Below are positions 1 through 64,000 of a stretch of 64,000 bases of DNA, one piece after another. Within the stretch, counting starts at the first letter, position 1. The number at the start of each line of letters is the position of its first letter. This DNA comes from Candidatus Latescibacterota bacterium. GTDB lineage: Bacteria > Latescibacterota > UBA2968 > UBA8231. The notes below the pieces were generated by a model, which was not told the origin of the DNA, did no database searches, and worked only from the letters and a program-made list of their open reading frames with translations. Position numbers and translations under genes: made by a program. The DNA lies in contig OZ220090.1 of NCBI GenBank assembly GCA_964291625.2, positions 96,001-160,000 on the forward strand, in the 5' to 3' direction.

Positions 1-1629
1 CAGGCCGGCGTCGGCTTCCACTACACCCACGGCGGCACCGGCCGCAAGCACTTCATCGAGACCATGGGGCCGGGGTGCGCCTTCCTCGACTACGACGGCG
101 ACGGCCGCCTCGACATCTACGCCGTCAACGGCCACGCCCTGGACGGGGCCGAGCCGGCCGAGGCCAACGAGCTCTACCGCAACCTCGGGGACGGCACCTT
201 CCGCGAGGTCGGCCGCGAGACCGGCGCCGCCGACCGGGGTTACGGCGTGGGGGTCACCGCCGCCGACTACGACAACGACGGCGACGCCGACATCTACCTC
301 ACCAACTACGGCCCCAACGTCCTCCTGGGGGGCCGGGGGGACGGGACCTTCGCCGACCACACCACTCGAGCCGGGGTGGGGGACTCCTTGTGGGGCACGG
401 GGTGCGCCTTCCTCGACTACGACAACGACGGCCTCCTCGACCTCTACGTGGCCAACTACGTGGAGTACTCCCTCGACGCCGAGGGCCGGGACCTGACGCC
501 CTACTTCCTCGCCGCCCCGGGCCAGGAGCCGGCGGTCGACCTGCGGGCGTATCCCAGCCCGGAGAATTTCCCCGGCTCCCCCGACGTCCTCTACCGCAAT
601 GCGGGGGACGGCACCTTCGCCGACGTCACCGCCGCAGCCGGGGTCCTCAACCCGGCGGGCAAGGGCATGGGCATCGTCTGCTCCGACTACGACGGCGACG
701 GCCACGTGGACATCTTCGTGGCCAACGACCAGACCGCCAACTTCCTCTACCGCAACGGCGGCGACGGCACCTTCACCGACGTGGCCCTGCTCTCCGGGGT
801 AGGGTACAGCGGCGACGGACGGCCGGAAGCGAGCATGGGCGCCGACTTCGGGGACTACGACAACGACGGCCTCCTCGACCTCGTGGTCCCCAACTTCCAC
901 CGCGAGCCCACCAGCCTCTACCGCAACGAGGGGGAGGGCCTGTTCTCGTGGGAGTCGATGCGGTCGGGTATCGGGCGCCCGTCGCTGGCCTGGGTCGGCT
1001 GGGGGACCGCCTTCCTCGACTACGACAACGACGGCTTCCTCGACGTCTTCGTCGCCAACGGCCACACCCTGGACAACATCGATCGCTTCGACGCCTCCTC
1101 CTCGTACCCGCAGCCGGACCAGCTCTTCCGCAACACCGGGAAGGGCCGCTTCGAGGATGTCTCCGCCGCCTCGGGGGAGGCCCTCGCCGCGGCCAAGGTG
1201 AGCCGGGGAGCGGCCTTCGGCGATTATGACGACGACGGCGATACGGATATCTTCGTGGTCCATTCCACGGGCCGCGCCGCTCTGCTGCGGAACGAGGGAG
1301 GCAACGAGGGCCGCTGGCTCCAGGTCCGGACGGTGGGCCGGCGCGCCAACCGCGACGGCGTGGGGGCCCGCATCGAGGTCCTGTCCGGGGACCTGCGGCA
1401 GGTCCGGGAGATACGCACCGGCTCCGGCCTCTACAGCCAGAACGACCCGCGGGCCTGCTTCGGCCTGGGGGAGAGGGAGCGGGTGGACGCGCTGGAGGTT
1501 CGGTGGCCGGGAGGAGGCGTGGACCGCGTGGAAGAGATCGCCGCCAACCAGATGGTCGTGGTGGCGGAAGGCGTCGGGATCGTGGACGGACCGGAAGATC
1601 CGCCGGCGGCGGGCGGGAGGGCCGAGTGA
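1..1629 (+). CDS. CRTAC1/ASPIC-UnbV family FG-GAP repeat protein (5' end outside window)
   Basis: Frame is open from base 1 (QAGVGFHYTHGG...ETMGPG); repeated DYDNDG.LD FG-GAP motifs; C-terminal ASPIC/UnbV-like region (NRDGVGARIEV...GSGLYSQ...FGLG...VRWPGG). Confidence 0.9.
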   Translation, partial: QAGVGFHYTHGGTGRKHFIETMGPGCAFLDYDGDGRLDIYAVNGHALDGAEPAEANELYRNLGDGTFREVGRETGAADRGYGVGVTAADYDNDGDADIYLTNYGPNVLLGGRGDGTFADHTTRAGVGDSLWGTGCAFLDYDNDGLLDLYVANYVEYSLDAEGRDLTPYFLAAPGQEPAVDLRAYPSPENFPGSPDVLYRNAGDGTFADVTAAAGVLNPAGKGMGIVCSDYDGDGHVDIFVANDQTANFLYRNGGDGTFTDVALLSGVGYSGDGRPEASMGADFGDYDNDGLLDLVVPNFHREPTSLYRNEGEGLFSWESMRSGIGRPSLAWVGWGTAFLDYDNDGFLDVFVANGHTLDNIDRFDASSSYPQPDQLFRNTGKGRFEDVSAASGEALAAAKVSRGAAFGDYDDDGDTDIFVVHSTGRAALLRNEGGNEGRWLQVRTVGRRANRDGVGARIEVLSGDLRQVREIRTGSGLYSQNDPRACFGLGERERVDALEVRWPGGGVDRVEEIAANQMVVVAEGVGIVDGPEDPPAAGGRAE

Positions 1630-1667
1630 GAGCCACAGGGAGTCTGCAAAAGAGGAGCGCAGAGATC

Positions 1668-2944
1668 ATGAGCAGGGGCGGGGTGCTGGTCGGGTTGGTT
1701 CTTCTGTCGGCGGGGCAGGGCCTCGGCGAGGTGACCCTCTCCCTCGGGGAGCGGGACGGGCAGCCGATCTACGTCTTCGAGAACGAGTACCTGCGCAGCG
1801 AGATCGCCCACACGCGCGGCCGCTCTCCCCTGAGCTACTTCGACAAGATCTCGGGGGTGGAGCAGCTGCGGCAACTCGAGCCCCTCGACCGCAACCACGG
1901 CCGCCACTACTCCCACGGCGGCGTCGCCGAGTGCGTCCCCTGGACCGGGGGAGCGCCGTACATGGGCTACCTGTGGACCCAGCCCTGGGAGATGACGGCG
2001 CGCACCCACGACCGCCGCGCCGTGCTGGTGGGGGAGATGACCTTCCCCTACCCGGACCCGGTCACCGGCCGGTTGTGCGAGCTGCGGTTCGAGAAGCGCA
2101 TGACCGCGTACGAGGGCTCCACGCGCCTGAAGATGGACTACCGCATCACCAACGTGGGCGAGCGCCGGGCCCGCTTCCAGCACTGCGTCCACGGCAGCCC
2201 CTGCGTCGGCGGCGAGTGCGACGAGGGCGACTACTTCTACGCCCGGGGAGCCGCTGCTGGGTCGTCTGGAGCGGCCTCCTGCCGCAGTACGAGATCCCCG
2301 ACGAGTCGTGGCACGACTGGCCCATCCCCGAGGCCGTCGACTTCCGCCCCGGAGGGGAGGGCGGCCTGCAGCTCTTCGTGCCGGCCTCGTGGGGCGTCGT
2401 GGGCGACGACAAGACGCGGGAGGTGATGGCCATGGTCAGCTCCCCCGTGATCGCCGGCGGCGAGGAGATCCCCGTGTACATGGGCTACACCCGGGGGAAG
2501 GAGAGCTACTACCTCGAGCCCTCGATCACGAAGCACATCTCCAACCAGGCCGAGCGCTGGGAGCGGGAGGGATACTCCGTCGACCTGGAGAGGGGCGAGG
2601 CCTGCGTCTACACGGTGGACATGGCCATGTTCCACGGGATCAGCCAGGAGCAGGTGCGATCCGTGCACGCCCTCACGGGGGACTACGTGCTGCTGGAGGA
2701 ACCGCGCCTGGCGTCGAGGGCCGGCAAGGCGGCCGTGGAGATCGCCCTCGGCGTCTCCGGTGACGGGCGGGTCGTCCTGCGGCCGGTGGAGGGGGGGGAG
2801 GCGCTCCTCGAGCGGGACCTCCGCCCCGGAAAGGTGGCCCGCATCTCGGAGAAGGTCCCCCTGCCGGAAGGCGCGGGAGAGGTGGTCCTGCTGCTTCAGA
2901 ACGCCGCCGGTGAGCAGCTCCTGGCCCGGGGAGGCGGGGAATGA
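1668..2944 (+). pseudogene. Secreted galactose-mutarotase-like beta-sandwich protein, split by a 1-nt frameshift near 2243
   Basis: AGAGGAG RBS, ATG at 1668 and a signal-peptide-like start. Protein-like sequence runs to DYFYA, then continues in another frame (PGSRCWVVWSG...) to the stop at 2944. Could be a sequencing error. Confidence 0.6.
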
Positions 2945-3954
2945 CCGCTCCGAAGCTGAGATCGCGGAACTACCCCCCCGAGCACGGGATCCTGGTGCCC
3001 GTGGAGCACCAGGGCCGGGTGATCCGCGACCTGCTGGCCACCACGGCCATGCGGCCCTCGGACGCCGACTACCTGGCCGGGCTCCTCCTGACCAACGACA
3101 CCCGCTCCCTCTACAGCCACGGCAGCCGCCAGCTGCGCCACTACCTGCAGAACCTGAACAACGGCAACGTCAACCCCGAGCCCGACGTCCGGGTGATCGC
3201 CGGCGACGGCGCCACCGCCGTGGTCGACGGCGACGGCGGCCTGGGGTACCTGGCCTGCCGCGTCGGCATGGAGCAGGTCCTGGAGCGCACCCGGTCCCTG
3301 GGCGTGGGCGCCTGCTCCACGGGCAACCACTTCCACATCGGCTCGGCCGGGATCTGGTCGCGCCTGGCGGTGGAACGGGGCTACGTCGGCATGGCCATGT
3401 CCGCCCACCGCAACTCCCTCGATCCCGGGAGCACGGTCGCGGGGGTGATGAGCTCCTCGCCCTTGAGCATCGGCTTTCCCGCGGGGGACCAGCCGCCCTT
3501 CATCCTCGACATGGGGGGCGTCATCCTCCCGGGCCGGCAGGACCTGATGGAGGAGTTGCCCCACAGCTTCTTCAAGGCCATGGGCGTCTCGGCGGCGGTG
3601 CAGGTCTTCGCCGGCATCCTCGCCGGCATCTACCGGACGAGCGTGGCTCCCCCCGAGTCGAGGTGGGTGGCCAACCAGGGCGCATTCCTGTGCGCCTGGG
3701 ACGTGCGGCGCTTCATGGACCTCGGGGAGTTCACGGTGGAGATGGACCGCTTCATCGGCGAGGCGAGGGCCATGCAGCCCCTGCCCGGCCTCGACCGCGC
3801 CGAGCTCCCGGGGGGAATGGAGTGGCAGTGGGAGAAGGAGAACCGCGAGCGGGGCATCCCCCTCGGGGACGCGCACCGCCAGGAGCTGGAGGAGCTGGCC
3901 GGGGAGGCCGGCGTCGACTGCGGCTACGGACAATACGAGGAGACGAGATTCTGA
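2941..3954 (+). CDS. Ldh_2 family oxidoreductase (malate/L-lactate/ureidoglycolate dehydrogenase-like)
   Basis: Motifs SHG, VDGDGGLG, NHFHIG, PLSIGFP, ILDM, LPG; ATGA overlap with the upstream gene. Confidence 0.85.
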   Translation: MTAPKLRSRNYPPEHGILVPVEHQGRVIRDLLATTAMRPSDADYLAGLLLTNDTRSLYSHGSRQLRHYLQNLNNGNVNPEPDVRVIAGDGATAVVDGDGGLGYLACRVGMEQVLERTRSLGVGACSTGNHFHIGSAGIWSRLAVERGYVGMAMSAHRNSLDPGSTVAGVMSSSPLSIGFPAGDQPPFILDMGGVILPGRQDLMEELPHSFFKAMGVSAAVQVFAGILAGIYRTSVAPPESRWVANQGAFLCAWDVRRFMDLGEFTVEMDRFIGEARAMQPLPGLDRAELPGGMEWQWEKENRERGIPLGDAHRQELEELAGEAGVDCGYGQYEETRF

Positions 3955-5240
3955 TGACGGACTCATGGCGTACCGGGATCTACCTGACCCCGGGTGTCAT
4001 CACCGGGCACCCCGACTACGTGAGGCGGCTGCAGGACGAGATCGGCCTCGACACGGTGATCATCCCCTTCACCGGCGAGCTGCCGCCGGAGATCGAGGCC
4101 CTCAGCCCCTACAGCAGCCGCACCCCGGACGACGCCGAGCTGGACGGCCTGGTGCTGCGCCACTTCGACGGCCGTCCCATCGACCCCCGGGAGTACCCCC
4201 AGGCCGCCGGCTACGGGCCCGCCGTCCACGCTCCGGGGGACGACGCCGGCTTCCGGGCGGTGGTCGACCAGCTGAAGGGGGCCGGCCTCGAGGTCTGGAC
4301 CTACGGCGGCGCCTGGACGATCCGGCGCCTCATGTACTGTCCCTCCCAGGAGGGGACGCGGCGCTGGTTCGAGGCGGTCTACGTGCACTGGGCGACGCAG
4401 TACGGCCTCGACGCCCTCGACAACACCCACTCCCGCTACCCCATGGGCAGCTTCCCCCTCGGCCTCTTCGGCTGCACATGCTCCTCTTGCGCCGCCGCCG
4501 CCGCCGAGCTGGGCTACGACATGGACCGCATGGTGGCGGATCTGATGGACGCCCGCCGGGGGCTGAACCAGCTCGACGGCGCCCGTCTCGGGGAGGTGAC
4601 CCGCCTCGGCTTCGGGTTCTTCGACGTGGTCCACGCTCTGGGGATCAAATCGGGCGTCCTCGACTGGGTCCGCTTCCGCTGCGACCTGCTCACCCGCAGC
4701 CTGGCCCGCTTCCGGTCGGTGGTGAAGGCGGCGGCGCCGGGGGTCGCCTTCGGCACCGACACCTATCCCAGCTCCATGGCGCTCACCGCCGGCCACGACC
4801 ACCGCCGCTGGGGGCAGATGGCCGACTTCGCCAGCCCCCTGGTCTCCCACATCTCCGCCTTCGTCTGCAACACCTTCATCGAGTGGGCCCGCTTCCTCCA
4901 GGAGGAGGTGCCGGGCCTGACGGAGGAGGACGCCCTGCAGGTCGTCTACCGCTTCAACGGCTACGACGGCATGGGCCTGCCTGAGACGATCGCCGCCTTT
5001 CGCCACGAGGAGGCGGGCACCCTCGCCTACCGCATCCCCGTGGCCGACCTCGTGCTGCGGGACCTGACCAAGGCGAAGCTCTACCTGCCGCCCGAGATGC
5101 CCTCCTACCCGATCATCCACGGCGAGGGCTGGCCGCGGGAGGCGATCGACCGCATCGTCGACGAGGCCCGCCGCCTCGGCCACAACGGCATCATGTGGCA
5201 GGGCACGCAAGAGTTGATGGAGTACGACTTCAACGGCTGA
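3954..5240 (+). CDS. Hypothetical protein, probable glycoside-hydrolase-like TIM barrel with a CxCxxC motif
   Basis: TGATG overlap start (MTDSWRTGIYLTPG); typical codon usage; FGCTCSSC motif. Confidence 0.6.
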   Translation: MTDSWRTGIYLTPGVITGHPDYVRRLQDEIGLDTVIIPFTGELPPEIEALSPYSSRTPDDAELDGLVLRHFDGRPIDPREYPQAAGYGPAVHAPGDDAGFRAVVDQLKGAGLEVWTYGGAWTIRRLMYCPSQEGTRRWFEAVYVHWATQYGLDALDNTHSRYPMGSFPLGLFGCTCSSCAAAAAELGYDMDRMVADLMDARRGLNQLDGARLGEVTRLGFGFFDVVHALGIKSGVLDWVRFRCDLLTRSLARFRSVVKAAAPGVAFGTDTYPSSMALTAGHDHRRWGQMADFASPLVSHISAFVCNTFIEWARFLQEEVPGLTEEDALQVVYRFNGYDGMGLPETIAAFRHEEAGTLAYRIPVADLVLRDLTKAKLYLPPEMPSYPIIHGEGWPREAIDRIVDEARRLGHNGIMWQGTQELMEYDFNG

Positions 5241-5257
5241 CAGGAGGAGGAGGAAGG

Positions 5258-6229
5258 ATGTTCATCCAGGACCAGCTCAACCACGCGGCCGTGAACGACG
5301 ACAACCTGGCCTACTACAAGGCCATCGGCGTCGACTACCTCACCGTCAACCCGCCGCCCTTCGCCGCCGGCCACCACGGGCCCATGTCCACGCGGGACGA
5401 GATGGCGGAGTACCTGGGCGGCGTGCGCCGCCTCGCCGAGTCCCACGGCCTGAAGTTCACCAACATCGCCTTCGTCGGGCCTGACGAGATCACCCTGGCG
5501 CGGCCGGACCGGGACGAGAAGATCGACCAGTGGATCGAGGCCCTGCGGGCCATGGGCGACGCCGGGGTCCCGACCCTGGGCTACAACTTCAAGCCCATCG
5601 GCAACTTCCGCACCACCTCGGCCACCGGCCGCGGCGGCTCGAAGTACAGCACCTTCGACTACGACGAGTGGCAGCGCACCAAGGGGGAGTGGCCGGACAA
5701 GCAGATCGACGAGGCCTCCATGTGGGCCAACATCCAGTACTTCCTCGAACGCATCGTCCCCGAGGCCGAGGCCTGCGGCGTCCGCCTCGCCCTGCACCCG
5801 GACGACCCGCCGATCCCGGAGGCGATGGGCGGCGCCATGCGCATCGTCTCCACCCTCGACCAGTACGAGCGCATCTTCGGCATGGCGCCGAGCGACGCCA
5901 ACGCCATGCTCTTCTGCCAGGGCTGCGTCACCGAGATGGGCGTCGACGTGTACGACGCCATCCGCCGCATCGGCTCCCAGGGCAAGATCGTCTACGTCCA
6001 CTTCCGCAACGTCAAGGGATCGGGCCACTACTTCGAGGAGGTCTTCATCGACGAGGGCGACGTGGACATGCTCAAGGCGATGCAGGTCTACAAGGAGATC
6101 GGCTTTCAGGGCCCCTTCATGATGGACCACACCCCCTCGATCCCCGGCCAGCACGGGGGCCTGGCGGGCCACGCCCTGGCGGCCGGCTACATGAGGGCGG
6201 CGATCCAGGCGGTCTACGGGACCCGATGA
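5258..6229 (+). CDS. uxuA: Mannonate dehydratase
   Basis: Strong AGGAGG RBS; motifs LGYNF, LALHPDDPP, FCQG, YVHFRNV, FIDEGDVDM, MMDHTP. Confidence 0.85.
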   Translation: MFIQDQLNHAAVNDDNLAYYKAIGVDYLTVNPPPFAAGHHGPMSTRDEMAEYLGGVRRLAESHGLKFTNIAFVGPDEITLARPDRDEKIDQWIEALRAMGDAGVPTLGYNFKPIGNFRTTSATGRGGSKYSTFDYDEWQRTKGEWPDKQIDEASMWANIQYFLERIVPEAEACGVRLALHPDDPPIPEAMGGAMRIVSTLDQYERIFGMAPSDANAMLFCQGCVTEMGVDVYDAIRRIGSQGKIVYVHFRNVKGSGHYFEEVFIDEGDVDMLKAMQVYKEIGFQGPFMMDHTPSIPGQHGGLAGHALAAGYMRAAIQAVYGTR

Positions 6230-6310
6230 AGCCGGGCCGTGTGACCGTTCCTGGCAAGCCGGGAGACGATCTGACCCCGGGCACTTGGAACAGCAGGAAA
6301 CAGAGCTATG
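6220..6310 (+). pseudogene. hicA: hicA toxin remnant (C-terminal half only)
   Basis: Translates as (D)PMKPGRVTVPGKPGDDLTPGTWNS.KQ, matching the HicA C-terminal consensus. The N-terminal GSH catalytic part is absent. Lies directly upstream of hicB. Confidence 0.7.
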
Positions 6311-6532
6311 AAATACACCGTCGTAATTGAGAGGACCCCCAACAACTACGCAGCCTACGTGCCCGACCTTCCCGGATGCGTGGCTACCGCCGGCACCCGT
6401 GGAGAGGTGTTGAAGGAAATCCGCGAGGCTATGGAGTTCCACATCGAAGGCATGCGTGAAGACGGCGAACTCGTACCGGAGCCTCAGACTACGGCGGCAG
6501 TGGTGGATGCTACCGTCGCGGTATCGGGCTGA
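6308..6532 (+). CDS. hicB: HicB family antitoxin
   Basis: MKYTVVIE...YAAYVPDLPGCVATAGT..E....IREAMEFHIEG consensus. Confidence 0.9.
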   Translation: MKYTVVIERTPNNYAAYVPDLPGCVATAGTRGEVLKEIREAMEFHIEGMREDGELVPEPQTTAAVVDATVAVSG

Positions 6533-6561
6533 TGAGCTTTCGGGATGGGGGAGGTGGGTGA

Positions 6562-6792
<231 letters not shown>

Positions 6793-6892
6793 GATTGCCC
6801 ATGCGGGTCAGGTCGGAACACTCACGGGTTCGAATCAGGGAATGACCCATGACATGGAATCGGGCCACTGCAGGATAGCCAGGTCGGCGGCT

Positions 6893-7474
6893 TCAGGGCG
6901 CTGCGCCGCCCGCCTTGACCCGGCCCCAGCCGGAGAGTTCCACCGCGGTCACCCGGCCGCCGCCGACGAGGACCTCCACCTCGTGGAAGACGATCGTTCC
7001 CAGGGCCACCAGCTCGATGTTGTCGGCCCGCGTGCCGGGAGGGAAGCGGACCTCGGTCCACGCATCGGTCACCCTGGAGTGGTTGGCCGCGGAAGCGGTC
7101 CGCGTGCCCTCGGGCTCGCGGAGGGTGCCGGTCTCGTCGAGACGGCCACCCACGTAGGCGCGGATCTCGTAGTCGTTGCCGATGGCGCCGACGTAGACGC
7201 GCACCGACTCCAGGAGCAGGGGCTCCTCCCACTCGAAGACCAGGATACCCCCGCCATGCCAGAGGAAGCCCCGGGCCTTCGGATTCCCTTCAGGCGTCTC
7301 GCCGTCCACCAGCGCGGCGAGATCCCCCTTCCAGGTGTTCCAGGTGGTGGCCCGGGTCACGGCGTCGGGGGCGGCGTTGCGGTCCCCGGTCAGGGCGGGG
7401 GAGGCCAGCACCAGCCAGAGCGCGGCCAGCGTCAGCACGGCGGTTCGCGTTTCCAGGAGAGATGAGGATGTCAC
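6893..7474 (-). CDS. Small secreted discoidin/galactose-binding-like protein with a C-terminal TAVE-x3-WGxVK motif (start may be GTG 7438)
   Basis: Hydrophobic signal peptide VLTLAALWLVLASPALT; beta-rich body; ends VTAVELSGWGRVKAGGAAP. Confidence 0.6.
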   Translation of the reverse strand: MTSSSLLETRTAVLTLAALWLVLASPALTGDRNAAPDAVTRATTWNTWKGDLAALVDGETPEGNPKARGFLWHGGGILVFEWEEPLLLESVRVYVGAIGNDYEIRAYVGGRLDETGTLREPEGTRTASAANHSRVTDAWTEVRFPPGTRADNIELVALGTIVFHEVEVLVGGGRVTAVELSGWGRVKAGGAAP

Positions 7475-9660
7475 GACGGAAGAAGAGGACCCTCGCCGCG
7501 GTCTCCCTGCTGATCGCGGCCCTGGCGGTCTGGGACATCCATGTCCACCGCGCCACCATCTGGTTCGTCGGGCCGGCCGGCGCCGCCCTCGGCGAGGACG
7601 AGCCGGTGCGGGTCGAGGGTCTGCCGATCATCCGGCCCAACACCATCACCCTGGGCGAGGGCCATCCCACGGTGGCCGTCGCCGCCTCCATCGACGGCGA
7701 GCTGCCCGAGCCCGCGGCCCTCGACGCGGCCCTGAGCTACGAGCAGGTCGACGCCGTGGTCAGCCGCGCCCTGGACCTGGACCGGTCGGGCCGCTCGATC
7801 CGCGACGTCATCGGCGCCGATGACGAGGTGCTGATCAAGGTGAACAACATCACCAACCGGGGCAATCCCAACTCCTCCTACCACGCGCGGGGCTTCGAGC
7901 ACCCGGGGCAGATCACCGACCTGCGGGCGGTGAAGAGCGTCATCGCCTACCTCGTGCGGCACGTGGGGCCCGAGAGGATCACCATCGTCGAGGGCGGCTC
8001 CCAGTCGCCCCGCAAGGGCGCTCCCGGGTTCCCCACCAACGCCACCAACGACAGCTGGTCGGTCACCTATCCGGAGTTCGACGGCCTCTCCTACGAGAAG
8101 ATCCTGGAGGAGTTCGCCGCCATGGAGGTGGCCACCGTCGTCGACACGGCCGATCTCAACTACGCCCCCTTCAGCCGCCGGTACGTGCCCGGCGGCGCCT
8201 TCCAGCGGCTGGGCGTGACCCGCCTGAACTACCCCAACGCCCAGCAGGGCTTCCACGTGGCCGGCACGGGCCGCTTCCGCGACGCCCCGCTCACGGTGCC
8301 CACGATCCTCCTCGAGGCGGACAAGGTGATCTCCCTGCCGGCCATGAAGACCCACGTCTACGGCCCGACCCTGGGCATCAAGAACTTCGTGGGCGCCCTC
8401 TCGCCCCGGGGGCGCGGCACCAGCAGCCTCTCCAAGGGGGAGCTGTTCCAGTTCAACCCGGAGCACGGCCAGGTCGACATCTACACCTTCCACCCGGCGG
8501 ACTACACGATCATCCAGGGGTTCTGGGGCACCGAGGGGGACGGGCCCCAGGACGGCGTCAACACCCAGCACAACGTCGTCGTCGCCGGCGCCGACCCGGT
8601 GGCCACCGAGGCGGTGGGCAGCGTCGCCATGGGGTACAACCCGCTCGATCTCGAGCTGCTCTACCTGGCGGCGATCAAGGGCTTCGGCACCTTCGACCTG
8701 GACCGGATCGAGGTGGTGGGACGGCCCGTGGAGAGCATCGAGCGCAACTACATCAAGTCCCGCATCCACACCCTCGGGGCCCGCCATCCCCCCTTCTACG
8801 GCCGCGGCATCCGCCGCTGGCTGGTGGCCGGACCCTTCCCGGGGGCCGACCTCGACGCCGCCCACCTGCCGGACGAGGCCGGCCTGCGGCCCGTGGAGGG
8901 CCAGGCGGCCCTCGACCGCACCTGGACCCGGGTGGAGCACCTGGGCTACTCGGCCGAGATCCTCGACCTGGGGCAGGTCAACGGCGAGGACGAGGACGCC
9001 GCCCACTACGCTTTCACCCTGGTCCACGCCGAGCGGGACATGGAGGGGTTCCTGGCCCTCGGCTACGGCGATCTCGTGCCGAAGGGGCAGGGCGGCGGCG
9101 ACGTGGCTCGGGTCTGGCTCAACGGGGAGGTGGTCCACGACGGCAGCGAGCGCCGCGGCTTCCGCCTCGCCGACAGGACCTTCCCGCCGGTCGCCGTCCA
9201 CCTGCGGCAGGGCGAGAACCGGCTGCTGTTCAAGGTCGGAAACTTCGAGCGGGACGCGTGGCTGGCGGCGCACCTCGTGGACGAGGACGGGGACCGGCTC
9301 TTCGGCATCGAGTACTCCTTGACCGGGGAGACTCCCACCGCCGTGGACGAGGATTCGGGGACACCGGAAGTCCTTCCGGCCCAGCCGGTTCTGCTGGCGA
9401 ACTACCCCAATCCCTTCAATCCGGCCACCCGCATCCGCTTCGTCATGCCCGGCGAGGCCCGGGTCCGCCTGGAGGTCTACGATCTCGCCGGACAGCGAGT
9501 GCGCCGGCTGATGGACCGGACCGTGGCAGCGGGGCGCTACGAGGTCGTCTGGGACGGGCGGGACGCCTCCGGCTTCAACGCCGCCAGCGGCGTCTACCAC
9601 GCCGTGCTGCGCGACGACGGCGGCCGGCGCTGGTCCCGGGCGATGACCCTGATCCGATGA
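7462..9660 (+). CDS. Exported DUF362-domain protein with a beta-sandwich domain and a C-terminal FlgD-Ig/T9SS-like sorting domain
   Basis: DUF362 motifs VLIKVN, TIVEG, LPAMKTH..TLGIKN, EGDGP, ADPVA.E; C-terminal NYPNPFNPATRI...VYDLAGQRVR...WDGRD...SGVY. Confidence 0.8.
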   Translation: MRMSRRKKRTLAAVSLLIAALAVWDIHVHRATIWFVGPAGAALGEDEPVRVEGLPIIRPNTITLGEGHPTVAVAASIDGELPEPAALDAALSYEQVDAVVSRALDLDRSGRSIRDVIGADDEVLIKVNNITNRGNPNSSYHARGFEHPGQITDLRAVKSVIAYLVRHVGPERITIVEGGSQSPRKGAPGFPTNATNDSWSVTYPEFDGLSYEKILEEFAAMEVATVVDTADLNYAPFSRRYVPGGAFQRLGVTRLNYPNAQQGFHVAGTGRFRDAPLTVPTILLEADKVISLPAMKTHVYGPTLGIKNFVGALSPRGRGTSSLSKGELFQFNPEHGQVDIYTFHPADYTIIQGFWGTEGDGPQDGVNTQHNVVVAGADPVATEAVGSVAMGYNPLDLELLYLAAIKGFGTFDLDRIEVVGRPVESIERNYIKSRIHTLGARHPPFYGRGIRRWLVAGPFPGADLDAAHLPDEAGLRPVEGQAALDRTWTRVEHLGYSAEILDLGQVNGEDEDAAHYAFTLVHAERDMEGFLALGYGDLVPKGQGGGDVARVWLNGEVVHDGSERRGFRLADRTFPPVAVHLRQGENRLLFKVGNFERDAWLAAHLVDEDGDRLFGIEYSLTGETPTAVDEDSGTPEVLPAQPVLLANYPNPFNPATRIRFVMPGEARVRLEVYDLAGQRVRRLMDRTVAAGRYEVVWDGRDASGFNAASGVYHAVLRDDGGRRWSRAMTLIR

Positions 9661-11627
9661 GCCAGGGCGCCGCCCAGGCGCCGACACGCGCCCCGCCCCG
9701 CCGCCTGAGGACCCTGGCCCTCGGCCTGGCCGGCTGCCTGTGCATCGGCCTCGGCACCCAGTTCGGGGAGATGATCACCGGTGGGTCGCGGATGGCCAGC
9801 GGCTTCACCACCGGGGCCGCCCTGGTCCTGCTCTTCCTGATCGCCGGCGGGCTCAACCCGGCCCTGAAGCTCCTGCGCCCGGCCTGGGCCCTGCGGCGCG
9901 GCGAGCTGATGGTGGCCCACGGCATGATGATGGTCGCCTGCGCCCTGCCCACGACCGGGCTGGTCGCCTATCACCTGCCGATCCTGATCCTCGCCTTCTA
10001 CTACGCCACCCCGGAGAACGAGTGGGCCGAGGTGATCCACCCCCACGTCCCGGAGTGGATGGCGCCGCGGGACCCCGGGGCGATCCGCTACTTCTTCGAG
10101 GGGTTGCCCGAAGGGGAGGCGATCCCCTGGGACGCCTGGGTCCTGCCCCTGGCCTGCTGGGCCGCCTTCTTCGCCGCCCTCTACCTCGTGATGATCTCGG
10201 TGGCCGTCATCCTGCGCCGCCAGTGGATGGAGGCGGAGCACCTCGTCTACCCGGTGGCCCAGGTGCCCCTGGCCATGTCCCGCGACGAGCCGGGCTCGGC
10301 GGTCAATCCCTTCTTCAAGAGCTGGCTCATGTGGCTGGGCTTCGCCCTGCCCGTGCTGCTCACGACGACCGAGGCCCTGCACCAGTACGACCCCTCCTTC
10401 CCGTCGGCCCGGGGCCTCCTCTACCCCGGCACCAGCCTGCCGATCCTGAGGAACACCACGTCCATCGGCTTCCTCCTCAGCTTCCCGATCCTCGGGTTCT
10501 CGTACCTGGTCCGCCTGGACATCGCCTTCGGCCTGTGGTTCTTCAACCTCCTGGCCAAGCTCCTGCTGGGGGTCTTCCGGGTCACGGGGATCCACAGCAC
10601 CGAGCACCTCGACTTCGCCGCCAACTCGCCGATCCTGGCGCACCAGGGGATGGGGGCGATGATCGTCCTTTGCCTCGGGGGTCTGTGGGTCGCCCGCGGC
10701 CACCTGAAGGGCGTGCTGCGCGCGGCCCTCGGCCGGCGGGAGGGGGGGACGGACGACAGCGGCGAGATCATGTCGTACCGCGCCGCCGTGTTCGCCTGCC
10801 TGGGCGGCTCCGCCTTCATGCTCCTCTTCCTGCGCGCCGGCGGCTTGCCCCTGTGGGCGGGGGCGACGATGCTGCTCGTCGCCTTCGTCCTCTTCGTCGG
10901 CATCACCCGGATCGTCGTCGAGGGGGGGATGGCCTCGTGCCGGGCGCCGCTGATCGCCCCCAACTTCGTCGTCTCGGGGATGGGGGCCGGCGCCGTGGGG
11001 GCGCCGGGCCTGACGACCTTGGTCTACACCTACTCCTGGACCGGCGACATCCGCACCTTCGTCATGGCCTCCGCGGCCCACGCCCTCAAGCTCCTCGACG
11101 AGGTGCGGGAAGCCGGCGGGCGCCGCTGGGTCTTCTGGTGCCTGGCCGCGGCCGTGGCGGTGACCACCTCGGCCTCGTGCTGGATCATGCTGAGGCTGGC
11201 CTACGAGCACGGGGGGACCAACCTCAACGCCGGCTACTTCCAGCACATCACCATGATTCCCATCCGCTACCTCGACTTCTACCTCAAGAACCCGGCGCCC
11301 CCCAACTGGGACGGCTGGATGCACACCGGCCTCGGCGCCGGGGTGATGGCCGTGCTCATGTTCGTGCGCCAGCGCTTCCTGTGGTGGCCCCTGCACCCCC
11401 TGGGGCTGCCGATCAGCGCCACCCGGATCATGGACCTGGTCTGGTTCAGCGTCTTCCTGGCCTGGCTCGCCAAGCTGACGATCCTCCGCTACGGGGGCCC
11501 GCGGCTGTTCCTGCGGCTGCGCCCCTTCTTCCTGGGCATGATCCTCGGGCAGTTCGTGGTGGCGGGTCTGTGGATCGTCATCGACTACCTTACCGGCATG
11601 AGAGACAACATGGTCTTCGTCATCTGA
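9657..11627 (+). CDS. DUF6785/DUF6784-like polytopic membrane protein (putative transporter)
   Basis: ATGA overlap start; many TM segments; motifs YYATPENEW, RRQW...E.L.YP, WWPLHPLG, LRYGG...RPFFLG. Confidence 0.8.
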   Translation: MSQGAAQAPTRAPPRRLRTLALGLAGCLCIGLGTQFGEMITGGSRMASGFTTGAALVLLFLIAGGLNPALKLLRPAWALRRGELMVAHGMMMVACALPTTGLVAYHLPILILAFYYATPENEWAEVIHPHVPEWMAPRDPGAIRYFFEGLPEGEAIPWDAWVLPLACWAAFFAALYLVMISVAVILRRQWMEAEHLVYPVAQVPLAMSRDEPGSAVNPFFKSWLMWLGFALPVLLTTTEALHQYDPSFPSARGLLYPGTSLPILRNTTSIGFLLSFPILGFSYLVRLDIAFGLWFFNLLAKLLLGVFRVTGIHSTEHLDFAANSPILAHQGMGAMIVLCLGGLWVARGHLKGVLRAALGRREGGTDDSGEIMSYRAAVFACLGGSAFMLLFLRAGGLPLWAGATMLLVAFVLFVGITRIVVEGGMASCRAPLIAPNFVVSGMGAGAVGAPGLTTLVYTYSWTGDIRTFVMASAAHALKLLDEVREAGGRRWVFWCLAAAVAVTTSASCWIMLRLAYEHGGTNLNAGYFQHITMIPIRYLDFYLKNPAPPNWDGWMHTGLGAGVMAVLMFVRQRFLWWPLHPLGLPISATRIMDLVWFSVFLAWLAKLTILRYGGPRLFLRLRPFFLGMILGQFVVAGLWIVIDYLTGMRDNMVFVI

Positions 11628-11639
11628 CGGGGGAGGGAG

Positions 11640-12410
11640 ATGGAGCGGATCGACTTCCAGAGCTGGATGCCCGGGGCCTTCGACGGGAAGCCCTTCGGCC
11701 CGGGGGACCTCGAGGCGTTGCAGGAGGAGGCCGCCGTCGGGCGCTGCGTCGTCATGCCCGAGGCGGAGGACCGGCCCGACAACGACGGCCTGGCCGCCCG
11801 CATCCGGGGCCGGGCCCGCATGGTCGGCTGCGCCAGCGTGAATCCGCGGCTCGGGGCGCAGGCGGTGGAGGAGCTGGAGCGGGCCGTCGTCGAGCTGGGG
11901 TTCCGGGGGCTGCGCCTGTTCCCGGCGGACCACGGCTATCCCGTGGACGGCGGGGAGGTGGATCCCGTGCTGGACAAGGCTCGCGAGCTTGGGATCCCCG
12001 TCACCGTGGACGGATGCCGCGAGAACTGCGAGCCCGCCCGGATCGCCGCCGGGGCCGCCAGGTTCCCGGAGGTGCCCTTCATCGTCGACGTGGGGTTCCG
12101 CCCGAGCGCGCCCCCGGCGTCGATGCAGGTGCCCCTGCCTCCCGAGGGCCGCATCGCCGAGACCGCCCGCGAGACGCCCAACCTCTACCTGGGGCTCACC
12201 GCCATGGCGGCGGTGGAGCTCTACTGCATCAAACGGCTCATGGGGGTCTGCGGGCCGGAGAAGCTGGTCTTCGGCTCCAACGCTCCCTGGGGCCTGCCCC
12301 GGCTGGCGGTGCGCGGCTTCGAGATGGTCCGCCTGCCCCGCCGCCAGGAGGAGGCGGTCCTGGGCGGCACCCTCGCCGCCCTCTACGGGATCTCCGGAGA
12401 GGAGGGCTGA
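11640..12410 (+). CDS. Amidohydrolase_2 family protein with degenerate metal site
   Basis: GGGAGGGAG RBS; GCASVNPR, GFRGLRL, VFGSNAPW; the beta-1 HxH motif is replaced (IDFQSW). Confidence 0.75.
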   Translation: MERIDFQSWMPGAFDGKPFGPGDLEALQEEAAVGRCVVMPEAEDRPDNDGLAARIRGRARMVGCASVNPRLGAQAVEELERAVVELGFRGLRLFPADHGYPVDGGEVDPVLDKARELGIPVTVDGCRENCEPARIAAGAARFPEVPFIVDVGFRPSAPPASMQVPLPPEGRIAETARETPNLYLGLTAMAAVELYCIKRLMGVCGPEKLVFGSNAPWGLPRLAVRGFEMVRLPRRQEEAVLGGTLAALYGISGEEG

Positions 12411-12411
12411 C

Positions 12412-13158
12412 GTGAGGATCTTCGACTGCGAGGCCTACCTGCCCAACAGCGGCAATCCCTATCTCTGCGGCGACTCCTTCGAGCCGGCGGACCTGATCCG
12501 CATCGTGGACGAGGTCGACACCGAGGCCGTCCTGACCATCCCCGCCCCCGAGGCGCCCCTGGAGGGCTCGGGATGGGAGCCGACGAACAACCGCACCCTG
12601 AGGTGGGCCATGGACGAGTACCCCGGCCGCCTCCTCGGCTGCTGCGTCGTCAGGCCCGCCGACGGCCAGGCGGCCGTGGACGAGTTCGTGATGACCGTGA
12701 AGGAGTGGGGGTTCTCGGGGCTGAAGTACGCCCCGGGCCTGGAGGGCACGGCGGCGGACCTGGCACGGGCCGCCGAGGAGATGGAGGTCCCCGTCACCAT
12801 CCACACCAACGGATCGGCTGTGCTCTACGAGCGCATCGCCGCCCTGGCCCGCCGCCATCCCCGCCTGGAGATGGTCCTGGAGCACATGGGGTACCGCTTC
12901 AACGTGGACCTGGCCATCGACCTGGCCCGCCGCTTCGGGAACGTCCACCTCGCGCCCACGGTGACCGCCGCGGCGGAGCCTCTCGCCGTGCGCAAGGCGA
13001 TCGACGAGGTCGGGGCGGAACGGGTCGTCTTCGGCTCCAACGCGCCCTGGGTGGCCCCCGTCCTCGGCGTCGAGGGGATCCGCAGCCTGGAGCTGGGCGC
13101 GGCGGCGGAGGAGCTGATCTTCCGCGAGAACTTCCGGAGGATCTACCGGCTGCCCTGA
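12412..13158 (+). CDS. Amidohydrolase_2 family protein
   Basis: GTG start 1 nt after the previous stop, with GAGGAGG RBS; GFSGLKY, PVTIH, LEHMG, VFGSNAPW; beta-1 reads FDCEAY. Confidence 0.75.
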   Translation: MRIFDCEAYLPNSGNPYLCGDSFEPADLIRIVDEVDTEAVLTIPAPEAPLEGSGWEPTNNRTLRWAMDEYPGRLLGCCVVRPADGQAAVDEFVMTVKEWGFSGLKYAPGLEGTAADLARAAEEMEVPVTIHTNGSAVLYERIAALARRHPRLEMVLEHMGYRFNVDLAIDLARRFGNVHLAPTVTAAAEPLAVRKAIDEVGAERVVFGSNAPWVAPVLGVEGIRSLELGAAAEELIFRENFRRIYRLP

Positions 13159-13228
13159 GGCCGCTCCGGCCTCGACGAAGCGGCATCCGCCCCGGCGCCC
13201 CGGAAGAAGCGGCTCCCCGGACCGGCCC

Positions 13229-14581
13229 TCACGGAGCGCAGCCGCCCACCGCCGCGAGCTGGCCCTCGACAAACGCCTCGGCCCGCTCGTTCTCGGCCTC
13301 CGGGTCGCAGATCCCGCGCAACTCCGCCTCCAGGCCGCGGGCGACGCCGCCCTCGGCCTCGTAGCGGTCCTCCAGCTCGCCCGGGTCGTCGACCACGTGG
13401 AAGAGCTGGTGCGGGGCCTTCACGTGGTGGATCAGCTTCCAGGGCCCGCGGCGGATCATGTAGCTGCTGGCCCGGGTGCCGTGGCCGTGGTACTCGCTGA
13501 AGACGGCGCGCGTGTCGTCGTGGTCGCGGACCGTCTGCAGCGGCTGGCCGTGGCGGTCGCCGGGCATGGGGACCCCGGCGCTGGCGAAGAGGCTCGCCTG
13601 CAGGTCCATCAGGCTCACCGGGGTGCTCACGCGGCCCCGGCCGTCGAAGTCCGGCCCCGCCGCGATCAGCGGCACCCGCGCCGAGTCCTCGTAGAGCGAG
13701 CACTTCCACCACATGCCGAAGCGGCCGAGCATCTCCCCGTGGTCCGAGCAGTAAACCAGGTTCGTCGTCTCCCGGAGGCCGGCGGTCTCGACGGCTGCCC
13801 TCAGTCGGCCGAGTTGCTGGTCGACCCAGTCCACGCACGCCAGGTAGCCCCGCCGCAGGCCCCTCCTCTGGGCCTCCCTGAACCCGTCGGTCTGGAAGTG
13901 GGCCCGCAGGTCGGCCGCCCGCGGGTGCCGGCCCGTGGGGTGCTCCGGACCGGGCTCGGGCAGGTCGTCGCAGCCGGAGTACTTCTCCCACAGCTCAGGC
14001 GTGGCCACGTGGGGGAAGTGGGGCGGGCCGACGCTGACGAACAGGACCCAGGGCCGGTCCAGGTTCGGGGCCGTGTCCCGGAGCCAGTCGAGGGCGGCGC
14101 CGACGACCCGTCCGGGCCGCTCGAAAGCGTCCGGCTTCCCGCCGTAGCCGTCGGCCCTCTGGCGGGCCCCCGCGCGGATCACCAGCGGGTTCCGGCGGCA
14201 TTCCCGATCCCCTGGCGGGCGGTGGTCCGAGGGGTGGACCACTTCGCTGTAGCCCAGCTCCTCCACCGGCCGCCACAGGTGCGCCTTGCCCATGTGCACG
14301 GTGTGCACGCCGTGTTGCCGCAGAATGCTCCCGAAGCTGGTCAGCCCGGCCGGCAGGTTGACGTTGCAGTTGTTGTAGCAGCGGCTCTCATGGACGTAGC
14401 GCCCGCTGTGGAAGGCGGACCTCGCCGGCAGGCACAGGGGCGAGGGGGTGTAGGCGTGCTCGAAGAGGGCTCCCTCCTCGGCCAGGGCCCGCATGTGCGG
14501 CGTCTCGACAACACCGTGTCCGTAGGGCTCGCTGAAGAGCGGGTTGTGCTCGTCGGACATGAAGACGACGGTGTTGGCCAT
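13229..14581 (-). CDS. Sulfatase (choline-sulfatase-like)
   Basis: MSDEHN, SPLCLPAR (CxPxR), GKAH, PHFP, SDHGEMLG, WWK..LYEDSARVPLI. Confidence 0.9.
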   Translation of the reverse strand: MANTVVFMSDEHNPLFSEPYGHGVVETPHMRALAEEGALFEHAYTPSPLCLPARSAFHSGRYVHESRCYNNCNVNLPAGLTSFGSILRQHGVHTVHMGKAHLWRPVEELGYSEVVHPSDHRPPGDRECRRNPLVIRAGARQRADGYGGKPDAFERPGRVVGAALDWLRDTAPNLDRPWVLFVSVGPPHFPHVATPELWEKYSGCDDLPEPGPEHPTGRHPRAADLRAHFQTDGFREAQRRGLRRGYLACVDWVDQQLGRLRAAVETAGLRETTNLVYCSDHGEMLGRFGMWWKCSLYEDSARVPLIAAGPDFDGRGRVSTPVSLMDLQASLFASAGVPMPGDRHGQPLQTVRDHDDTRAVFSEYHGHGTRASSYMIRRGPWKLIHHVKAPHQLFHVVDDPGELEDRYEAEGGVARGLEAELRGICDPEAENERAEAFVEGQLAAVGGCAP

Positions 14582-14622
14582 GGCTGGACAGCCGCGCAGC
14601 GCGGCTCGTGTGGCGGGCGCGC

Positions 14623-15621
14623 CTAGTCGAGCCCCAGCAGCCGGGCGGCGTTGTCGTGGAAGACGTCCTCCACCTGGCGGTCCGTGAGCCCCACCGCCTG
14701 GCACGCCCACTTCAGCGACCGCAGGTGCTCCAGGATGATGAGCACCGGCCGGATGGTGGTGTGCTTCTCCTGCCACACCGGGGCGTCGTCGTAGAGCCAC
14801 AGGAAGGTGTCGGCCACGGGCACGCTGCGGCCGTGCTGGTGGCTGGCGGGTCCGAAGTCGGTGCCCATCATGAAGCGCTCGTGGCCGATGATCCTGAGGA
14901 TCGCCACGTGGGCCATGGCGTCGCAGTTGGCGCTGGAGTCGAAGTAGAGGTTGTCCAGGCCCCGCAGCGCCGGCAGGCCGTCGAAGTTGTGGGCCGGCTG
15001 GAAGCCCCGGGCCGAGTGGGCCAGGACCAGCCTCATGTCCGGGTAGGTCTCGCAGTAGTGGCGGATCCAGTGCTGGTTGCCCGGGTCGGCGGCGGCCCGG
15101 CTCTTGACCATGTGGAGGGTGATGATCCAGCCCTCCTCGTGGGCCACCCGCACCAGCTCCTCCGGCAGGTAGGCGGGGATGTCGGCCTCCCAGGTCGGCC
15201 TGGTGCGCGAGAAGGTGTGGTAGCACTTCAGGCCCCGCAGTCCGAGGCGCTTCCCCTGCTCCCGCACCCACTCCGGGTCGTCGCCGGGCCGGATCAGGAA
15301 GGCCCCCGCGAACCGGGGCCGGCCGGCGATCGTGTCCGAGACCCACTCGGACTGCAGCAGGGAGGTCTCGGGATCCCGGAGCGCCACCGTCGGCAGGATC
15401 CAGGCGCCCACCTCCCGCCCCGGGAAGACCGGCTCGATCAGCTTCAGGTACTCGTCGCAGCCCACGTCCTCCGGGAACCCGGGGGGCGTCATGGCCCGGT
15501 TCGATTCCCGGCTCCACAGGTGGCAGTGCATGTCGAAGACGCGCTCCGGGAGGAAGGCGGCCAGCTCGCGCTCGAAGAACTCCTGGTCGTGCTCCTGGAA
15601 GGACGCTAGGGGGTCCAGCAT
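14623..15621 (-). CDS. Amidohydrolase_2 family protein
   Basis: FDMHCH (intact HxH), GLKCYH, ITLH, LAHSARG, MGTD. Confidence 0.8.
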   Translation of the reverse strand: MLDPLASFQEHDQEFFERELAAFLPERVFDMHCHLWSRESNRAMTPPGFPEDVGCDEYLKLIEPVFPGREVGAWILPTVALRDPETSLLQSEWVSDTIAGRPRFAGAFLIRPGDDPEWVREQGKRLGLRGLKCYHTFSRTRPTWEADIPAYLPEELVRVAHEEGWIITLHMVKSRAAADPGNQHWIRHYCETYPDMRLVLAHSARGFQPAHNFDGLPALRGLDNLYFDSSANCDAMAHVAILRIIGHERFMMGTDFGPASHQHGRSVPVADTFLWLYDDAPVWQEKHTTIRPVLIILEHLRSLKWACQAVGLTDRQVEDVFHDNAARLLGLD

Positions 15622-15866
15622 GGGGGGGCGGCTCCGGAGATGTGGTGGTGGGCGGGGCGCAAGGCTAAGGGCGGGCAGGGGCTCCCGCAAAGCCGGTCCC
15701 GCCGCGGCTGTCGGGGGCTTGGGTTCGCGCCATCCGCCCCGGCGCCGCTTGCGGACGCGGGCCTCGGCTCCGGGAGCCGCTCCGGGCGCGCCAGCTCCGG
15801 CCCCGGGCTTCGGGCGCCCGGTCTGCGCTACGCTGCCCCTACCCTCGTGCGGGTGGTCATATGCTA

Positions 15867-18800
15867 CTACCGCACCAGGACGAACTTGCGGGCCCACACC
15901 TTCTCGGCGGTGACCAGCCGGTAGAGGTAGACGCCGCTGGCCAGGGGACGTCCCCGGTCGTCGCGGCCGTCCCAGTGCAGGCGGTGAGGGCCGGCCTCGT
16001 GGTGGCCCCGGCTCAGGACCGCCACCCGCTGGCCGTTCAGGGCGAACACCTCCAGCCGCGCCGGCCCCGGCTGCAGCAGGAACCAGCTGATGACGGTCCC
16101 GCTGTTGAAGGGGTTGGGCCAGTTCTGCTGCAGTTGCGGGCCATCGGGCAGACCGATCATCTCCCGGGCCAGGGCCAGCAGCCTGGCCCGCGCCGGCTGG
16201 CCGAAGCTCTCGGCGAAGAGGAAGAAGTCGGCGAAGTCGACCGTGCCGCTGGCGTCGAGGTCGAAGCGGGGGTCGCTGCCGCCGAAGGCCTCTGCGAAGA
16301 GGAAGAAGTCGGAGAAGCCGACCTCGCCGTCGCCGTCGAAGTCAAGGCTCGCCTTGGCGGTAACGGTGAAGGTCACCGGCTCCAGGTCGCCCACGGTGAC
16401 CTCCACGGTGTTCGATCCGGGAGCCAGGCCCAGGGTCAGGGTGGTGGCCGCCCGGCCTCGGGCATCGGTGGTGACCGTCTCGACCGAGACCGTCCCTCCG
16501 CCGCCGGTGACCGCGAAGGTGACCTGTGCGCCAGCGAAGGGATCGCCGATCTCGTCCCTCACTTCAACGATCAGCTTTCCTGGAAGGAGGGCACCGGGTT
16601 CGCCCTCCTGGTCGTCCCCCGAGACGATCCCCAGTGTATGGGGTGTCGGGGTGAGGTCCCACAGCAGCCCCGTGCCGTCCCCGGATCCGGAGGCAAGGGT
16701 AGTGCCGTCGCGGGAAAAGGTCAGGTGATGGACCCCCGCGATGTGTCCCTCGAGAGTGAGGGCTCTCTTCCAGGTTTCCGTGTCATACAGCACCACGGTT
16801 CCGTCCTGGGGTCCGGCGGCGAGGGTGCCACCGTCGGGGGAGAAGGCCAGGGAGTACACCTCCCGGTGCCCCCCAAGCGTGGCGATCTCCTTCCGGGAAC
16901 TCACCTCCCACAGCCTGACCTCGCCGTCGCTGTTCCAGGATCCGGTGGCGAGCGTGGCGCCATCGGCAGAGAAGGCCACGACGGCGACGTATCCCGTATG
17001 GTGGAAAGTGGCGATCTCCTGCCTGGTACCTACCTCCCAAAGCCGGGCGGTCTCATCCCAGGCGCCGCTGGCGAGGATGGCGCCATCGGGGGAGAAGGCC
17101 ACGGAACTGACGGGACCCGTATGCCCTGCCAACAGGGCGATGCTCTCGCCCTCGGCCACGTCCCACAGCCGGATGTTCTCCCAGTATCCAGCGGCGAGGA
17201 CGGAGCCATCCGGGGAGAACGCCACGGACTGAACGTCCCTGTCAGCTCCCTGAAGAGTGGAGATGGCTCGCATACTGGCCACATCCCACAGCGTGACTCT
17301 CTCCCGCTCTCCGACTGCGAGGATGGTGCCGTCAGGCGAGAAGGCCAGCCCGTACGCCCTCTTGCTCTCGAGAGTGGCCGCATCCCGGCCCGTCCTGACG
17401 TCCACCAGCCGTGTCGAGTTCACCGAGGCGATAGCCACGGTTCCGCCATCGGGGGACAGGGCCAGGGCCCCCGATGCATGCCCCGGAATCCGGCCGGCAC
17501 TCCCTGTCTCGATCTCCCACAGCCGGATGTCATCCCACGATACCGACGCAAGGGTGCGACCGTCGGGGGAGAACGCCACGGCCTCGACCGAAGTTGAAAG
17601 ATCAAAGGTGGCCGCAACCCCTCCCGTGGCGGCGTCCCACACGCGGGCCGTCCTGTCGTAGGAGCCGCTGGCGAGGGTGGACCCGTCGGACGAGAAGGCC
17701 AGGGAGCTGATCCTGCCCGTATGCCCCGCCAGGGTGGCTCTCTCCCGGCCCTGGTCGATGTCCCACAGCTTGAGCGTGCTCCCCGACCCGATGGCGAGGG
17801 TGGCGCCGTCGGGCGACAGGGCCACGGAGAAGACCTCCGTCCCATCGTCGAGTGCGGGTGCCGAATGAGTCATGACGAGGTTCCCCGAGGCCACGTCCCA
17901 CAGCATGACCGCGTTCCTCCCCGTCAGGGTGAGGGTGGTGCCGTCCGGCGAGAAGGCCAGGGACCCGGAGGCGTCAGCGGCTGCACTCCACAACTCGCGC
18001 CCGTCGGCGACATCCAACAGCTTGAGCGCACTCCACGACCCGATGGCGAGAGTGGCGCCATCCGGCGAGAAGGCCACGGAATGGACCTCACCCCCATGTC
18101 CGTAGAGAGTCGTGCTCTCGCCGCGGGACACGTCCCAAAGCACCACGCGGCCGTCCCGGGATCCGGCGGCGACGGTGCCGTCGGGCGAGATGGCCGCGGA
18201 GGTGATCCAGGCACCCGGCAGCAGGTCGATGGCACGGGCCGTGGCCGCGTCGTACAGCCAGGTACCGATGCTGGCGGCCACGGCGAGACGCCGGCCGTCG
18301 GGCGAGAACGCAGCAGGTACACCACCGGCAATCCCGCCTCGGCCCAGGCGAACCGACGCCCGGTCCGGCAGATGCCACTTGTGGGGATCGCCCTCCCCGA
18401 CGGCGGGATCGGTCCGTTCAAGGGCGACGAGGCGGAAGGTCACGGGATCGGCCTTGAGCAGTCTCGCCTCGATGGTGATTGGCCCCGGCACTGAGCCAAG
18501 GGTGAGCAGGGCCACGGCCCGGCCGTTGGCATCGGTCTCGATGGTCTCAATGGTGAACCTGCCATCCAGCCGGCCATCGCCCTGGGTGACGGCAAACGTG
18601 ACAGGTGCGCCCGCAATCGCCTCTCCATACTGGTCCCGCACCTCCACCACCAGCGGATTCCCGAGAGGCGCGCCGGGAGGTCCTTCCTGTCCGCCGCCCG
18701 AGATCTCCACCAGCTCATGGGGACGGGGCCGCTGCCACTCGGAGGCATCCCACACCTCGACCGCCTTCCATGTTCCGGTGGCGAGGGTTTCGCCGTCGGG

Positions 18801-20699
18801 GGAGAAGGCCACGGCCTGGACCCAGTCCCTGTGCGCGAGGGAGTCGATCCGGACCCTCGTGCCCACGTCCCAGAGCTTGACGAGGGCTCCGGAGGCGCAG
18901 GCGAGGGTGGCCCCGTCCGGTGAGAAGGCGATGGCGCTGCCGCCCCGGGTATTCTCGATGGTTGCGATGGTCCGACGTGTCGACACATCCCAGAGCCTGA
19001 CCAGGCCGTCCCACCCCGACTGGGAGGCGAGGGTGGCGCCGTCGGGCGAGAATGCCACGGCACCGACCCAGCGTGTATGGCCCTCGAGGACGGCGGTACG
19101 CTCTCCGGCCACCGGATCCCAGAGAGTGACCGCCTCCTCCGAGGTGGAGGCCAGGCTTGTCCCATCGGGCGAGAAAGCGATGGCCGTCACGTGGGACTCA
19201 TGGTCGAGGTCGGCGTATTTCGTCCCAGTGGCCGCGTCCCACAGCCGGACGGTGTCGTCCCCGGACACGACGGCCAGGCTCTCCCCGTCGGGTGGGGAGA
19301 AGGCGACGGACCTGAACCGCCGGTTCCCGGGTCCTGCCCCCAGTGTGGCGGTATGGGTGCCGGTGGCCACTTCCCACAGCTTGACCATGCCATCGTGCTC
19401 GGAGGCAAGGGTGGCCCCGTCCGGCGAGATCGCCACGGCCCCGGGCCGAGACGAAGGTCCGAAACTGGCGATCGTCTTCCGGGTCCCCGGATCCCACAGC
19501 TTGACCACGGTGTCACCGCCCGCCGAGGCAAGAGAGCCACCGGGCGCGAAGGCCAGGGAGACGACGTGCCCGGGCTCTTCGAGGGTGGCGGCATGACGTT
19601 CGGAGAGCTGGAAGAGGGAGAATCCGATGCGGCTTGTCCTGCCGGCCGTGTCGACGGCCCGGAAGCGCAGCCAATGCACGATGGGATCGGCGAGACTCGA
19701 GTTGGCCTTGGACGGGATGAGTCCGTCGTAGTCGAACTCGACGACCGCCGAGGGCTCGCCCGCAAAGGAGCGGCACTCCTTCACCTCGGCGCCGCCCGCG
19801 GCGAAGTGAGGCAGCTCCGTCGTTGCGTAGAGGACGACCTGGTGAAGTCCTGTCGAGCTGTCGACCTCGAGGCGGATCGGGGTGCTCGTCGAACCGGCCC
19901 CATAGCCGCGAGGGGAGATCAGATCGACCGACGTCGGAGATGCTCCCTGAGCTGGCTCGACCTCCGGGTTGAGATAGGGATGAACGGTCAGGTACTCGGC
20001 GGCACAGGCCGACAGCCGCGCCCGGTCACCCGCACCGTACGACATGATGTACTCGCTGTCTCTGAAGTCGTGCTCCAGGTCGAAGGCATGGCCGAGCTCA
20101 TGGGCCAGGGTTCTCCAGGAGAACCCGCCGGGGACCAGCACCGTGGTGCCCCCGGTACCCCTCCAGGTGACGCCCCCGGCTCCTCCACTGAAATAGGGCA
20201 CCGTGTTCGCACTGAGGTCGAGGACCACGACTTCGATCGGATGTCGTCCCAGGGTTCGCCAGATCTCCCCCCGGGTCCCGGAACGCTCCAGATAGTGAGC
20301 GTCCCCATGTTCGCCATCCACCCGGTGAACCAGCGGTTCACCCTGGTCGTCGGTCTCGAAGCGGAAGCTCAGGTTCCCATGGCCGTGCCGCTCCATCTCT
20401 TCCGCGTAGAAGCTCTGGATCTGCCGGGCCGTGGCCTTCAGTCTGTCTACGAGCTCCGCACGAAAGGGACGGTCGTCGGGAAGGAAGTAGATCATCCGCA
20501 GGGTGCGAGGGTCCCCGGCATTCAAAGCCGCCGCCTTGGCCGCCGGGGGGCCTGGCTCTACCCGGGAGTCGATCACCCGGCAGAAGGGAACATCCTCTGA
20601 ATCTGAAGGATGGGTGGAGGCACCGGCAGGCGGTATCGCGGCGAGGTCGAGGCCGGCGAAGGCGAGTGAGCATAACCCGCGGATCAGCAGCTTGCCCAT
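15867..20699 (-). CDS. Large secreted protein: metzincin-like peptidase + WD40 propellers + Big/invasin-like Ig domains + dockerin-like EF-hand pair + FlgD-Ig domain
   Basis: Signal peptide; HELGHAFDLEH with YIMSY Met-turn; many AFSPDG...LWD repeats; two GQEG.PG.L...LVVEVRD Ig modules; DFDGDGEVGFSDFF / DLDASGTVDFADFF; NWPNPFN. Confidence 0.85.
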   Translation of the reverse strand: MGKLLIRGLCSLAFAGLDLAAIPPAGASTHPSDSEDVPFCRVIDSRVEPGPPAAKAAALNAGDPRTLRMIYFLPDDRPFRAELVDRLKATARQIQSFYAEEMERHGHGNLSFRFETDDQGEPLVHRVDGEHGDAHYLERSGTRGEIWRTLGRHPIEVVVLDLSANTVPYFSGGAGGVTWRGTGGTTVLVPGGFSWRTLAHELGHAFDLEHDFRDSEYIMSYGAGDRARLSACAAEYLTVHPYLNPEVEPAQGASPTSVDLISPRGYGAGSTSTPIRLEVDSSTGLHQVVLYATTELPHFAAGGAEVKECRSFAGEPSAVVEFDYDGLIPSKANSSLADPIVHWLRFRAVDTAGRTSRIGFSLFQLSERHAATLEEPGHVVSLAFAPGGSLASAGGDTVVKLWDPGTRKTIASFGPSSRPGAVAISPDGATLASEHDGMVKLWEVATGTHTATLGAGPGNRRFRSVAFSPPDGESLAVVSGDDTVRLWDAATGTKYADLDHESHVTAIAFSPDGTSLASTSEEAVTLWDPVAGERTAVLEGHTRWVGAVAFSPDGATLASQSGWDGLVRLWDVSTRRTIATIENTRGGSAIAFSPDGATLACASGALVKLWDVGTRVRIDSLAHRDWVQAVAFSPDGETLATGTWKAVEVWDASEWQRPRPHELVEISGGGQEGPPGAPLGNPLVVEVRDQYGEAIAGAPVTFAVTQGDGRLDGRFTIETIETDANGRAVALLTLGSVPGPITIEARLLKADPVTFRLVALERTDPAVGEGDPHKWHLPDRASVRLGRGGIAGGVPAAFSPDGRRLAVAASIGTWLYDAATARAIDLLPGAWITSAAISPDGTVAAGSRDGRVVLWDVSRGESTTLYGHGGEVHSVAFSPDGATLAIGSWSALKLLDVADGRELWSAAADASGSLAFSPDGTTLTLTGRNAVMLWDVASGNLVMTHSAPALDDGTEVFSVALSPDGATLAIGSGSTLKLWDIDQGRERATLAGHTGRISSLAFSSDGSTLASGSYDRTARVWDAATGGVAATFDLSTSVEAVAFSPDGRTLASVSWDDIRLWEIETGSAGRIPGHASGALALSPDGGTVAIASVNSTRLVDVRTGRDAATLESKRAYGLAFSPDGTILAVGERERVTLWDVASMRAISTLQGADRDVQSVAFSPDGSVLAAGYWENIRLWDVAEGESIALLAGHTGPVSSVAFSPDGAILASGAWDETARLWEVGTRQEIATFHHTGYVAVVAFSADGATLATGSWNSDGEVRLWEVSSRKEIATLGGHREVYSLAFSPDGGTLAAGPQDGTVVLYDTETWKRALTLEGHIAGVHHLTFSRDGTTLASGSGDGTGLLWDLTPTPHTLGIVSGDDQEGEPGALLPGKLIVEVRDEIGDPFAGAQVTFAVTGGGGTVSVETVTTDARGRAATTLTLGLAPGSNTVEVTVGDLEPVTFTVTAKASLDFDGDGEVGFSDFFLFAEAFGGSDPRFDLDASGTVDFADFFLFAESFGQPARARLLALAREMIGLPDGPQLQQNWPNPFNSGTVISWFLLQPGPARLEVFALNGQRVAVLSRGHHEAGPHRLHWDGRDDRGRPLASGVYLYRLVTAEKVWARKFVLVR

Positions 20700-20890
20700 C
20701 TTGCGCTTCGTGTCGGGTCTCCGGGTTCGGCGGTCGTCGGGTGGGAGATGGGGCAGCATAGAGGCGCACAAGCCGGGAAGTCAACGGCCAACGGCGCGGC
20801 CGTCTTCTCCTGGTTCGGTCCTCGTCCAAGGATGGGCCGTCGCCAGCAGCGCCGGACACCCTCGTGCCGCCGTCGTGGTGAGTGCGTGAC

Positions 20891-22081
20891 TCACCCCGCC
20901 CGCGACGGGATCGTCCGCAACAGCGCCAGGAACCCGCCCGCCAGCGACACCGCCGCCGCCAGGTGGAAGACGGCGTCCAGGCCGGCCGCCTGCGCCAGGT
21001 ACCCCGAAGCCGCGGGTCCCGCGAACATGCCGAAGGCGTAGATCGCCTGGTAGACGCCCATCCCGGTGGCCCGGTCCTCGGGGGCGATCGCGCGCAGGCT
21101 GAGGGCGATGAGCACCGTGTTGGCCACCCCGCGGCCGAGGCCGCCCAGTCCCTGCAGCGCCGTGAGGGTCCACACCGACGCGGTGAAGGGAACGAGGGCC
21201 ATGCTCAGGGCCACGAGCACCGACGCCAGGAAGAGGGCGGCGCGGTTGCCCCAGCCATTGACGAGGCGCGTCGTCGCCATGGTCCCGAGGACCTGGGTGA
21301 AGAGCATGGCCGTGGTCACGTAGCCGACCTGGGCGTCGCTGGCGCCGATGCGCTCGGCGTGGAGAGGAACGAAGCCGTAGCTGCCCCCGAAGGTGACGAA
21401 CTGGGCGAGGATGCCGATGCCGCCGGCGAGCAGCAGCAGCCGGGTGCGCGCCACCCGCACGAAGACCGCCGCCGAGTAGGAGCCCGTGCGCCGCGATGCC
21501 GGCTCCCGGGCGGCGAGCATCAGCACCGCGCCCGCGGCGCCGGTGGCGGCGGCGGCGTAGAAGGCGGTGCCGGTCCCGAGGTGCTCGGAGATCAGCCCGC
21601 CGGCGAAGGTGGCTGCGAGCAGGCCGGTGGTGTTGATCGTCATCAGGCGCGAGAGGGCGTGGAGGGTGCGGTTGGGCGGGTAGTAGGAGGAGTAGAGGAC
21701 GCTGATCGCCACCCATCCCGCGGCGCCGACGCCGACCACCGTCCGTGCCGCGAACAGGCTCCACGGATCGGGCGACAGGGCCAGGCCCACGGCGCCGGCG
21801 GCCGAGCACGCCAGGGCCCCGGCGGCGAAGGGTTTGCGGCGCCCCAGCAAGTCGGCGGCGACGCCGATGGGGATGCGCAGGAGCAGCTGGGCGATGGCGT
21901 ACGAGGCGACCACGAGACCGACCATCGACAGGCTGGACCCCAGCTCCTCGGCGTGCAGGGGCAGGACCGGTACGTAGAGATAGAGGGCCAGCCAGAAGGC
22001 GAAGGTCCCGGCCCCGACCAGAATCACCGACCGTCGGTCGACGGGCGGATGCCGGTCCTGGCCGGCTGTGGACGCTGCCAT
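20891..22081 (-). CDS. MFS transporter
   Basis: About 12 TM helices; motif A-like GVAADLLGRRK. Confidence 0.9.
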   Translation of the reverse strand: MAASTAGQDRHPPVDRRSVILVGAGTFAFWLALYLYVPVLPLHAEELGSSLSMVGLVVASYAIAQLLLRIPIGVAADLLGRRKPFAAGALACSAAGAVGLALSPDPWSLFAARTVVGVGAAGWVAISVLYSSYYPPNRTLHALSRLMTINTTGLLAATFAGGLISEHLGTGTAFYAAAATGAAGAVLMLAAREPASRRTGSYSAAVFVRVARTRLLLLAGGIGILAQFVTFGGSYGFVPLHAERIGASDAQVGYVTTAMLFTQVLGTMATTRLVNGWGNRAALFLASVLVALSMALVPFTASVWTLTALQGLGGLGRGVANTVLIALSLRAIAPEDRATGMGVYQAIYAFGMFAGPAASGYLAQAAGLDAVFHLAAAVSLAGGFLALLRTIPSRAG

Positions 22082-22115
22082 TCTCCTGGGTCCGGTGGGT
22101 CGGGGGCCCGTCGGC

Positions 22116-23213
22116 TCAGTCCGGCAGCCGGTGCTCGTTCACGACGGCCGCGTCCAACTCGATCCCCAGGCCCGGCTTTGCGTTCACCGCCAGGCGCCCC
22201 CCGACGATCCTCTCGGCCGGCTGGATCAGCTCCTCCCGCCACGGCGCCTCGCCCCAGGCGTACTCGAGGATCAGGAACTCCGGGTGGGCGGCCATGGCCT
22301 GCGCCGAGGCGGCGGTGACCACCGGTCCGAAGGGGCCGTGAGGCGCCGTCGGGATCCCCCGGGCGGCGGCCATGGCGGCCACCTGGTGCAGCTCGGAGAT
22401 GCCGCCGACGATGGTGACGTCGGGCATGGCCGCGTCGAGGGCCCGGCGCTCCAGGACCTCCCACCAGCCGCGGCGGAGGGCGCGGCTCTCGCCGCCGGCC
22501 ACCGGCATCCCGCAGGCGGCCTTCACGCTCCGGTAGCCCTCGAAGTCGTCCTGGGGCAACGGCTCCTCGAACCAGAACAGGTCCAGGTCGCCCAGCGCCT
22601 CGGCGACCTCGAGGGCCCCCTTCGTCGTGAAGCGGGAGTGGCAGTCGACGAGCACGTCGACGCCGGGGCCGACGGCGTCGCGGACGGCCCGCAGGCACTC
22701 GATGCCGTCGCGGCCGGCCTCGGTGCTGTCGAGAGCGGAGGGCAGGTGATCGAAGGGGGCCAGCTTGACCGCGTCGTGGCCGTCGCCAACGGCGGCCGCC
22801 GCATTGCGTGCGAAGGCCTCGGGCGACCGGTCTCCCCGGGTGGCGCGGTTGATGTTGGCGTAGACGTGGATCTCCTGCCGGCAGGCGCCGCCGAGCAGGG
22901 CGTGCACCGGCGCCTGCAGGGACTTGCCGAGCAGGTCCCACAGGGCCTGCTCCAGGCCGCTGAGGGCGCGCCCCCCCGCGGCGTCCAGCTCGGCGGGGCG
23001 GAAGCTCTCCACCAGTTGCCGCACACGGCGCGGATCCCGGCCGACGAGGGAGCCGGCCATCTCCCGCGCCAGGGGCAGGTGACCCGAGCGCCGCACCGAC
23101 GGGTTCAGCTCGCCGAGGCCGCTCAGGCCGTCATCGGTGTGGACCTGCGCGAAGGTCCAGTCCACGTGCGATGCAACGCGGACCGTGTGGAACTCGACGT
23201 GTTCGATTCGCAT
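22116..23213 (-). CDS. Mandelate racemase/muconate lactonizing family enzyme (galactonate dehydratase-like)
   Basis: SGLEQALWDLLGK..PVHALLGG, VDCH, WFEEP, GGE, PH, PGLGIELD. Confidence 0.85.
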   Translation of the reverse strand: MRIEHVEFHTVRVASHVDWTFAQVHTDDGLSGLGELNPSVRRSGHLPLAREMAGSLVGRDPRRVRQLVESFRPAELDAAGGRALSGLEQALWDLLGKSLQAPVHALLGGACRQEIHVYANINRATRGDRSPEAFARNAAAAVGDGHDAVKLAPFDHLPSALDSTEAGRDGIECLRAVRDAVGPGVDVLVDCHSRFTTKGALEVAEALGDLDLFWFEEPLPQDDFEGYRSVKAACGMPVAGGESRALRRGWWEVLERRALDAAMPDVTIVGGISELHQVAAMAAARGIPTAPHGPFGPVVTAASAQAMAAHPEFLILEYAWGEAPWREELIQPAERIVGGRLAVNAKPGLGIELDAAVVNEHRLPD

Positions 23214-23220
23214 GGCTCTC

Positions 23221-25191
23221 TCAGTACACGGGGATCACGTTGCCCACCTTGCCGGTGAAGCCGTCGACGATGAGCCACAGGCCGCCGGAGACGATCTGCC
23301 CCAGGGCCATCCCCAGGAACAGGGGGCGGCCGCGGGCATAGGTGCGGGCCCCGCCGAAGCGCAGGACCAGGACCTTGAAGGCCCAGGCGAGGAAGACCGG
23401 GAACCAGAGGCGCTGCATGGCCCAGCCCATGCCCACGGGGTAGCCGATCGGATGCAGGGGCCACCAGGGGAGCTGCTGGCGGGCCAGGAAGAGCAGGCCC
23501 ATGACCGTGGCGCCGGCGCCCGTGTGGACCCATCCCTCGGTGCTGAACTGCACGGGAGCGACCAGCTGCTTGGCGGCGAAGTCCGCAGGCCTCGTGGCGA
23601 AGCTCTTGAAGTACTGGGAGTGCAGGTTGATGCCCCCGTGCTGGTGGGCCAGATCCAGCAGGAACCAGCAGGAGACGACCAGGGCCGCCGCCATGGCCAG
23701 GGCCACGGCCCCGGAGATGCGCCGCCGGTGGGGGCCGGTGTCGCTGCTCAGACGCAGGCCGTTGGCCAGGGGGGCGGTCATGAAGACCAGGAAGTCGCCG
23801 GTCCAGATGTAGGAGTAGCCGAGGGCCACCAGGCCCGTCGGACCCAGGGCCGGGGCGCCGACGCCGGAGAGCACGAAGCCGGCGGGGATCATGGCCGGCG
23901 TCACCGTGGGCAGGCCGGCCTCGGCGATGACCCGCGCCAGGCCGATGAAGAGCACCAGGGCGCAGACCACCACCAGCGGCACCACCAGGGGAGGCAGCCC
24001 CGAGCGCCACAGCCACAGGGACATGATCGCCACCCCCGCCGCCAGTCCGAGCAGGGCGGCGCGGTAGGAGAGGATCTCGGCCGAGTCGTCCACCTCGGGG
24101 GCCCGGCCGAAGGCCTTGGCCAGGACCTGGCGGAGATGGCCCCGCGCCGTCCACAGTCCGAAGAGGACGAGAACGGCGAGGGCCCCGGTCATCTCGTGGC
24201 CCACTCCCGGCTGGCTCCAGTCGCCCACCGACTGCTCGTACCCGCCGATGCCGAGGAGATGGAAGAGCCGGTCCTGGACGCGGTGCAGCAGGAAGAAGAA
24301 CCACAGGCCCATGGAGACGGACGACCCGATGAGGTAGGAGAACCCGAGGATCAGGAAGTTCACCGACAGGTCCAGGGGAATGCCGAAGACGACGACGCTC
24401 CCCGACATCCGGAGGGAAGGGAAGACGGCGCTGTACTTCGACAGGCCGTTGGTCAGGTTGATGAGGAGGGGGACCGACATGCCGATCCAGGTGAGCGGGT
24501 TGGTGAAGAACGGCGGCAGCCAGCGGCGGCCGGCGCCCTCGAGCATGGCCAGGGGCACCTGGGCCATGGGGAAGGCGAGGCGCTCGCGGTCAACCCACTG
24601 GCGGCGCAGCAGCACCATGGCGCACAGTTGCGCCAGGTAGAGGCCGAGGTAGAACACGGCCCACGACGCCAGGGCGGGCAGCCAGGCCTCCCAGAGCACG
24701 GCGCCGCCGCCCTCGAAGAACAGCTGCGCCGCCTCGGCGTCGGTGACCACCATCCACTCCGGCAGGTGGGGGTGGACCAGCTCTTCCCATCGATTCTCCG
24801 GCGTGGCGTAGTAGTCGTGGCCGCTGATCATGGGCAGCAGCATGCCCATCACCCCGCGCGTGGGGATGGCGGAGGCCACCATCATCATGAAGAACACGAC
24901 GATCAGCTCGCCGCGGCGCAGGGCCCAGCCGGCGCTCAGGCGGCGCAGCAGCGGCTGCACGAAGAGCAGCAGCAGGAAGAGGGCGAAGAAGGCGGCGGGC
25001 GTGGCCGAGCTCAGCCCCAGGCGGCTGCCGCGGATCAGCATGCTGCCGTAGGGCACGCAGACGGCGATGAGCACGCAGAAGGCGAGACCGATGAGGATGC
25101 TGCGGAAGGTGACCGCCGGACCGGTGCCGGCGGCGGTGTCCCCGCGCCGCGCGAGGTGGGCGCGGTACTCGGGGGGCAGGATGCGTCTCAC
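23221..25191 (-). CDS. DUF6785/DUF6784-like polytopic membrane protein (second paralog; start approximate)
   Basis: YYATPENRW, RRQWVDRERLAFP, WWPLHPIG, LRFGG...RPLFLG; colinear with 9657..11627. Confidence 0.8.
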   Translation of the reverse strand: MRRILPPEYRAHLARRGDTAAGTGPAVTFRSILIGLAFCVLIAVCVPYGSMLIRGSRLGLSSATPAAFFALFLLLLFVQPLLRRLSAGWALRRGELIVVFFMMMVASAIPTRGVMGMLLPMISGHDYYATPENRWEELVHPHLPEWMVVTDAEAAQLFFEGGGAVLWEAWLPALASWAVFYLGLYLAQLCAMVLLRRQWVDRERLAFPMAQVPLAMLEGAGRRWLPPFFTNPLTWIGMSVPLLINLTNGLSKYSAVFPSLRMSGSVVVFGIPLDLSVNFLILGFSYLIGSSVSMGLWFFFLLHRVQDRLFHLLGIGGYEQSVGDWSQPGVGHEMTGALAVLVLFGLWTARGHLRQVLAKAFGRAPEVDDSAEILSYRAALLGLAAGVAIMSLWLWRSGLPPLVVPLVVVCALVLFIGLARVIAEAGLPTVTPAMIPAGFVLSGVGAPALGPTGLVALGYSYIWTGDFLVFMTAPLANGLRLSSDTGPHRRRISGAVALAMAAALVVSCWFLLDLAHQHGGINLHSQYFKSFATRPADFAAKQLVAPVQFSTEGWVHTGAGATVMGLLFLARQQLPWWPLHPIGYPVGMGWAMQRLWFPVFLAWAFKVLVLRFGGARTYARGRPLFLGMALGQIVSGGLWLIVDGFTGKVGNVIPVY

Positions 25192-25455
25192 CCGGGCGGA
25201 AGATAGCGGCCCCGGAGGGGCTGCCCAAAGGCGGAGCCGCCTGCCGGCGGCAGCCGGGCCGCGTGCCCACCGGTCGGAAGGCCGGCGGCTCGATCCTGCG
25301 GCACCCCGTCCCGGAGCAGGTCGGGAGGGCCGGGAGGCCCCCGATCCACCCCTGGCTCCGTGATCCCGGCGCCGGGGGCGAACCGGCACACATCGACCCG
25401 GATCGTGTCGGAGGCTCGCGGGTTGGCGGGCCCCTCGACAGCCTGGAGCCTCTCC

Positions 25456-26754
25456 TCAGAGGCCTCGATCCGCGGCCTCGGCGGCGCTTTGCGCCTCCCG
25501 GCCGGACCAGCCGCCGCCGGCGCCGGGCTCGTGGAGGTCGCCGGGGATAGGCAGCACCTCCACGCCTTCGCCCTCCCCCTCGTCGAGGATGCGGAAGCGG
25601 CGGGCCACCACCTCGGCGCCGAACGGTCCGAAGCGGTTGGGGAAGCCCTGGTGGTCGCCGACCATGAAGACGCTGTCGTCGGGCAGGACGCAGGCCGAGG
25701 GGTAGTAGGCGAGGGGATCGGCCTGGAAGCCCCGGTCGGCAGCGGGCGTGACCCAGGTCTCGCCGCAGTCGCGGCTGTAGAGGACCTGGCCGTTGCCGCC
25801 GGGGCCACTGCAGGTTATCAGCACCACGGTCCCGTCCGAGAGCACCAGCAGGTCGCCCTTCTTCACGGCGTTCGGATGGGGCCGGCCCTCGGGCACGGGC
25901 AGATCCAGCAGCGGCCGCGGCGCCGACCAGGTGCGGCCGTCGTCGGCGCTCGTCGTCCACAGCCCCCAGGGGCGGGAGGCGGTGGCCAGGCGTCCGTCGG
26001 GCAGCCGCGCCAGGTGGCCCTCCTCCATATCCCGCTCCGGGTCGCCGAAGATCGACCGGGTCTCCCAGGTGGCGCCGCCGTCGCCGGAGTGCAGCAGGGC
26101 CATCACCCAGCGGGTCTCGGCCGCTCCCGGCACCGCGTGGCCGTCGACCAGCATCCACAGCCCGCCGTCGGAGGCCTCGGAGAGCGAGCAGGGGTGCTCC
26201 AGCCGCGTCAGGAAGGGTCCGCTGGTGCGGCCCCTCTCCTCCCAGGACTCGCCGCCGTCGCGGCTGCGGAAGACGGCGATCTGTTCGGGGAAGGTGCGGT
26301 CCATGCGCCGCAGGAACTCCACCGGGTCGGAGGGCAGCCGCCCGGCCCAGTACCATCCCGTCTGGATCAGCGCCCCCATGTACAAGGTGCCGTCGCCGTG
26401 CTGGAAGAGGGCCCCGGGGGCATAGGCGTCGGGCACGTCGGCCAGCACCCGGGGGCGCGACCAGGTGGCGCCGTCGTCGCGGCTGCGGGTCCACAGGATG
26501 CGGCCCCCCGTGGGCGCCTCCCAGGTGCCGCCGCCCTCGAACTGGGACTCCATGTACTCGGCGTGTTCCGGCGGCAGCTCGGGCCGCGGGTTGACCCACG
26601 AGGCGTGCCAGTACCCGGCGCTGAAGGCGACGAACAGCGTGCCGTCCCGCAGCCGGCAGATGCGCGGCCAGCCGCAAAAACCCCCGAAGCCGGGGAAGGG
26701 GTCCGGGGCGTTGACCGCGGGGGAGACGACGATCTTGCGGAGTTCGGATGTCAT
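25456..26754 (-). CDS. Sialidase-like / BNR (Asp-box) repeat protein
   Basis: Five Asp boxes: SRDDGATWS, SRDGGESWE, SGDGGATWE, SADDGRTWS, SRDCGETWV. Confidence 0.8.
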   Translation of the reverse strand: MTSELRKIVVSPAVNAPDPFPGFGGFCGWPRICRLRDGTLFVAFSAGYWHASWVNPRPELPPEHAEYMESQFEGGGTWEAPTGGRILWTRSRDDGATWSRPRVLADVPDAYAPGALFQHGDGTLYMGALIQTGWYWAGRLPSDPVEFLRRMDRTFPEQIAVFRSRDGGESWEERGRTSGPFLTRLEHPCSLSEASDGGLWMLVDGHAVPGAAETRWVMALLHSGDGGATWETRSIFGDPERDMEEGHLARLPDGRLATASRPWGLWTTSADDGRTWSAPRPLLDLPVPEGRPHPNAVKKGDLLVLSDGTVVLITCSGPGGNGQVLYSRDCGETWVTPAADRGFQADPLAYYPSACVLPDDSVFMVGDHQGFPNRFGPFGAEVVARRFRILDEGEGEGVEVLPIPGDLHEPGAGGGWSGREAQSAAEAADRGL

Positions 26755-26759
26755 GGGGA

Positions 26760-27050
26760 TCAGTCCGGCGGGAAAGGGAGACCGAGCTCCTTGACGAGGG
26801 AATCCAGTTCGGCCGGGGAGGTCCGACCCCGGCGGGAACGATGCAGGGCCGACAGCAGCCGCGCGGAGTTCTTCGGAGAGCGCAGGAGGTACACGGTCTC
26901 CTGAAGACTCCGCAGTTCCTCCGCCGGGACCAGGGCCATGGCCTCGTGGCCCCGTCGTTCGAGAATGGCCGGCTCCCGGCTCTGCTCCACGTCGTCCCAG
27001 ATCTCGGCCAGTCTCGCCCTCGCCTGGCTGCAGGGTATTCTCACGCCCAT
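26760..27050 (-). CDS. yefM: Phd/YefM family antitoxin (no toxin gene downstream)
   Basis: SQARARLAEIWD.V...REP.ILERRGHE..ALV...E..SLQETVYLLRSPKNSARLLSAL, the YefM signature. Confidence 0.85.
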   Translation of the reverse strand: MGVRIPCSQARARLAEIWDDVEQSREPAILERRGHEAMALVPAEELRSLQETVYLLRSPKNSARLLSALHRSRRGRTSPAELDSLVKELGLPFPPD

Positions 27051-27098
27051 GGCTTCGCTCCTTGCACTGCACAGGGATACAACCCTCGTCACACATGG

Positions 27099-28013
27099 TC
27101 AATCACCGCGACGCGGCAACCGGCGTCCCTCCCGCCGCCGCAGCTCGCCCAGCCGCCGGCCCAGCTTCTCCACCTCCTCCTCGATGAGGCGGATCTCGTC
27201 GCCGACGCTGATCTCGCCGTCGCGCTCGAGATGGCGCCGCCGCTCCTCGGCCTCCTTCTCGGCCTCGGCCTCGGACATGGAGTTGATGATCACGCCGATG
27301 AACAGGTTGAGCATGATCATGGTGCCGAACATCACGAAGGAGACGAAGAACGCGGCCCCGAGGAAGTACCGGCCCTGCGAGGCTTCGCGCAGGTGGGCCT
27401 GGGCCAAGTCGGCGTACCCCGGGTAGGCGTCGCTGCCGTACATCTGGATGTACATCACGTCGGTCCAGTCCTCCAGGGTCACCACCCGGAAGAGGGTCAG
27501 CAGCGACGTGGACAGGTCCTGGAAGTGGACGGGGTCGTTGCCGCGGAAAAGGAAGATTCCCATCACCGCGTACACGTAGAACAGGACCGCGAGCAGCAGG
27601 CCCACGTAGCCCAGGGAGGGGATCGACTTCAGCAGCGAGCTGACCAGCAGCTGCAGCCGCGGCACGGCCGTCACCAGCCGCAGGGCCCGCAGCACCCGCG
27701 CCAGGCGCAGCACCGCCGCGTACTGGCCTCCCACCGGCAGCAGGCAGACGACGACGATGAGAAAGTCGAAGACGTTCCAGGGGTCGGCGAAGTAGCGGTA
27801 CCAGCGCCGGCCGTGGCGCCCGATCTTGAGGGCCGCCTCGAGGGCGAAGATCCCCAGGACCACCCTGTCGAGGGCGTGCAGCAGCGAGCCGTGGGAGGCC
27901 ACCAGGTCCCGCGAGGTCTCCAGCCCCACCAGCGCTGCCGCCAGGACGATGACGGCCAGGACCCCGTGCTGGAAGGGGTCGGAGTCCACGAACCGGCCGA
28001 GTCGCTCGGTCAT
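27099..28013 (-). CDS. Bacterial voltage-gated cation channel (BacNav-like, 6TM), selectivity filter TLEDWTD
   Basis: S3 WNVFDF; S4 LRLARVLRALRL; P-loop LFRVVTLEDWTDVMY; S6 LNLFIGVIINSM; C-terminal coiled coil. Confidence 0.92.
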   Translation of the reverse strand: MTERLGRFVDSDPFQHGVLAVIVLAAALVGLETSRDLVASHGSLLHALDRVVLGIFALEAALKIGRHGRRWYRYFADPWNVFDFLIVVVCLLPVGGQYAAVLRLARVLRALRLVTAVPRLQLLVSSLLKSIPSLGYVGLLLAVLFYVYAVMGIFLFRGNDPVHFQDLSTSLLTLFRVVTLEDWTDVMYIQMYGSDAYPGYADLAQAHLREASQGRYFLGAAFFVSFVMFGTMIMLNLFIGVIINSMSEAEAEKEAEERRRHLERDGEISVGDEIRLIEEEVEKLGRRLGELRRREGRRLPRRGD

Positions 28014-28027
28014 CGGGTATGGGCGCT

Positions 28028-31000
28028 CTATGAAGGACGATTGGTCAGCGTTCGAAGTTGCGACAGGCCTTGGCGTGCGATCAGCTGCACGTCCTTCTGT
28101 CCTGCAAGGAGCTCCGCTTCACGCGTGAAGCCGGCGGCGTTCGTCACGACTATCGGCCGCGCGTCGCCCCGAATCGCATCGTCGTACACGGGGACTGAAT
28201 ACAGCACTTCCTCGACCGCTGCCGGGCCGCATTTGGCGTCAGGCTGGGTGTGCTTGCACTGCACCAGGATGGTGTGCTGCTCACCGCCCCCATCGAAGAA
28301 CGCCAATCCGTCAGCTCCGCGGTCTCCGCTTCGAGGCGTCTTGCGCGTGTCGTAGCCAGCCTCGGCAAGCTCTCCGAGCACCCACTCTTCGAAGGCCTCG
28401 GGTTCCATTATGTCGATCCTCTTCATCGGTACGTCAGACGGCGCATCGCTGCCCTGCGCCTGTGTCACGGTGGTTCGGTAGAGCTCACCCATGTCCTCCC
28501 TTGTAGCCGCGGTTGGAGCAAGCACACGGCGGTTCATCTCCCGCTTTCCTTCTATCAGGCTTTCGAGTTTCACGTCAAAGCTGTAATCGCCGAAGCGCGG
28601 GTGTCGAGCAATAGGCAGGTACACGTGCACGGGCCGGCTCTGGCCGATCCGAAAGACCCGGTCGGTGCACTGATCCTCGACCGCTGGGTTCCACCAGCGC
28701 GACAAGTGGATTACATGGTTGGCAGCCGTCAGGGTCAGGCCGACCCCGCCGGCGCGCGGCGACAGGATCATTACGTCGAAGCCAGTCCGGTCTTGGAACG
28801 TATCGACGCGAGCCTTGCGGGTTTCTCCGGCCACCGTGCCGTTTATGACCAGCACGTCCTCCGCCAGCGAGAATCGGCGTCTAAGCGTCCCCACTAGGAA
28901 GTCTTGCATCCAGCGCGCCTCGACAAAAACCAGCGCTTTCTCGCCGCACTCAGCGATCTCATGCAGAATCCTGAACGTCTCGGACAGCCGCGCAGACCCC
29001 TGGATGTACTTGTCGATGTCAAGTTCGTCTGGAGACGCCGGGTGCAGCGAGATGCTTCGAAGGCGATGGAGCGTCTGGAGCATGTTGCCGCCCAGTTCTG
29101 GTCCGCCTCCAATCACGATCTCCGCATACGCTTCGGCCTGCTCCTGTGGCATCTCCACGACGCGCCGGTGCACCTCCTTCTCCGGCAACTCCGGCACGTG
29201 GTCCTCCTTGAGCCGCCGCAGCATCAGGGGCAGTGCGGTATTAGTCCGACTCGTCAATGTGCTGTGCAGGTCTGCAAGCGCTGAGTCACCGTCAGTCTTA
29301 CTCTCGTACTTCCGGCTGAAATCCTTCAGGGTTCCGAACATCCCCGGTTCGGCCCGATCGAGCATCGACCAGATGTCCGCCGGCCGATTCTCCACAGGGG
29401 TGCCGGTCATCATCAGAGCGAAGTCGATGTTCATGGCAAGTGCGGCATCGGTCACGCGGGCGCCCGGGTTCTTGATCTTCTGGGCTTCGTCAAAGATGCC
29501 GGCGCGCCAACGGATGCGGCCGAAACTGTGCTGATAGTCGCGAAGGGTTTCATAGGTCGTGAGCACCCAGTCCGCGTCCTCCAGGGCCTGTAGGTCCAAT
29601 AGCGGTTGACCGCCCGGAAGTTCGCCGCGTCCGGAGGCGCCCTTTCTGAGATGACGTAAGGCACTCCCATGTGCTTCGACCACGCGACCCAGTCCGGCAC
29701 CCGACAGGTGTCTATCGTGTTCGTCCTTCCAATTCTTGAGCAGGCCCGTGGGAGCCACCACGAGCAGTGGCTGATGCGGAAGGTCCTCGGCTTCTACGTG
29801 CCTCTTCAGGGAAGACAGAAAGGCCAGTGCTTCCAGCGTCTTGCCGAGTCCCATGTCGTCGGCGAGCAGAGCGCCCCAGTTGCCGGCCTCCCAGTGTGCT
29901 TGCAGCCAGGTCAAGCCCTTCTGTTGATGCGGTAGGGGATTGGTCCGTAGGTCGGGGGCTGTGCCCGAGACGCCGGGCGTACGTTGTTTCCGCTCGCGAT
30001 GGAACCCTAGGTCATCCAAGTTGTCGATGACAAGCAGGACCTGATCCTTGGATTCGGGCTTGGGTTTGCACGGTCCACCACCTCCGCCGCCGCCGCCGCC
30101 GCTTGGGGGATCGATCGCCCGAATCTCCTCAAGGGACCCAATGGTCTCGGAGTTCGCGGGAATCTCGATCTCCCCTTGCGTGCTGATCCTGACCTTGACG
30201 GTCGATTCCCCGCGCTGGACCGCTGCCCTGACATGATCGAGCACGGGTTCCAATTCCTCAGGCGGGATGGCCACGCGCTGTCCGCCGATGAGGATCCCGA
30301 ATTCCTCGGGTGGCATCCACGGTTCCTTCGCCTGCTTAATCCAGGGGAGGACCTTGTCGGCCCAGATGCCGACACCCTTGACCCGCTCGCTCAAGCCCTC
30401 GTCGCTGAAGATGCTGTCGAGTTCGACATAGTTGCTGTCGTCGTCGAAGGCGCCGCGCAGGTACCCTGAGACGTTTCGCAGGAAGTCGCGCCGCTCGTCG
30501 GGTGTCCCGTCCTGGGCGCGCCGGACCACCGTAAGAGCCCGTTCGACCTCCGGCGTCAGGACGACGTAGGTGCCACCTCCGGAGGCGTACCGATGCTTCA
30601 CGCCGGACAGGCCGCGAAAACGCCGGGCAAACTCTCTCTGGCGGGCAGGCGGCATCCCAGGAGCGAATACCTGTTCCTCTTCACCTGCTTCGGTCGCCCG
30701 CGTCTCCTGCCGGCCGACGACCGGGTCGAAGTCGGGCTCTGCCTTGTCATTGAGGAACGGATGAATCTCGAAGCTCGAGGCCACGGAGATTCTCAGGGAA
30801 CGCAGGTTGTCATCGCCGACAACGGTGTCGGCAGGCAGCATCTCCGCGATCCGTCCCCACCGGAGCATACGCGACTCGATGTCCGACTCTTCCGCCCGGT
30901 TGAACCTGTCAATGGCGTCGGCGATGGAGTAGAGCGGATCGAGCAGCACGAAGTCCTCGCCAGCGACGCTCAGCCATGCGCCTTGGCGCTGAACCCGGAG

Positions 31001-31336
31001 GACGCGCCGGCCCTTACGGATATAGCCGCAGCGGACCTCGAAGTCGGGGTCCTGAATGGCGCCGTTCGCTACCACCTCGAGTGCGAATGGGGCAGCATCG
31101 GGCAGACCGACATATCGCAGTTCGTCCGAAGTCAGTTCGGCAACGCTCTTCCAGGAGACGCACAGGGCACTGCCATCGTCACACTCGGTCGCGCCGCCGT
31201 CGTCACGTAGTCGGCTCAGCACACCGGCCCCGGAGGGTCCTCGCAACGTCCACTCGCCAACGGGGAGGGCGCGATCCCCGTGGATCCGGACGATCAAGCC
31301 AGCCGACTTCGAGTCAAATACAAAGTCGTTCGACAT
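28028..31336 (-). CDS. zorD: Zorya protein ZorD (SNF2 helicase + Mrr-like nuclease)
   Basis: GGAG RBS; LADDMGLGKT, DEAQKIKN, TGTPVEN, RWWNPAVEDQCTDRVFRIGQ; C-terminal SGDRGADG...LVQCK; follows zorABC. Confidence 0.85.
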   Translation of the reverse strand: MSNDFVFDSKSAGLIVRIHGDRALPVGEWTLRGPSGAGVLSRLRDDGGATECDDGSALCVSWKSVAELTSDELRYVGLPDAAPFALEVVANGAIQDPDFEVRCGYIRKGRRVLRVQRQGAWLSVAGEDFVLLDPLYSIADAIDRFNRAEESDIESRMLRWGRIAEMLPADTVVGDDNLRSLRISVASSFEIHPFLNDKAEPDFDPVVGRQETRATEAGEEEQVFAPGMPPARQREFARRFRGLSGVKHRYASGGGTYVVLTPEVERALTVVRRAQDGTPDERRDFLRNVSGYLRGAFDDDSNYVELDSIFSDEGLSERVKGVGIWADKVLPWIKQAKEPWMPPEEFGILIGGQRVAIPPEELEPVLDHVRAAVQRGESTVKVRISTQGEIEIPANSETIGSLEEIRAIDPPSGGGGGGGGGPCKPKPESKDQVLLVIDNLDDLGFHRERKQRTPGVSGTAPDLRTNPLPHQQKGLTWLQAHWEAGNWGALLADDMGLGKTLEALAFLSSLKRHVEAEDLPHQPLLVVAPTGLLKNWKDEHDRHLSGAGLGRVVEAHGSALRHLRKGASGRGELPGGQPLLDLQALEDADWVLTTYETLRDYQHSFGRIRWRAGIFDEAQKIKNPGARVTDAALAMNIDFALMMTGTPVENRPADIWSMLDRAEPGMFGTLKDFSRKYESKTDGDSALADLHSTLTSRTNTALPLMLRRLKEDHVPELPEKEVHRRVVEMPQEQAEAYAEIVIGGGPELGGNMLQTLHRLRSISLHPASPDELDIDKYIQGSARLSETFRILHEIAECGEKALVFVEARWMQDFLVGTLRRRFSLAEDVLVINGTVAGETRKARVDTFQDRTGFDVMILSPRAGGVGLTLTAANHVIHLSRWWNPAVEDQCTDRVFRIGQSRPVHVYLPIARHPRFGDYSFDVKLESLIEGKREMNRRVLAPTAATREDMGELYRTTVTQAQGSDAPSDVPMKRIDIMEPEAFEEWVLGELAEAGYDTRKTPRSGDRGADGLAFFDGGGEQHTILVQCKHTQPDAKCGPAAVEEVLYSVPVYDDAIRGDARPIVVTNAAGFTREAELLAGQKDVQLIARQGLSQLRTLTNRPS

Positions 31337-31454
31337 GGCTATGCTCCATGGTGTCGGCTCATGGGCCCGGGAATCTGAACCCCGAGTCTTCCTGGCTTGA
31401 GCCGCACGGCATCCTGGCGGCAGGATCGGAGGATCAAGCCTATGGGCGGACGCC

Positions 31455-33341
31455 TCAGGTCGAGGACTTACCCCATATGACACGAGAACGCAGACGCGCG
31501 ATCGTCGAGTCCAGACGATCGAGCACCGTGTTCATCCGCGTCCCATGGCCCGGCACTCCGTGGTCCGCTGTGTAAGCCCCCCATGCCTGCGAGCTCGCAT
31601 CCATGAAGGCCCGCAGGTCCACCCGAAGCTTGCGGGCGGCCAAAACGGACCCCCGAACCTCCCGCAACTCCTGAAGGGCTGCTGCGGCGCCGCCCCCGGT
31701 CGTCGGCTTGGGTCGGTCCGCCAGTTCCTGACCGGAGACACCCTGCGGGATGCGGCGAACCGGCACGTCCTTGTGGATCGTCTCTGTCAGGTCGGTCTGC
31801 GACGGGCCACCATGGATGTTCGGCGCGGCGGCCTGACTATGGGCTCCCCGGGCCGAGAGTGTGTAGCGCGGATGGTGGTCGGTCTGCCCTTCCTGCAGCC
31901 TGTCCGGAAAGTACTTGGCGCGACTGATCTCGACGCCGGTGTTGTCTCGAAGCCAGTGGGCGATCCAGTCCTGCCAGCGGCCCTCGGAGCTGCCGTCGTG
32001 CCGTTGCAGGAAGTCCGGGTCGCCCACCAGATCCTCACGGGAATACGTACCCTTGTACAAGGCTGGCGCGCCAGGGGTCCCGTCAAGCCAAAACCGGCAC
32101 GCTCCGTTGTGGCTCCATTCAGCGATGGTAACTCCGGGCAGGCGCAGCAAGAGCACCGACTGATCGCCTTGGGCGCCGCGGAGGATGGAGGTCGCCTCGT
32201 CTTCCTTCTCCCTCTCGTTCATCTTCTCCAGGAGCCTTTCCGCACGCGGACCCAGCACAAACCAGACATCTGGCTCCAGGGGAAGGAAAGCCCGCCAGAA
32301 GGCTTCCCGGTAACGCCAGTGTCTGTCGAGCGCTGTATCCTTGACGAGCAGGAAGAACTGTTCGAGCGCGCGTTCGACAAGCCATCGGATCACGACGCGC
32401 CGGACATCCTCCGGAATGCCAGACCACCTGTGTTTGCCGGACTGCAGGCGGGGGTCTCCGAAGTGATGGAGGAAGAACGGCTGCAGGAGTTTCTTCGTCG
32501 CTGGCTCCGGGCCGCGGTCGGCACAGGGACGGAGCAGTGCGGCGGCGACTTCCGAGCGCATGGGCAAGTCGTCGAAACGTAGCCTGCCCTCGCACTCAAG
32601 GAGCGCGAGCACTCGCACGAGTTGCGTGTCGTCGACGCTGTTTCGCGCCAACCGGGCGCTGAGCGATGGGAGGAACTTGCGGATGCCTGACTCCAGAAAA
32701 CTGCACCGTGCGAGTCCGGCATCGAACCCTGCCTGGCCCAGAAAGTGATCAACTGGGTCAGTGGCCGAAGTCAACTTCTCTACGAACGACAGGTCCCCGT
32801 CCTTTTCCAGAAGCCCGAACTCCGCACTACGTTGTGTCCATTTGTGCAAAGACGGAGGCGGCAAGGCAGTGCCATTCAGGGTCTTCTCCAGTACCCTCCG
32901 CAGATCGTCAAACGTCTGCAGGCCGACGGGATAGACACGCAAGAACTCGAGAAGCAACGCCCGTACAGAGCTAGCCCGGTAACCGTCGGACAGCCATCGA
33001 TCGTACTCCCGCACAAAGCCGGGCTGGAGACCCAGCCAGCCGGTGGGACCCTGGCGCTTCATGTGATTGTCCTGCCCGGGGGGATAGAAGAGCACGAATG
33101 GAACCCTCCGCAGGTCGCGTGCAGAGATCCGTTCGAGGGAGTTCTCGCGCCCCCAGGACTCCCTGATCCGCTGATACAGCTCTTTCTGGTCGTAGGGTTC
33201 GGGCTCTGTCAGTTCCATACCACCGAGTTGCTCTTCCACTTTGCGGCCTGCAGCACGGATGTGCCGTGGCTCGAGCACGTCCGCGACCTTCGGTGGACCG
33301 GTCCAGCCCTTCAGCGAGTCCTTCAAGGAAGACATCTTCAT
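31455..33341 (-). CDS. zorC: Zorya protein ZorC (EH-signature domain)
   Basis: FGDPRL...W, HWRYREAFW, TIAEWSHNGACRFW, RHDG...WQ; ATGA overlap with zorB. Confidence 0.85.
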   Translation of the reverse strand: MKMSSLKDSLKGWTGPPKVADVLEPRHIRAAGRKVEEQLGGMELTEPEPYDQKELYQRIRESWGRENSLERISARDLRRVPFVLFYPPGQDNHMKRQGPTGWLGLQPGFVREYDRWLSDGYRASSVRALLLEFLRVYPVGLQTFDDLRRVLEKTLNGTALPPPSLHKWTQRSAEFGLLEKDGDLSFVEKLTSATDPVDHFLGQAGFDAGLARCSFLESGIRKFLPSLSARLARNSVDDTQLVRVLALLECEGRLRFDDLPMRSEVAAALLRPCADRGPEPATKKLLQPFFLHHFGDPRLQSGKHRWSGIPEDVRRVVIRWLVERALEQFFLLVKDTALDRHWRYREAFWRAFLPLEPDVWFVLGPRAERLLEKMNEREKEDEATSILRGAQGDQSVLLLRLPGVTIAEWSHNGACRFWLDGTPGAPALYKGTYSREDLVGDPDFLQRHDGSSEGRWQDWIAHWLRDNTGVEISRAKYFPDRLQEGQTDHHPRYTLSARGAHSQAAAPNIHGGPSQTDLTETIHKDVPVRRIPQGVSGQELADRPKPTTGGGAAAALQELREVRGSVLAARKLRVDLRAFMDASSQAWGAYTADHGVPGHGTRMNTVLDRLDSTIARLRSRVIWGKSST

Positions 33342-34192
33342 TGCGTCCCTTCTCCATACCGTTCTCGGACATCGGTCTGGACCTCCGGTTCGGCAGGCGC
33401 CAGCGCTCCCTCGGGAGGTTCGAGCAGGAACCGTAGGTCGATGCGGCGGTTCTCAGCGGTTCGCCCGGTATCACGAGTCGCGGGCCGGGTATATCCGTAT
33501 CCGCTAGTGCTCAGGATGGGGTAGTCGTCGGTGCTCAATAGGCGTTCCACGCCGGGCTCACAGGCGGCGATCATCCGGTGCACGGTCGCCGCCCGCATGG
33601 ACGACAACTCAAGGTTGTCCTGGAAGCGGTTGCCGGTTGCTACCGGCACGTTGTCGGTGTGCCCCTCGATCAGCAAGGTCTCGAGTAGCCAGGGAAACTC
33701 CTGCTTCCTGCAGTCGTACGTGGAGGGGTCTGCCGGGGGCTGACAGTAAGACAGCGCCCCCTCGCCAATCCGCAGCGCGGTTGTCGCCTGTCCAGGTGAG
33801 ACGTAGCATGGGACGACTTCGGCGATGGCCTGCGCAAGGCGGCCAACGTTGAGGTGATGCTCGGGAACCGGAGTCTCACGACCTGACGGAAAGTTGATGG
33901 CATTGTCCGACAGCCGCAGGACACCCTGGTCGGCCAGTACTTCGACTCGCATGCCGGCTTTCTCGAGTCGGCCCTTGATGTCCCGTAGCATTCGAGTGCG
34001 CGTCTTTTCTTCGGCTTCTAGATCTTCCACTCTATCTTCTTGTCTCTTGGTGACGTTAGCGAGCTGATACGCGAACACGGCCAACATGATGATGAAGATG
34101 AAGATGAGGGCCGACACAAGGTCGCTGACACTGGCAAGGTAGTTGTGCCCACCCTGCCCCTCGGCCGGGGACGGCCTCGATTCGCCGATCAT
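33338..34192 (-). CDS. zorB: Zorya protein ZorB (MotB/OmpA-like)
   Basis: TM helix with the conserved Asp (SVSDLVSALIFIFII); IEGHTD, NLELSSMRA, SGYG, ENRRIDLRF. Confidence 0.9.
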   Translation of the reverse strand: MIGESRPSPAEGQGGHNYLASVSDLVSALIFIFIIMLAVFAYQLANVTKRQEDRVEDLEAEEKTRTRMLRDIKGRLEKAGMRVEVLADQGVLRLSDNAINFPSGRETPVPEHHLNVGRLAQAIAEVVPCYVSPGQATTALRIGEGALSYCQPPADPSTYDCRKQEFPWLLETLLIEGHTDNVPVATGNRFQDNLELSSMRAATVHRMIAACEPGVERLLSTDDYPILSTSGYGYTRPATRDTGRTAENRRIDLRFLLEPPEGALAPAEPEVQTDVRERYGEGTQ

Positions 34193-35919
34193 CGCGGCGA
34201 TCCCGGAAGACGCGGAATGAGGTCCTCGATCGCCCCGCTTAGTTCGGCGGTTGCACTGGCAAGCTGTTGGACTGTATTGGAGGTTGTCTTGTCGAGTTCA
34301 ATGGCGAATTGTTGCACCTGAGCGCAATACCTCGACAACCCCTCGTCGAACTGCTGGAAAACATCGACGAGCGAGTTGTCGATTCCCTCGAAGCGGCTCT
34401 GGTATTCTGTCCAGGCAGTTGCGACCTGCTGCTGGTGTCCTTCCAGGGTGGTGATCGAGGCTTCCACACGGCCGACTAGGTCGCTCGTCTGCGTCAGGGT
34501 CCCCGCCGTGCGGTCAGCCGATTCCTGCATGTCACGTGCTGCCCGCTCCACCGGTTCAGCAACGCCAGCTATCTGTTCGTGCGTCGATTCAATGGTGCCG
34601 CGCAGAGCATTGAGCCTCTCGACGAATTGGTTCATTCCCGACAGCATCTTCTCGGTTTGCATCGAAGCGAGTTCGAGATTCTCGGCGGCCCTCTGCAGAC
34701 CGCCCAGCGACCCGGCGATCTGCGAGGCCGCACTGACCCCAGTCTCGGCCAGCTTCTGCGTCGCGGAATTCACCGTGCTTTCCAGTTCCGCCGCGGCTTC
34801 CTTGCCGGAGGCGGCAAGCTGATTCGCCAGTTGTTCAGACGCGTCGGCGAGAGCGCGGGTTACCTCGTCCAGCGACTGTTTCAGCGTCTCGGTCATTGCC
34901 GAGGCGCCTGAGTCCATCGCGGTCTGGACTGCCTGCTGTGTCTGCGCCAGGGCGCCGGCGGATTCCTTGAGCGTGCGGTTCAGGCCGTCGACGGTGGTCG
35001 CCATGTCTTCGAACTGCGAGCCGGTCCTTTCCTGTAGTGCATCGAGAAACCGGATAAGTGCCTGTTCGATCATCTGGCCGCTGTCAGTTGCCCTGTCCTC
35101 CCGCAGTCTTTCGACGGCCTGAAGAAGCTGTTCCAGTTGCGGGGACAGACGGCCCGCGATCTTCTCCTCGAGTGCCTGCTCGAGGGAGAAGATCAGATCG
35201 GTGTTGAATCGCTCGAGTTGCCTCGTTGTGCGCTTTGCCTGGTCGAGCTGCTCAAGAGCAACGCCCTCCGAAGTGACCCGCTCGACTCGTGACTCGATAC
35301 CTCCAACCCACTGGTCCAGTGCCTTGTGGAGCCCACGGGAGGCAAAGCGCTCGACCAATACGAATAGGATGGAGCAGCCAATGCCGACGATGGAAGTCCA
35401 GAAAGCCAGGGATGCCCCACCCAGAAGCTTCTGAAGAGCAGCCGTGATCTGGCGTGCATCTTCGGAAGACAATCCTGACTTCGCGGCGCCGACCCCGGCG
35501 GCCAGCCCTAGGAACGTGCCAAGAATGCCGACGCCGGTGAGAAGGTTGGGAACTGCCTGGAAGAAACCCGCAGACATCCGGGGAAAGACAATGGTGGCGT
35601 CGTTCAGGTACCGGGAGACCTCGCTTGTGTTACGGATCGGGTCTCCAGACTCAGGTTCGGGGAGAATCAGGGTCTCCACGAATTCGGTCCATGCCAAGCC
35701 GAAGGCCTCATTGACCCTGCGATCATAGCCTTCGAAGCCCCTGGCAAATCCTTCTTCACCATCCAGATTCTTCAGGTCTCCATGTGCTCGGCGCAGCTTG
35801 AGCCGCAAGGGGCCGAGTTGGCGGATCAGCAGCAGGACGGAAACAGCGAGGAATACGACAATGCCAATGCAGTAGTACGTGACGAAGGTAGACGAGAGGG
35901 CGAAGTCGAAGCTCAGCAC
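34189..35919 (-). CDS. zorA: Zorya protein ZorA (MotA-like TM region + long helical tail)
   Basis: Three TM segments including PNLLTGVGILGTFLGL and AFWTSIVG, then a long A/Q/L/E-rich helical tail; GTG start overlaps the uma2 stop. Confidence 0.85.
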   Translation of the reverse strand: MLSFDFALSSTFVTYYCIGIVVFLAVSVLLLIRQLGPLRLKLRRAHGDLKNLDGEEGFARGFEGYDRRVNEAFGLAWTEFVETLILPEPESGDPIRNTSEVSRYLNDATIVFPRMSAGFFQAVPNLLTGVGILGTFLGLAAGVGAAKSGLSSEDARQITAALQKLLGGASLAFWTSIVGIGCSILFVLVERFASRGLHKALDQWVGGIESRVERVTSEGVALEQLDQAKRTTRQLERFNTDLIFSLEQALEEKIAGRLSPQLEQLLQAVERLREDRATDSGQMIEQALIRFLDALQERTGSQFEDMATTVDGLNRTLKESAGALAQTQQAVQTAMDSGASAMTETLKQSLDEVTRALADASEQLANQLAASGKEAAAELESTVNSATQKLAETGVSAASQIAGSLGGLQRAAENLELASMQTEKMLSGMNQFVERLNALRGTIESTHEQIAGVAEPVERAARDMQESADRTAGTLTQTSDLVGRVEASITTLEGHQQQVATAWTEYQSRFEGIDNSLVDVFQQFDEGLSRYCAQVQQFAIELDKTTSNTVQQLASATAELSGAIEDLIPRLPGSPR

Positions 35920-36488
35920 GATAGACGATCCGCAGGAAAGAGCCGCCGCACGTCGCACCGGAACCCCGGCAAAACGTCGCCGCCGTCGAGGTCCTGCTCC
36001 GTTCCCACCACCTCGACCTCCCGGGCCGACCCGTACAGGTGGACCATCCGGGTTTCCGGCTCCACGAGCCAGACCAGGCGAGTCCCGGCCGCGAAGTACT
36101 CGGCGATCTTGACGTGGACATCCGCGAGGCGGTCCGACGGAGAGACGACTTCGACGGCCAGGTCTGGAGCGAAGGGCCAGTAGCCCGCGGGGATGCCTGT
36201 CTCGGGAATGCGGGACTTCAGCACGACCGCAGCGTCCGGGGCGCGTACCGTATCGGGATCCCGCTGGAGAATGAACCCGGTCTCGGCGCCGCAGCAGACG
36301 CCGAGGTCATGCGCTTCGACATGCTCGTCCAGGAGACGCCCGATGCGTACCACCAGAGCGCCATGTTCGCCACCTGTCGGGGTCAGGTGGGCCAGCTCTC
36401 CCTGGACGAGCTCAACCCGACTGCCATCCTCCGGCAGGTCGAACAGCTCTTCTGCTGTGATGGGTGGGTGCGGGGCGGAGAGGGTCAT
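35913..36488 (-). CDS. Uma2 (DUF820) family PD-(D/E)XK endonuclease
   Basis: AAGGAGGT RBS; ELVQGEL, RAPDAA, PDLAVEVVSPSD, KIAEYF.AGTRLVWLVEP, VLPGF. Confidence 0.9.
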   Translation of the reverse strand: MTLSAPHPPITAEELFDLPEDGSRVELVQGELAHLTPTGGEHGALVVRIGRLLDEHVEAHDLGVCCGAETGFILQRDPDTVRAPDAAVVLKSRIPETGIPAGYWPFAPDLAVEVVSPSDRLADVHVKIAEYFAAGTRLVWLVEPETRMVHLYGSAREVEVVGTEQDLDGGDVLPGFRCDVRRLFPADRLSC

Positions 36489-36539
36489 GGAGGATGGACC
36501 TCCTTGATCATGGCCGGTGCTTGTCTCGACCGAAAAGGC

Positions 36540-36575
36540 GACAGGCACTTGACCCGTTGTGGCCAAGTGCCTGTC
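36540..36575 (-). terminator. Hairpin downstream of tRNA-Phe (putative terminator or processing stem)
   Basis: GACAGGCACTTG...CAAGTGCCTGTC 12-bp inverted repeat, followed on the minus strand by GCCTTTT. Confidence 0.65.
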
Positions 36576-36593
36576 TTCCCGTTGGAACAGTAG

Positions 36594-36669
36594 TGGTGGC
36601 TCCTCGCGGAATCGAACCGCGGACACAGGGATTTTCAGTCCCCTGCTCTACCAACTGAGCTAAAGAGCC
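36594..36669 (-). tRNA. tRNA-Phe (GAA)
   Basis: Reverse complement GGCTCTTTAGCTCAGTTGGTAGAGCAGGGGACTGAAAATCCCTGTGTCCGCGGTTCGATTCCGCGAGGAGCCACCA; 76 nt cloverleaf with encoded CCA. Confidence 0.97.
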
Positions 36670-36688
36670 AGTCTCGAACGAAGCGCCG

Positions 36689-36718
36689 AATATATCCGCC
36701 CCCCCGAAAGATTGTCAA
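36689..36718 (-). promoter_or_regulatory. Sigma70-type promoter for tRNA-Phe
   Basis: TTGACA-18 nt-TATATT on the minus strand, about 20 nt upstream of the tRNA. Confidence 0.75.
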
Positions 36719-36733
36719 GGAGAAGAGCCGAAG

Positions 36734-37300
36734 ATGGCGGTGACCGTGATCCCATTCCAGATGCCGGAGCCCGCGGCGATCCCGGAGCACATCACCGGGC
36801 ACCTGCGGCAGATGCCCGCCGACGCGGCGATGCGCCGCGGCATGGAGCTGCTCATGCAGATCGAGGTGGCCCACCTCATGCTCTGGGAGCGGGTCGACGG
36901 CGAGGGCCGGCTGCACCTGCAGGAGGTGCTGTCGAAGGAGGGCTCGCCGGAGCAGATCCGGGAGAGGCTGTCGGCCGAGCCGTTCTACGGACAGCCCGTG
37001 AATGAGGCCTCCTCGGGGCTGGCGGGGCGCGCCTTCGAGGCCGGCCAGTCGCTGCTGGTCATGGGCCAGCAGTCCGCCGGGGAGGAATCAGGCCTGCCTC
37101 CCGCCCTGGCCGCCCACCTGCTGCCGGACGGCGCCGGCAACGTGGGCTTCCTCTACGTGCTGACCCTGGCCGACGGGGACGGCCCGCCCCTTGGCGCCCT
37201 GACCTTGGTGAGGCCCGCCTCCGAGGGGCCCCTCAACCACGAGCAGCCCAACATCACCGAAGCGATGCGCCGCCTCCTGTCGCAGATCCTGGCCGCCTGA
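36734..37300 (+). CDS. Hypothetical GAF-like domain protein
   Basis: AAGGAG RBS; GLAGRAF..GQSLLV and LYVLTL...PLGALTL resemble a GAF fold. Confidence 0.6.
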   Translation: MAVTVIPFQMPEPAAIPEHITGHLRQMPADAAMRRGMELLMQIEVAHLMLWERVDGEGRLHLQEVLSKEGSPEQIRERLSAEPFYGQPVNEASSGLAGRAFEAGQSLLVMGQQSAGEESGLPPALAAHLLPDGAGNVGFLYVLTLADGDGPPLGALTLVRPASEGPLNHEQPNITEAMRRLLSQILAA

Positions 37301-37312
37301 CGGGCCGTACAC

Positions 37313-37351
37313 ACGAACGCCCGCCAGCCCCTGGGGGCTGCGGGCGTTCGT
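37313..37351. terminator. Hairpin between convergent genes
   Basis: ACGAACGCCCGC-CAGCCC...GGGCTG-CGGGCGTTCGT inverted repeat. Confidence 0.65.
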
Positions 37352-37373
37352 CGCTTCTGGAGGTCTGGGCGGT

Positions 37374-37643
37374 CTACCGGGCCAGGGCCCCGACGACCTG
37401 GTTCTTCACCATCCACGCCTCCACTTCCTCGCCGCTCACGTCGGCCAGCACCTGGCCGTTGATCTCGACGCACGGAGAGAGGGGCTGGCCGGTCTTCTGG
37501 ACCATCTCGGCGTAGTGGTCCGGGTTGCCGATGATGTCCCGGTCTTCGTACTCCAGCCCATGCCGGTCGAAGACCTCGCGAACCCCCGCGCTCCAGCCGC
37601 AGACGGGCTTGAGCCAGGCGGTGATCTTGGGTGCGTCGGCCAT
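37374..37643 (-). CDS. Monothiol glutaredoxin-like protein
   Basis: KPVCGWS active site; TGQPLSPCVEING; AGGAG RBS. Confidence 0.85.
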   Translation of the reverse strand: MADAPKITAWLKPVCGWSAGVREVFDRHGLEYEDRDIIGNPDHYAEMVQKTGQPLSPCVEINGQVLADVSGEEVEAWMVKNQVVGALAR

Positions 37644-37712
37644 TTGGTGAACTCCTGATAAAGGGGGAAAGAAAGGTGTTTCGAGTGGGGTAGAGCAGCC
37701 TGTTGGGGGGCG

Positions 37713-37740
37713 AATATACGCAGGCCTATCTATCTGTCAA
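37713..37740 (-). promoter_or_regulatory. Sigma70-type promoter for the glutaredoxin gene
   Basis: TTGACA-16 nt-TATATT on the minus strand. Confidence 0.6.
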
Positions 37741-37767
37741 GCCAATGTGTTAGGTGTGATTTCCCGG

Positions 37768-37797
37768 TTGACGGATCGGGCCGGGCCCGGTTACATT
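37768..37797 (+). promoter_or_regulatory. Sigma70-type promoter for the murA operon
   Basis: TTGACG-18 nt-TACATT, back-to-back with the glutaredoxin promoter. Confidence 0.5.
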
Positions 37798-37868
37798 TGC
37801 CCACTCCCTGACAGCCCTTCCCGCCCCCCTCCGCCCTCTCCTCGCGGAAAAAGAAAAGAACTCAAGAG

Positions 37869-39140
37869 ATGGCTGAAGAAGCACTCTGCATCGAGGGCGC
37901 CCGGCCCCTGCGGGGAGAGACCGAGGTCCAGGGCTCCAAGAACGCGGCCCTGCCCATGATCGCCGCCTCCCTGCTGGCCTCCGAGGGCCAGACCGTCCTG
38001 CATCGGGTGCCGCCGGTCAAGGACGTGCTGGTGGCCCTCGAGATCCTGCGCCGCCTCGGGGCCCGCGTCGACTTCGATCCGGCTGTCGGCACCGCCGTCA
38101 TCGACACGACCACCGTCAACTCCACCGAGCTGCCCCCGGAGATGGGCGCGCGCATGCGCGCCTCGCTGCTCTTCGTGGGGCCCCTGATCAGCCGTTTCCG
38201 CACGGCCACGATCGACGAGGTGGGGGGCTGCACCATCGGCGAGCGCGGCACCGACTACCACTACCGCGGCTTCGCGCGCATGGGGGCGATCGTCGAGGGC
38301 ACCCCCTCGGGGGGCTACGTGGTGCGCGCCGAGGGCATGCGCGGAGCCGATATGTACTGCGACGTGCCGAGCCACACCGGCACCGAGAACCTGGTCATGG
38401 CCGCCAGCTTGGTCGCGGGCGAGTCGGTCATCGTCAACGCCGCCTCCGATCCCGAGATCGTCGACTTCGGCGAGTTGCTGGCCAAGATGGGGGCCCGCGT
38501 CGAGGGCCTGGGCACGCGCCGGGTGCGCATCACCGGCGTCGACCGCCTGCGCGGCGCCGAGCACACGGTCATGCACGACCGCCTCGACGCCGGCCTGATG
38601 CTCATGGCGGCGGCGATCACCCGCGGCGAGGCCACCATCACGGGGGTGCGTCTCGACCACCTGGAGATCTTCGAGGCCAAGCTGCGGCAGATGGGCGTGG
38701 AGCTCGAGGTCCGGGACGGGGCGCGGGTCACCGTGAACGGCCCCGGGCAGCTGTCGCCGATCAACGTCGTGGCCACCTTCTACCCGGGGATGCCCACCGA
38801 CCTGCAGCCCGGCCTCACCGCCCTGGCCTGCACCGCCCGGGGCGACAGCTTCATCCGCGAGACCGTCTTCGAGAACCGCATGGGCCACGTGAAGAGCCTG
38901 CGCCAGTTCGGGGCCCGGATCTCTCCGGAGAAGGACCAGCTGGTGATCGTCCACGGGCCCTCCCGCCTCAAGGGGACCCGGGTGCGGGCCAGCGACATCC
39001 GCGCCGGCGCCGCCTGCGTCCTCGCCGGCCTGGCCGCCGAGGGCCGCACCGAGATCACCAATCTCTACCAGCTCGACCGCGGCCACACCCGCCTGGAGGA
39101 GCGCCTGACGCTGCTTGGCGCCCGTATCGAACGCCTGTAA
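37869..39140 (+). CDS. murA: UDP-N-acetylglucosamine 1-carboxyvinyltransferase
   Basis: [20 protein letters not shown] (catalytic Cys retained), [23 protein letters not shown]. Confidence 0.95.
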
Positions 39141-39151
39141 GGGGGGATCGG

Positions 39152-40294
39152 ATGGGAGTGGAGCTGAAGCCCGACGCGGTGTACCTGGCGCGAGCCCCCG
39201 TGCAGGGGAACACGGCGCCCTGGGAGAGCTACCGCGAGCTGGCCAGGGCCGCCGTGGACGGCCTCGATCTCGAGCTGCCGGCGGGCGGCACGATCTGCAT
39301 CAAGCCCAATGCCACGGTCCTCTATCCCGCCGACAAGCGCATCATCACCCATCCCGGGTTCCTGGCCGGCCTCGCCGAGTCCTTCGCCGCCCGCGGCGTC
39401 GAGCCGTCGCGCATCGAGGTCGGCGACGGCCAGTCGGGGGAGAACCCCGGCGGGGGCCACACCTGGAAGCTCACCGGGTACGAAGACTCCATCGCCGGCG
39501 CCGGGGCGCGGCTGGTGCCCTTCAACGACACACCGACGCGGGAGGTCGAGGTCCCGGGCGGCGTCGTCTTCCAGCGTTACCCGGTCTACACGGCGGTCAC
39601 CGACTGCGCCTTCCTGGTCAACGCGCCCCTGGCCAAGTGCCACAACCTCGGCTGCACCACCCTCGCCATAAAGAACCTCATGGGCGTCCTCGGCCGCCCC
39701 GAGAGGCACCTGTGCACGGTGCAGCCCTGCGACGAGCCCCTCGGCGAGGAGGCCCTCTACCGCCTCGGCGACTCCGGGCTCAGCGTCTTCGAGGAGCGCT
39801 TCTACCACAAGCTGTGCGACATCGTGGCGGCCGTCCGCGCCCTCGGCATGCCGCGTCTGTGCGTGGTGGACGGGCTCATCGGACGCGACGGCACCGCCTT
39901 CAACGAGGGCGAGAACTACCCCCTCGGATGGTCCGTGGCCGGCGTCAACGAGGTCCACGTCGACGCCGTGGCCACCTGGCTCATGGGGCTGGATCCCGTG
40001 CAGACACCCTACCTGCAGTTCGCCGAGGCCCGCGGCCAGGGCCGCATCCGCCCCGAGCAGATCGACGTCGTCGACCTGTCCACGGGGGACCGCATGTCCG
40101 CCGCTCAGCTGGCGGCGGTGCGCCGGCCCGAGCCGCTGATGCCGGTCAGCCGCTGCCAGGGCGGCTACTACGCCCGCTTCCGCGACGACGGCTCGGCCGT
40201 GCCCTGGCGCATCGACGACGTCAACCAGCAGCGCCGGCGCGACGGCCTCGAGCCGGTCCCCGTCCACGTCCTCGAGAGCCTGGCCGCCGGCTAG
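39152..40294 (+). CDS. Cytoplasmic DUF362-domain protein
   Basis: IKPN, ITHP, VGDG, AKCH..TTLAIKNLMG, VVDG, VDAVA..LMG. Confidence 0.8.
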   Translation: MGVELKPDAVYLARAPVQGNTAPWESYRELARAAVDGLDLELPAGGTICIKPNATVLYPADKRIITHPGFLAGLAESFAARGVEPSRIEVGDGQSGENPGGGHTWKLTGYEDSIAGAGARLVPFNDTPTREVEVPGGVVFQRYPVYTAVTDCAFLVNAPLAKCHNLGCTTLAIKNLMGVLGRPERHLCTVQPCDEPLGEEALYRLGDSGLSVFEERFYHKLCDIVAAVRALGMPRLCVVDGLIGRDGTAFNEGENYPLGWSVAGVNEVHVDAVATWLMGLDPVQTPYLQFAEARGQGRIRPEQIDVVDLSTGDRMSAAQLAAVRRPEPLMPVSRCQGGYYARFRDDGSAVPWRIDDVNQQRRRDGLEPVPVHVLESLAAG

Positions 40295-40306
40295 CCCGGA
40301 GCCCCC

Positions 40307-40648
40307 GTGTCCGACGCCACCCTCGCCGATCTCCAGCGGCAGGTGGACGAGTGGATCCGCACCGTCGGGGTCCGCTACTACGGCGAGCTGACGAACACCG
40401 CCATCCTCGCCGAGGAGGTGGGCGAGGTGGCCCGCCTCATGGCCCGCCTCTACGGCGAGCAGAGCTTCAAGCCGGGCGAGGAGCAGGGCCGCCAGGCCCT
40501 GGCCGGCGAGATGGCCGATGTCCTCTTCGTGCTCATCTGCCTGGCCAACCAGACCGGCGTCGACCTGGAGGAGGCCTTCGCCCGCAGGCTGGAGGCCCGG
40601 ACGAGCCGCGACCGCGAGCGCCACGCCGCCAACCCCAAGTTGCGCTGA
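40307..40648 (+). CDS. MazG-like nucleotide pyrophosphohydrolase (YpjD-like)
   Basis: LAEEVGEVAR...GEMADVLFVLICLANQTGVDL. Confidence 0.9.
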   Translation: MSDATLADLQRQVDEWIRTVGVRYYGELTNTAILAEEVGEVARLMARLYGEQSFKPGEEQGRQALAGEMADVLFVLICLANQTGVDLEEAFARRLEARTSRDRERHAANPKLR

Positions 40649-40743
40649 GTCCCACGCGCAGGCGCTTCTGCCTGCGCACCCGCTTCCACAACAGCATCCC
40701 CAGCCAGCGGCTGAGTCCGGCGGCTGGTGCCGATCCGGCGGGG

Positions 40744-43700
40744 TCAGGGATCCCTGCGGCCGGCGTCGGAGAGAGGCCCTCCCGGCGGGGTCCGCTCGCG
40801 GTGCCAGGCGAGGAGGGCGAGGAAGAGCGGCGTCAGTCCGAAGAGGACCATGAGCACGCCGTTGATCCTGAAGTATCCGGCCTCGTACGCGAAGTACCGG
40901 ATGCCGAGGGGGACGAGGGAGCTCCAGGTCATCACCACGTAGAAGAGCAGGTTGAAGCGGATGTGCTTCCAGATCAGGTATCCCAGGATCAGCATCATCG
41001 GGAGGAATCCCGCAAGAAGGAATCCGGCGTGGTAGAAGTCCCTGGCCGGTGAGACGACGGACCGGAAGAGGAGGACGAGGACCACGCCCAGGACGAGCAG
41101 CCAGGTCCGGCCCGCGGTGCGCCGCCAGACGAACAGGACCCCGAGCAGCAGAGGGGGAATGAGGAGGATGCCGCTGACCTCGTCCATGAGCTCGCCGAGG
41201 GCGGGAAGCCAGGTGTTGATGCCGGCGGGGGTTCCGCCGGAGGCCGCGAGGTACTCCCCGAGGAAGGCCAGGTTCAGGTGGCCGGTGTACACGCCGAGGC
41301 CCCTGGAGATACCGAGGAAGCAAGCGACCAGGAAGACCACCTGGCACCAGAGGGCCGCGCTGCCGGCCCGAAGGCGGAGCACGTCGACCCATCCGGCGAG
41401 CTGCATCTCGCCGGGGCGTTCGCTGCGGAAGAAGGTGTCGCCGAGGGCGCCCGCGAGGAGGGCCATGATGGCGATGCCGGCGATCTTCACCGCGAGACTG
41501 ATGACCTCCTTGCCGAGGAAGGTGCCCAGGGCGACGCTGGTGTCGAAACCCTGGTAGAACACGGGCAGTTCGTTGAGGGCCTCGAAGAGGCTCAGCGCGG
41601 CGATGAGAAGGCCCAGGCGAAGGGGCAGACCCCACTTGACGTCCCCCCGGCGGTAGGCGCGCAGGAGGTGGATGACGCACAGGACGAGGGTGGTGAAGAT
41701 GGCGATGGTGCCAAGGGTCGATACGACCGAGCTCTTGGCCGTGCGCTCCCTCAGCTCGCGCAGGAATTCCTCGGGCGCCTTGTAGACCTTGTACCCGACG
41801 CCGATGCGGTCCCCCTGCACCGAGGCGATGACGCGGAACTCGCCGTCCTCGACCTTGATGTCGGTCCGTTCCCACACAAAGCTGTGGTCGACCCGGTTCT
41901 CGCGTTTGAAGGAGCGCCCTTCGAGGCGCTTGTAGAGTGTGGTATCGGACACGTCCCGCTCCAGGTACTGGCGCAGGAATTCCCGCGCCATGACCTCGGC
42001 CTTCTCGATCTCGAGTTCCGCGCCTTCCTGGCTCTCGGGGACGGCGTGGGAGAGGTAGGAGAACTCTCCCTGGCCGTCGATGCCGATGGTCAGCTCCTCC
42101 TTCTCGAGGGGGCGGAACCAGCGCACGTACCAGTGCCAGGAGGAGGTGTGCTCGGCGGCGAGCGTGTCCGCCCGCTCCGCTCCGGCCTTGCGCAGGAGAT
42201 GGGTGAAGTGGCCGGAGCCGAGGCTGCTGGAGAAGGACGCGGTCCGGCGGTAGCCCTCGAGCTCGAGGCCGAGCTGCTCCCGGATCTCCTCGGCCTTCTC
42301 GACGGCCTCGGCCCTGGGGATGAGGTGCTCGCGGGCGTACTCGCCGTATCGATAGGGCTTCAAGGCGAAGTACGCGGACCAGCCCGCCAGACCGAGGACG
42401 GCGAAGGTGATCAGGCCCTTTCGCGATACGAGGTAGTCCCGGGGCGTCTTGCGCTCCACCGGGGGGGCGTCCGGTGTCTCGGGTCTGTCCGGTTCCGGTG
42501 GAGGCGGGGGCTCCGGCTCGGCCGGGGCCGGACCGGCGGGCGGCGTTTCCTCGGGTTCATCGTCAAGGTCGCGGCGGCCCGTGACCAGGGCCCAGATGGC
42601 GGGAATCGCGGGAAGGACGATCACGGCGAGAGCCAGGAAGCCCGACGCTTTGAAGTACAGACTGTCCGACTGCATCATCGGGTAGGTGCCGAGGAAGCAG
42701 TTGTACACGTAGTGGGATACGACGGTCGTCCAGATGCCGAAGCGCAGGAAGACCACGCCGAAGACGACGCCGACCACGGTCAGCTCGAGGCCGCGGATGT
42801 AGATCGGCTCCTGGGCGTAGTTGGCGTGCAGGAAGGCCCAGACCACGCCGGGAAGGAGAACGGCCAGCCAGGGCCTGTTGAGCCAGCGAAGGAGGAGGGA
42901 GATGGCCGCGAGGCGAAAGAGGAACTCCTCCACGGTGGTGGCCACGAGGCCGGTCAGCAGGGGGTAGATCCAGGGCAGCCAGGTGCTGTAGGTGTTGCTG
43001 TACTCGGCTATCGCCGCCGGAGCCCACACCCCGAGGTACTCGTTCCCGAGGATGTAGAAGAGGGTGACGTATCCGAGGTGGGCGAAAGCCAGCCCGTAGC
43101 CGATGAGGACGACCCGGGCGAAAGCGGCGGACCGCCAGCGGCCCGGGGACAACCGGGCCAGGGGGTTGCGTCCGCTCACGTCCCGTGCGGCGGCGCCTCC
43201 GGCCGTACCGCACAGGATGATCAGGACGCCGAGCAGAGAGGCGGAGAGCAGGCCGGTGAAGAGGAAGTTGAGGATGAAGGAGACGTGCGACTGCGTCGTG
43301 TCGTACCCGAAGTACGAGAGGGGATAGCCGTTGAGGGACCCGACGTAGCTGAGGACTCCCGTCACGGCCCCGACGACGACGGGGACGCGCCAGCTCAACT
43401 CGCGCCGCCGGTACTTCCGCACGAGGAAGACGGCCGTGGCGATCATCAGGGCCGTGGCGATGGCCGACGCGACGTTGTAGATCAGGCCGGCCCGGGAACG
43501 GATCTCCCGGTACTCGCGGGCGAAGGTCTCCGGTACCTTGAGGTACTCCGAGAATCCGCCGGCCCTGTCGCCCTGTACCGACACCCAGAGCCGGTAGTGG
43601 CCGTCCTCCCCGGCGACCCAGTCCCGCTTCCGCCAGGTGAAGGTGTGGTCCCGGCGCGCCGGGCGGTCGACGCTCGAGGCCTCGATCGGCTCGTAGTCCT

Positions 43701-44196
43701 CGAGGGAGAAGCCCTGCACCTCGGTGAGGAAGGCCTCGGCCACGCCACGGGCCTCTTCCTGGGGCAGGCTGGCGCCCTCGTCGGACTCGAGGATGGCGTG
43801 GGTGAATCGCGTGACCCGCCCGCCGGGATCGATGCCGACCCGCAGCTCCTCCTTCTGCAGCGGCTTGAACCAGCGGATCTGCCAGGACCAGATCGAGATC
43901 CAGTCCTGCACGAGGCCGTTGGACTCGGCCAGCCCCAGGGTGCGCTCCAGGAAGACCTGGGCCAGCCCGGCGCGCGAGAAGATCTGGGCGCTCTCGTACT
44001 CCGAGAGGTCGTAGCCGAGGCGGTCCAGATAGCTCTCGGCCGCCTCGAAGGCCTGCTCGCGGTCGACCCGGAAGTTGAGGGAGGCCACGGGCCAGGCGCG
44101 GTCGTAGAGCCCGATGTAGCAGGCCAGGCCCAGGGCTCCCGCGGCCAGGAAGCCGAGGATCCAGAGGGTGTCGCGGCGGTGGGTCGGGGTTGTCAT
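40744..44196 (-). CDS. Large CPBP (Abi/Rce1-like) intramembrane glutamic endopeptidase with an internal duplication
   Basis: EEFLFR, WAFLH, SHYVYN motifs; two homologous extracytoplasmic+TM modules joined by a Pro/Glu-rich linker. Confidence 0.85.
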   Translation of the reverse strand: MTTPTHRRDTLWILGFLAAGALGLACYIGLYDRAWPVASLNFRVDREQAFEAAESYLDRLGYDLSEYESAQIFSRAGLAQVFLERTLGLAESNGLVQDWISIWSWQIRWFKPLQKEELRVGIDPGGRVTRFTHAILESDEGASLPQEEARGVAEAFLTEVQGFSLEDYEPIEASSVDRPARRDHTFTWRKRDWVAGEDGHYRLWVSVQGDRAGGFSEYLKVPETFAREYREIRSRAGLIYNVASAIATALMIATAVFLVRKYRRRELSWRVPVVVGAVTGVLSYVGSLNGYPLSYFGYDTTQSHVSFILNFLFTGLLSASLLGVLIILCGTAGGAAARDVSGRNPLARLSPGRWRSAAFARVVLIGYGLAFAHLGYVTLFYILGNEYLGVWAPAAIAEYSNTYSTWLPWIYPLLTGLVATTVEEFLFRLAAISLLLRWLNRPWLAVLLPGVVWAFLHANYAQEPIYIRGLELTVVGVVFGVVFLRFGIWTTVVSHYVYNCFLGTYPMMQSDSLYFKASGFLALAVIVLPAIPAIWALVTGRRDLDDEPEETPPAGPAPAEPEPPPPPEPDRPETPDAPPVERKTPRDYLVSRKGLITFAVLGLAGWSAYFALKPYRYGEYAREHLIPRAEAVEKAEEIREQLGLELEGYRRTASFSSSLGSGHFTHLLRKAGAERADTLAAEHTSSWHWYVRWFRPLEKEELTIGIDGQGEFSYLSHAVPESQEGAELEIEKAEVMAREFLRQYLERDVSDTTLYKRLEGRSFKRENRVDHSFVWERTDIKVEDGEFRVIASVQGDRIGVGYKVYKAPEEFLRELRERTAKSSVVSTLGTIAIFTTLVLCVIHLLRAYRRGDVKWGLPLRLGLLIAALSLFEALNELPVFYQGFDTSVALGTFLGKEVISLAVKIAGIAIMALLAGALGDTFFRSERPGEMQLAGWVDVLRLRAGSAALWCQVVFLVACFLGISRGLGVYTGHLNLAFLGEYLAASGGTPAGINTWLPALGELMDEVSGILLIPPLLLGVLFVWRRTAGRTWLLVLGVVLVLLFRSVVSPARDFYHAGFLLAGFLPMMLILGYLIWKHIRFNLLFYVVMTWSSLVPLGIRYFAYEAGYFRINGVLMVLFGLTPLFLALLAWHRERTPPGGPLSDAGRRDP

Positions 44197-44474
44197 TCTC
44201 GGGGGTTACCCTTCCGGCAGTCTCCGCCGACAAAAAGAGACATGTCGAGGGTGCGTGCCAAACGTGGGCACTGGCCCGGAGCGCGGCAGATCCTGTTCTT
44301 CTGCCCCTTCCCGCGCCGGGGCCCGCGATCACGGAGGATCCGCCCTTCGGCCGGGCGCCGGAGCCGGGGCGGGACCGGGGCGCAAGCGGATACAGGGAGA
44401 CGAAGAGTGGAGCAGGAGAGACGACGACAGATCCAGGGATCCCCTGGTGACCGGGGCACGAGGCCCCGGACTCG

Positions 44475-46094
44475 ATGAGCGACAGGACCCCCCACTCCAT
44501 GACCGGGTCCCGCGGCGTCGTGGCGGCCGAGTCCGAGCTGGTGGCCCAGGCCGGGGAGCGGATCTACGCCGAGGGAGGCAACGCCTTCGACGCGGCGGCC
44601 GCCGCCTGCCTGGCCTGCGCCGTGCGCCATCCCGACAAGAACGGCATCGGCGGCTATCTCATGGCGGCGGTGGTTCTGGAGGGCGACAGCGGCCGCGTGT
44701 GGTCCCTCGATGCCAACGCCCGGGCCCCCGCCGCCGCCCACGAGAGCATGTACGACGTCGGGCCCGTGGGCGACGGCCCGATGGGGACCAACGAGGACGA
44801 GTACGACTGCTCGGTCGCCGGTGACGCCAACGTCCACGGGCCGCTGGCGGTGGCCGTACCGGGGCAGATGGCCGGCATCGGCGCCCTGTGGGAGCGCTGG
44901 GGCCGCCTGCCGTGGCCGCGGATCGTGCAGCCCTCGCTGGACCTGGTGGCCGACGGCTTCCCCTTCGGCGCGGCCCTCCAAGCCTCGATCGCCGGGCTGG
45001 AGCCGGTGATCCGGCGGTTCCCGGCCAGCGCCGAGCACCTGCTGCCCGAGGGACGCGTGCCGTCGGCGGACGACGTCTGGCACCCCTCCGGCCTGGAGCC
45101 CACCCTGCGGCGGCTGGCCGAGGCCGGTTGGCGGGACTTCTACGACGGCGAGCTTGGCCGCGCCGTGGCCGACAGCGTCTCTCAGGCGGGGGGCGTGCTC
45201 ACCCGCCAGGACATGGCCGCCTTCCAGCCCGGCGTCACCGAGCCCTACCGGACACGCTACCGCGAGACGGAGATCCTCGGGGCGGTCCTGCCCAACGGGC
45301 CGCTCACCGTGATGCAGGCCCTGAACATGCTCGCCCGCTTCGAGCCGGCGCCGCCGTCGGACGTGGGGTTCTGGCACCGCGCGGCGGAGGTCCTCAAGCT
45401 CGCCTGGCGGGACCGGCTATCCTACCTCGGCGACCCCGACTTCGTGGACGTCCCCGTCGAGCGGCTGCTGAGCGAGGAGTACGCCTCCGGCCGCGTCGAG
45501 GACCTGCTGCGCTTCCCCGACCACGTCGACCAGCGGCCCTTCGCCGCCGGCGGCGGACGGCCCGAGACGAGCCACGTCTCGGCCGCCGACGCCGAGGGCA
45601 ACGTGGTCTCGGCCACCATCACCCAGGGCGGCTCCTTCGGCTCGGTCTTCACCGTGCCGGACCGCGGGATCGTCCTCGGCCACGGCATGTGCCGCCTCGA
45701 CCCGCGCCCGGGGCGGCCGAACTCGGTGGCCGGCGGCAAGCGCCCCCTGAACAACGTGATGACCATGGTCCTGCGGCTGCCGGAACGGGACGTGGCCCTC
45801 GGCATGCCCGGCGGCCGCCGCATCATCGCCGTGGGCACGCTGATGGCCCAGCGCATCGCCGACCACGGGGCGACCTCGGCCGAGGCCGCCCTGGCGCCGC
45901 GCCTGCACGTGACCGGCGCCGAGCCCCTGGAGCTTCAGGACACGGTGGACGGCGGGGTCGCCGCCGGGCTGGAGGCCCTGGGCCACCGGGTGCGGCGGGT
46001 GTCCCGCGTCGGGGGCCTCGCCGCGGGGGCCGAGTTCCTGCGCACCGGCGGCGGCCTGCGGGCCGGCGGCGGCGGCCGGGTCGCCGGCCTGTGA
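44475..46094 (+). CDS. ggt: Gamma-glutamyltransferase family protein
   Basis: GGNAFDAA, GIGG, VAVPG, FYDGE, DR..YLGDPDF; nucleophile Thr in ETSHVSAAD; GKRP, GMPGG. Confidence 0.88.
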   Translation: MSDRTPHSMTGSRGVVAAESELVAQAGERIYAEGGNAFDAAAAACLACAVRHPDKNGIGGYLMAAVVLEGDSGRVWSLDANARAPAAAHESMYDVGPVGDGPMGTNEDEYDCSVAGDANVHGPLAVAVPGQMAGIGALWERWGRLPWPRIVQPSLDLVADGFPFGAALQASIAGLEPVIRRFPASAEHLLPEGRVPSADDVWHPSGLEPTLRRLAEAGWRDFYDGELGRAVADSVSQAGGVLTRQDMAAFQPGVTEPYRTRYRETEILGAVLPNGPLTVMQALNMLARFEPAPPSDVGFWHRAAEVLKLAWRDRLSYLGDPDFVDVPVERLLSEEYASGRVEDLLRFPDHVDQRPFAAGGGRPETSHVSAADAEGNVVSATITQGGSFGSVFTVPDRGIVLGHGMCRLDPRPGRPNSVAGGKRPLNNVMTMVLRLPERDVALGMPGGRRIIAVGTLMAQRIADHGATSAEAALAPRLHVTGAEPLELQDTVDGGVAAGLEALGHRVRRVSRVGGLAAGAEFLRTGGGLRAGGGGRVAGL

Positions 46095-47470
46095 GCGAGG
46101 CGCCGCAGCACCACACCGTCATCATCGTCGGCGGCGGTCCCGCGGGACTGCCCCTGGCCGTGGTCTTCGGCGGCTGGCACCCGTACTTCCGCCACAGCCC
46201 CGTCCTGCAGGAGCGCTACCCGCAGCTCGGCGACTACCTCCGCCATCACCCGGGCAGCCTCCTGAGCCTCGACTACCGCGCCCTCCTGCGGGCCGGCCTC
46301 CACCCGGCCGACCTGTTCCGCGTCCTCCATCACCCCCGGCAGTGGTTCAGCGGCCCCGAGCAGATCGCCCTGGAGTTCCGGCGCCACGAGCCCCTCGACT
46401 GCCTGCTGATCACCCAGGAGGAGGTCGGCGGCCTGTGGAACAACGTCCCCGAGAACCTGCTCACCCTCTCTCCCGGCCAGTGGATGGAGTTCCCCTTCTA
46501 CCCCCTGGCGCAGTGGGCCCGCGAGTCGGGGGACGACTTCGACGTGAACGAGCTGATCGTCAAGGGCCGCCTGATCGACTACTACCGCAGCATCCCCCGG
46601 CGCTTCGAGATCGAGGACAACATCCGCACCTGGGAGCGGGTGACCCGCGTCGAGCCCCACGAGAAGGGGTTCCTGGTGACCGCCGTCGACGTCTCCGACT
46701 GGGCCGACAAGGACCCCGTGCAGCTGCGGCGACCGGCCTTCCCGCAGCCGGCGGACGCCGTCGAGGAAGGCCGGGCCGAGCGCCTTTACACCTGCCGCTA
46801 CCTGGTCTACGCCGTGGGCCAGCGGTGCGAGCTGCGTTCCCTCGGGGTGCCGGGGGAGGAGCTGCCCTTCGTCACCCAGTTCTACGACCGGCCCGAGGAC
46901 TTCCCCGGCGAGCGCGTCCTCGTCGTCGGCGGCGGGCGGTCGGCGGACTGGGCGGCCACCGAGCTGCACGACGCCGGCCGCGAGGTGACCTACGTCATGC
47001 GCCAGTCACACGGCCGCCACTGGGCCCTGATCAACCAGAGCCGCGGCGGCCTGCCCTACTACGCCCGCATCGCCGAGATCCTCGAGGAGCCGTCGCCGCG
47101 CCTGCGGGCCCTCTACGACGCGCGGGTGGAGCGCATCGAGGAGGGCTCCGGCGGCGGTATGGTGACGCTGTCGCAGAACGGGCAGGTGCAGACGATCGAG
47201 GTGGACCACGTGCTCAAGGAGATCGGCGGCAGGGCGGACTACTCGCTGCTGAAGGGCTTCAAGAGCCCCCTGAGCCTGGTGGACAAGCACGACCCCTACC
47301 GCTTCCAGGTGAAGCAGATGCCGGTCCATCCCCACAGCGGCGAGTCCGTGGAGATCCCCGGCCTCTACCCCGGCGGCTATCTCGCCGAGGGCCTCGGCCT
47401 CGTGGTGATCGCCATGCACGGCACGACCTACGCGATCGCCGGCGACATCCTGCGCCGGGAGGGGCGCTGA
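46091..47470 (+). CDS. FAD/NAD(P)-dependent oxidoreductase, OSGIN1/2-like
   Basis: GTGA overlap start; VIIVGGGPAG and VLVVGGGRSA Rossmann motifs; GGLW...LSPGQWMEFP. Confidence 0.75.
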   Translation: MSEAPQHHTVIIVGGGPAGLPLAVVFGGWHPYFRHSPVLQERYPQLGDYLRHHPGSLLSLDYRALLRAGLHPADLFRVLHHPRQWFSGPEQIALEFRRHEPLDCLLITQEEVGGLWNNVPENLLTLSPGQWMEFPFYPLAQWARESGDDFDVNELIVKGRLIDYYRSIPRRFEIEDNIRTWERVTRVEPHEKGFLVTAVDVSDWADKDPVQLRRPAFPQPADAVEEGRAERLYTCRYLVYAVGQRCELRSLGVPGEELPFVTQFYDRPEDFPGERVLVVGGGRSADWAATELHDAGREVTYVMRQSHGRHWALINQSRGGLPYYARIAEILEEPSPRLRALYDARVERIEEGSGGGMVTLSQNGQVQTIEVDHVLKEIGGRADYSLLKGFKSPLSLVDKHDPYRFQVKQMPVHPHSGESVEIPGLYPGGYLAEGLGLVVIAMHGTTYAIAGDILRREGR

Positions 47471-47496
47471 GGCTTGGCCCCGTCTCGCTGGAGGCT

Positions 47497-48516
47497 CTAC
47501 GCTCCGCCCACCTTCGGCAGGGCCGCCTCCAGCGCCGCGACCCCTTCCTCGGTGACGCCGTCGTTGTCGCCGACGTAGATCCACTCGAGCTGCTTCAGAC
47601 GCTGCAACAGCCGCAGCCCGGCGTCGGTGATGGCCGTCATCCCGAGGTCGAGGCCGGTGAGGGTGGGGGTCCGTTCCCACAGGGGAACGAGCTGCTCCAG
47701 GGCCGCGTCGTCGATGTTGCGGTTGCCTCCGTCGGACCCCCAGTTCATGACGATCGTGGCGAGGGGTTTGCCGTGCAGCTCGGCCACGCCCCGCCAGGTT
47801 ACGCCCCTGGGAATGAACATGTTCCTGAGGCGCGTGCACCGGGCCATGTGGGCCATGCCGGCGTCGGTGATCCGCTCGCTCGACAGCCGGATCTGCAACA
47901 GGGATTCGCCCCAGCCGCCGAAGACGGCCATGCTGGCGTCGGTGATCCGGCGCGAGGTACAGAAGAAGCTCTCCACCTTCGTCAGTCCCGAGAGATGGGC
48001 GATGCCCTCGTCGGTCAACCCGGGGATCCGGTGCAGGTCGAGGTGCCGGTGTCCCCGCATGCCGCCCAGCCAGCGCAGCCCCTCGTCGCTGATCGCGGCG
48101 CCTACTAGGCTGACCCAGACGAGGCCCCGCAGGCGTGACAGGTGTCGGCAGTCGTCGTCGGTCCACGCGACCGAGTTGTGCCAGCCGGTGAAGACGTACT
48201 GGAGGTCGCCCGGCTGCAGCAGGCTCAGTCCTTCGCCGAACCCTTCCACTCCCTCGGCGAGGGCGAGGCCGGCCTCCTGCCCCGCGGAGATGGAGACCGG
48301 ACCGCGCGCTTCCGCAACGCGGCGGAACCCCAGGTCTTCCCAGTCGCTGCGGTAGCCTCCCTCGACCGGGCTGCCCCAGTCTCTCGCGACGATCTCGCCG
48401 TATGCTCGGCCTTCGGGGAAGTGGATCACCCTCGGTCCCGGAGCTGGAGCCTCCAGGGCCGTGTACGGCGTCTCTCGGGGACGGCGAGGGGGCATGGGAG
48501 GGCTCCTCTTGGTCAC
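47497..48516 (-). CDS. Leucine-rich repeat (RNI-like) protein (start may be 48495)
   Basis: Repeats ISDEGLRWL, LTDEGIAHL, ITDASMAVF, ITDAGMAHM, IDDAALEQL, ITDAGLRLL, VTEEGVAAL. Confidence 0.85.
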   Translation of the reverse strand: MTKRSPPMPPRRPRETPYTALEAPAPGPRVIHFPEGRAYGEIVARDWGSPVEGGYRSDWEDLGFRRVAEARGPVSISAGQEAGLALAEGVEGFGEGLSLLQPGDLQYVFTGWHNSVAWTDDDCRHLSRLRGLVWVSLVGAAISDEGLRWLGGMRGHRHLDLHRIPGLTDEGIAHLSGLTKVESFFCTSRRITDASMAVFGGWGESLLQIRLSSERITDAGMAHMARCTRLRNMFIPRGVTWRGVAELHGKPLATIVMNWGSDGGNRNIDDAALEQLVPLWERTPTLTGLDLGMTAITDAGLRLLQRLKQLEWIYVGDNDGVTEEGVAALEAALPKVGGA

Positions 48517-48628
48517 TTGCTTTGCTCAGTGGCGGCCAGGACGCTATGCGGAGCCCACCCTGGGGGTGTGGCTACAGCGAAGCCTGGCGCCAAGCGGCCG
48601 GCGCCCCTCCCACAACTACCAATTCTGA

Positions 48629-49753
48629 CTATCTGGGCCGGACGGGAAGGAACCGCAGCTTCAGGGAAGCTTGTGCATAGGTTCCGGCCGTCCGACTCGC
48701 GGGAGGATCGACCACCTCAAGCATGGGAGGGTTGGCCAACTCGAGTGGTCTCAGAACCTGACGCTTATAGTGTGTCTCGCGGAATGCCGTCTCCGCTAGT
48801 ATGAATTCCTCGATCTCTTTGACCGACGCTTCGCGTCCCCCAAAGTGTGCGAGAAGCTCCGCCTGTAGGACGTCGTACCGAGGGGCGGTCTCAAACAGCA
48901 CGAGTTGGTCGGGATTGGTAGCATCCGAGAATCGGAATTCGCCCGCTTCGTCAACTTTCCACATAGCCTCCTTCATTCTCTTGAGCCCAAGGAGGCTGTT
49001 GGTCGCATGGAACAGGTAGTAATCGACAACGTCCTTCCTATTTCGCATCTCAAATGAACGCACATACTTGGCACAGGCAGACTCCCGCAATTGTCGAAGG
49101 TAGAGGTCATGTAGGAATCGATTGCGCCGATGGGGGTCGGGAAGCTGCAGCCCCTCTCGCCAATCTGACGTGCCGAAGAATACGTCGAAGTTATCCGTCT
49201 GGTCGGGATGTGCTAGGAACCGGTTGATTTCCTCGTACATGAAGGTGACGAGAACCTCGCAATTCCGGTTGCCCATGATTTCATGGACGACGGAGAAAGG
49301 AGCACCGGTCCACCCAAACGGATCGATGAATGCGAATGTTGGTGGCGCCGGCCTCCCTTGGGTTCTGTACGTACTGAGGATCCCGTCCATCGCCGTCTGG
49401 AAGCTATGACCGCCAATGACCTCAACTTGGAAGTTGTCCGGAAGCTCGACAGCGTCCACGATGGTCCTGAGCATGCCAGCACGCGCTGGGTCCTTCTCAA
49501 CGAAAACGAACCGGACCTCCGCTCTTCTCAAAGCTGGTTGATCCAGCGCCACGTCAAGCGCAATCACTGGGGAGCCCTCTTCTCCCCTGGAGTACCGGCC
49601 GGGCCCTGCGAAACCATCGATGTACATGACTTCGCGAAAACCGCCCTGCGCGAGGATCGGCATCCAAGCCTGGAGATAACGTCGTAGTATCTCGTGCTTC
49701 GCTCGCGTGTGCGGCTCGATGTCCCACACCGTCTTCCGTGGCGTACGCATCAC
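48629..49753 (-). CDS. tcmP: Three-Cys-motif partner protein TcmP (SAM-methyltransferase-like)
   Basis: HTRAKHEILRRYL.AW, YIDGFAGPG...GSP, FVEKD, FIDPFG, YYLFHAT...GL..MKEAMWK; adjacent to DUF5131. Confidence 0.85.
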   Translation of the reverse strand: MMRTPRKTVWDIEPHTRAKHEILRRYLQAWMPILAQGGFREVMYIDGFAGPGRYSRGEEGSPVIALDVALDQPALRRAEVRFVFVEKDPARAGMLRTIVDAVELPDNFQVEVIGGHSFQTAMDGILSTYRTQGRPAPPTFAFIDPFGWTGAPFSVVHEIMGNRNCEVLVTFMYEEINRFLAHPDQTDNFDVFFGTSDWREGLQLPDPHRRNRFLHDLYLRQLRESACAKYVRSFEMRNRKDVVDYYLFHATNSLLGLKRMKEAMWKVDEAGEFRFSDATNPDQLVLFETAPRYDVLQAELLAHFGGREASVKEIEEFILAETAFRETHYKRQVLRPLELANPPMLEVVDPPASRTAGTYAQASLKLRFLPVRPR

Positions 49754-49800
49754 TATCAGCAGTCCTCGCGGAGGGATGCTCCCCGGTTTTGGTTACTGGT

Positions 49801-50556
49801 TTACTGTACCGTTTGGAGCGGGGTCGTCGATGAGAACAAATGTGGCCACTGATTCCACTCGCGGCCATCCAAGAGACGCCCGCCCGCTTTCGGTGTCGCT
49901 CCGCCCCACTGCTTGAAGAAGAAGGGGACGCCTGAGACTACACAACGATTCCTGATTTGGCGCGCCCAATCTGGGTGCATGTGACGGGCGCCAGGTCCGG
50001 ACTCGCCGCCGACAATGACCCAGTGGATGCCGCTGAGCTTGAGGCGCCTGATGGGTCCGATCAGGGGTTCCAGCGACAGAAAGCGCACTTGCGCAGCGGT
50101 ATCCGAGAGATGCCGAACCCTCGATAACTTGGTGCCGTCCTCCACCGAGACCCCAATCCAGATGTGGGCCGGCGCCGAGTTGTCCGCATACCGGGAGTTG
50201 ACGTACGCGCGGAGCCGAGAACTGCGCTTGGTGAGAACTTGAAAAATGTGCCAGTCAGCGCCCTCCATGGCTTCGAAGACCGCGTCGACGAAATCGCATG
50301 GTACGCTCTTGTGGAACAGATCGCTCATTGAATTGACGAAGATCATCCGAGGCCGACGCCAAGAGGCCGGCTGATGGAGCCGCTCCGGCCTGAGGGTGAG
50401 GTCAAAGCCATTCTCGAACGGATGGCCTCTCACCCCACGGAACCGCTCGGCTATCCGCTCGGCATAGCAGCGGTCGCAACCAGCACTGATCTTGGTACAT
50501 CCCGTCACCGGGTTCCAAGTCACGTCTGTCCATTCGATCGCGCTTGTGCCTGTCAT
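49801..50556 (-). CDS. DUF5131 / phage Gp37/Gp68 family protein (CX6CX2C, radical-SAM-like)
   Basis: IEWTDVTWNPVTGCTKISAGCDRCYA, FVNSMSDLFH, FQVLTKR, LSLEPL, WVIVGGESG, FFKQWGG. Confidence 0.92.
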   Translation of the reverse strand: MTGTSAIEWTDVTWNPVTGCTKISAGCDRCYAERIAERFRGVRGHPFENGFDLTLRPERLHQPASWRRPRMIFVNSMSDLFHKSVPCDFVDAVFEAMEGADWHIFQVLTKRSSRLRAYVNSRYADNSAPAHIWIGVSVEDGTKLSRVRHLSDTAAQVRFLSLEPLIGPIRRLKLSGIHWVIVGGESGPGARHMHPDWARQIRNRCVVSGVPFFFKQWGGATPKAGGRLLDGREWNQWPHLFSSTTPLQTVQ

Positions 50557-50758
50557 GGGCCCCAGCCTTGGTGGGTAGAACTACGTCCCAATAACCCCGC
50601 CCGCGAACCCCTAGCCTTCCTCTCTGAACAGCCGCACTGCGATTCAAGTAAATAAAGGTGCGCAAATGTGCAGTGTCAAGAGGATCATGAATTCGCTCTC
50701 AAGAGATGGACAATGCACTGCGAAAACGTGGTGCAGCACCGCCGGCGGTGTTCGGCGC

Positions 50759-51478
50759 TCAGCCCACCCCCAGCGCCACGCGGAACCCGTAGTCGGTCAG
50801 CTGCCGGTCGGGCAGGATCGCCGAGCGGTGGGCGCAGCGGGTAACCTTGACGGCGTGCCTCCACGAGCCGCCCCGCGAGGCGCGCCGCTGGCCGGCCTCC
50901 GCTCCGCGCGGGTTGCGCTCCGGCGAGACCGCGTAGTACCCGGCGTCGTACCAGTCGGAACACCACTCGTGGACGAGATCGCCCATGTTGTGCAGGCCGT
51001 AGCCGTTGGGCGGGTCCTGACCGACGCGGTCCGGCCGCTCCACCTCGTCACCGCGGTAGCGTGGGTCCATCCAGCAGGGAAGGCCGTCCCCCCAGGGGTA
51101 CTCCCGGTCCTCCATCCCGCCGCGGGAGGCCTTCTCGCGCTCGGCCTCCGTGGGCAGGCGGTAGCTCGCGCCCAGCCCGGCGGAGAGCCACTCGCAGTAG
51201 GCGACGGCGTCGAACCAGCTCACTGCCACGGCCGGCTGCTCCGGGTCGGCGAAGCGCCCGTCGTCCCAGGAGCGCGGCGGCGGCCGGCCGGAGGCGTCGA
51301 GGAAGATCTGGTACTCGGCGCGGGTCACGGGCCGCAGGGACAGGCGGAAGGCGTCGACCCACACGTCGTGGGGGGGTGCCTCGTTGGCGCGGCCCCGGTC
51401 GCACCCCATGCGGAACCAGCCCTCCGGGACCAGGGCCGTCTCCGGCGCCTCCGGAGAAACGCCCGGGGCGGCGTCCAC
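50759..51478 (-). CDS. SUMF1/EgtB/PvdO (FGE-sulfatase fold) protein
   Basis: FRMG, P.V.VSWFDAVAYCEW, RLPTEAEREKASRGG, YPWG, NGYGLHNM..V.EW..DWY, RGGSW, GFR. Confidence 0.85.
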   Translation of the reverse strand: MDAAPGVSPEAPETALVPEGWFRMGCDRGRANEAPPHDVWVDAFRLSLRPVTRAEYQIFLDASGRPPPRSWDDGRFADPEQPAVAVSWFDAVAYCEWLSAGLGASYRLPTEAEREKASRGGMEDREYPWGDGLPCWMDPRYRGDEVERPDRVGQDPPNGYGLHNMGDLVHEWCSDWYDAGYYAVSPERNPRGAEAGQRRASRGGSWRHAVKVTRCAHRSAILPDRQLTDYGFRVALGVG

Positions 51479-51486
51479 CGGTTGGC

Positions 51487-52353
51487 TCAGGAGCGCTCCG
51501 GCACGCCCGCGCTCTCGACGATGCCCACCCATTCCTCCGCGGACCCGCAGACCGAGGCCGGGTCCCGCCGGCTGCGGGCGATGAACCCGGGGACGCCCTC
51601 CCGCCCCGTGGGCAGGTCCGGGTGCGAGTAGCGCAGGTCCAGGCTCCAGCGGATGTGGTCGGAGACGTTCGGCTGCGAGCGGTGCATCGTCGTGTGCTGG
51701 ATCAGCAGCACCCCCCCGGTGCGCACCGGGCACGGGACGTGCTCGCCCGGGGGCAGCTCCTCGTCGACGACGCCCTTGAAGTTGCCCGCCGGCCCCATGC
51801 CCCTCTGGTGCTCGATCAGCTCCGAGCGGTGGCTGCCGGCGATCACCTCGAGGCAGCCGTTCTCCAGGGTGGCGTCCACGAGGGGGATCCAGAAGTTGAC
51901 CATGAAGGTCTCCGCCGCCGTGGGCTCCAGGTATCCCAGGTCCTGGTGCCAGGGCACGACCCCCTCGTCCTCGGCCGGCCTCTTGGCGCGGATGTTGAAC
52001 TGGGGATGGGCGAGGATCTCGGGGCCGATGACGGACTCGACCATGTCGAGGAGGGCCTCGCAGGTGTAGACCCGGAACATCCCCGGCGAGCGCATCTTGC
52101 CGCGGCCCAGGGCCAGCAGGGGCTCCGGGTCGTCGAGGTCCAGCGCCAGCCGGTGGAAGCGGCGCTCGAAGGGCTCGTCCTCGTGGGCATCGGCGATGCG
52201 GCCGTCGGCCAGGGCCTGGCGGGCGAAGGCGTCGACGGCCTCCTCCACCTCGGCGCGCAGGAGGTCGAAGACGGCCGGGTCGAGGGCGTCCTCCACGAGC
52301 AGGTAGCCCTGCTCCCGGTAGAAGTCGAGCTGGTGCGGGGTCAGTCCGGACAT
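51487..52353 (-). CDS. Phytanoyl-CoA dioxygenase (PhyH) family protein
   Basis: FYREQGYL, PWHQD, WIPL...ENGCLEVIAGSH, HRS.PN...RWSLDLRY. Confidence 0.9.
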   Translation of the reverse strand: MSGLTPHQLDFYREQGYLLVEDALDPAVFDLLRAEVEEAVDAFARQALADGRIADAHEDEPFERRFHRLALDLDDPEPLLALGRGKMRSPGMFRVYTCEALLDMVESVIGPEILAHPQFNIRAKRPAEDEGVVPWHQDLGYLEPTAAETFMVNFWIPLVDATLENGCLEVIAGSHRSELIEHQRGMGPAGNFKGVVDEELPPGEHVPCPVRTGGVLLIQHTTMHRSQPNVSDHIRWSLDLRYSHPDLPTGREGVPGFIARSRRDPASVCGSAEEWVGIVESAGVPERS

Positions 52354-52359
52354 TGTCGC

Positions 52360-52836
52360 TTATCCCTCCTGGGGGCCCGCCGGCGACGGGGCCCCCTTCC
52401 TCAGGGCCACGTACACACCGTTGAAAGAAGCCATCCTGCGGCCGTCCCGCCGCACCTCCACGGCCAGCTCCAGCCGCCCCCGGCCGGCGCGCAGGTCGGC
52501 GCCGAAGCGGTCCCACTCGCCGGCGCCGGGCGACGGGCACCAGGCTTCGAAGTCGCCGTCGATGGGGTGGTCGTAGTCGATGCGCCCCCGGCGGATGACG
52601 AGGGTGGCCGCGAAGGGCCACTCGGCGAGGCGGGCGTGGATCAGGGTCCAGCCGGCGAGCATGGCCAGGGCCGAGGCGCTGCCGGCGAAGACGGTGCCCA
52701 CGTGGTTGATGTTGGGGGCCAGGGGCGCGGCCAGAACCACGCCCTCCGCATCGCAGCCGGTGACCCTCACCCGCATCTGCCGAGTCAGCGGCACGTGCTC
52801 GTGGAGGAAGGTCTCGGCGTGGGCGGCGCCGATCAC
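52360..52836 (-). CDS. YiiD C-terminal-like thioesterase (hotdog fold)
   Basis: HVPLTRQM, APLAPNINHVGTVFAGS, AGW; GTGA overlap. Confidence 0.8.
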   Translation of the reverse strand: MIGAAHAETFLHEHVPLTRQMRVRVTGCDAEGVVLAAPLAPNINHVGTVFAGSASALAMLAGWTLIHARLAEWPFAATLVIRRGRIDYDHPIDGDFEAWCPSPGAGEWDRFGADLRAGRGRLELAVEVRRDGRRMASFNGVYVALRKGAPSPAGPQEG

Positions 52837-53828
52837 GGGTCGGAGGCCGCCAGGTGCCGCTGCCGCGGATGGTCCAGCACCTCGGGGTTGAGCAGGTGGG
52901 GCGGCACCCGGCCCTCGAGGGCGTCGATCACCTGGGTCACGGTGCGGCGGTCGAGGCGGGCCGTCGACTGGGCGGTGATGCCGGCGTTGTGGTTGGTGGC
53001 GATCACCCTCGGGTGATCGCGGTGGATCTCGCGGCCGTCGCGCACCGGGTCGTCGATGACGTAGTAGTAGAGGTGGCCGGCGTCGAGCGCGCGCCTCACG
53101 TCGGCGTCGACCACGAGGTTGCCCCGCGACGGGTTGAGGAGCGTGGCGTGGGGTGGCATCTGGCGCAGCTCCTCGAAGGTGACCACGGGCCGGTCGCCGG
53201 CCAGGTGCAGGGAGACGGCGTCGCTGCGCCGGAACAGCTCCCGGGGATCGTCGACGGCCTCGGCGCCGTGGCGGGCGGCGAGGTCGCCGATGTCGTCGCG
53301 CACGTCGTAGACCAGCAGCCTCCCCTCGGGGCCGAGGAGGGGCCGGGCGCGCTCGGCCACGGCCTGCCCGATGCGGCCGAACCCGTAGAGGCCGAGGGTG
53401 GTGCCGGCGGCCTCGTAGGTGACCATGAGGGCCTGATCGCCGGCGTGGGCGTTGCGGTTGATGGTGTAGAGGCGCTTGAGGGTGGCCAGCCACTGGGCGA
53501 TGGTGTACTCGGCCACCGTCTGCATGTGCTCGGGGGCGCAGGTCACGAGGATGCCGCGCTCGGTGCACAGGTCGATGTGGACCTTCTCGAAGCCGACGCC
53601 GTAGCGGGCCACGTGGCGCAGCCCGGGGCTGGCGTCGTAGAACCCGGGGTGGATCCACAGGGAGCTGGCGATGACGGCGGCCACGTCGGGGCCGCCGCCC
53701 TCCGTGTCGAGCTCGCCGTCGTAGGGTTCGACCTCGCCGAAGGAGGAGAGCCGTTGGAGGGCGTCGCGCCGAACCTGCGAGTCGAAGTCGGGACGGAAGA
53801 AGTCGGACTTGACGAGGAATCGAGGCAT
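52833..53828 (-). CDS. D-isomer-specific 2-hydroxyacid dehydrogenase
   Basis: ARYGVG, VAEYT, GLYGFGRIG, NPSRG, TNHNAG. Confidence 0.85.
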   Translation of the reverse strand: MPRFLVKSDFFRPDFDSQVRRDALQRLSSFGEVEPYDGELDTEGGGPDVAAVIASSLWIHPGFYDASPGLRHVARYGVGFEKVHIDLCTERGILVTCAPEHMQTVAEYTIAQWLATLKRLYTINRNAHAGDQALMVTYEAAGTTLGLYGFGRIGQAVAERARPLLGPEGRLLVYDVRDDIGDLAARHGAEAVDDPRELFRRSDAVSLHLAGDRPVVTFEELRQMPPHATLLNPSRGNLVVDADVRRALDAGHLYYYVIDDPVRDGREIHRDHPRVIATNHNAGITAQSTARLDRRTVTQVIDALEGRVPPHLLNPEVLDHPRQRHLAASDP

Positions 53829-53857
53829 GGCTCCAAAGATAGGGGCTGGGGGGCGGG

Positions 53858-55291
53858 TCAGGCCCCGATGGGCGGACGGCGTCCGGACCAGGGACGGGCC
53901 GCTTCCAGCTGCGACGCCAGCCGGAAGAGGATGTCCTCGCCCCCGTAGGGCGCCGCGAGCTGCACGCCGATGGGCAGGCCTTCCTCGTTCCAGTGCAGGG
54001 GGACGGAGGCCGCCGGCACGCCGGCGCAGTTGCAGATCGGCGTGAAGGCGACGAAGGAGAGGACGTACTCCAGGGCCTCGTCGGGATCGGTCTCCAGCGA
54101 CGGCTCCAGCCTCCCCAGCAGTTCCGGCGGCCGTCCGAGGGTCGGCGTGAGCCAGATGTCGGTCTCCGCGAAGAACGCCGCCAGGCGCCGGCCCACGGCC
54201 TGGGTGACCTCCACGGCCTGCAGGTAGCGGGAGGCGCTCAGGCCGGCGCCGCGCTCGTAGAGCCGCCAGGTGGCCGGATCGTACTTCGCCGGCGACGGGG
54301 CGACGCCGAAGTGCCGCTCGATGCCGTCGAGGGAGGCGGCCACGCCGGCGGCGAACATGGCGATGAAGGCCTCCTCGAAGGGGGGGTAGTCGAACTCCGG
54401 CGAGCCCTCGTCCACCTCGTGCCCCAGGTCCCGGCACAGGGCCGCCGTCTCCTCCACGGCGCGGGCGCAGTCCGGGTGCACCGCCGATCCGCGGAGCGCC
54501 TCGGCGGTCCACGCGATGCGCAGCCTCCCGGGATCGGCCCCCACCTCCTCGGCGTAGGGCCGCCGCGGCGGCGGCGCCCACCAGGGGTCGCCGGGCACCC
54601 CGCCGGCGATGGCGTCGAGGAGCACGGCGCTGTCCCTCACCGAGCGCGTCAGGGCGTGATTGACGGACAACCCCTGGTCCCCGGCGCCGGGAGCCGTGGT
54701 CGCCCGGGCCCGCGTCGGCTTGAGTCCGAAGAGGCCGCAGCAGGAGGCGGGGATGCGGATCGAGCCGCCGCCGTCGTTGCCGTGGGCGGCGGCCACCATC
54801 CCCGAGGCCACGGCCGCCGCCGAGCCGCCGCTGGAGCCGCCCGCGGAGCGCTCGGGATCCCAGGGGTTGCGGGTCGGTCCGAAGAGGCTGGGCTCGGTCG
54901 TCGCCGAGGCGCCCAGCTCCGGGGTGTTCGTGCGGCCGATGAAGACCAGCCCCGCGGCGCGCAGCCGCTCCACCAGGACGTCGTCGAAGTCGGGCGCGAA
55001 GTCGCCGAGCACCGCGGCCCCGGAGGTACGGCGAACCCCGGCCAGGGCCGCTCCCAGATCCTTCAGCAGGTAGGGCACGCCCTTCAGGGGGCCCTCGGGC
55101 AGGGGGCCCCTGGCCGCCTCGCGGGCGCTGTCGAAGAGGGGGGTGACCACGGCGTTGAGGGCGGGGTTCAGCGCCTCCACGCGGGCGATGGCGGCGTCCA
55201 CCAGCTCCAGGGGCGTCACCTCGCCGGAGCGGACCAGGGCGGCTTGCGCCGTGGCGTCCAGCCAGGCCGGATCGATTCCGTCCGCCGCCAT
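53858..55291 (-). CDS. Amidase (amidase-signature family)
   Basis: [47 protein letters not shown]. Confidence 0.92.
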
Positions 55292-55293
55292 CG

Positions 55294-58017
55294 TCACTCC
55301 GGGTTCACCCGGATCTCGTCGGCGAAGAGCCACGCCGGGGCGCCGGCGCCGGGATGCCACGACGGGCCCCGTCCCATGGTGCGGGCCCGCACCCGCACGA
55401 AGCGGGCGTGGTCGGCGGGGGCCCTGGCGACCAGCTCCTCCACCCGGGGGCCGCGGGCGCGGTCGTCGACCGCGTGGTCGGCGGTGGCGAAGGGCCGGAA
55501 GGTCCTGCCGTCGTCGGAGAGGTTGACCTCCATGACCCGGGGCAGCCAGATCCAGGCGGACGTGCTCTGCAGGAAACGGCAGGCCACGGCCTCGACCTCC
55601 ACCGGCTCGCCGAGGTCGACGACGGCGTGCAGGTCGACGCCCTCGAAGCCCTGCCAGCGGCCGTCGTCGAAGAACCCGGAGCCGAGGATGCCGTCGGTCA
55701 GCGCCTCGGGGCCGCCCGCCGGGTAGCGCCCGGAGTGGGGATGGGCCAGGTCGACGAACCGGCCCAGGGCGGCGTGGTGATGCAGGTCGAGCCCGGTCCG
55801 GGCGAGGACGACGCCGTCGTCGACGAGGGCCACCCGCACCTGGGTGGGCCCCCGCGTCGTCAGCGGGTGGGCGTACACCGGGTCCCGCGCCGTGGCCTCG
55901 CGCCCGTCGAGACGCAGGTGGACCTCGCCCTCCGGGACCACCGACTCCACCGAGATCCAGTGGCCGGTGGGTGTGGCGCTGGTGAGGATGCGGGGCGAGA
56001 TGTCCTGGTACTCCACCAGGTCGAGCCAGGCCGTGCCCGCCGTGGCCAGGCCGAGGTCGAGGGGGGCCCGCCTGGCGCCGCCGCTGGTGGCGTCGAGATG
56101 GTAGCGGGTCCAGCGGCCGCCGAGCCGGAAGTCGGCCGAGTCGCCCCCGGCGTGGGACCACAGGCGCAGGACCGGCGCCGTGCCCTCCGGGGCCCGCGCC
56201 CAGACGGAGAGCCGGTAGGTCCGTGCCGGCACGACGGTGGGCGCGTAGGGCCGCACACGGACACCCTGACCGGGGCCGGGCGAGACCAGGCGCAGGGAAC
56301 GCCGGCCGTGGTGGGCCAGGCGCCCGTCGACGAAGGCGGTGGCTCCGCGGCCGTCGCCGACGCGGGCGTAGATGGCGGCCGGCACGGCCGGCGACGCGTC
56401 CCACTCGAAGCTCGGGTCGACGATGTGGTTGAGGACGCTCAGCGGCGCCGGCGCCGGCCCCCGCAGGCGGTAGAGGCGGACGCCGTAGGCGTCGATGAAG
56501 TCCTCGAGCTTCAGGTCCCGCGCCCCGGGTGCGTCCCGGCCGCGCCGCAGCAGGCCGGTGACCATTCCCAGGGGCCGCCCCAGCAGGCGGATCCCGCGGG
56601 GGCGCGACACCTTGCGCAGCGGCACGACGCGGTCCTCGTAGAGGACGTCCGCCTCCACGGCCTCCGTCTCCGCCCCCGGCAGCAGCAGCTCGAAGGGGAG
56701 GGGCTGGTTGCGGGTGTTGACCGCGGCGATCACGGTCTCGCCGCCGTGGCGCCAGGCCGCGGCGCGCACCCCTTCCTGCGGCGACAGGGCGAGGGGCCGC
56801 GGCTCCCGGGAGAGCAGGTGCGGCGCCAGGGCCTGCACCTCCAGGGCGGCGCGGCCGGCGGCGGCCCAGGTCGCCGGCGACTTGGGGAACCCGCTCAGAC
56901 CGTGGCGGATGAAGTACTGCACCCCCGTGGCCCCCTCGACGAGGGCCAGCCACGTCATCAGGCGCAGCTCCCGCGCCGTGGGCTCGCGGGTCCAGTGCTC
57001 GCCGCCGCCGAAGGCCTGGCCCACCAGCCACACGGGGGTCCGCGGTCCCAGCCCCTGGAGCGCCGCGGCCACCGCCGGTCCCACCGTCGCCGGGGGCGCG
57101 TTGGGGATCGGGTAGGGATCGATCATGGCCACGTCCACCGCCGCCGCGAACGGCTGCCCGGCCCCGGCGTTGAGGAAGACCATGGTCACCGGGTGGTAGG
57201 GGTCCAGCTCCCGCACCCGGTCGTAGAGGCGCTGCATCGTCTCGGGGTCGACGCCCCGGAGGCCGGGCTCGTCGGCGATGTACCAGGCCAGCAGCGCCGG
57301 GTGGTCGCGCACGGCCTCGATCTCGGTCCGCAGCCACTCGTCTCGCTGCTCCGGGGGGATCTCCCGGCCGGAGCCGCTGTACACGCCACCGCCGCCGGAG
57401 ACGTCGAGCAGCTGGTAGTGGACCTTCATCCCCAGGGCGGCGGCGCGGTCGAGGTAGGCGATGCGCTCGCCGAGGGAGCCCGGGTCGTTGGGCTGGTAGG
57501 GGCTCATGAGGTTGAAGCCCCGCACCGCCTCCTCGGCGGCCAGGGTCGGCTGCACCGGCCAGTAGCAGTAGAAGCCGAAGGGGAACCAGGGCAGGCCGCC
57601 GACGCGGAGGCCGCCGCCGAGGCGGTCGACCTGCACGGCGTTGGCCCTCGGCGGCAGCCGCGTCACCACGGCCCTGGCGCGGCCGGCCTCCTGACCGCCG
57701 GAGCGCAGGCGGCAGGTCAGCTCGGTGTCGCCGGTCGGCAGGGACTCCAGCGGGAACGCCACCCACGGCCGCCGGCCCTGAACGACGGGGGCTCCGCGCG
57801 CCAGGACCCGCTCCCCGGCCAGCACGTCGGCCCGCAGTTCCGCGTCTTCGGGGACCGCCGGCAGGCCGGTCAGCACCAGCCGTCCCTCGGCTTCCTCCAT
57901 GTAGTAGGAGAGGGCGGAGACCGCCTCGAGGGCCGCCGCCGGCGCCGCTGCCGCCAGGGCCAGGAGGAGCCCGAGGACGGCGCCCTTTCCGGGGATCCCT
58001 CTCACGGGGCGGCGCAC
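55294..58017 (-). CDS. Secreted multidomain glycoside-hydrolase-like protein (TIM barrel + CBM-like + FN3-associated + discoidin); alternative in-frame GTG at 58107
   Basis: Signal peptide; HPALLAWYIADEP, DPYPI, VGQAF; DPSFE...SLRL CBM-like segment; LTDG..G...WQGF...VVDLG F5/8-like C-terminus. Confidence 0.7.
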   Translation of the reverse strand: MRRPVRGIPGKGAVLGLLLALAAAAPAAALEAVSALSYYMEEAEGRLVLTGLPAVPEDAELRADVLAGERVLARGAPVVQGRRPWVAFPLESLPTGDTELTCRLRSGGQEAGRARAVVTRLPPRANAVQVDRLGGGLRVGGLPWFPFGFYCYWPVQPTLAAEEAVRGFNLMSPYQPNDPGSLGERIAYLDRAAALGMKVHYQLLDVSGGGGVYSGSGREIPPEQRDEWLRTEIEAVRDHPALLAWYIADEPGLRGVDPETMQRLYDRVRELDPYHPVTMVFLNAGAGQPFAAAVDVAMIDPYPIPNAPPATVGPAVAAALQGLGPRTPVWLVGQAFGGGEHWTREPTARELRLMTWLALVEGATGVQYFIRHGLSGFPKSPATWAAAGRAALEVQALAPHLLSREPRPLALSPQEGVRAAAWRHGGETVIAAVNTRNQPLPFELLLPGAETEAVEADVLYEDRVVPLRKVSRPRGIRLLGRPLGMVTGLLRRGRDAPGARDLKLEDFIDAYGVRLYRLRGPAPAPLSVLNHIVDPSFEWDASPAVPAAIYARVGDGRGATAFVDGRLAHHGRRSLRLVSPGPGQGVRVRPYAPTVVPARTYRLSVWARAPEGTAPVLRLWSHAGGDSADFRLGGRWTRYHLDATSGGARRAPLDLGLATAGTAWLDLVEYQDISPRILTSATPTGHWISVESVVPEGEVHLRLDGREATARDPVYAHPLTTRGPTQVRVALVDDGVVLARTGLDLHHHAALGRFVDLAHPHSGRYPAGGPEALTDGILGSGFFDDGRWQGFEGVDLHAVVDLGEPVEVEAVACRFLQSTSAWIWLPRVMEVNLSDDGRTFRPFATADHAVDDRARGPRVEELVARAPADHARFVRVRARTMGRGPSWHPGAGAPAWLFADEIRVNPE

Positions 58018-58190
58018 CTCGGGGCCGCTGGCTTCGCCGCGCTCGTCAACGCCGGGGCGAGGCCGGGCGGCCCCCTTCCCTCGGATGGCTCTCACGGGGC
58101 GGCGCACCTCGGGGCGGCCGGCGCCGCCGCGTTGGTCAACGCCAGGGCGGGGCCGAGGGCCGCAACCCTCCTCCAGGCGGCTCTCACGGC
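57982..58190. repeat. About 90-bp imperfect tandem repeat (2+ copies)
   Basis: CTCTCACGGGGCGGCGCACCTCGGGGC at 57999 and 58089; partial CTCTCACGG at 58181. Confidence 0.8.
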
Positions 58191-58198
58191 ATCGACCC

Positions 58199-59263
58199 TC
58201 AGGGCGCGGGAGCCCCCGCCCCGGCGGGCAGCTCGGGCCTGTGCTGGTACCCGGGCTCCCGCTTCTGGCGCTTCTGGATGGCGGCGATCTCCCGCCAGGT
58301 GGCGATCAGGCCCCGGGGGCAGGGGGGCAGGTCGTGGCGGATGGCGCGGTGCAGCCGGCCCAGGCGGTAGCAGGGCACGGCGGCGTACATGTGGTGCTCG
58401 ATGTGGTAGTTCATGTGCCAGTAGAGGAAGCGCACTACCGGGTTGAGCAGGAAGGTGCGCGAGTTCAGGCGGAAGTCGGGGATCTCGTCGCTGAGGCCGA
58501 TGTGCTGGCTGCTGTTGCACAGCAGGAACAGCCAGCGGCCGTAGAAGGAGGCGAAGGTGAGCAGCAGCGGCAGCTGCCACCAGCCCATGTAGAGGGACCC
58601 GCCGAGGATCGCCGCGTGGCCGCCGAGCAGCACCCGGTCCCAGCGGAACAGGCGCCGCCGCTTCTCCACCTCCTCCGGCGGGAAGAGGACCGCCTCCCAC
58701 CCGGGGTTGGTCTGCCCGAGGACACCGCGGCGGAAGACCCCGCGGATCCGGTGCCAGGCGCCCCAGAAGTCGACCACGGCGCCGCGCAGGTAGCCCTTCA
58801 GGGTCATGTACACGGGCAGCACCACCTCGCCGTCCTCGGGCGGGTAGAGGGTGTACTTGTGGTGCTCGGAGTGGCTGGCCCAGAACTGCACGGGGTTGTA
58901 CCAGCCGAGGAAGCTGAGCACGTGCAGGAAGAAGAGGTTGAGCCACTTCGTGCGGAAGACGGAGCTGTGGCACAGCTCGTGGAAGCCGTTGATGATGAAG
59001 TTGTAGCCCGTGCCGTGGACGAAGACGGCGAGGACGACCCAGGGCCAGGACAGGTGCAGGGAGGCGTACCACGCCGCCGCGCCGGTGGCGGTCAGGGTGC
59101 CCAGGAAGCCGAGGGTCTGGGCCAGGCCCAGCAGGTCGCTGCGGCGGTTCAGGTCGGCCAGGAGCTGCCGGTCGAGGCGGGTCCGGTACCAGGGGATGCG
59201 GCGCTTCGTCTGACGCTCCTCGGGCGCCAGGACGAGGTCGGCCGCGGCAGGCTTCACGCCCAT
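58199..59263 (-). CDS. Membrane di-iron fatty-acid-desaturase family protein (MocD/rhizopine-oxygenase-like)
   Basis: His boxes HELCH, HSEHH, YHIEHH; QH.GL; AAVPCYRL. Confidence 0.85.
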   Translation of the reverse strand: MGVKPAAADLVLAPEERQTKRRIPWYRTRLDRQLLADLNRRSDLLGLAQTLGFLGTLTATGAAAWYASLHLSWPWVVLAVFVHGTGYNFIINGFHELCHSSVFRTKWLNLFFLHVLSFLGWYNPVQFWASHSEHHKYTLYPPEDGEVVLPVYMTLKGYLRGAVVDFWGAWHRIRGVFRRGVLGQTNPGWEAVLFPPEEVEKRRRLFRWDRVLLGGHAAILGGSLYMGWWQLPLLLTFASFYGRWLFLLCNSSQHIGLSDEIPDFRLNSRTFLLNPVVRFLYWHMNYHIEHHMYAAVPCYRLGRLHRAIRHDLPPCPRGLIATWREIAAIQKRQKREPGYQHRPELPAGAGAPAP

Positions 59264-60075
59264 ACGAAGATCTCCTCCTCGTCGTCGGAGGTGGCGAAGA
59301 ACATGGCGAGCACCGCCCGGGGCCGGTCGCCGACCACGGGGGGCACCTCGTGGATGTTCTCGGAGAAGAAGAAGTAGAGGTCCCCCGGCTCGAGGTTCAC
59401 CTGGGCGCGCTCGATGCCGTTGGCGGCCACGTGCTCGGGGAACCGCCGTGCCGCCATCACCGGCTGCAGCTCCGGGGTCCAGGCACAGTTGTAGAGGAAG
59501 GGCTCGCCCGTCTCCTCGTCCCCCTCCGAGTTCTGGAAGCAGAGGACCCCCGCGAACTGCCGGTCGAAGCGCGACACGGCGTACTCCACCGCCTTGGTGC
59601 GTTTGGCCACCGAGTCGAAGTGGGGCCCGTGGCCGACCTCGGCGTGGTAGATGCGGAAGATGGCGGGGCCGTACTCGCGGCCGTCGGGCTCGCGCGCCGT
59701 CATCACCCGCTTCTCCGGCGCCAGCTCCGCCAGGGCCCGGTACATGGTGCGCACCGGGTCCTCGTAGCCGTCGAAGAGGGTGGAGAACAGCTCCCGCGTC
59801 TGCCGCGAGTGCTCGAAGAACTTCCCGGGGTCGGAGCGGTAGCGGCCGAAGCTGGTGCCGATATCGACGCGCGGCACCCTGCCCTCGCCGCTCCGCCCGG
59901 GGTCGTAGAGCAGGCCGCGCTCGCGGAAGCGCTCCATGAGGGCGCCGCAGTGGTCGGCGGGAAAGGCGCCGCGCAGCACGAGGGCGGGGACCTCGCCCCG
60001 CGCCAGGGCGTCGAGGGGGCGGGGGAAGCGGTTGCGGATCTCCCCGGTCGTGCCCTCCACCGGGGTCCAGGTCAT
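59254..60075 (-). CDS. Putative 2OG-Fe(II) oxygenase
   Basis: HFD...GDLYFF...HEV...R facial triad and 2OG-binding Arg in a jelly-roll fold. Confidence 0.7.
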   Translation of the reverse strand: MTWTPVEGTTGEIRNRFPRPLDALARGEVPALVLRGAFPADHCGALMERFRERGLLYDPGRSGEGRVPRVDIGTSFGRYRSDPGKFFEHSRQTRELFSTLFDGYEDPVRTMYRALAELAPEKRVMTAREPDGREYGPAIFRIYHAEVGHGPHFDSVAKRTKAVEYAVSRFDRQFAGVLCFQNSEGDEETGEPFLYNCAWTPELQPVMAARRFPEHVAANGIERAQVNLEPGDLYFFFSENIHEVPPVVGDRPRAVLAMFFATSDDEEEIFVWA

Positions 60076-60080
60076 CGTCG

Positions 60081-62315
60081 TCACGAAGGCTCTCCGAGTT
60101 GCCAGTCCGGGTGCTCGTCCATCTCCAGCGCCGCGTGCGCGAAGAAGGGGTAGACGCTCCACTCCACGCAGCCCACGAGGCCGGGGCGGCCGCTGCCGAA
60201 GTCGAAGGGCCAGGCGTTCGGCCCGTGGATGGTGAAGGCCAGGGGCTCGCCGTAGCAGCGCAGCTGGCGCGGCTCGGCGAAGAGGGGTTCCCGCCGCGTG
60301 CCGACGTTGCGCAGCAGATGGAGGTGGCCGCTGCCGGCGGTGTTGTAGATCAGGTCGAGGCGGCCGTCGCCGTCCCAGTCGACGAGGCGGAACGACTCCG
60401 TCCAGTGCCGCTCCCGTCCCACGCAGGAGTCGTCGATCTCGCGCCCGTCCCGCAGCCGCAGCCGGTCCCGCTTGCGCAGGCCGCGGCGGCCGTCCCCGGC
60501 GTCGTACTGGACGAAGTGGGTGAGCCGCCGTTCCTCGTCGTGGGTGACGAGGTCGCAGACGCCGTCGCCGTCGAGATCGCCGAAGGCGGCGCCGGTGCGC
60601 CAGAAGAAGGGGGAGGCGGGATCCGCCGGGTAGGGGTGGTTGGGCCGCTCCGGGTCGGCGGCGCGGCGGCCGGACTCGACGCGGGTCTCCTCCGAGTCGG
60701 GGTAGCCGTCGACGACGAGCTGCTGCCGCGGCCCGAAGCGCGGCGCCTCGCGGCTGCCGACGTTGCGGTACCAGAAGATGCGGTTGGTCTCGTTGGGCAG
60801 CATCAGGTCCGGCCGCCCGTCGCCGTCCCAGTCGACGAAGCAGGGATACGGGTAGCCCATGTTGTGCCAATGGGAGCCGGGCAGGATCTCGTCCCGCAGC
60901 AGGCGCACCGGCCGGCCCTCCGAGAGGATCAGCTCCGGCGCCGACCACGACGGCTCCTCGTCGCTGCCGGTGTTGCGCAGGATGCGGGGCCAGCCGTAGC
61001 CGCCGCCGACGAGCAGGTCGGCGGTGCCGTCGCCGTCCCAGTCGCAGAAGCAGGGCCAGCTCTGGTCGGAGCAGGCCAGCACCGCCGAGAGCGACTCGGC
61101 GCGGCCGGCGGCCGTCGCCTGGAGCGAGCCGTCGCCCAGGGGCTCCAGCTCGAAGAAGGTCAGCTGCTGCCAGACGTCGTGCAGCGCCAGCAGTCCCGAG
61201 GTGCCGCCGTCGACGGCGGCCGCGATCCGCGTCGTCGAGGGCGGCAGCCCGTGGACGGGACGCGGCTCCGCGAAGGCGGGCTCGTCCCCCGGCAGGCGGG
61301 GCCGCCAGAAGGCCGTGGAGCCCGGCCAGGCGGATTCCGCGTCCGGGTGGTCGGTGCAGGCCGGCGGATTCTCCCGCAGGCCGACGAGGTCCAGGCGCCC
61401 GTCGCCGGTCAGGTCGAGGCAGGCGATCCGCTTGCCGGCGCCGAGATCGACCGCCCCGGCCGGCTCCACCGGCCAGCCGCCGGGGTTGAGATTGCGGATC
61501 CACCGGCCGTTGAAGAGCAGGTCGAGGACGCCGTCGCCGTCGAGATCGGCCACGGCCAGCGATTCCGTCCTCTCCACGGGGACGGCCAACTCGCCGGCGG
61601 GCTCGAAGACCGGCCAGCCGCCCCCGTCCCTCTCGGCGACGGGGTACAGCTCCAGTCGTCCGCCGCCGTCGGCGGAGAACACCAGCTCGGGGTCGCCGTC
61701 GCCGTCGAAGTCGCCGAAGGCGGCGTCCGTGTAGGTGCCGGGGAAGGGCTGCAGCCGCCCCGAGCCGGGATCGCGGAAGCGCAGCCGCACCGGGTCGCCG
61801 AAGTGGAGACGGCGGCCCTCGCGCGGCACCCGGGGATGGCAGACGACGCCGGAGCGCGGCTCCCCGGGCCGGTGGTAGTAGTTCCAGGTGCCGGCCAGGT
61901 CCGGCCGGCCGTCGCCGTCGAGGTCGGCCAGGCCGAAGCTGTGCAGGGTCACGGGCCGGGGCTCGCCGGCGTTGTGGCGCAGCAGGTCGCCGGCGCCGAC
62001 GGCGGGGGTCCGCACCCGGACGGGCAGATGGGGCCGGCGGTTCCCCGGGGGCACGGTGTCGAAGCGGATCTCGTAGCGGGTGCGGGAGGGGTCGCGCACC
62101 GCGAACTCGACGCGGCCCTCGTCGCCGTGGGCGAACTCCTCGGCCAAGTGGCAGGGCACGGGGGAGCCGTCGGCGAGGTCGATCACCTCGATCGACCCGG
62201 GGTCGAGTGGCTCCTCGCGGCCGGCCTTGCGGATCATGGCGCCGAGATCGAGACGGGCCGAGATCGGAATCGGGCCCAGGTCCTCCGGCAGGGGCGAGGT
62301 GATGGTGAAGGGCAC
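60081..62315 (-). CDS. FG-GAP/VCBS repeat beta-propeller protein
   Basis: Multiple D(L/W/F)DGDG..DL motifs. Confidence 0.8.
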   Translation of the reverse strand: MPFTITSPLPEDLGPIPISARLDLGAMIRKAGREEPLDPGSIEVIDLADGSPVPCHLAEEFAHGDEGRVEFAVRDPSRTRYEIRFDTVPPGNRRPHLPVRVRTPAVGAGDLLRHNAGEPRPVTLHSFGLADLDGDGRPDLAGTWNYYHRPGEPRSGVVCHPRVPREGRRLHFGDPVRLRFRDPGSGRLQPFPGTYTDAAFGDFDGDGDPELVFSADGGGRLELYPVAERDGGGWPVFEPAGELAVPVERTESLAVADLDGDGVLDLLFNGRWIRNLNPGGWPVEPAGAVDLGAGKRIACLDLTGDGRLDLVGLRENPPACTDHPDAESAWPGSTAFWRPRLPGDEPAFAEPRPVHGLPPSTTRIAAAVDGGTSGLLALHDVWQQLTFFELEPLGDGSLQATAAGRAESLSAVLACSDQSWPCFCDWDGDGTADLLVGGGYGWPRILRNTGSDEEPSWSAPELILSEGRPVRLLRDEILPGSHWHNMGYPYPCFVDWDGDGRPDLMLPNETNRIFWYRNVGSREAPRFGPRQQLVVDGYPDSEETRVESGRRAADPERPNHPYPADPASPFFWRTGAAFGDLDGDGVCDLVTHDEERRLTHFVQYDAGDGRRGLRKRDRLRLRDGREIDDSCVGRERHWTESFRLVDWDGDGRLDLIYNTAGSGHLHLLRNVGTRREPLFAEPRQLRCYGEPLAFTIHGPNAWPFDFGSGRPGLVGCVEWSVYPFFAHAALEMDEHPDWQLGEPS

Positions 62316-62329
62316 GGCGAGAGGGCGCC

Positions 62330-64000
62330 TCAATGGGCCTCCCGCCGGACCACGGCCCCCGACGCGCCTCGAAGGAAGTCGAAGTCCACTCCCAGGTGGG
62401 CCTGCTGCACGTGTTCGACGTAGAGGCGCACGTATCCCCGGGAATCGTGGGGCGGCGGCGGGGCCCAGGCGCCGCGGCGCCGGTTCAGCTCGTCGTCGTC
62501 GACGCGCAGGTGCAGGCCGCGGCCGCGCACGTCCAGCTCGATCTCGTCGCCGTTGCGCACCAGGGCCAGGGCCCCGCCCACGGCCGACTCGGGGGAGGTG
62601 TGGAGGACCACGGTGCCGTACGCCGTCCCCGACATGCGGCCGTCGGAGATGCGCACCATGTCGCGCACGCCGGCCTCGACCAGCTTCTTCGGCATGGGCA
62701 GGTTGCCGACCTCGGCCATCCCGGGGTAGCCCTTGGGGCCGGCGCCCTTGAGTACGAGGACGCAGCCCTCGTCCACGTCCAGATCCGGGTCGTCGATGCG
62801 CGCCTGCAGGTCCTCGATGTCCTCGAAGACCACCGCCCGGCCCCGGTGCTGCAGCAGCTCCGGCGTCGCCGCCGAGGGCTTGATGATCGCCCCGTCCTCG
62901 GCCAGGTTGCCGCGCAGCACGGCGATCCCGGCCTCCTCCTGCACCGGTTCGCCGAAGGGCCGGATCACCTCCCGGTCGTGGCAGGGGGCGCCGGCGGTGT
63001 TCTCGGCGAGGCTGCGGCCGTTGACGGTGGGGGCGTCCAGGTGCAGCAAGTCCTCCAGCTCGCGCAGGACCACCGGCAGGCCCCCGGCGTAGTAGAAGTC
63101 CTCCATCAGGAAGCGCCCCGAGGGCATCAGGTCGACGAGCAGGGGCAGGCGGCTGCCGAGCCGGTCGAAGTCGTCCAGGGAGAGCTCGACGCCGGCGCGC
63201 CCGGCCAGGGCCAGCAGGTGCACGACGAAGTTGGTGGAGCCGCCGATGGCGGCGTTGACGCGGATCGCGTTCTCGAAGGCGGGGCGGACGAGGATGCGCG
63301 ACGGGCGCAGGTCCTCCCTCACCATCTCCACGATGCGGTTTCCGGCGAGCTGGGCCAGCGACTTGCGGCGCGAGTCGGCCGCCGGGATGGCGGCGCCGCC
63401 GGGCAGGGTCAGGCCCAGGGCCTCGACCATGCAGGCCATGGTGGAGGCCGTGCCCATGGTCATGCAGTGGCCGGCGGAGCGCGACATGCAGGCCTCGGCC
63501 TCGGCGAACTCGTGCTCGGTCATGCGGCCGGCCCGCAGCTCCTCGGAGAACCGCCACACGTCGGTGCCGGAGCCGATGTCGCGGCCCCGGAACTTGCCGT
63601 TGAGCATCGGCCCGCCGGAGACGACCAGGGTCGGCAGGTCGCAGCTGACGGCGCCCATCAGCGTCGACGGGGTGGTCTTGTCGCAGCCGGCCAGCAGCAC
63701 CACGCCGTCCAGCGGGTTGGCCCGGATCGACTCCTCCACGTCCATGGAGACGAGGTTGCGGAAGAGCATCGTCGTGGGCCGCATGATCGCCTCGCCCAGG
63801 GACATGACCGGGAACTCCAGGGGCAGGCCGCCGGCCTCGAGGACGCCGCGCTTCACCATCTCCGCCAGGTCGCGGAAGTGGGCGTTGCACGGGGTCAGCT
63901 CCGACCAGGTGTTGCAGATGCCGATGACGGGACGGCCGTCGAAGGCGTGGTCGGGCACGCCCTCGATCCGCATCCAGCTGCGGTGGATGAAGGAGGTCTT
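62330..64000 (-). CDS. IlvD/Edd family dehydratase (sugar-acid dehydratase, L-arabonate-dehydratase-like); 5' end outside window
   Basis: ICNTWSELTPCNAH, GCDKTTP, GHCMTMGTASTM, GGSTN, GPKGYPGMAE, SDGRMSGT. Confidence 0.9.
   Translation of the reverse strand, partial: KTSFIHRSWMRIEGVPDHAFDGRPVIGICNTWSELTPCNAHFRDLAEMVKRGVLEAGGLPLEFPVMSLGEAIMRPTTMLFRNLVSMDVEESIRANPLDGVVLLAGCDKTTPSTLMGAVSCDLPTLVVSGGPMLNGKFRGRDIGSGTDVWRFSEELRAGRMTEHEFAEAEACMSRSAGHCMTMGTASTMACMVEALGLTLPGGAAIPAADSRRKSLAQLAGNRIVEMVREDLRPSRILVRPAFENAIRVNAAIGGSTNFVVHLLALAGRAGVELSLDDFDRLGSRLPLLVDLMPSGRFLMEDFYYAGGLPVVLRELEDLLHLDAPTVNGRSLAENTAGAPCHDREVIRPFGEPVQEEAGIAVLRGNLAEDGAIIKPSAATPELLQHRGRAVVFEDIEDLQARIDDPDLDVDEGCVLVLKGAGPKGYPGMAEVGNLPMPKKLVEAGVRDMVRISDGRMSGTAYGTVVLHTSPESAVGGALALVRNGDEIELDVRGRGLHLRVDDDELNRRRGAWAPPPPHDSRGYVRLYVEHVQQAHLGVDFDFLRGASGAVVRREAH

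Follow-up and report, generated by a model that had tools for sequence, protein, structure and literature searches.

The window analysed here, 64,000 nucleotides of a Candidatus Latescibacterota genome (G000), bears an islet of about 8.5 kb in which a gene of the Uma2 family leads the four genes of a type I Zorya system. The reading that we favour, with a probability of about two in three, is that of a canonical Zorya (uma2-zorABCD) in a variable site adjacent to tRNA-Phe, where uma2 is an autonomous nuclease gene and the channel gene behind zorD is a flank of the host.

Organization of the locus

On the minus strand the order is tRNA-Phe, uma2, zorA, zorB, zorC, zorD and a voltage-gated-type channel gene (Table 1). 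The junctions described in the sequence-only reading were all confirmed: the stop of uma2 overlaps the start of zorA (GTGCTGA), both zorA/zorB and zorB/zorC overlap by ATGA, and the channel ATG stands 14 nt past the zorD stop (TAG). The overlap of zorC with zorD amounts to 23-29 nt, according to which start is assumed. The start of zorA was set by alignment, with the ATG (of ATGA) of its relatives one codon downstream of the GTG at 35919. A simple scan found no promoter-like site within the run, and terminator-like sites occur there at chance rate (6 found, 6.3 expected from shuffles). The promoter and terminator scans also placed a promoter-like TTGACA-18-TATATT at 36718-36689, near tRNA-Phe, and the first convincing terminator-like site past the run in a hairpin at 26696-26681, behind the Phd/YefM-type gene, of which another genome of the genus (G007) has a 74% identical copy.

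Table 1. Features of the uma2-zorABCD islet and its flanks (positions in the window).
Feature	Position	Strand	Description
tRNA-Phe(GAA)	36594-36669	-	ARAGORN; conserved landmark of the host, upstream of the islet
Hairpin and T-run 3' of tRNA-Phe	36531-36573	-	Likely tRNA terminator; read from the sequence
Inserted islet	28016-36511	-	Leader, uma2, zorABCD; 8,496 nt; blastn of G002 against the window
uma2	35913-36488	-	191 aa; leads the islet; Pfam Uma2 PF05685 1e-34; AAGGAGG before ATG
zorA	34189-35919	-	576 aa from GTG at 35919; PADLOC ZorA1 7e-49
zorB	33338-34192	-	284 aa; PADLOC ZorB1 1.4e-63
zorC	31455-33341	-	628 aa; PADLOC ZorC1 4.6e-112; Pfam EH_Signature
zorD	28028-31483	-	1151 aa; PADLOC ZorD1 2e-295
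Spacer, zorD stop to channel start	28014-28027	-	14 nt; sequence
BacNav-type voltage-gated channel	27099-28013	-	304 aa; Pfam Ion_trans 2.3e-48
Phd/YefM-type antitoxin-like gene behind the channel	26760-27050	-	Pfam PhdYeFM_antitox 3.9e-17; host-side flank

The Zorya system

The four genes had been called a type I Zorya (ZorABCD) from the letters alone, and rightly so, as each of them matches a PADLOC model, with Pfam matches in addition. They form one unit on a single strand in the order zorA-B-C-D, which is also present in 45 of the 48 related loci. ZorA joins a MotA/ExbB-like membrane part to a long helical tail, with weak coiled-coil-type Pfam matches at residues ~200-580, and matches ZorA chains in PDB (8vvn_C, 3e-16; 8qyd_A, 1.7e-9). 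ZorB is MotB-like and harbors an OmpA-type peptidoglycan-binding domain (Pfam OmpA 2.2e-5, below the gathering score). Its alignment with 8vvn_B (1.6e-18) includes the Asp at the start of the membrane helix, in an 'SDL' stretch, which we take to be the proton-carrying Asp. The EH_Signature domain of ZorC (PF15611, 5.5e-41) extends over residues 27-462; of the candidates scored, 172 are related to the protein at E<=1e-20, and the PDB sequences gave no match. ZorD is an SNF2-type helicase/nuclease (Pfam SNF2-rel_dom 1.1e-48, Helicase_C 1.4e-12, Mrr_cat 1.5e-16), which aligns with E. coli ZorD (8qy7_A, 5e-79) and keeps the DEAQ box (DEAQKIKNP aligned). According to excerpts of PMC11946911, this box is required for nuclease activity.

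With the type I Zorya of E. coli NCTC9026 (PMC11946911; PDB 8qyd for ZorA, 8qy7 for ZorD) the system shares the four co-directional genes zorA-B-C-D, a long-tailed MotA/ExbB-like ZorA, a MotB/OmpA-like ZorB, an EH_Signature ZorC and an SNF2-type ZorD with DEAQ box. It differs in a shorter ZorA (576 aa, against 729 aa in the solved E. coli chain), in a C-terminal Mrr_cat domain added to ZorD beyond the part that aligns with the E. coli protein, in a ~150-aa C-terminal stretch of ZorC that is absent from most relatives, and in the uma2 gene coupled to the start of zorA. As expected from the published E. coli work, ZorA5B2 would be a motor driven by protons and anchored to peptidoglycan, its long ZorA tail reaching into the cytoplasm. 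Upon phage entry, the motor would recruit and activate the DNA-binding ZorC and the helicase-nuclease ZorD, and these would degrade the phage DNA; the ZorD described here has an extra Mrr-type nuclease domain.

Borders of the islet and comparison within the genus

Comparison of the window with G002, a genome of the same genus, by blastn showed that homology stops at 36512 and restarts at 28015, and 28016-36511 is without counterpart. In G002, tRNA-Phe is followed after 183 nt by the channel gene; the channel is 97% and the EPSP synthase 95% identical to those of the window. Two further genomes of the genus have uma2 behind tRNA-Phe and are free of Zorya, G004 with ~106 nt and G007 with a 988-nt low-GC gene of unknown kind between uma2 and the channel. 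EPSP synthase adjoins tRNA-Phe in all three genomes, and the alignment shows that the hairpin and T-run at 36531-36573 are kept in them, being the last stretch common to all genomes of the genus. These data place the islet past the tRNA-Phe terminator and ahead of the start codon of the resident channel gene, where it would have been inserted. Whether Zorya was gained in G000 or lost in G002, G004 and G007, either event could account for the difference; in G004, ~14 nt past uma2 resemble the start of zorA, perhaps as the vestige of a Zorya since lost.

The composition of the islet differs from that of its surroundings and points to a foreign origin, with GC of 0.60-0.65 versus about 0.70-0.75 in the flanks. 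Third-position GC (GC3) is 0.71-0.75 for zorA-D, 0.79 for uma2 and 0.94-0.96 for the host-side genes (EPSP synthase, channel, BNR, DUF6785, MR_MLE).

The channel gene as host flank

The product of the channel gene is of the BacNav type, with a single Ion_trans domain, an S4 with an Arg repeat (RLARVLRALRL) and the pore motif TLEDWTD. Its PDB matches are bacterial channels (4bgn, NavMs, NaChBac and NavAb-type; 3e-50 to 3e-35). Like NaChBac, NavMs and NavAb (PDB 6vwx, 6sx5, 5klb, 4bgn), it has one six-helix domain, Arg at every third position of S4, a pore loop and a C-terminal helical tail. TLESW-type pore motifs characterize sodium-selective members of BacNav; the TLEDWTD motif is more acidic.

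The sequence-only reading had proposed an extended Zorya with the channel as an added part, for which a recurrent and foreign channel gene would be expected. No channel relative was found within about 10 kb at any of the 48 other ZorC-bearing loci (tblastn, E<=1e-4), and none of the 81 co-directional ORFs directly behind zorD, at 39 loci, matches Ion_trans in Pfam. The PADLOC models gave no match for the channel either. Codon usage is host-like, as had already been remarked (GC3 0.957 versus 0.71-0.75 for zorA-D). A channel match is present in 17 of 41 relatives, with full-length orthologues of 76-93% identity in G004, G007, G011, G012, G013, G017, G019 and G023 and the 97% copy of G002 split across two contigs. 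In the family, seven genera have orthologues (76-97% identity). Of the 41 genomes, 2 gave a ZorC match, namely G000 and, as a 26% match elsewhere in the genome, G019. The arrangement named beforehand as telling against the extended system was also found as regards the channel: tRNA-uma2-channel in G004 and G007 and tRNA-channel in G002, all without Zorya. We conclude that the channel is the host's own neighbouring gene, a flank of the islet and not a part of Zorya, which agrees with the caveat of the sequence-only reading that the adjacency may only mark the border of the island.

A co-transcribed voltage sensor that was drawn into the system and couples membrane potential to the ion-driven signal of ZorAB, or amplifies it, is in our judgement very improbable and, given these counts, the host-like GC3 and the Zorya-free relatives, close to refuted. 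For it speak the gap to zorD of only 14 nt, without terminator, the fact that ZorAB and the channel both handle ion flow at the inner membrane, and the probable dependence of channel expression on the islet, because the channel lost most of its upstream DNA to the insertion. The 14-nt spacer resembles the stretch before the channel starts of G002, G004 and G007 in a short and weak alignment match, and looks like the last piece of the native upstream DNA of the channel. With the channel as a vertically inherited host gene, read-through from the islet is probable because the gene now starts 14 nt past zorD, and would be a side effect and not a design. For Zorya biology this calls for caution, as a tightly placed, co-directional membrane channel can be an insertion scar and not a clue to the ion-driven motor.

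The uma2 gene and its linkage to Zorya

The Uma2 protein is a full-length family match (profile positions 2-171 of 172). Its gene family is very widespread and, to our knowledge, no function is known for it; the PDB relatives (3ot2, 9y1l, 1wdj) are all uncharacterised. D85, D109 and E113 do not vary among 11 orthologues and are predicted to be catalytic by analogy with the PD-(D/E)XK fold family, a survey of which lists Uma2, in its excerpted text, as a predicted endonuclease (PMC3424549). Among the same orthologues, dN/dS of 0.12-0.22 denotes purifying selection. Four PADLOC PDC-S03 models match the protein (best 3.5e-18), from which we infer that PDC-S03 is a Uma2-family model. PDC-S03 is a single-gene 'phage defence candidate'; such candidates were derived by guilt-by-embedding (bioRxiv 10.1101/2024.01.29.577857). 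The gene described here likewise adjoins a multi-gene defence system, the type of context that yielded such candidates; unlike them, it leads a Zorya and is not embedded in BREX, DISARM or type I RM. The gene most likely encodes an autonomous nuclease, a single-gene defence candidate of the PDC-S03 kind, and the locus offers a defined, testable context for the function of a Uma2 protein.

We surveyed 168 genomes of the phylum, related to one another, and found ZorA in 10 of them, which limits the sample to 10 Zorya loci. At nine of the ten, uma2 or a decayed remnant abuts zorA, and the linkage is therefore real. An obligate part would be expected to stay intact wherever the system is kept, and the counts speak against this: uma2 is intact at four loci (G000, G126, L024, L030), decayed or a remnant at five (L025, L026, L028, L029, L034) and absent from one (L044). 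The proposal of the sequence-only reading that uma2 is an addition to Zorya thus stands as far as a recurrent linkage within the phylum is concerned; against an obligate part speak the decay, the other cargo found behind the gene (see below) and its absence beside Zorya at all 37 loci of other phyla. Loci with decayed uma2 were judged to hold an intact Zorya from a single criterion, that each zor gene is covered by one uninterrupted tblastn match, and several of them are without the Mrr part of ZorD. At L029 and L034, two of these five, a second uma2 copy lies a few kb upstream, and in G092, the genome to which L025 belongs, a different contig bears an intact one; at these three loci Uma2 may thus be supplied in trans.

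Wherever uma2 is intact, the overlap of its stop with the zorA start is kept, and zorA is without an obvious Shine-Dalgarno sequence of its own, which gives the appearance of translational coupling between functional partners. In comparison with locus L024, uma2 is 80%, ZorB 73% and ZorD 73% identical, against only 39% for EPSP synthase. Among G000, G004 and G007, dS is 0.42-0.58 for uma2 versus 0.17-0.24 for the adjacent channel, and the uma2 of G007 is closer to that of G127 (88%) than to that of G000 (83%). As judged from these sequences, uma2 moves horizontally with Zorya.

Could Uma2 be a genuine fifth part of Zorya, in a subtype found only in this phylum? It would then be an accessory nuclease, translated together with ZorA, that either augments the breakdown of DNA by ZorC and ZorD or controls it. 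The linkage at nine of ten loci, the conserved overlap, the co-transfer with the zor genes and the low dN/dS favour this reading. We nevertheless hold it to be unlikely, since five of the nine loci have only a decayed uma2 beside zor genes with uninterrupted matches, G094, G096 and G099 have Zorya and no close uma2 orthologue anywhere (E<=1e-65), and the closely related Zorya locus L044 is without any trace of the gene. Conversely, five of the 11 genomes with close orthologues are without Zorya and a sixth has an internally deleted one. Outside the phylum, besides the 37 loci mentioned, the type I Zorya systems of E. coli and Pseudomonas function as four genes, according to excerpts of PMC11946911. 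Uma2 therefore looks dispensable for the retention of Zorya, and we regard it as a real but lineage-specific neighbour. In the favoured reading it is the ancestral 5' neighbour of the Zorya clade of the phylum, and the type I Zorya of the phylum as a whole goes back to a cassette headed by such a nuclease gene.

Variable cargo behind uma2

Close uma2 orthologues (E<=1e-65) are present in 11 of the 168 genomes, and what stands behind them varies. It is zorA directly in four (one being the internally deleted Zorya), a ParE-like pair with PDC-S11 and then Zorya in one, and GmrSD-type nucleases in two; in the remaining four no recognised defence gene was found behind uma2. Direct repeats consisting of the uma2 3' end and ~17 nt of the zorA start were identified at three loci. 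In L034 (4329-4472 and 7293-7436) and L029 (6053-6225 and 7247-7411) they flank an insert, and in L025 (49-161 and 8613-8726) they lie on either side of the whole Zorya. A 3' remnant of uma2 also precedes the GmrSD/HNH gene of L085, and the uma2 3' terminus occurs in two types distributed as a mosaic across genera, G000 going with L024 and G007 with L030. The repeats suggest that the uma2 3' end and the zorA start are a joint where cassettes may be swapped by homologous recombination. Insertion of other defence genes at this joint is a repeated occurrence.

A more active role for the gene would make it the working anchor of the exchange. Cassettes (Zorya, GmrSD-type nucleases, or PDC-S11 together with a toxin-antitoxin pair) would enter, replace one another and be lost at a site formed by the uma2 3' end and the opening codons of the gene that follows, and Uma2 would either introduce the break from which the exchange proceeds or serve as an additional effector, coupled to the translation of ZorA. 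We consider this unlikely; if true, it would be a new, integrase-free way of assembling defence islands. The stricter version, in which Uma2 is the mobility part itself, a homing-like site-specific nuclease whose cut, at the 3' end of uma2 or close to it, drives insertion and exchange of the cargo behind, appears distinctly unlikely. The flanking repeats, the remnant of L085, the mosaic of terminus types, the variable cargo and an islet without integrase or transposase speak for it, but ordinary homologous recombination explains the repeats equally well. Moreover, nuclease activity or a target site is known for no Uma2 protein, the survey cited above listing the family as a predicted endonuclease, and a 12-bp palindrome at the L024 junction is not conserved in G000. 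Among 80 metagenome loci with distant uma2 relatives (42-64% identity), of which 45 have at least 1 kb downstream, none has a Zor match in the stretch of DNA covered.

Genomic islets adjacent to tRNA genes and defence hotspots with conserved flanks are a known type. The site presented here resembles them in its variable slot, whose contents differ among four genomes of the genus, and in host flanks that stay the same, with tRNA-Phe at one end and the channel at the other. It differs from tRNA-adjacent islets in that neither an integrase nor a transposase, nor a direct repeat of the tRNA 3' end, was found in the islet of the window. The locus is an example of the turnover of defence cassettes without a recognisable recombinase, its recurring element being a nuclease gene with its 3' end repeated at the cassette borders.

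Organization of the uma2-zor islet

A canonical type I Zorya system sits in an 8.5-kb, uma2-led islet (28016-36511, minus strand) beside a tRNA gene and a channel gene of the host. The sequence-only reading had tentatively joined the Uma2 nuclease, ZorABCD and the voltage-gated channel into one extended Zorya system. Its gene identities were confirmed, each gene being named alike by Pfam or PADLOC, and its junction strings are all present in the window sequence, namely GTGCTGA at uma2/zorA, ATGA at zorA/zorB and likewise at zorB/zorC, and a spacing of 14 nt from the zorD stop to the channel ATG. Additionally, zorC and zorD overlap by 23-29 nt.

Features of the islet and its immediate flanks in the window
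Feature	Position	Strand	Characteristics
Sigma-70-like promoter match	36689-36718	-	TTGACA, 18 nt, TATATT; 11/12
tRNA-Phe(GAA)	36594-36669	-	promoter-like site before, hairpin with T-run after
uma2	35913-36488	-	Pfam Uma2 1e-34
zorA	34189-35919	-	PADLOC ZorA1 7e-49
zorB	33338-34192	-	PADLOC ZorB1 1.4e-63
zorC	31455-33341	-	PADLOC ZorC1 4.6e-112; Pfam EH_Signature
zorD	28028-31483	-	PADLOC ZorD1 2e-295; SNF2, Helicase_C, Mrr_cat
Channel, 304 aa	27099-28013	-	Pfam Ion_trans 2.3e-48; no PADLOC match
Phd/YefM-type antitoxin-like gene	26760-27050	-	next after the channel
Terminator-like hairpin	26696-26681	-	beyond the phd gene

The promoter match preceding tRNA-Phe is the sole one in 26000-37500, and the promoter scan found none in the approximately 40 nt separating the tRNA hairpin and the uma2 start. 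No integrase or transposase was found among the annotated genes inside the islet. Integration of the tRNA type was considered and set aside, since the list of the 20 largest repeat families in 20000-37000 shows no directly repeated tRNA-Phe 3' end at the distal border of the islet.

The Zorya genes

The Zorya of the window is a regular type I system. ZorA and ZorB match the solved ZorA and ZorB chains in a PDB sequence search, which returned no solved sequence relative for ZorC, a full EH_Signature protein. The structure of E. coli ZorD (8qy7) aligns with the window's ZorD at 5e-79. The DEAQ box, described as required for the nuclease activity of the E. coli protein (PMC11946911), is retained. 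Unlike E. coli ZorD, the window protein bears an extra Mrr_cat domain past the end of the alignment. According to the published account of E. coli Zorya, the entry of phage is sensed by ZorA5B2, a motor driven by protons, and the ZorA tail recruits ZorC and ZorD, with degradation of the phage DNA (PMC11946911). The same mechanism can be assigned here by homology: phage entry would be sensed by ZorA5B2, ZorC and ZorD would be recruited through the ZorA tail and the phage DNA would be degraded.

The Mrr_cat domain occupies C-terminal residues 1024-1143 of ZorD (window 28028-28415, minus strand). At the loci of five close relatives (L026, L028, L029, L036 and L043) the tblastn match to ZorD stops near residue 1011-1017, and Mrr_cat is seemingly missing. 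ZorC residues of about 480-628 (window 31455-31900, minus strand) form a C-terminal stretch of ~150 aa without a Pfam match; most ZorC relatives have 480-520 aa and span just 75-80% of the window protein, and the extension is common to a subset of about 580-640 aa. Two Zorya loci of another phylum are interrupted, one (L047, 13000-16309) by an insert of about 3.3 kb that splits zorD at residue 512 and the other (L046, 7069-8387) by an insert of about 1.3 kb that splits zorA at residue 342.

The channel gene and the same site in the genus

The channel gene belongs to the host, and the idea that it is part of an extended Zorya system is refuted by its occurrence at the same site in relatives without Zorya, by its absence from the other Zorya loci surveyed and by its host-like GC3. 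Specifically, the channel has a GC3 of 0.957, close to EPSP synthase (0.955), BNR (0.945), DUF6785 (0.936) and MR_MLE (0.948), and zorA-D range from 0.71 to 0.75. Among 41 related genomes searched, 17 have a channel match, and eight genomes of seven genera carry full-length orthologues with 76-93% identity; ZorC was found in just two of the same 41, the window's own genome (G000) and, as a 26% match elsewhere in the genome, G019. An alignment of 27 ZorC proteins led to 48 loci on contigs taken at one genome per species, each with flanks of up to 10 kb, and none of them contains a channel relative within that distance (tblastn, E ≤ 1e-4). Without L046, L060 and L061, whose Zorya is incomplete, 45 loci remained, of which 39 provided 81 co-directional ORFs behind zorD (start -200 to +500 nt from the zorD end); a Pfam scan found Ion_trans in none of these ORFs.

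Three genomes of the same genus present the site in different states. In G002, which lacks both uma2 and Zorya here, the order is EPSP synthase, tRNA-Phe, 183 nt and channel; homology with the window breaks off at 36512 and resumes at 28015, the channel copy is 97% identical (split over two contigs), and the slot holds only a remnant of an unknown gene. G004 has EPSP synthase, tRNA-Phe, uma2, about 106 nt and the channel, its slot combining uma2 with the same remnant. G007 has EPSP synthase, tRNA-Phe, uma2, a low-GC stretch of 988 nt, channel, phd, BNR, DUF6785 and MR_MLE; the stretch (10557-11546 of its locus L013) holds the unknown gene, which is split into ORFs of 97 and 207 aa, apparently by a frameshift, and has neither a Pfam nor a PADLOC match. 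The start of this gene is what survives as the short remnants in G002 and G004. G000 bears uma2 and zorABCD in this slot. A recent gain of zorABCD in the G000 lineage is favored because the GC3 of zorA-D is unameliorated. Zorya may instead have been lost from the G004 lineage, since about 14 nt behind its uma2 resemble the zorA start.

Transcription of the islet likely reads through into the channel, because the insertion left the latter only 14 nt of upstream DNA; such read-through would be a consequence of the place where the islet landed. We also considered whether this spacer, together with the channel ATG, duplicates the motif of the uma2/zorA junction at the right end, and rejected this since G002 has the native ATG and a similar short upstream stretch and since no common end motif was found behind zorD across the sequences of ten relatives. 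The start codon is ATG in the window and G002, and GTG in G004 and G007.

The pore motif of the channel, TLEDWTD, is kept in all eight orthologues compared, from six genera. Sodium-selective bacterial channels carry a less acidic, TLESW-type motif, and by its more acidic pore this family might be calcium-selective. In the G007 channel, an in-frame TAG (L013, about 10118-10120) replaces Tyr146 of the other orthologues, with the remaining frame open and 93% identical; a sequencing error, recent pseudogene formation or a stop that is read through may account for it. No toxin gene adjoins the phd gene, the next ORF being the BNR-repeat protein; the GC3 of phd (0.81) is below that of the host neighbors, and the G007 copy of phd is 74% identical, compared with 91-93% for the flanking genes.

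Linkage of uma2 and zorA in the phylum

The Uma2 part of the proposal fared better, as a linkage that is recurrent, specific to the phylum and apparently dispensable. A tblastn search of the 48 loci located uma2 relatives directly before zorA in several loci of Candidatus Latescibacterota. ZorA was detected (E ≤ 1e-30) in 10 of 168 genomes sampled from the phylum: uma2 is intact and abuts zorA at four of these Zorya loci (G000, G126, L024 and L030), is decayed or reduced to a 3'-end remnant at five (L025, L026, L028, L029 and L034) and is absent from one (L044). In other phyla, uma2 abuts zorA at none of 37 usable Zorya loci, and a scan of co-directional ORFs of 70 aa or more, present at 30 of these loci, gave no Uma2 match. 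At the loci with an intact uma2, its stop and the zorA ATG share the string ATGA, with a 12-nt insert after the ATG in L030. In G000 a CTG replaces that ATG and a GTG stands one codon upstream; the relatives' ATGA, aligned one codon downstream, supports the zorA start previously proposed at the GTG of GTGCTGA.

Between G000 and L024, uma2 is 80% identical and ZorB and ZorD 73% each, compared with 39% for the EPSP synthases, and none of the related loci adjoins a tRNA-Phe. These comparisons mark the linkage as both old and horizontal. More distant uma2 relatives from metagenomes (42-64% identity) had no Zor match at any of 80 loci, just 45 of which have at least 1 kb downstream; this result neither strengthens nor weakens the linkage of the close orthologues. 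In our literature search, no paper was found naming Zorya together with Uma2, and Uma2 as an endonuclease in defense islands received passing mentions only. The Zorya of G126 is degraded (L087, 2465-5127): behind an intact uma2, zorA residues 4-421 run straight into zorD residues 871-1147, and the deletion has removed the remainder of zorA, all of zorB and zorC and most of zorD.

uma2 as a separate gene

Uma2 is not read as an obligate fifth Zorya gene because it decays beside kept zor genes, precedes varied cargo, is under selection of its own, matches PDC-S03 and belongs to a multi-copy family. At the five loci with a wrecked uma2, zorA-D are each spanned by one uninterrupted tblastn match, and three of these genomes (G094, G096 and G099) have no close uma2 orthologue (E ≤ 1e-65) anywhere. 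Of the 168 phylum genomes, 11 carry close orthologues (68% identity or more). Behind them, zorA follows directly in four, including G126 with its internal deletion; in one (L034) a ParE-like pair, a PDC-S11/DUF4268 gene and a uma2 3' remnant precede Zorya; two (L085 and L086) have GmrSD-type nuclease genes and four (G004, G007, L083 and L084) no recognized defense gene. With a dN/dS of 0.12-0.22 and the acidic core, D109 and E113 included, kept in all 11 orthologues, uma2 appears to be a functional gene in its own right. Its product matches the PADLOC PDC-S03 models (PDC, "phage defence candidate"), which stand for putative single-gene defense systems picked out because they lie embedded within other systems (bioRxiv 10.1101/2024.01.29.577857). 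The family has five matches in G000.

The uma2 3' end

The last 110-170 nt of uma2, with about 17 nt of the zorA start, recur as direct repeats, which flank inserted DNA in L034 (144 nt, 83%) and L029 (173 nt, 77%) and the whole Zorya in L025 (114 nt, 85%). The 3' terminus exists in two forms with a mosaic spread, G000 sharing that of L024 and G007 that of L030. Among G000, G004 and G007, synonymous divergence is two to three times higher in uma2 (dS 0.42-0.58) than in the adjoining channel (0.17-0.24), and the G007 uma2 is closer to that of G127 (88%) than to those of its genus mates (83-84%). Given the dS excess, the closeness of G007 to G127, the mosaic termini and the repeats, the uma2 alleles at this site did not simply descend together with their flanks. 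We infer that the uma2 end may serve as a recombination joint, with exchange by homologous recombination; that Uma2 itself anchors or drives the exchange of cassettes is improbable. A 12-bp palindrome across the uma2 stop and zorA start of L024 was given no weight, as G000, L026 and L028 do not conserve it.

The insert of L034 (4329-7436) measures 2.96 kb and lies, with the 144-nt direct repeats at its ends, between an intact uma2 and the uma2 3' remnant before zorA. Its cargo consists of the ParE-like gene, a small partner on the opposite strand and the DUF4268 gene (PADLOC PDC-S11, 2.4e-109).
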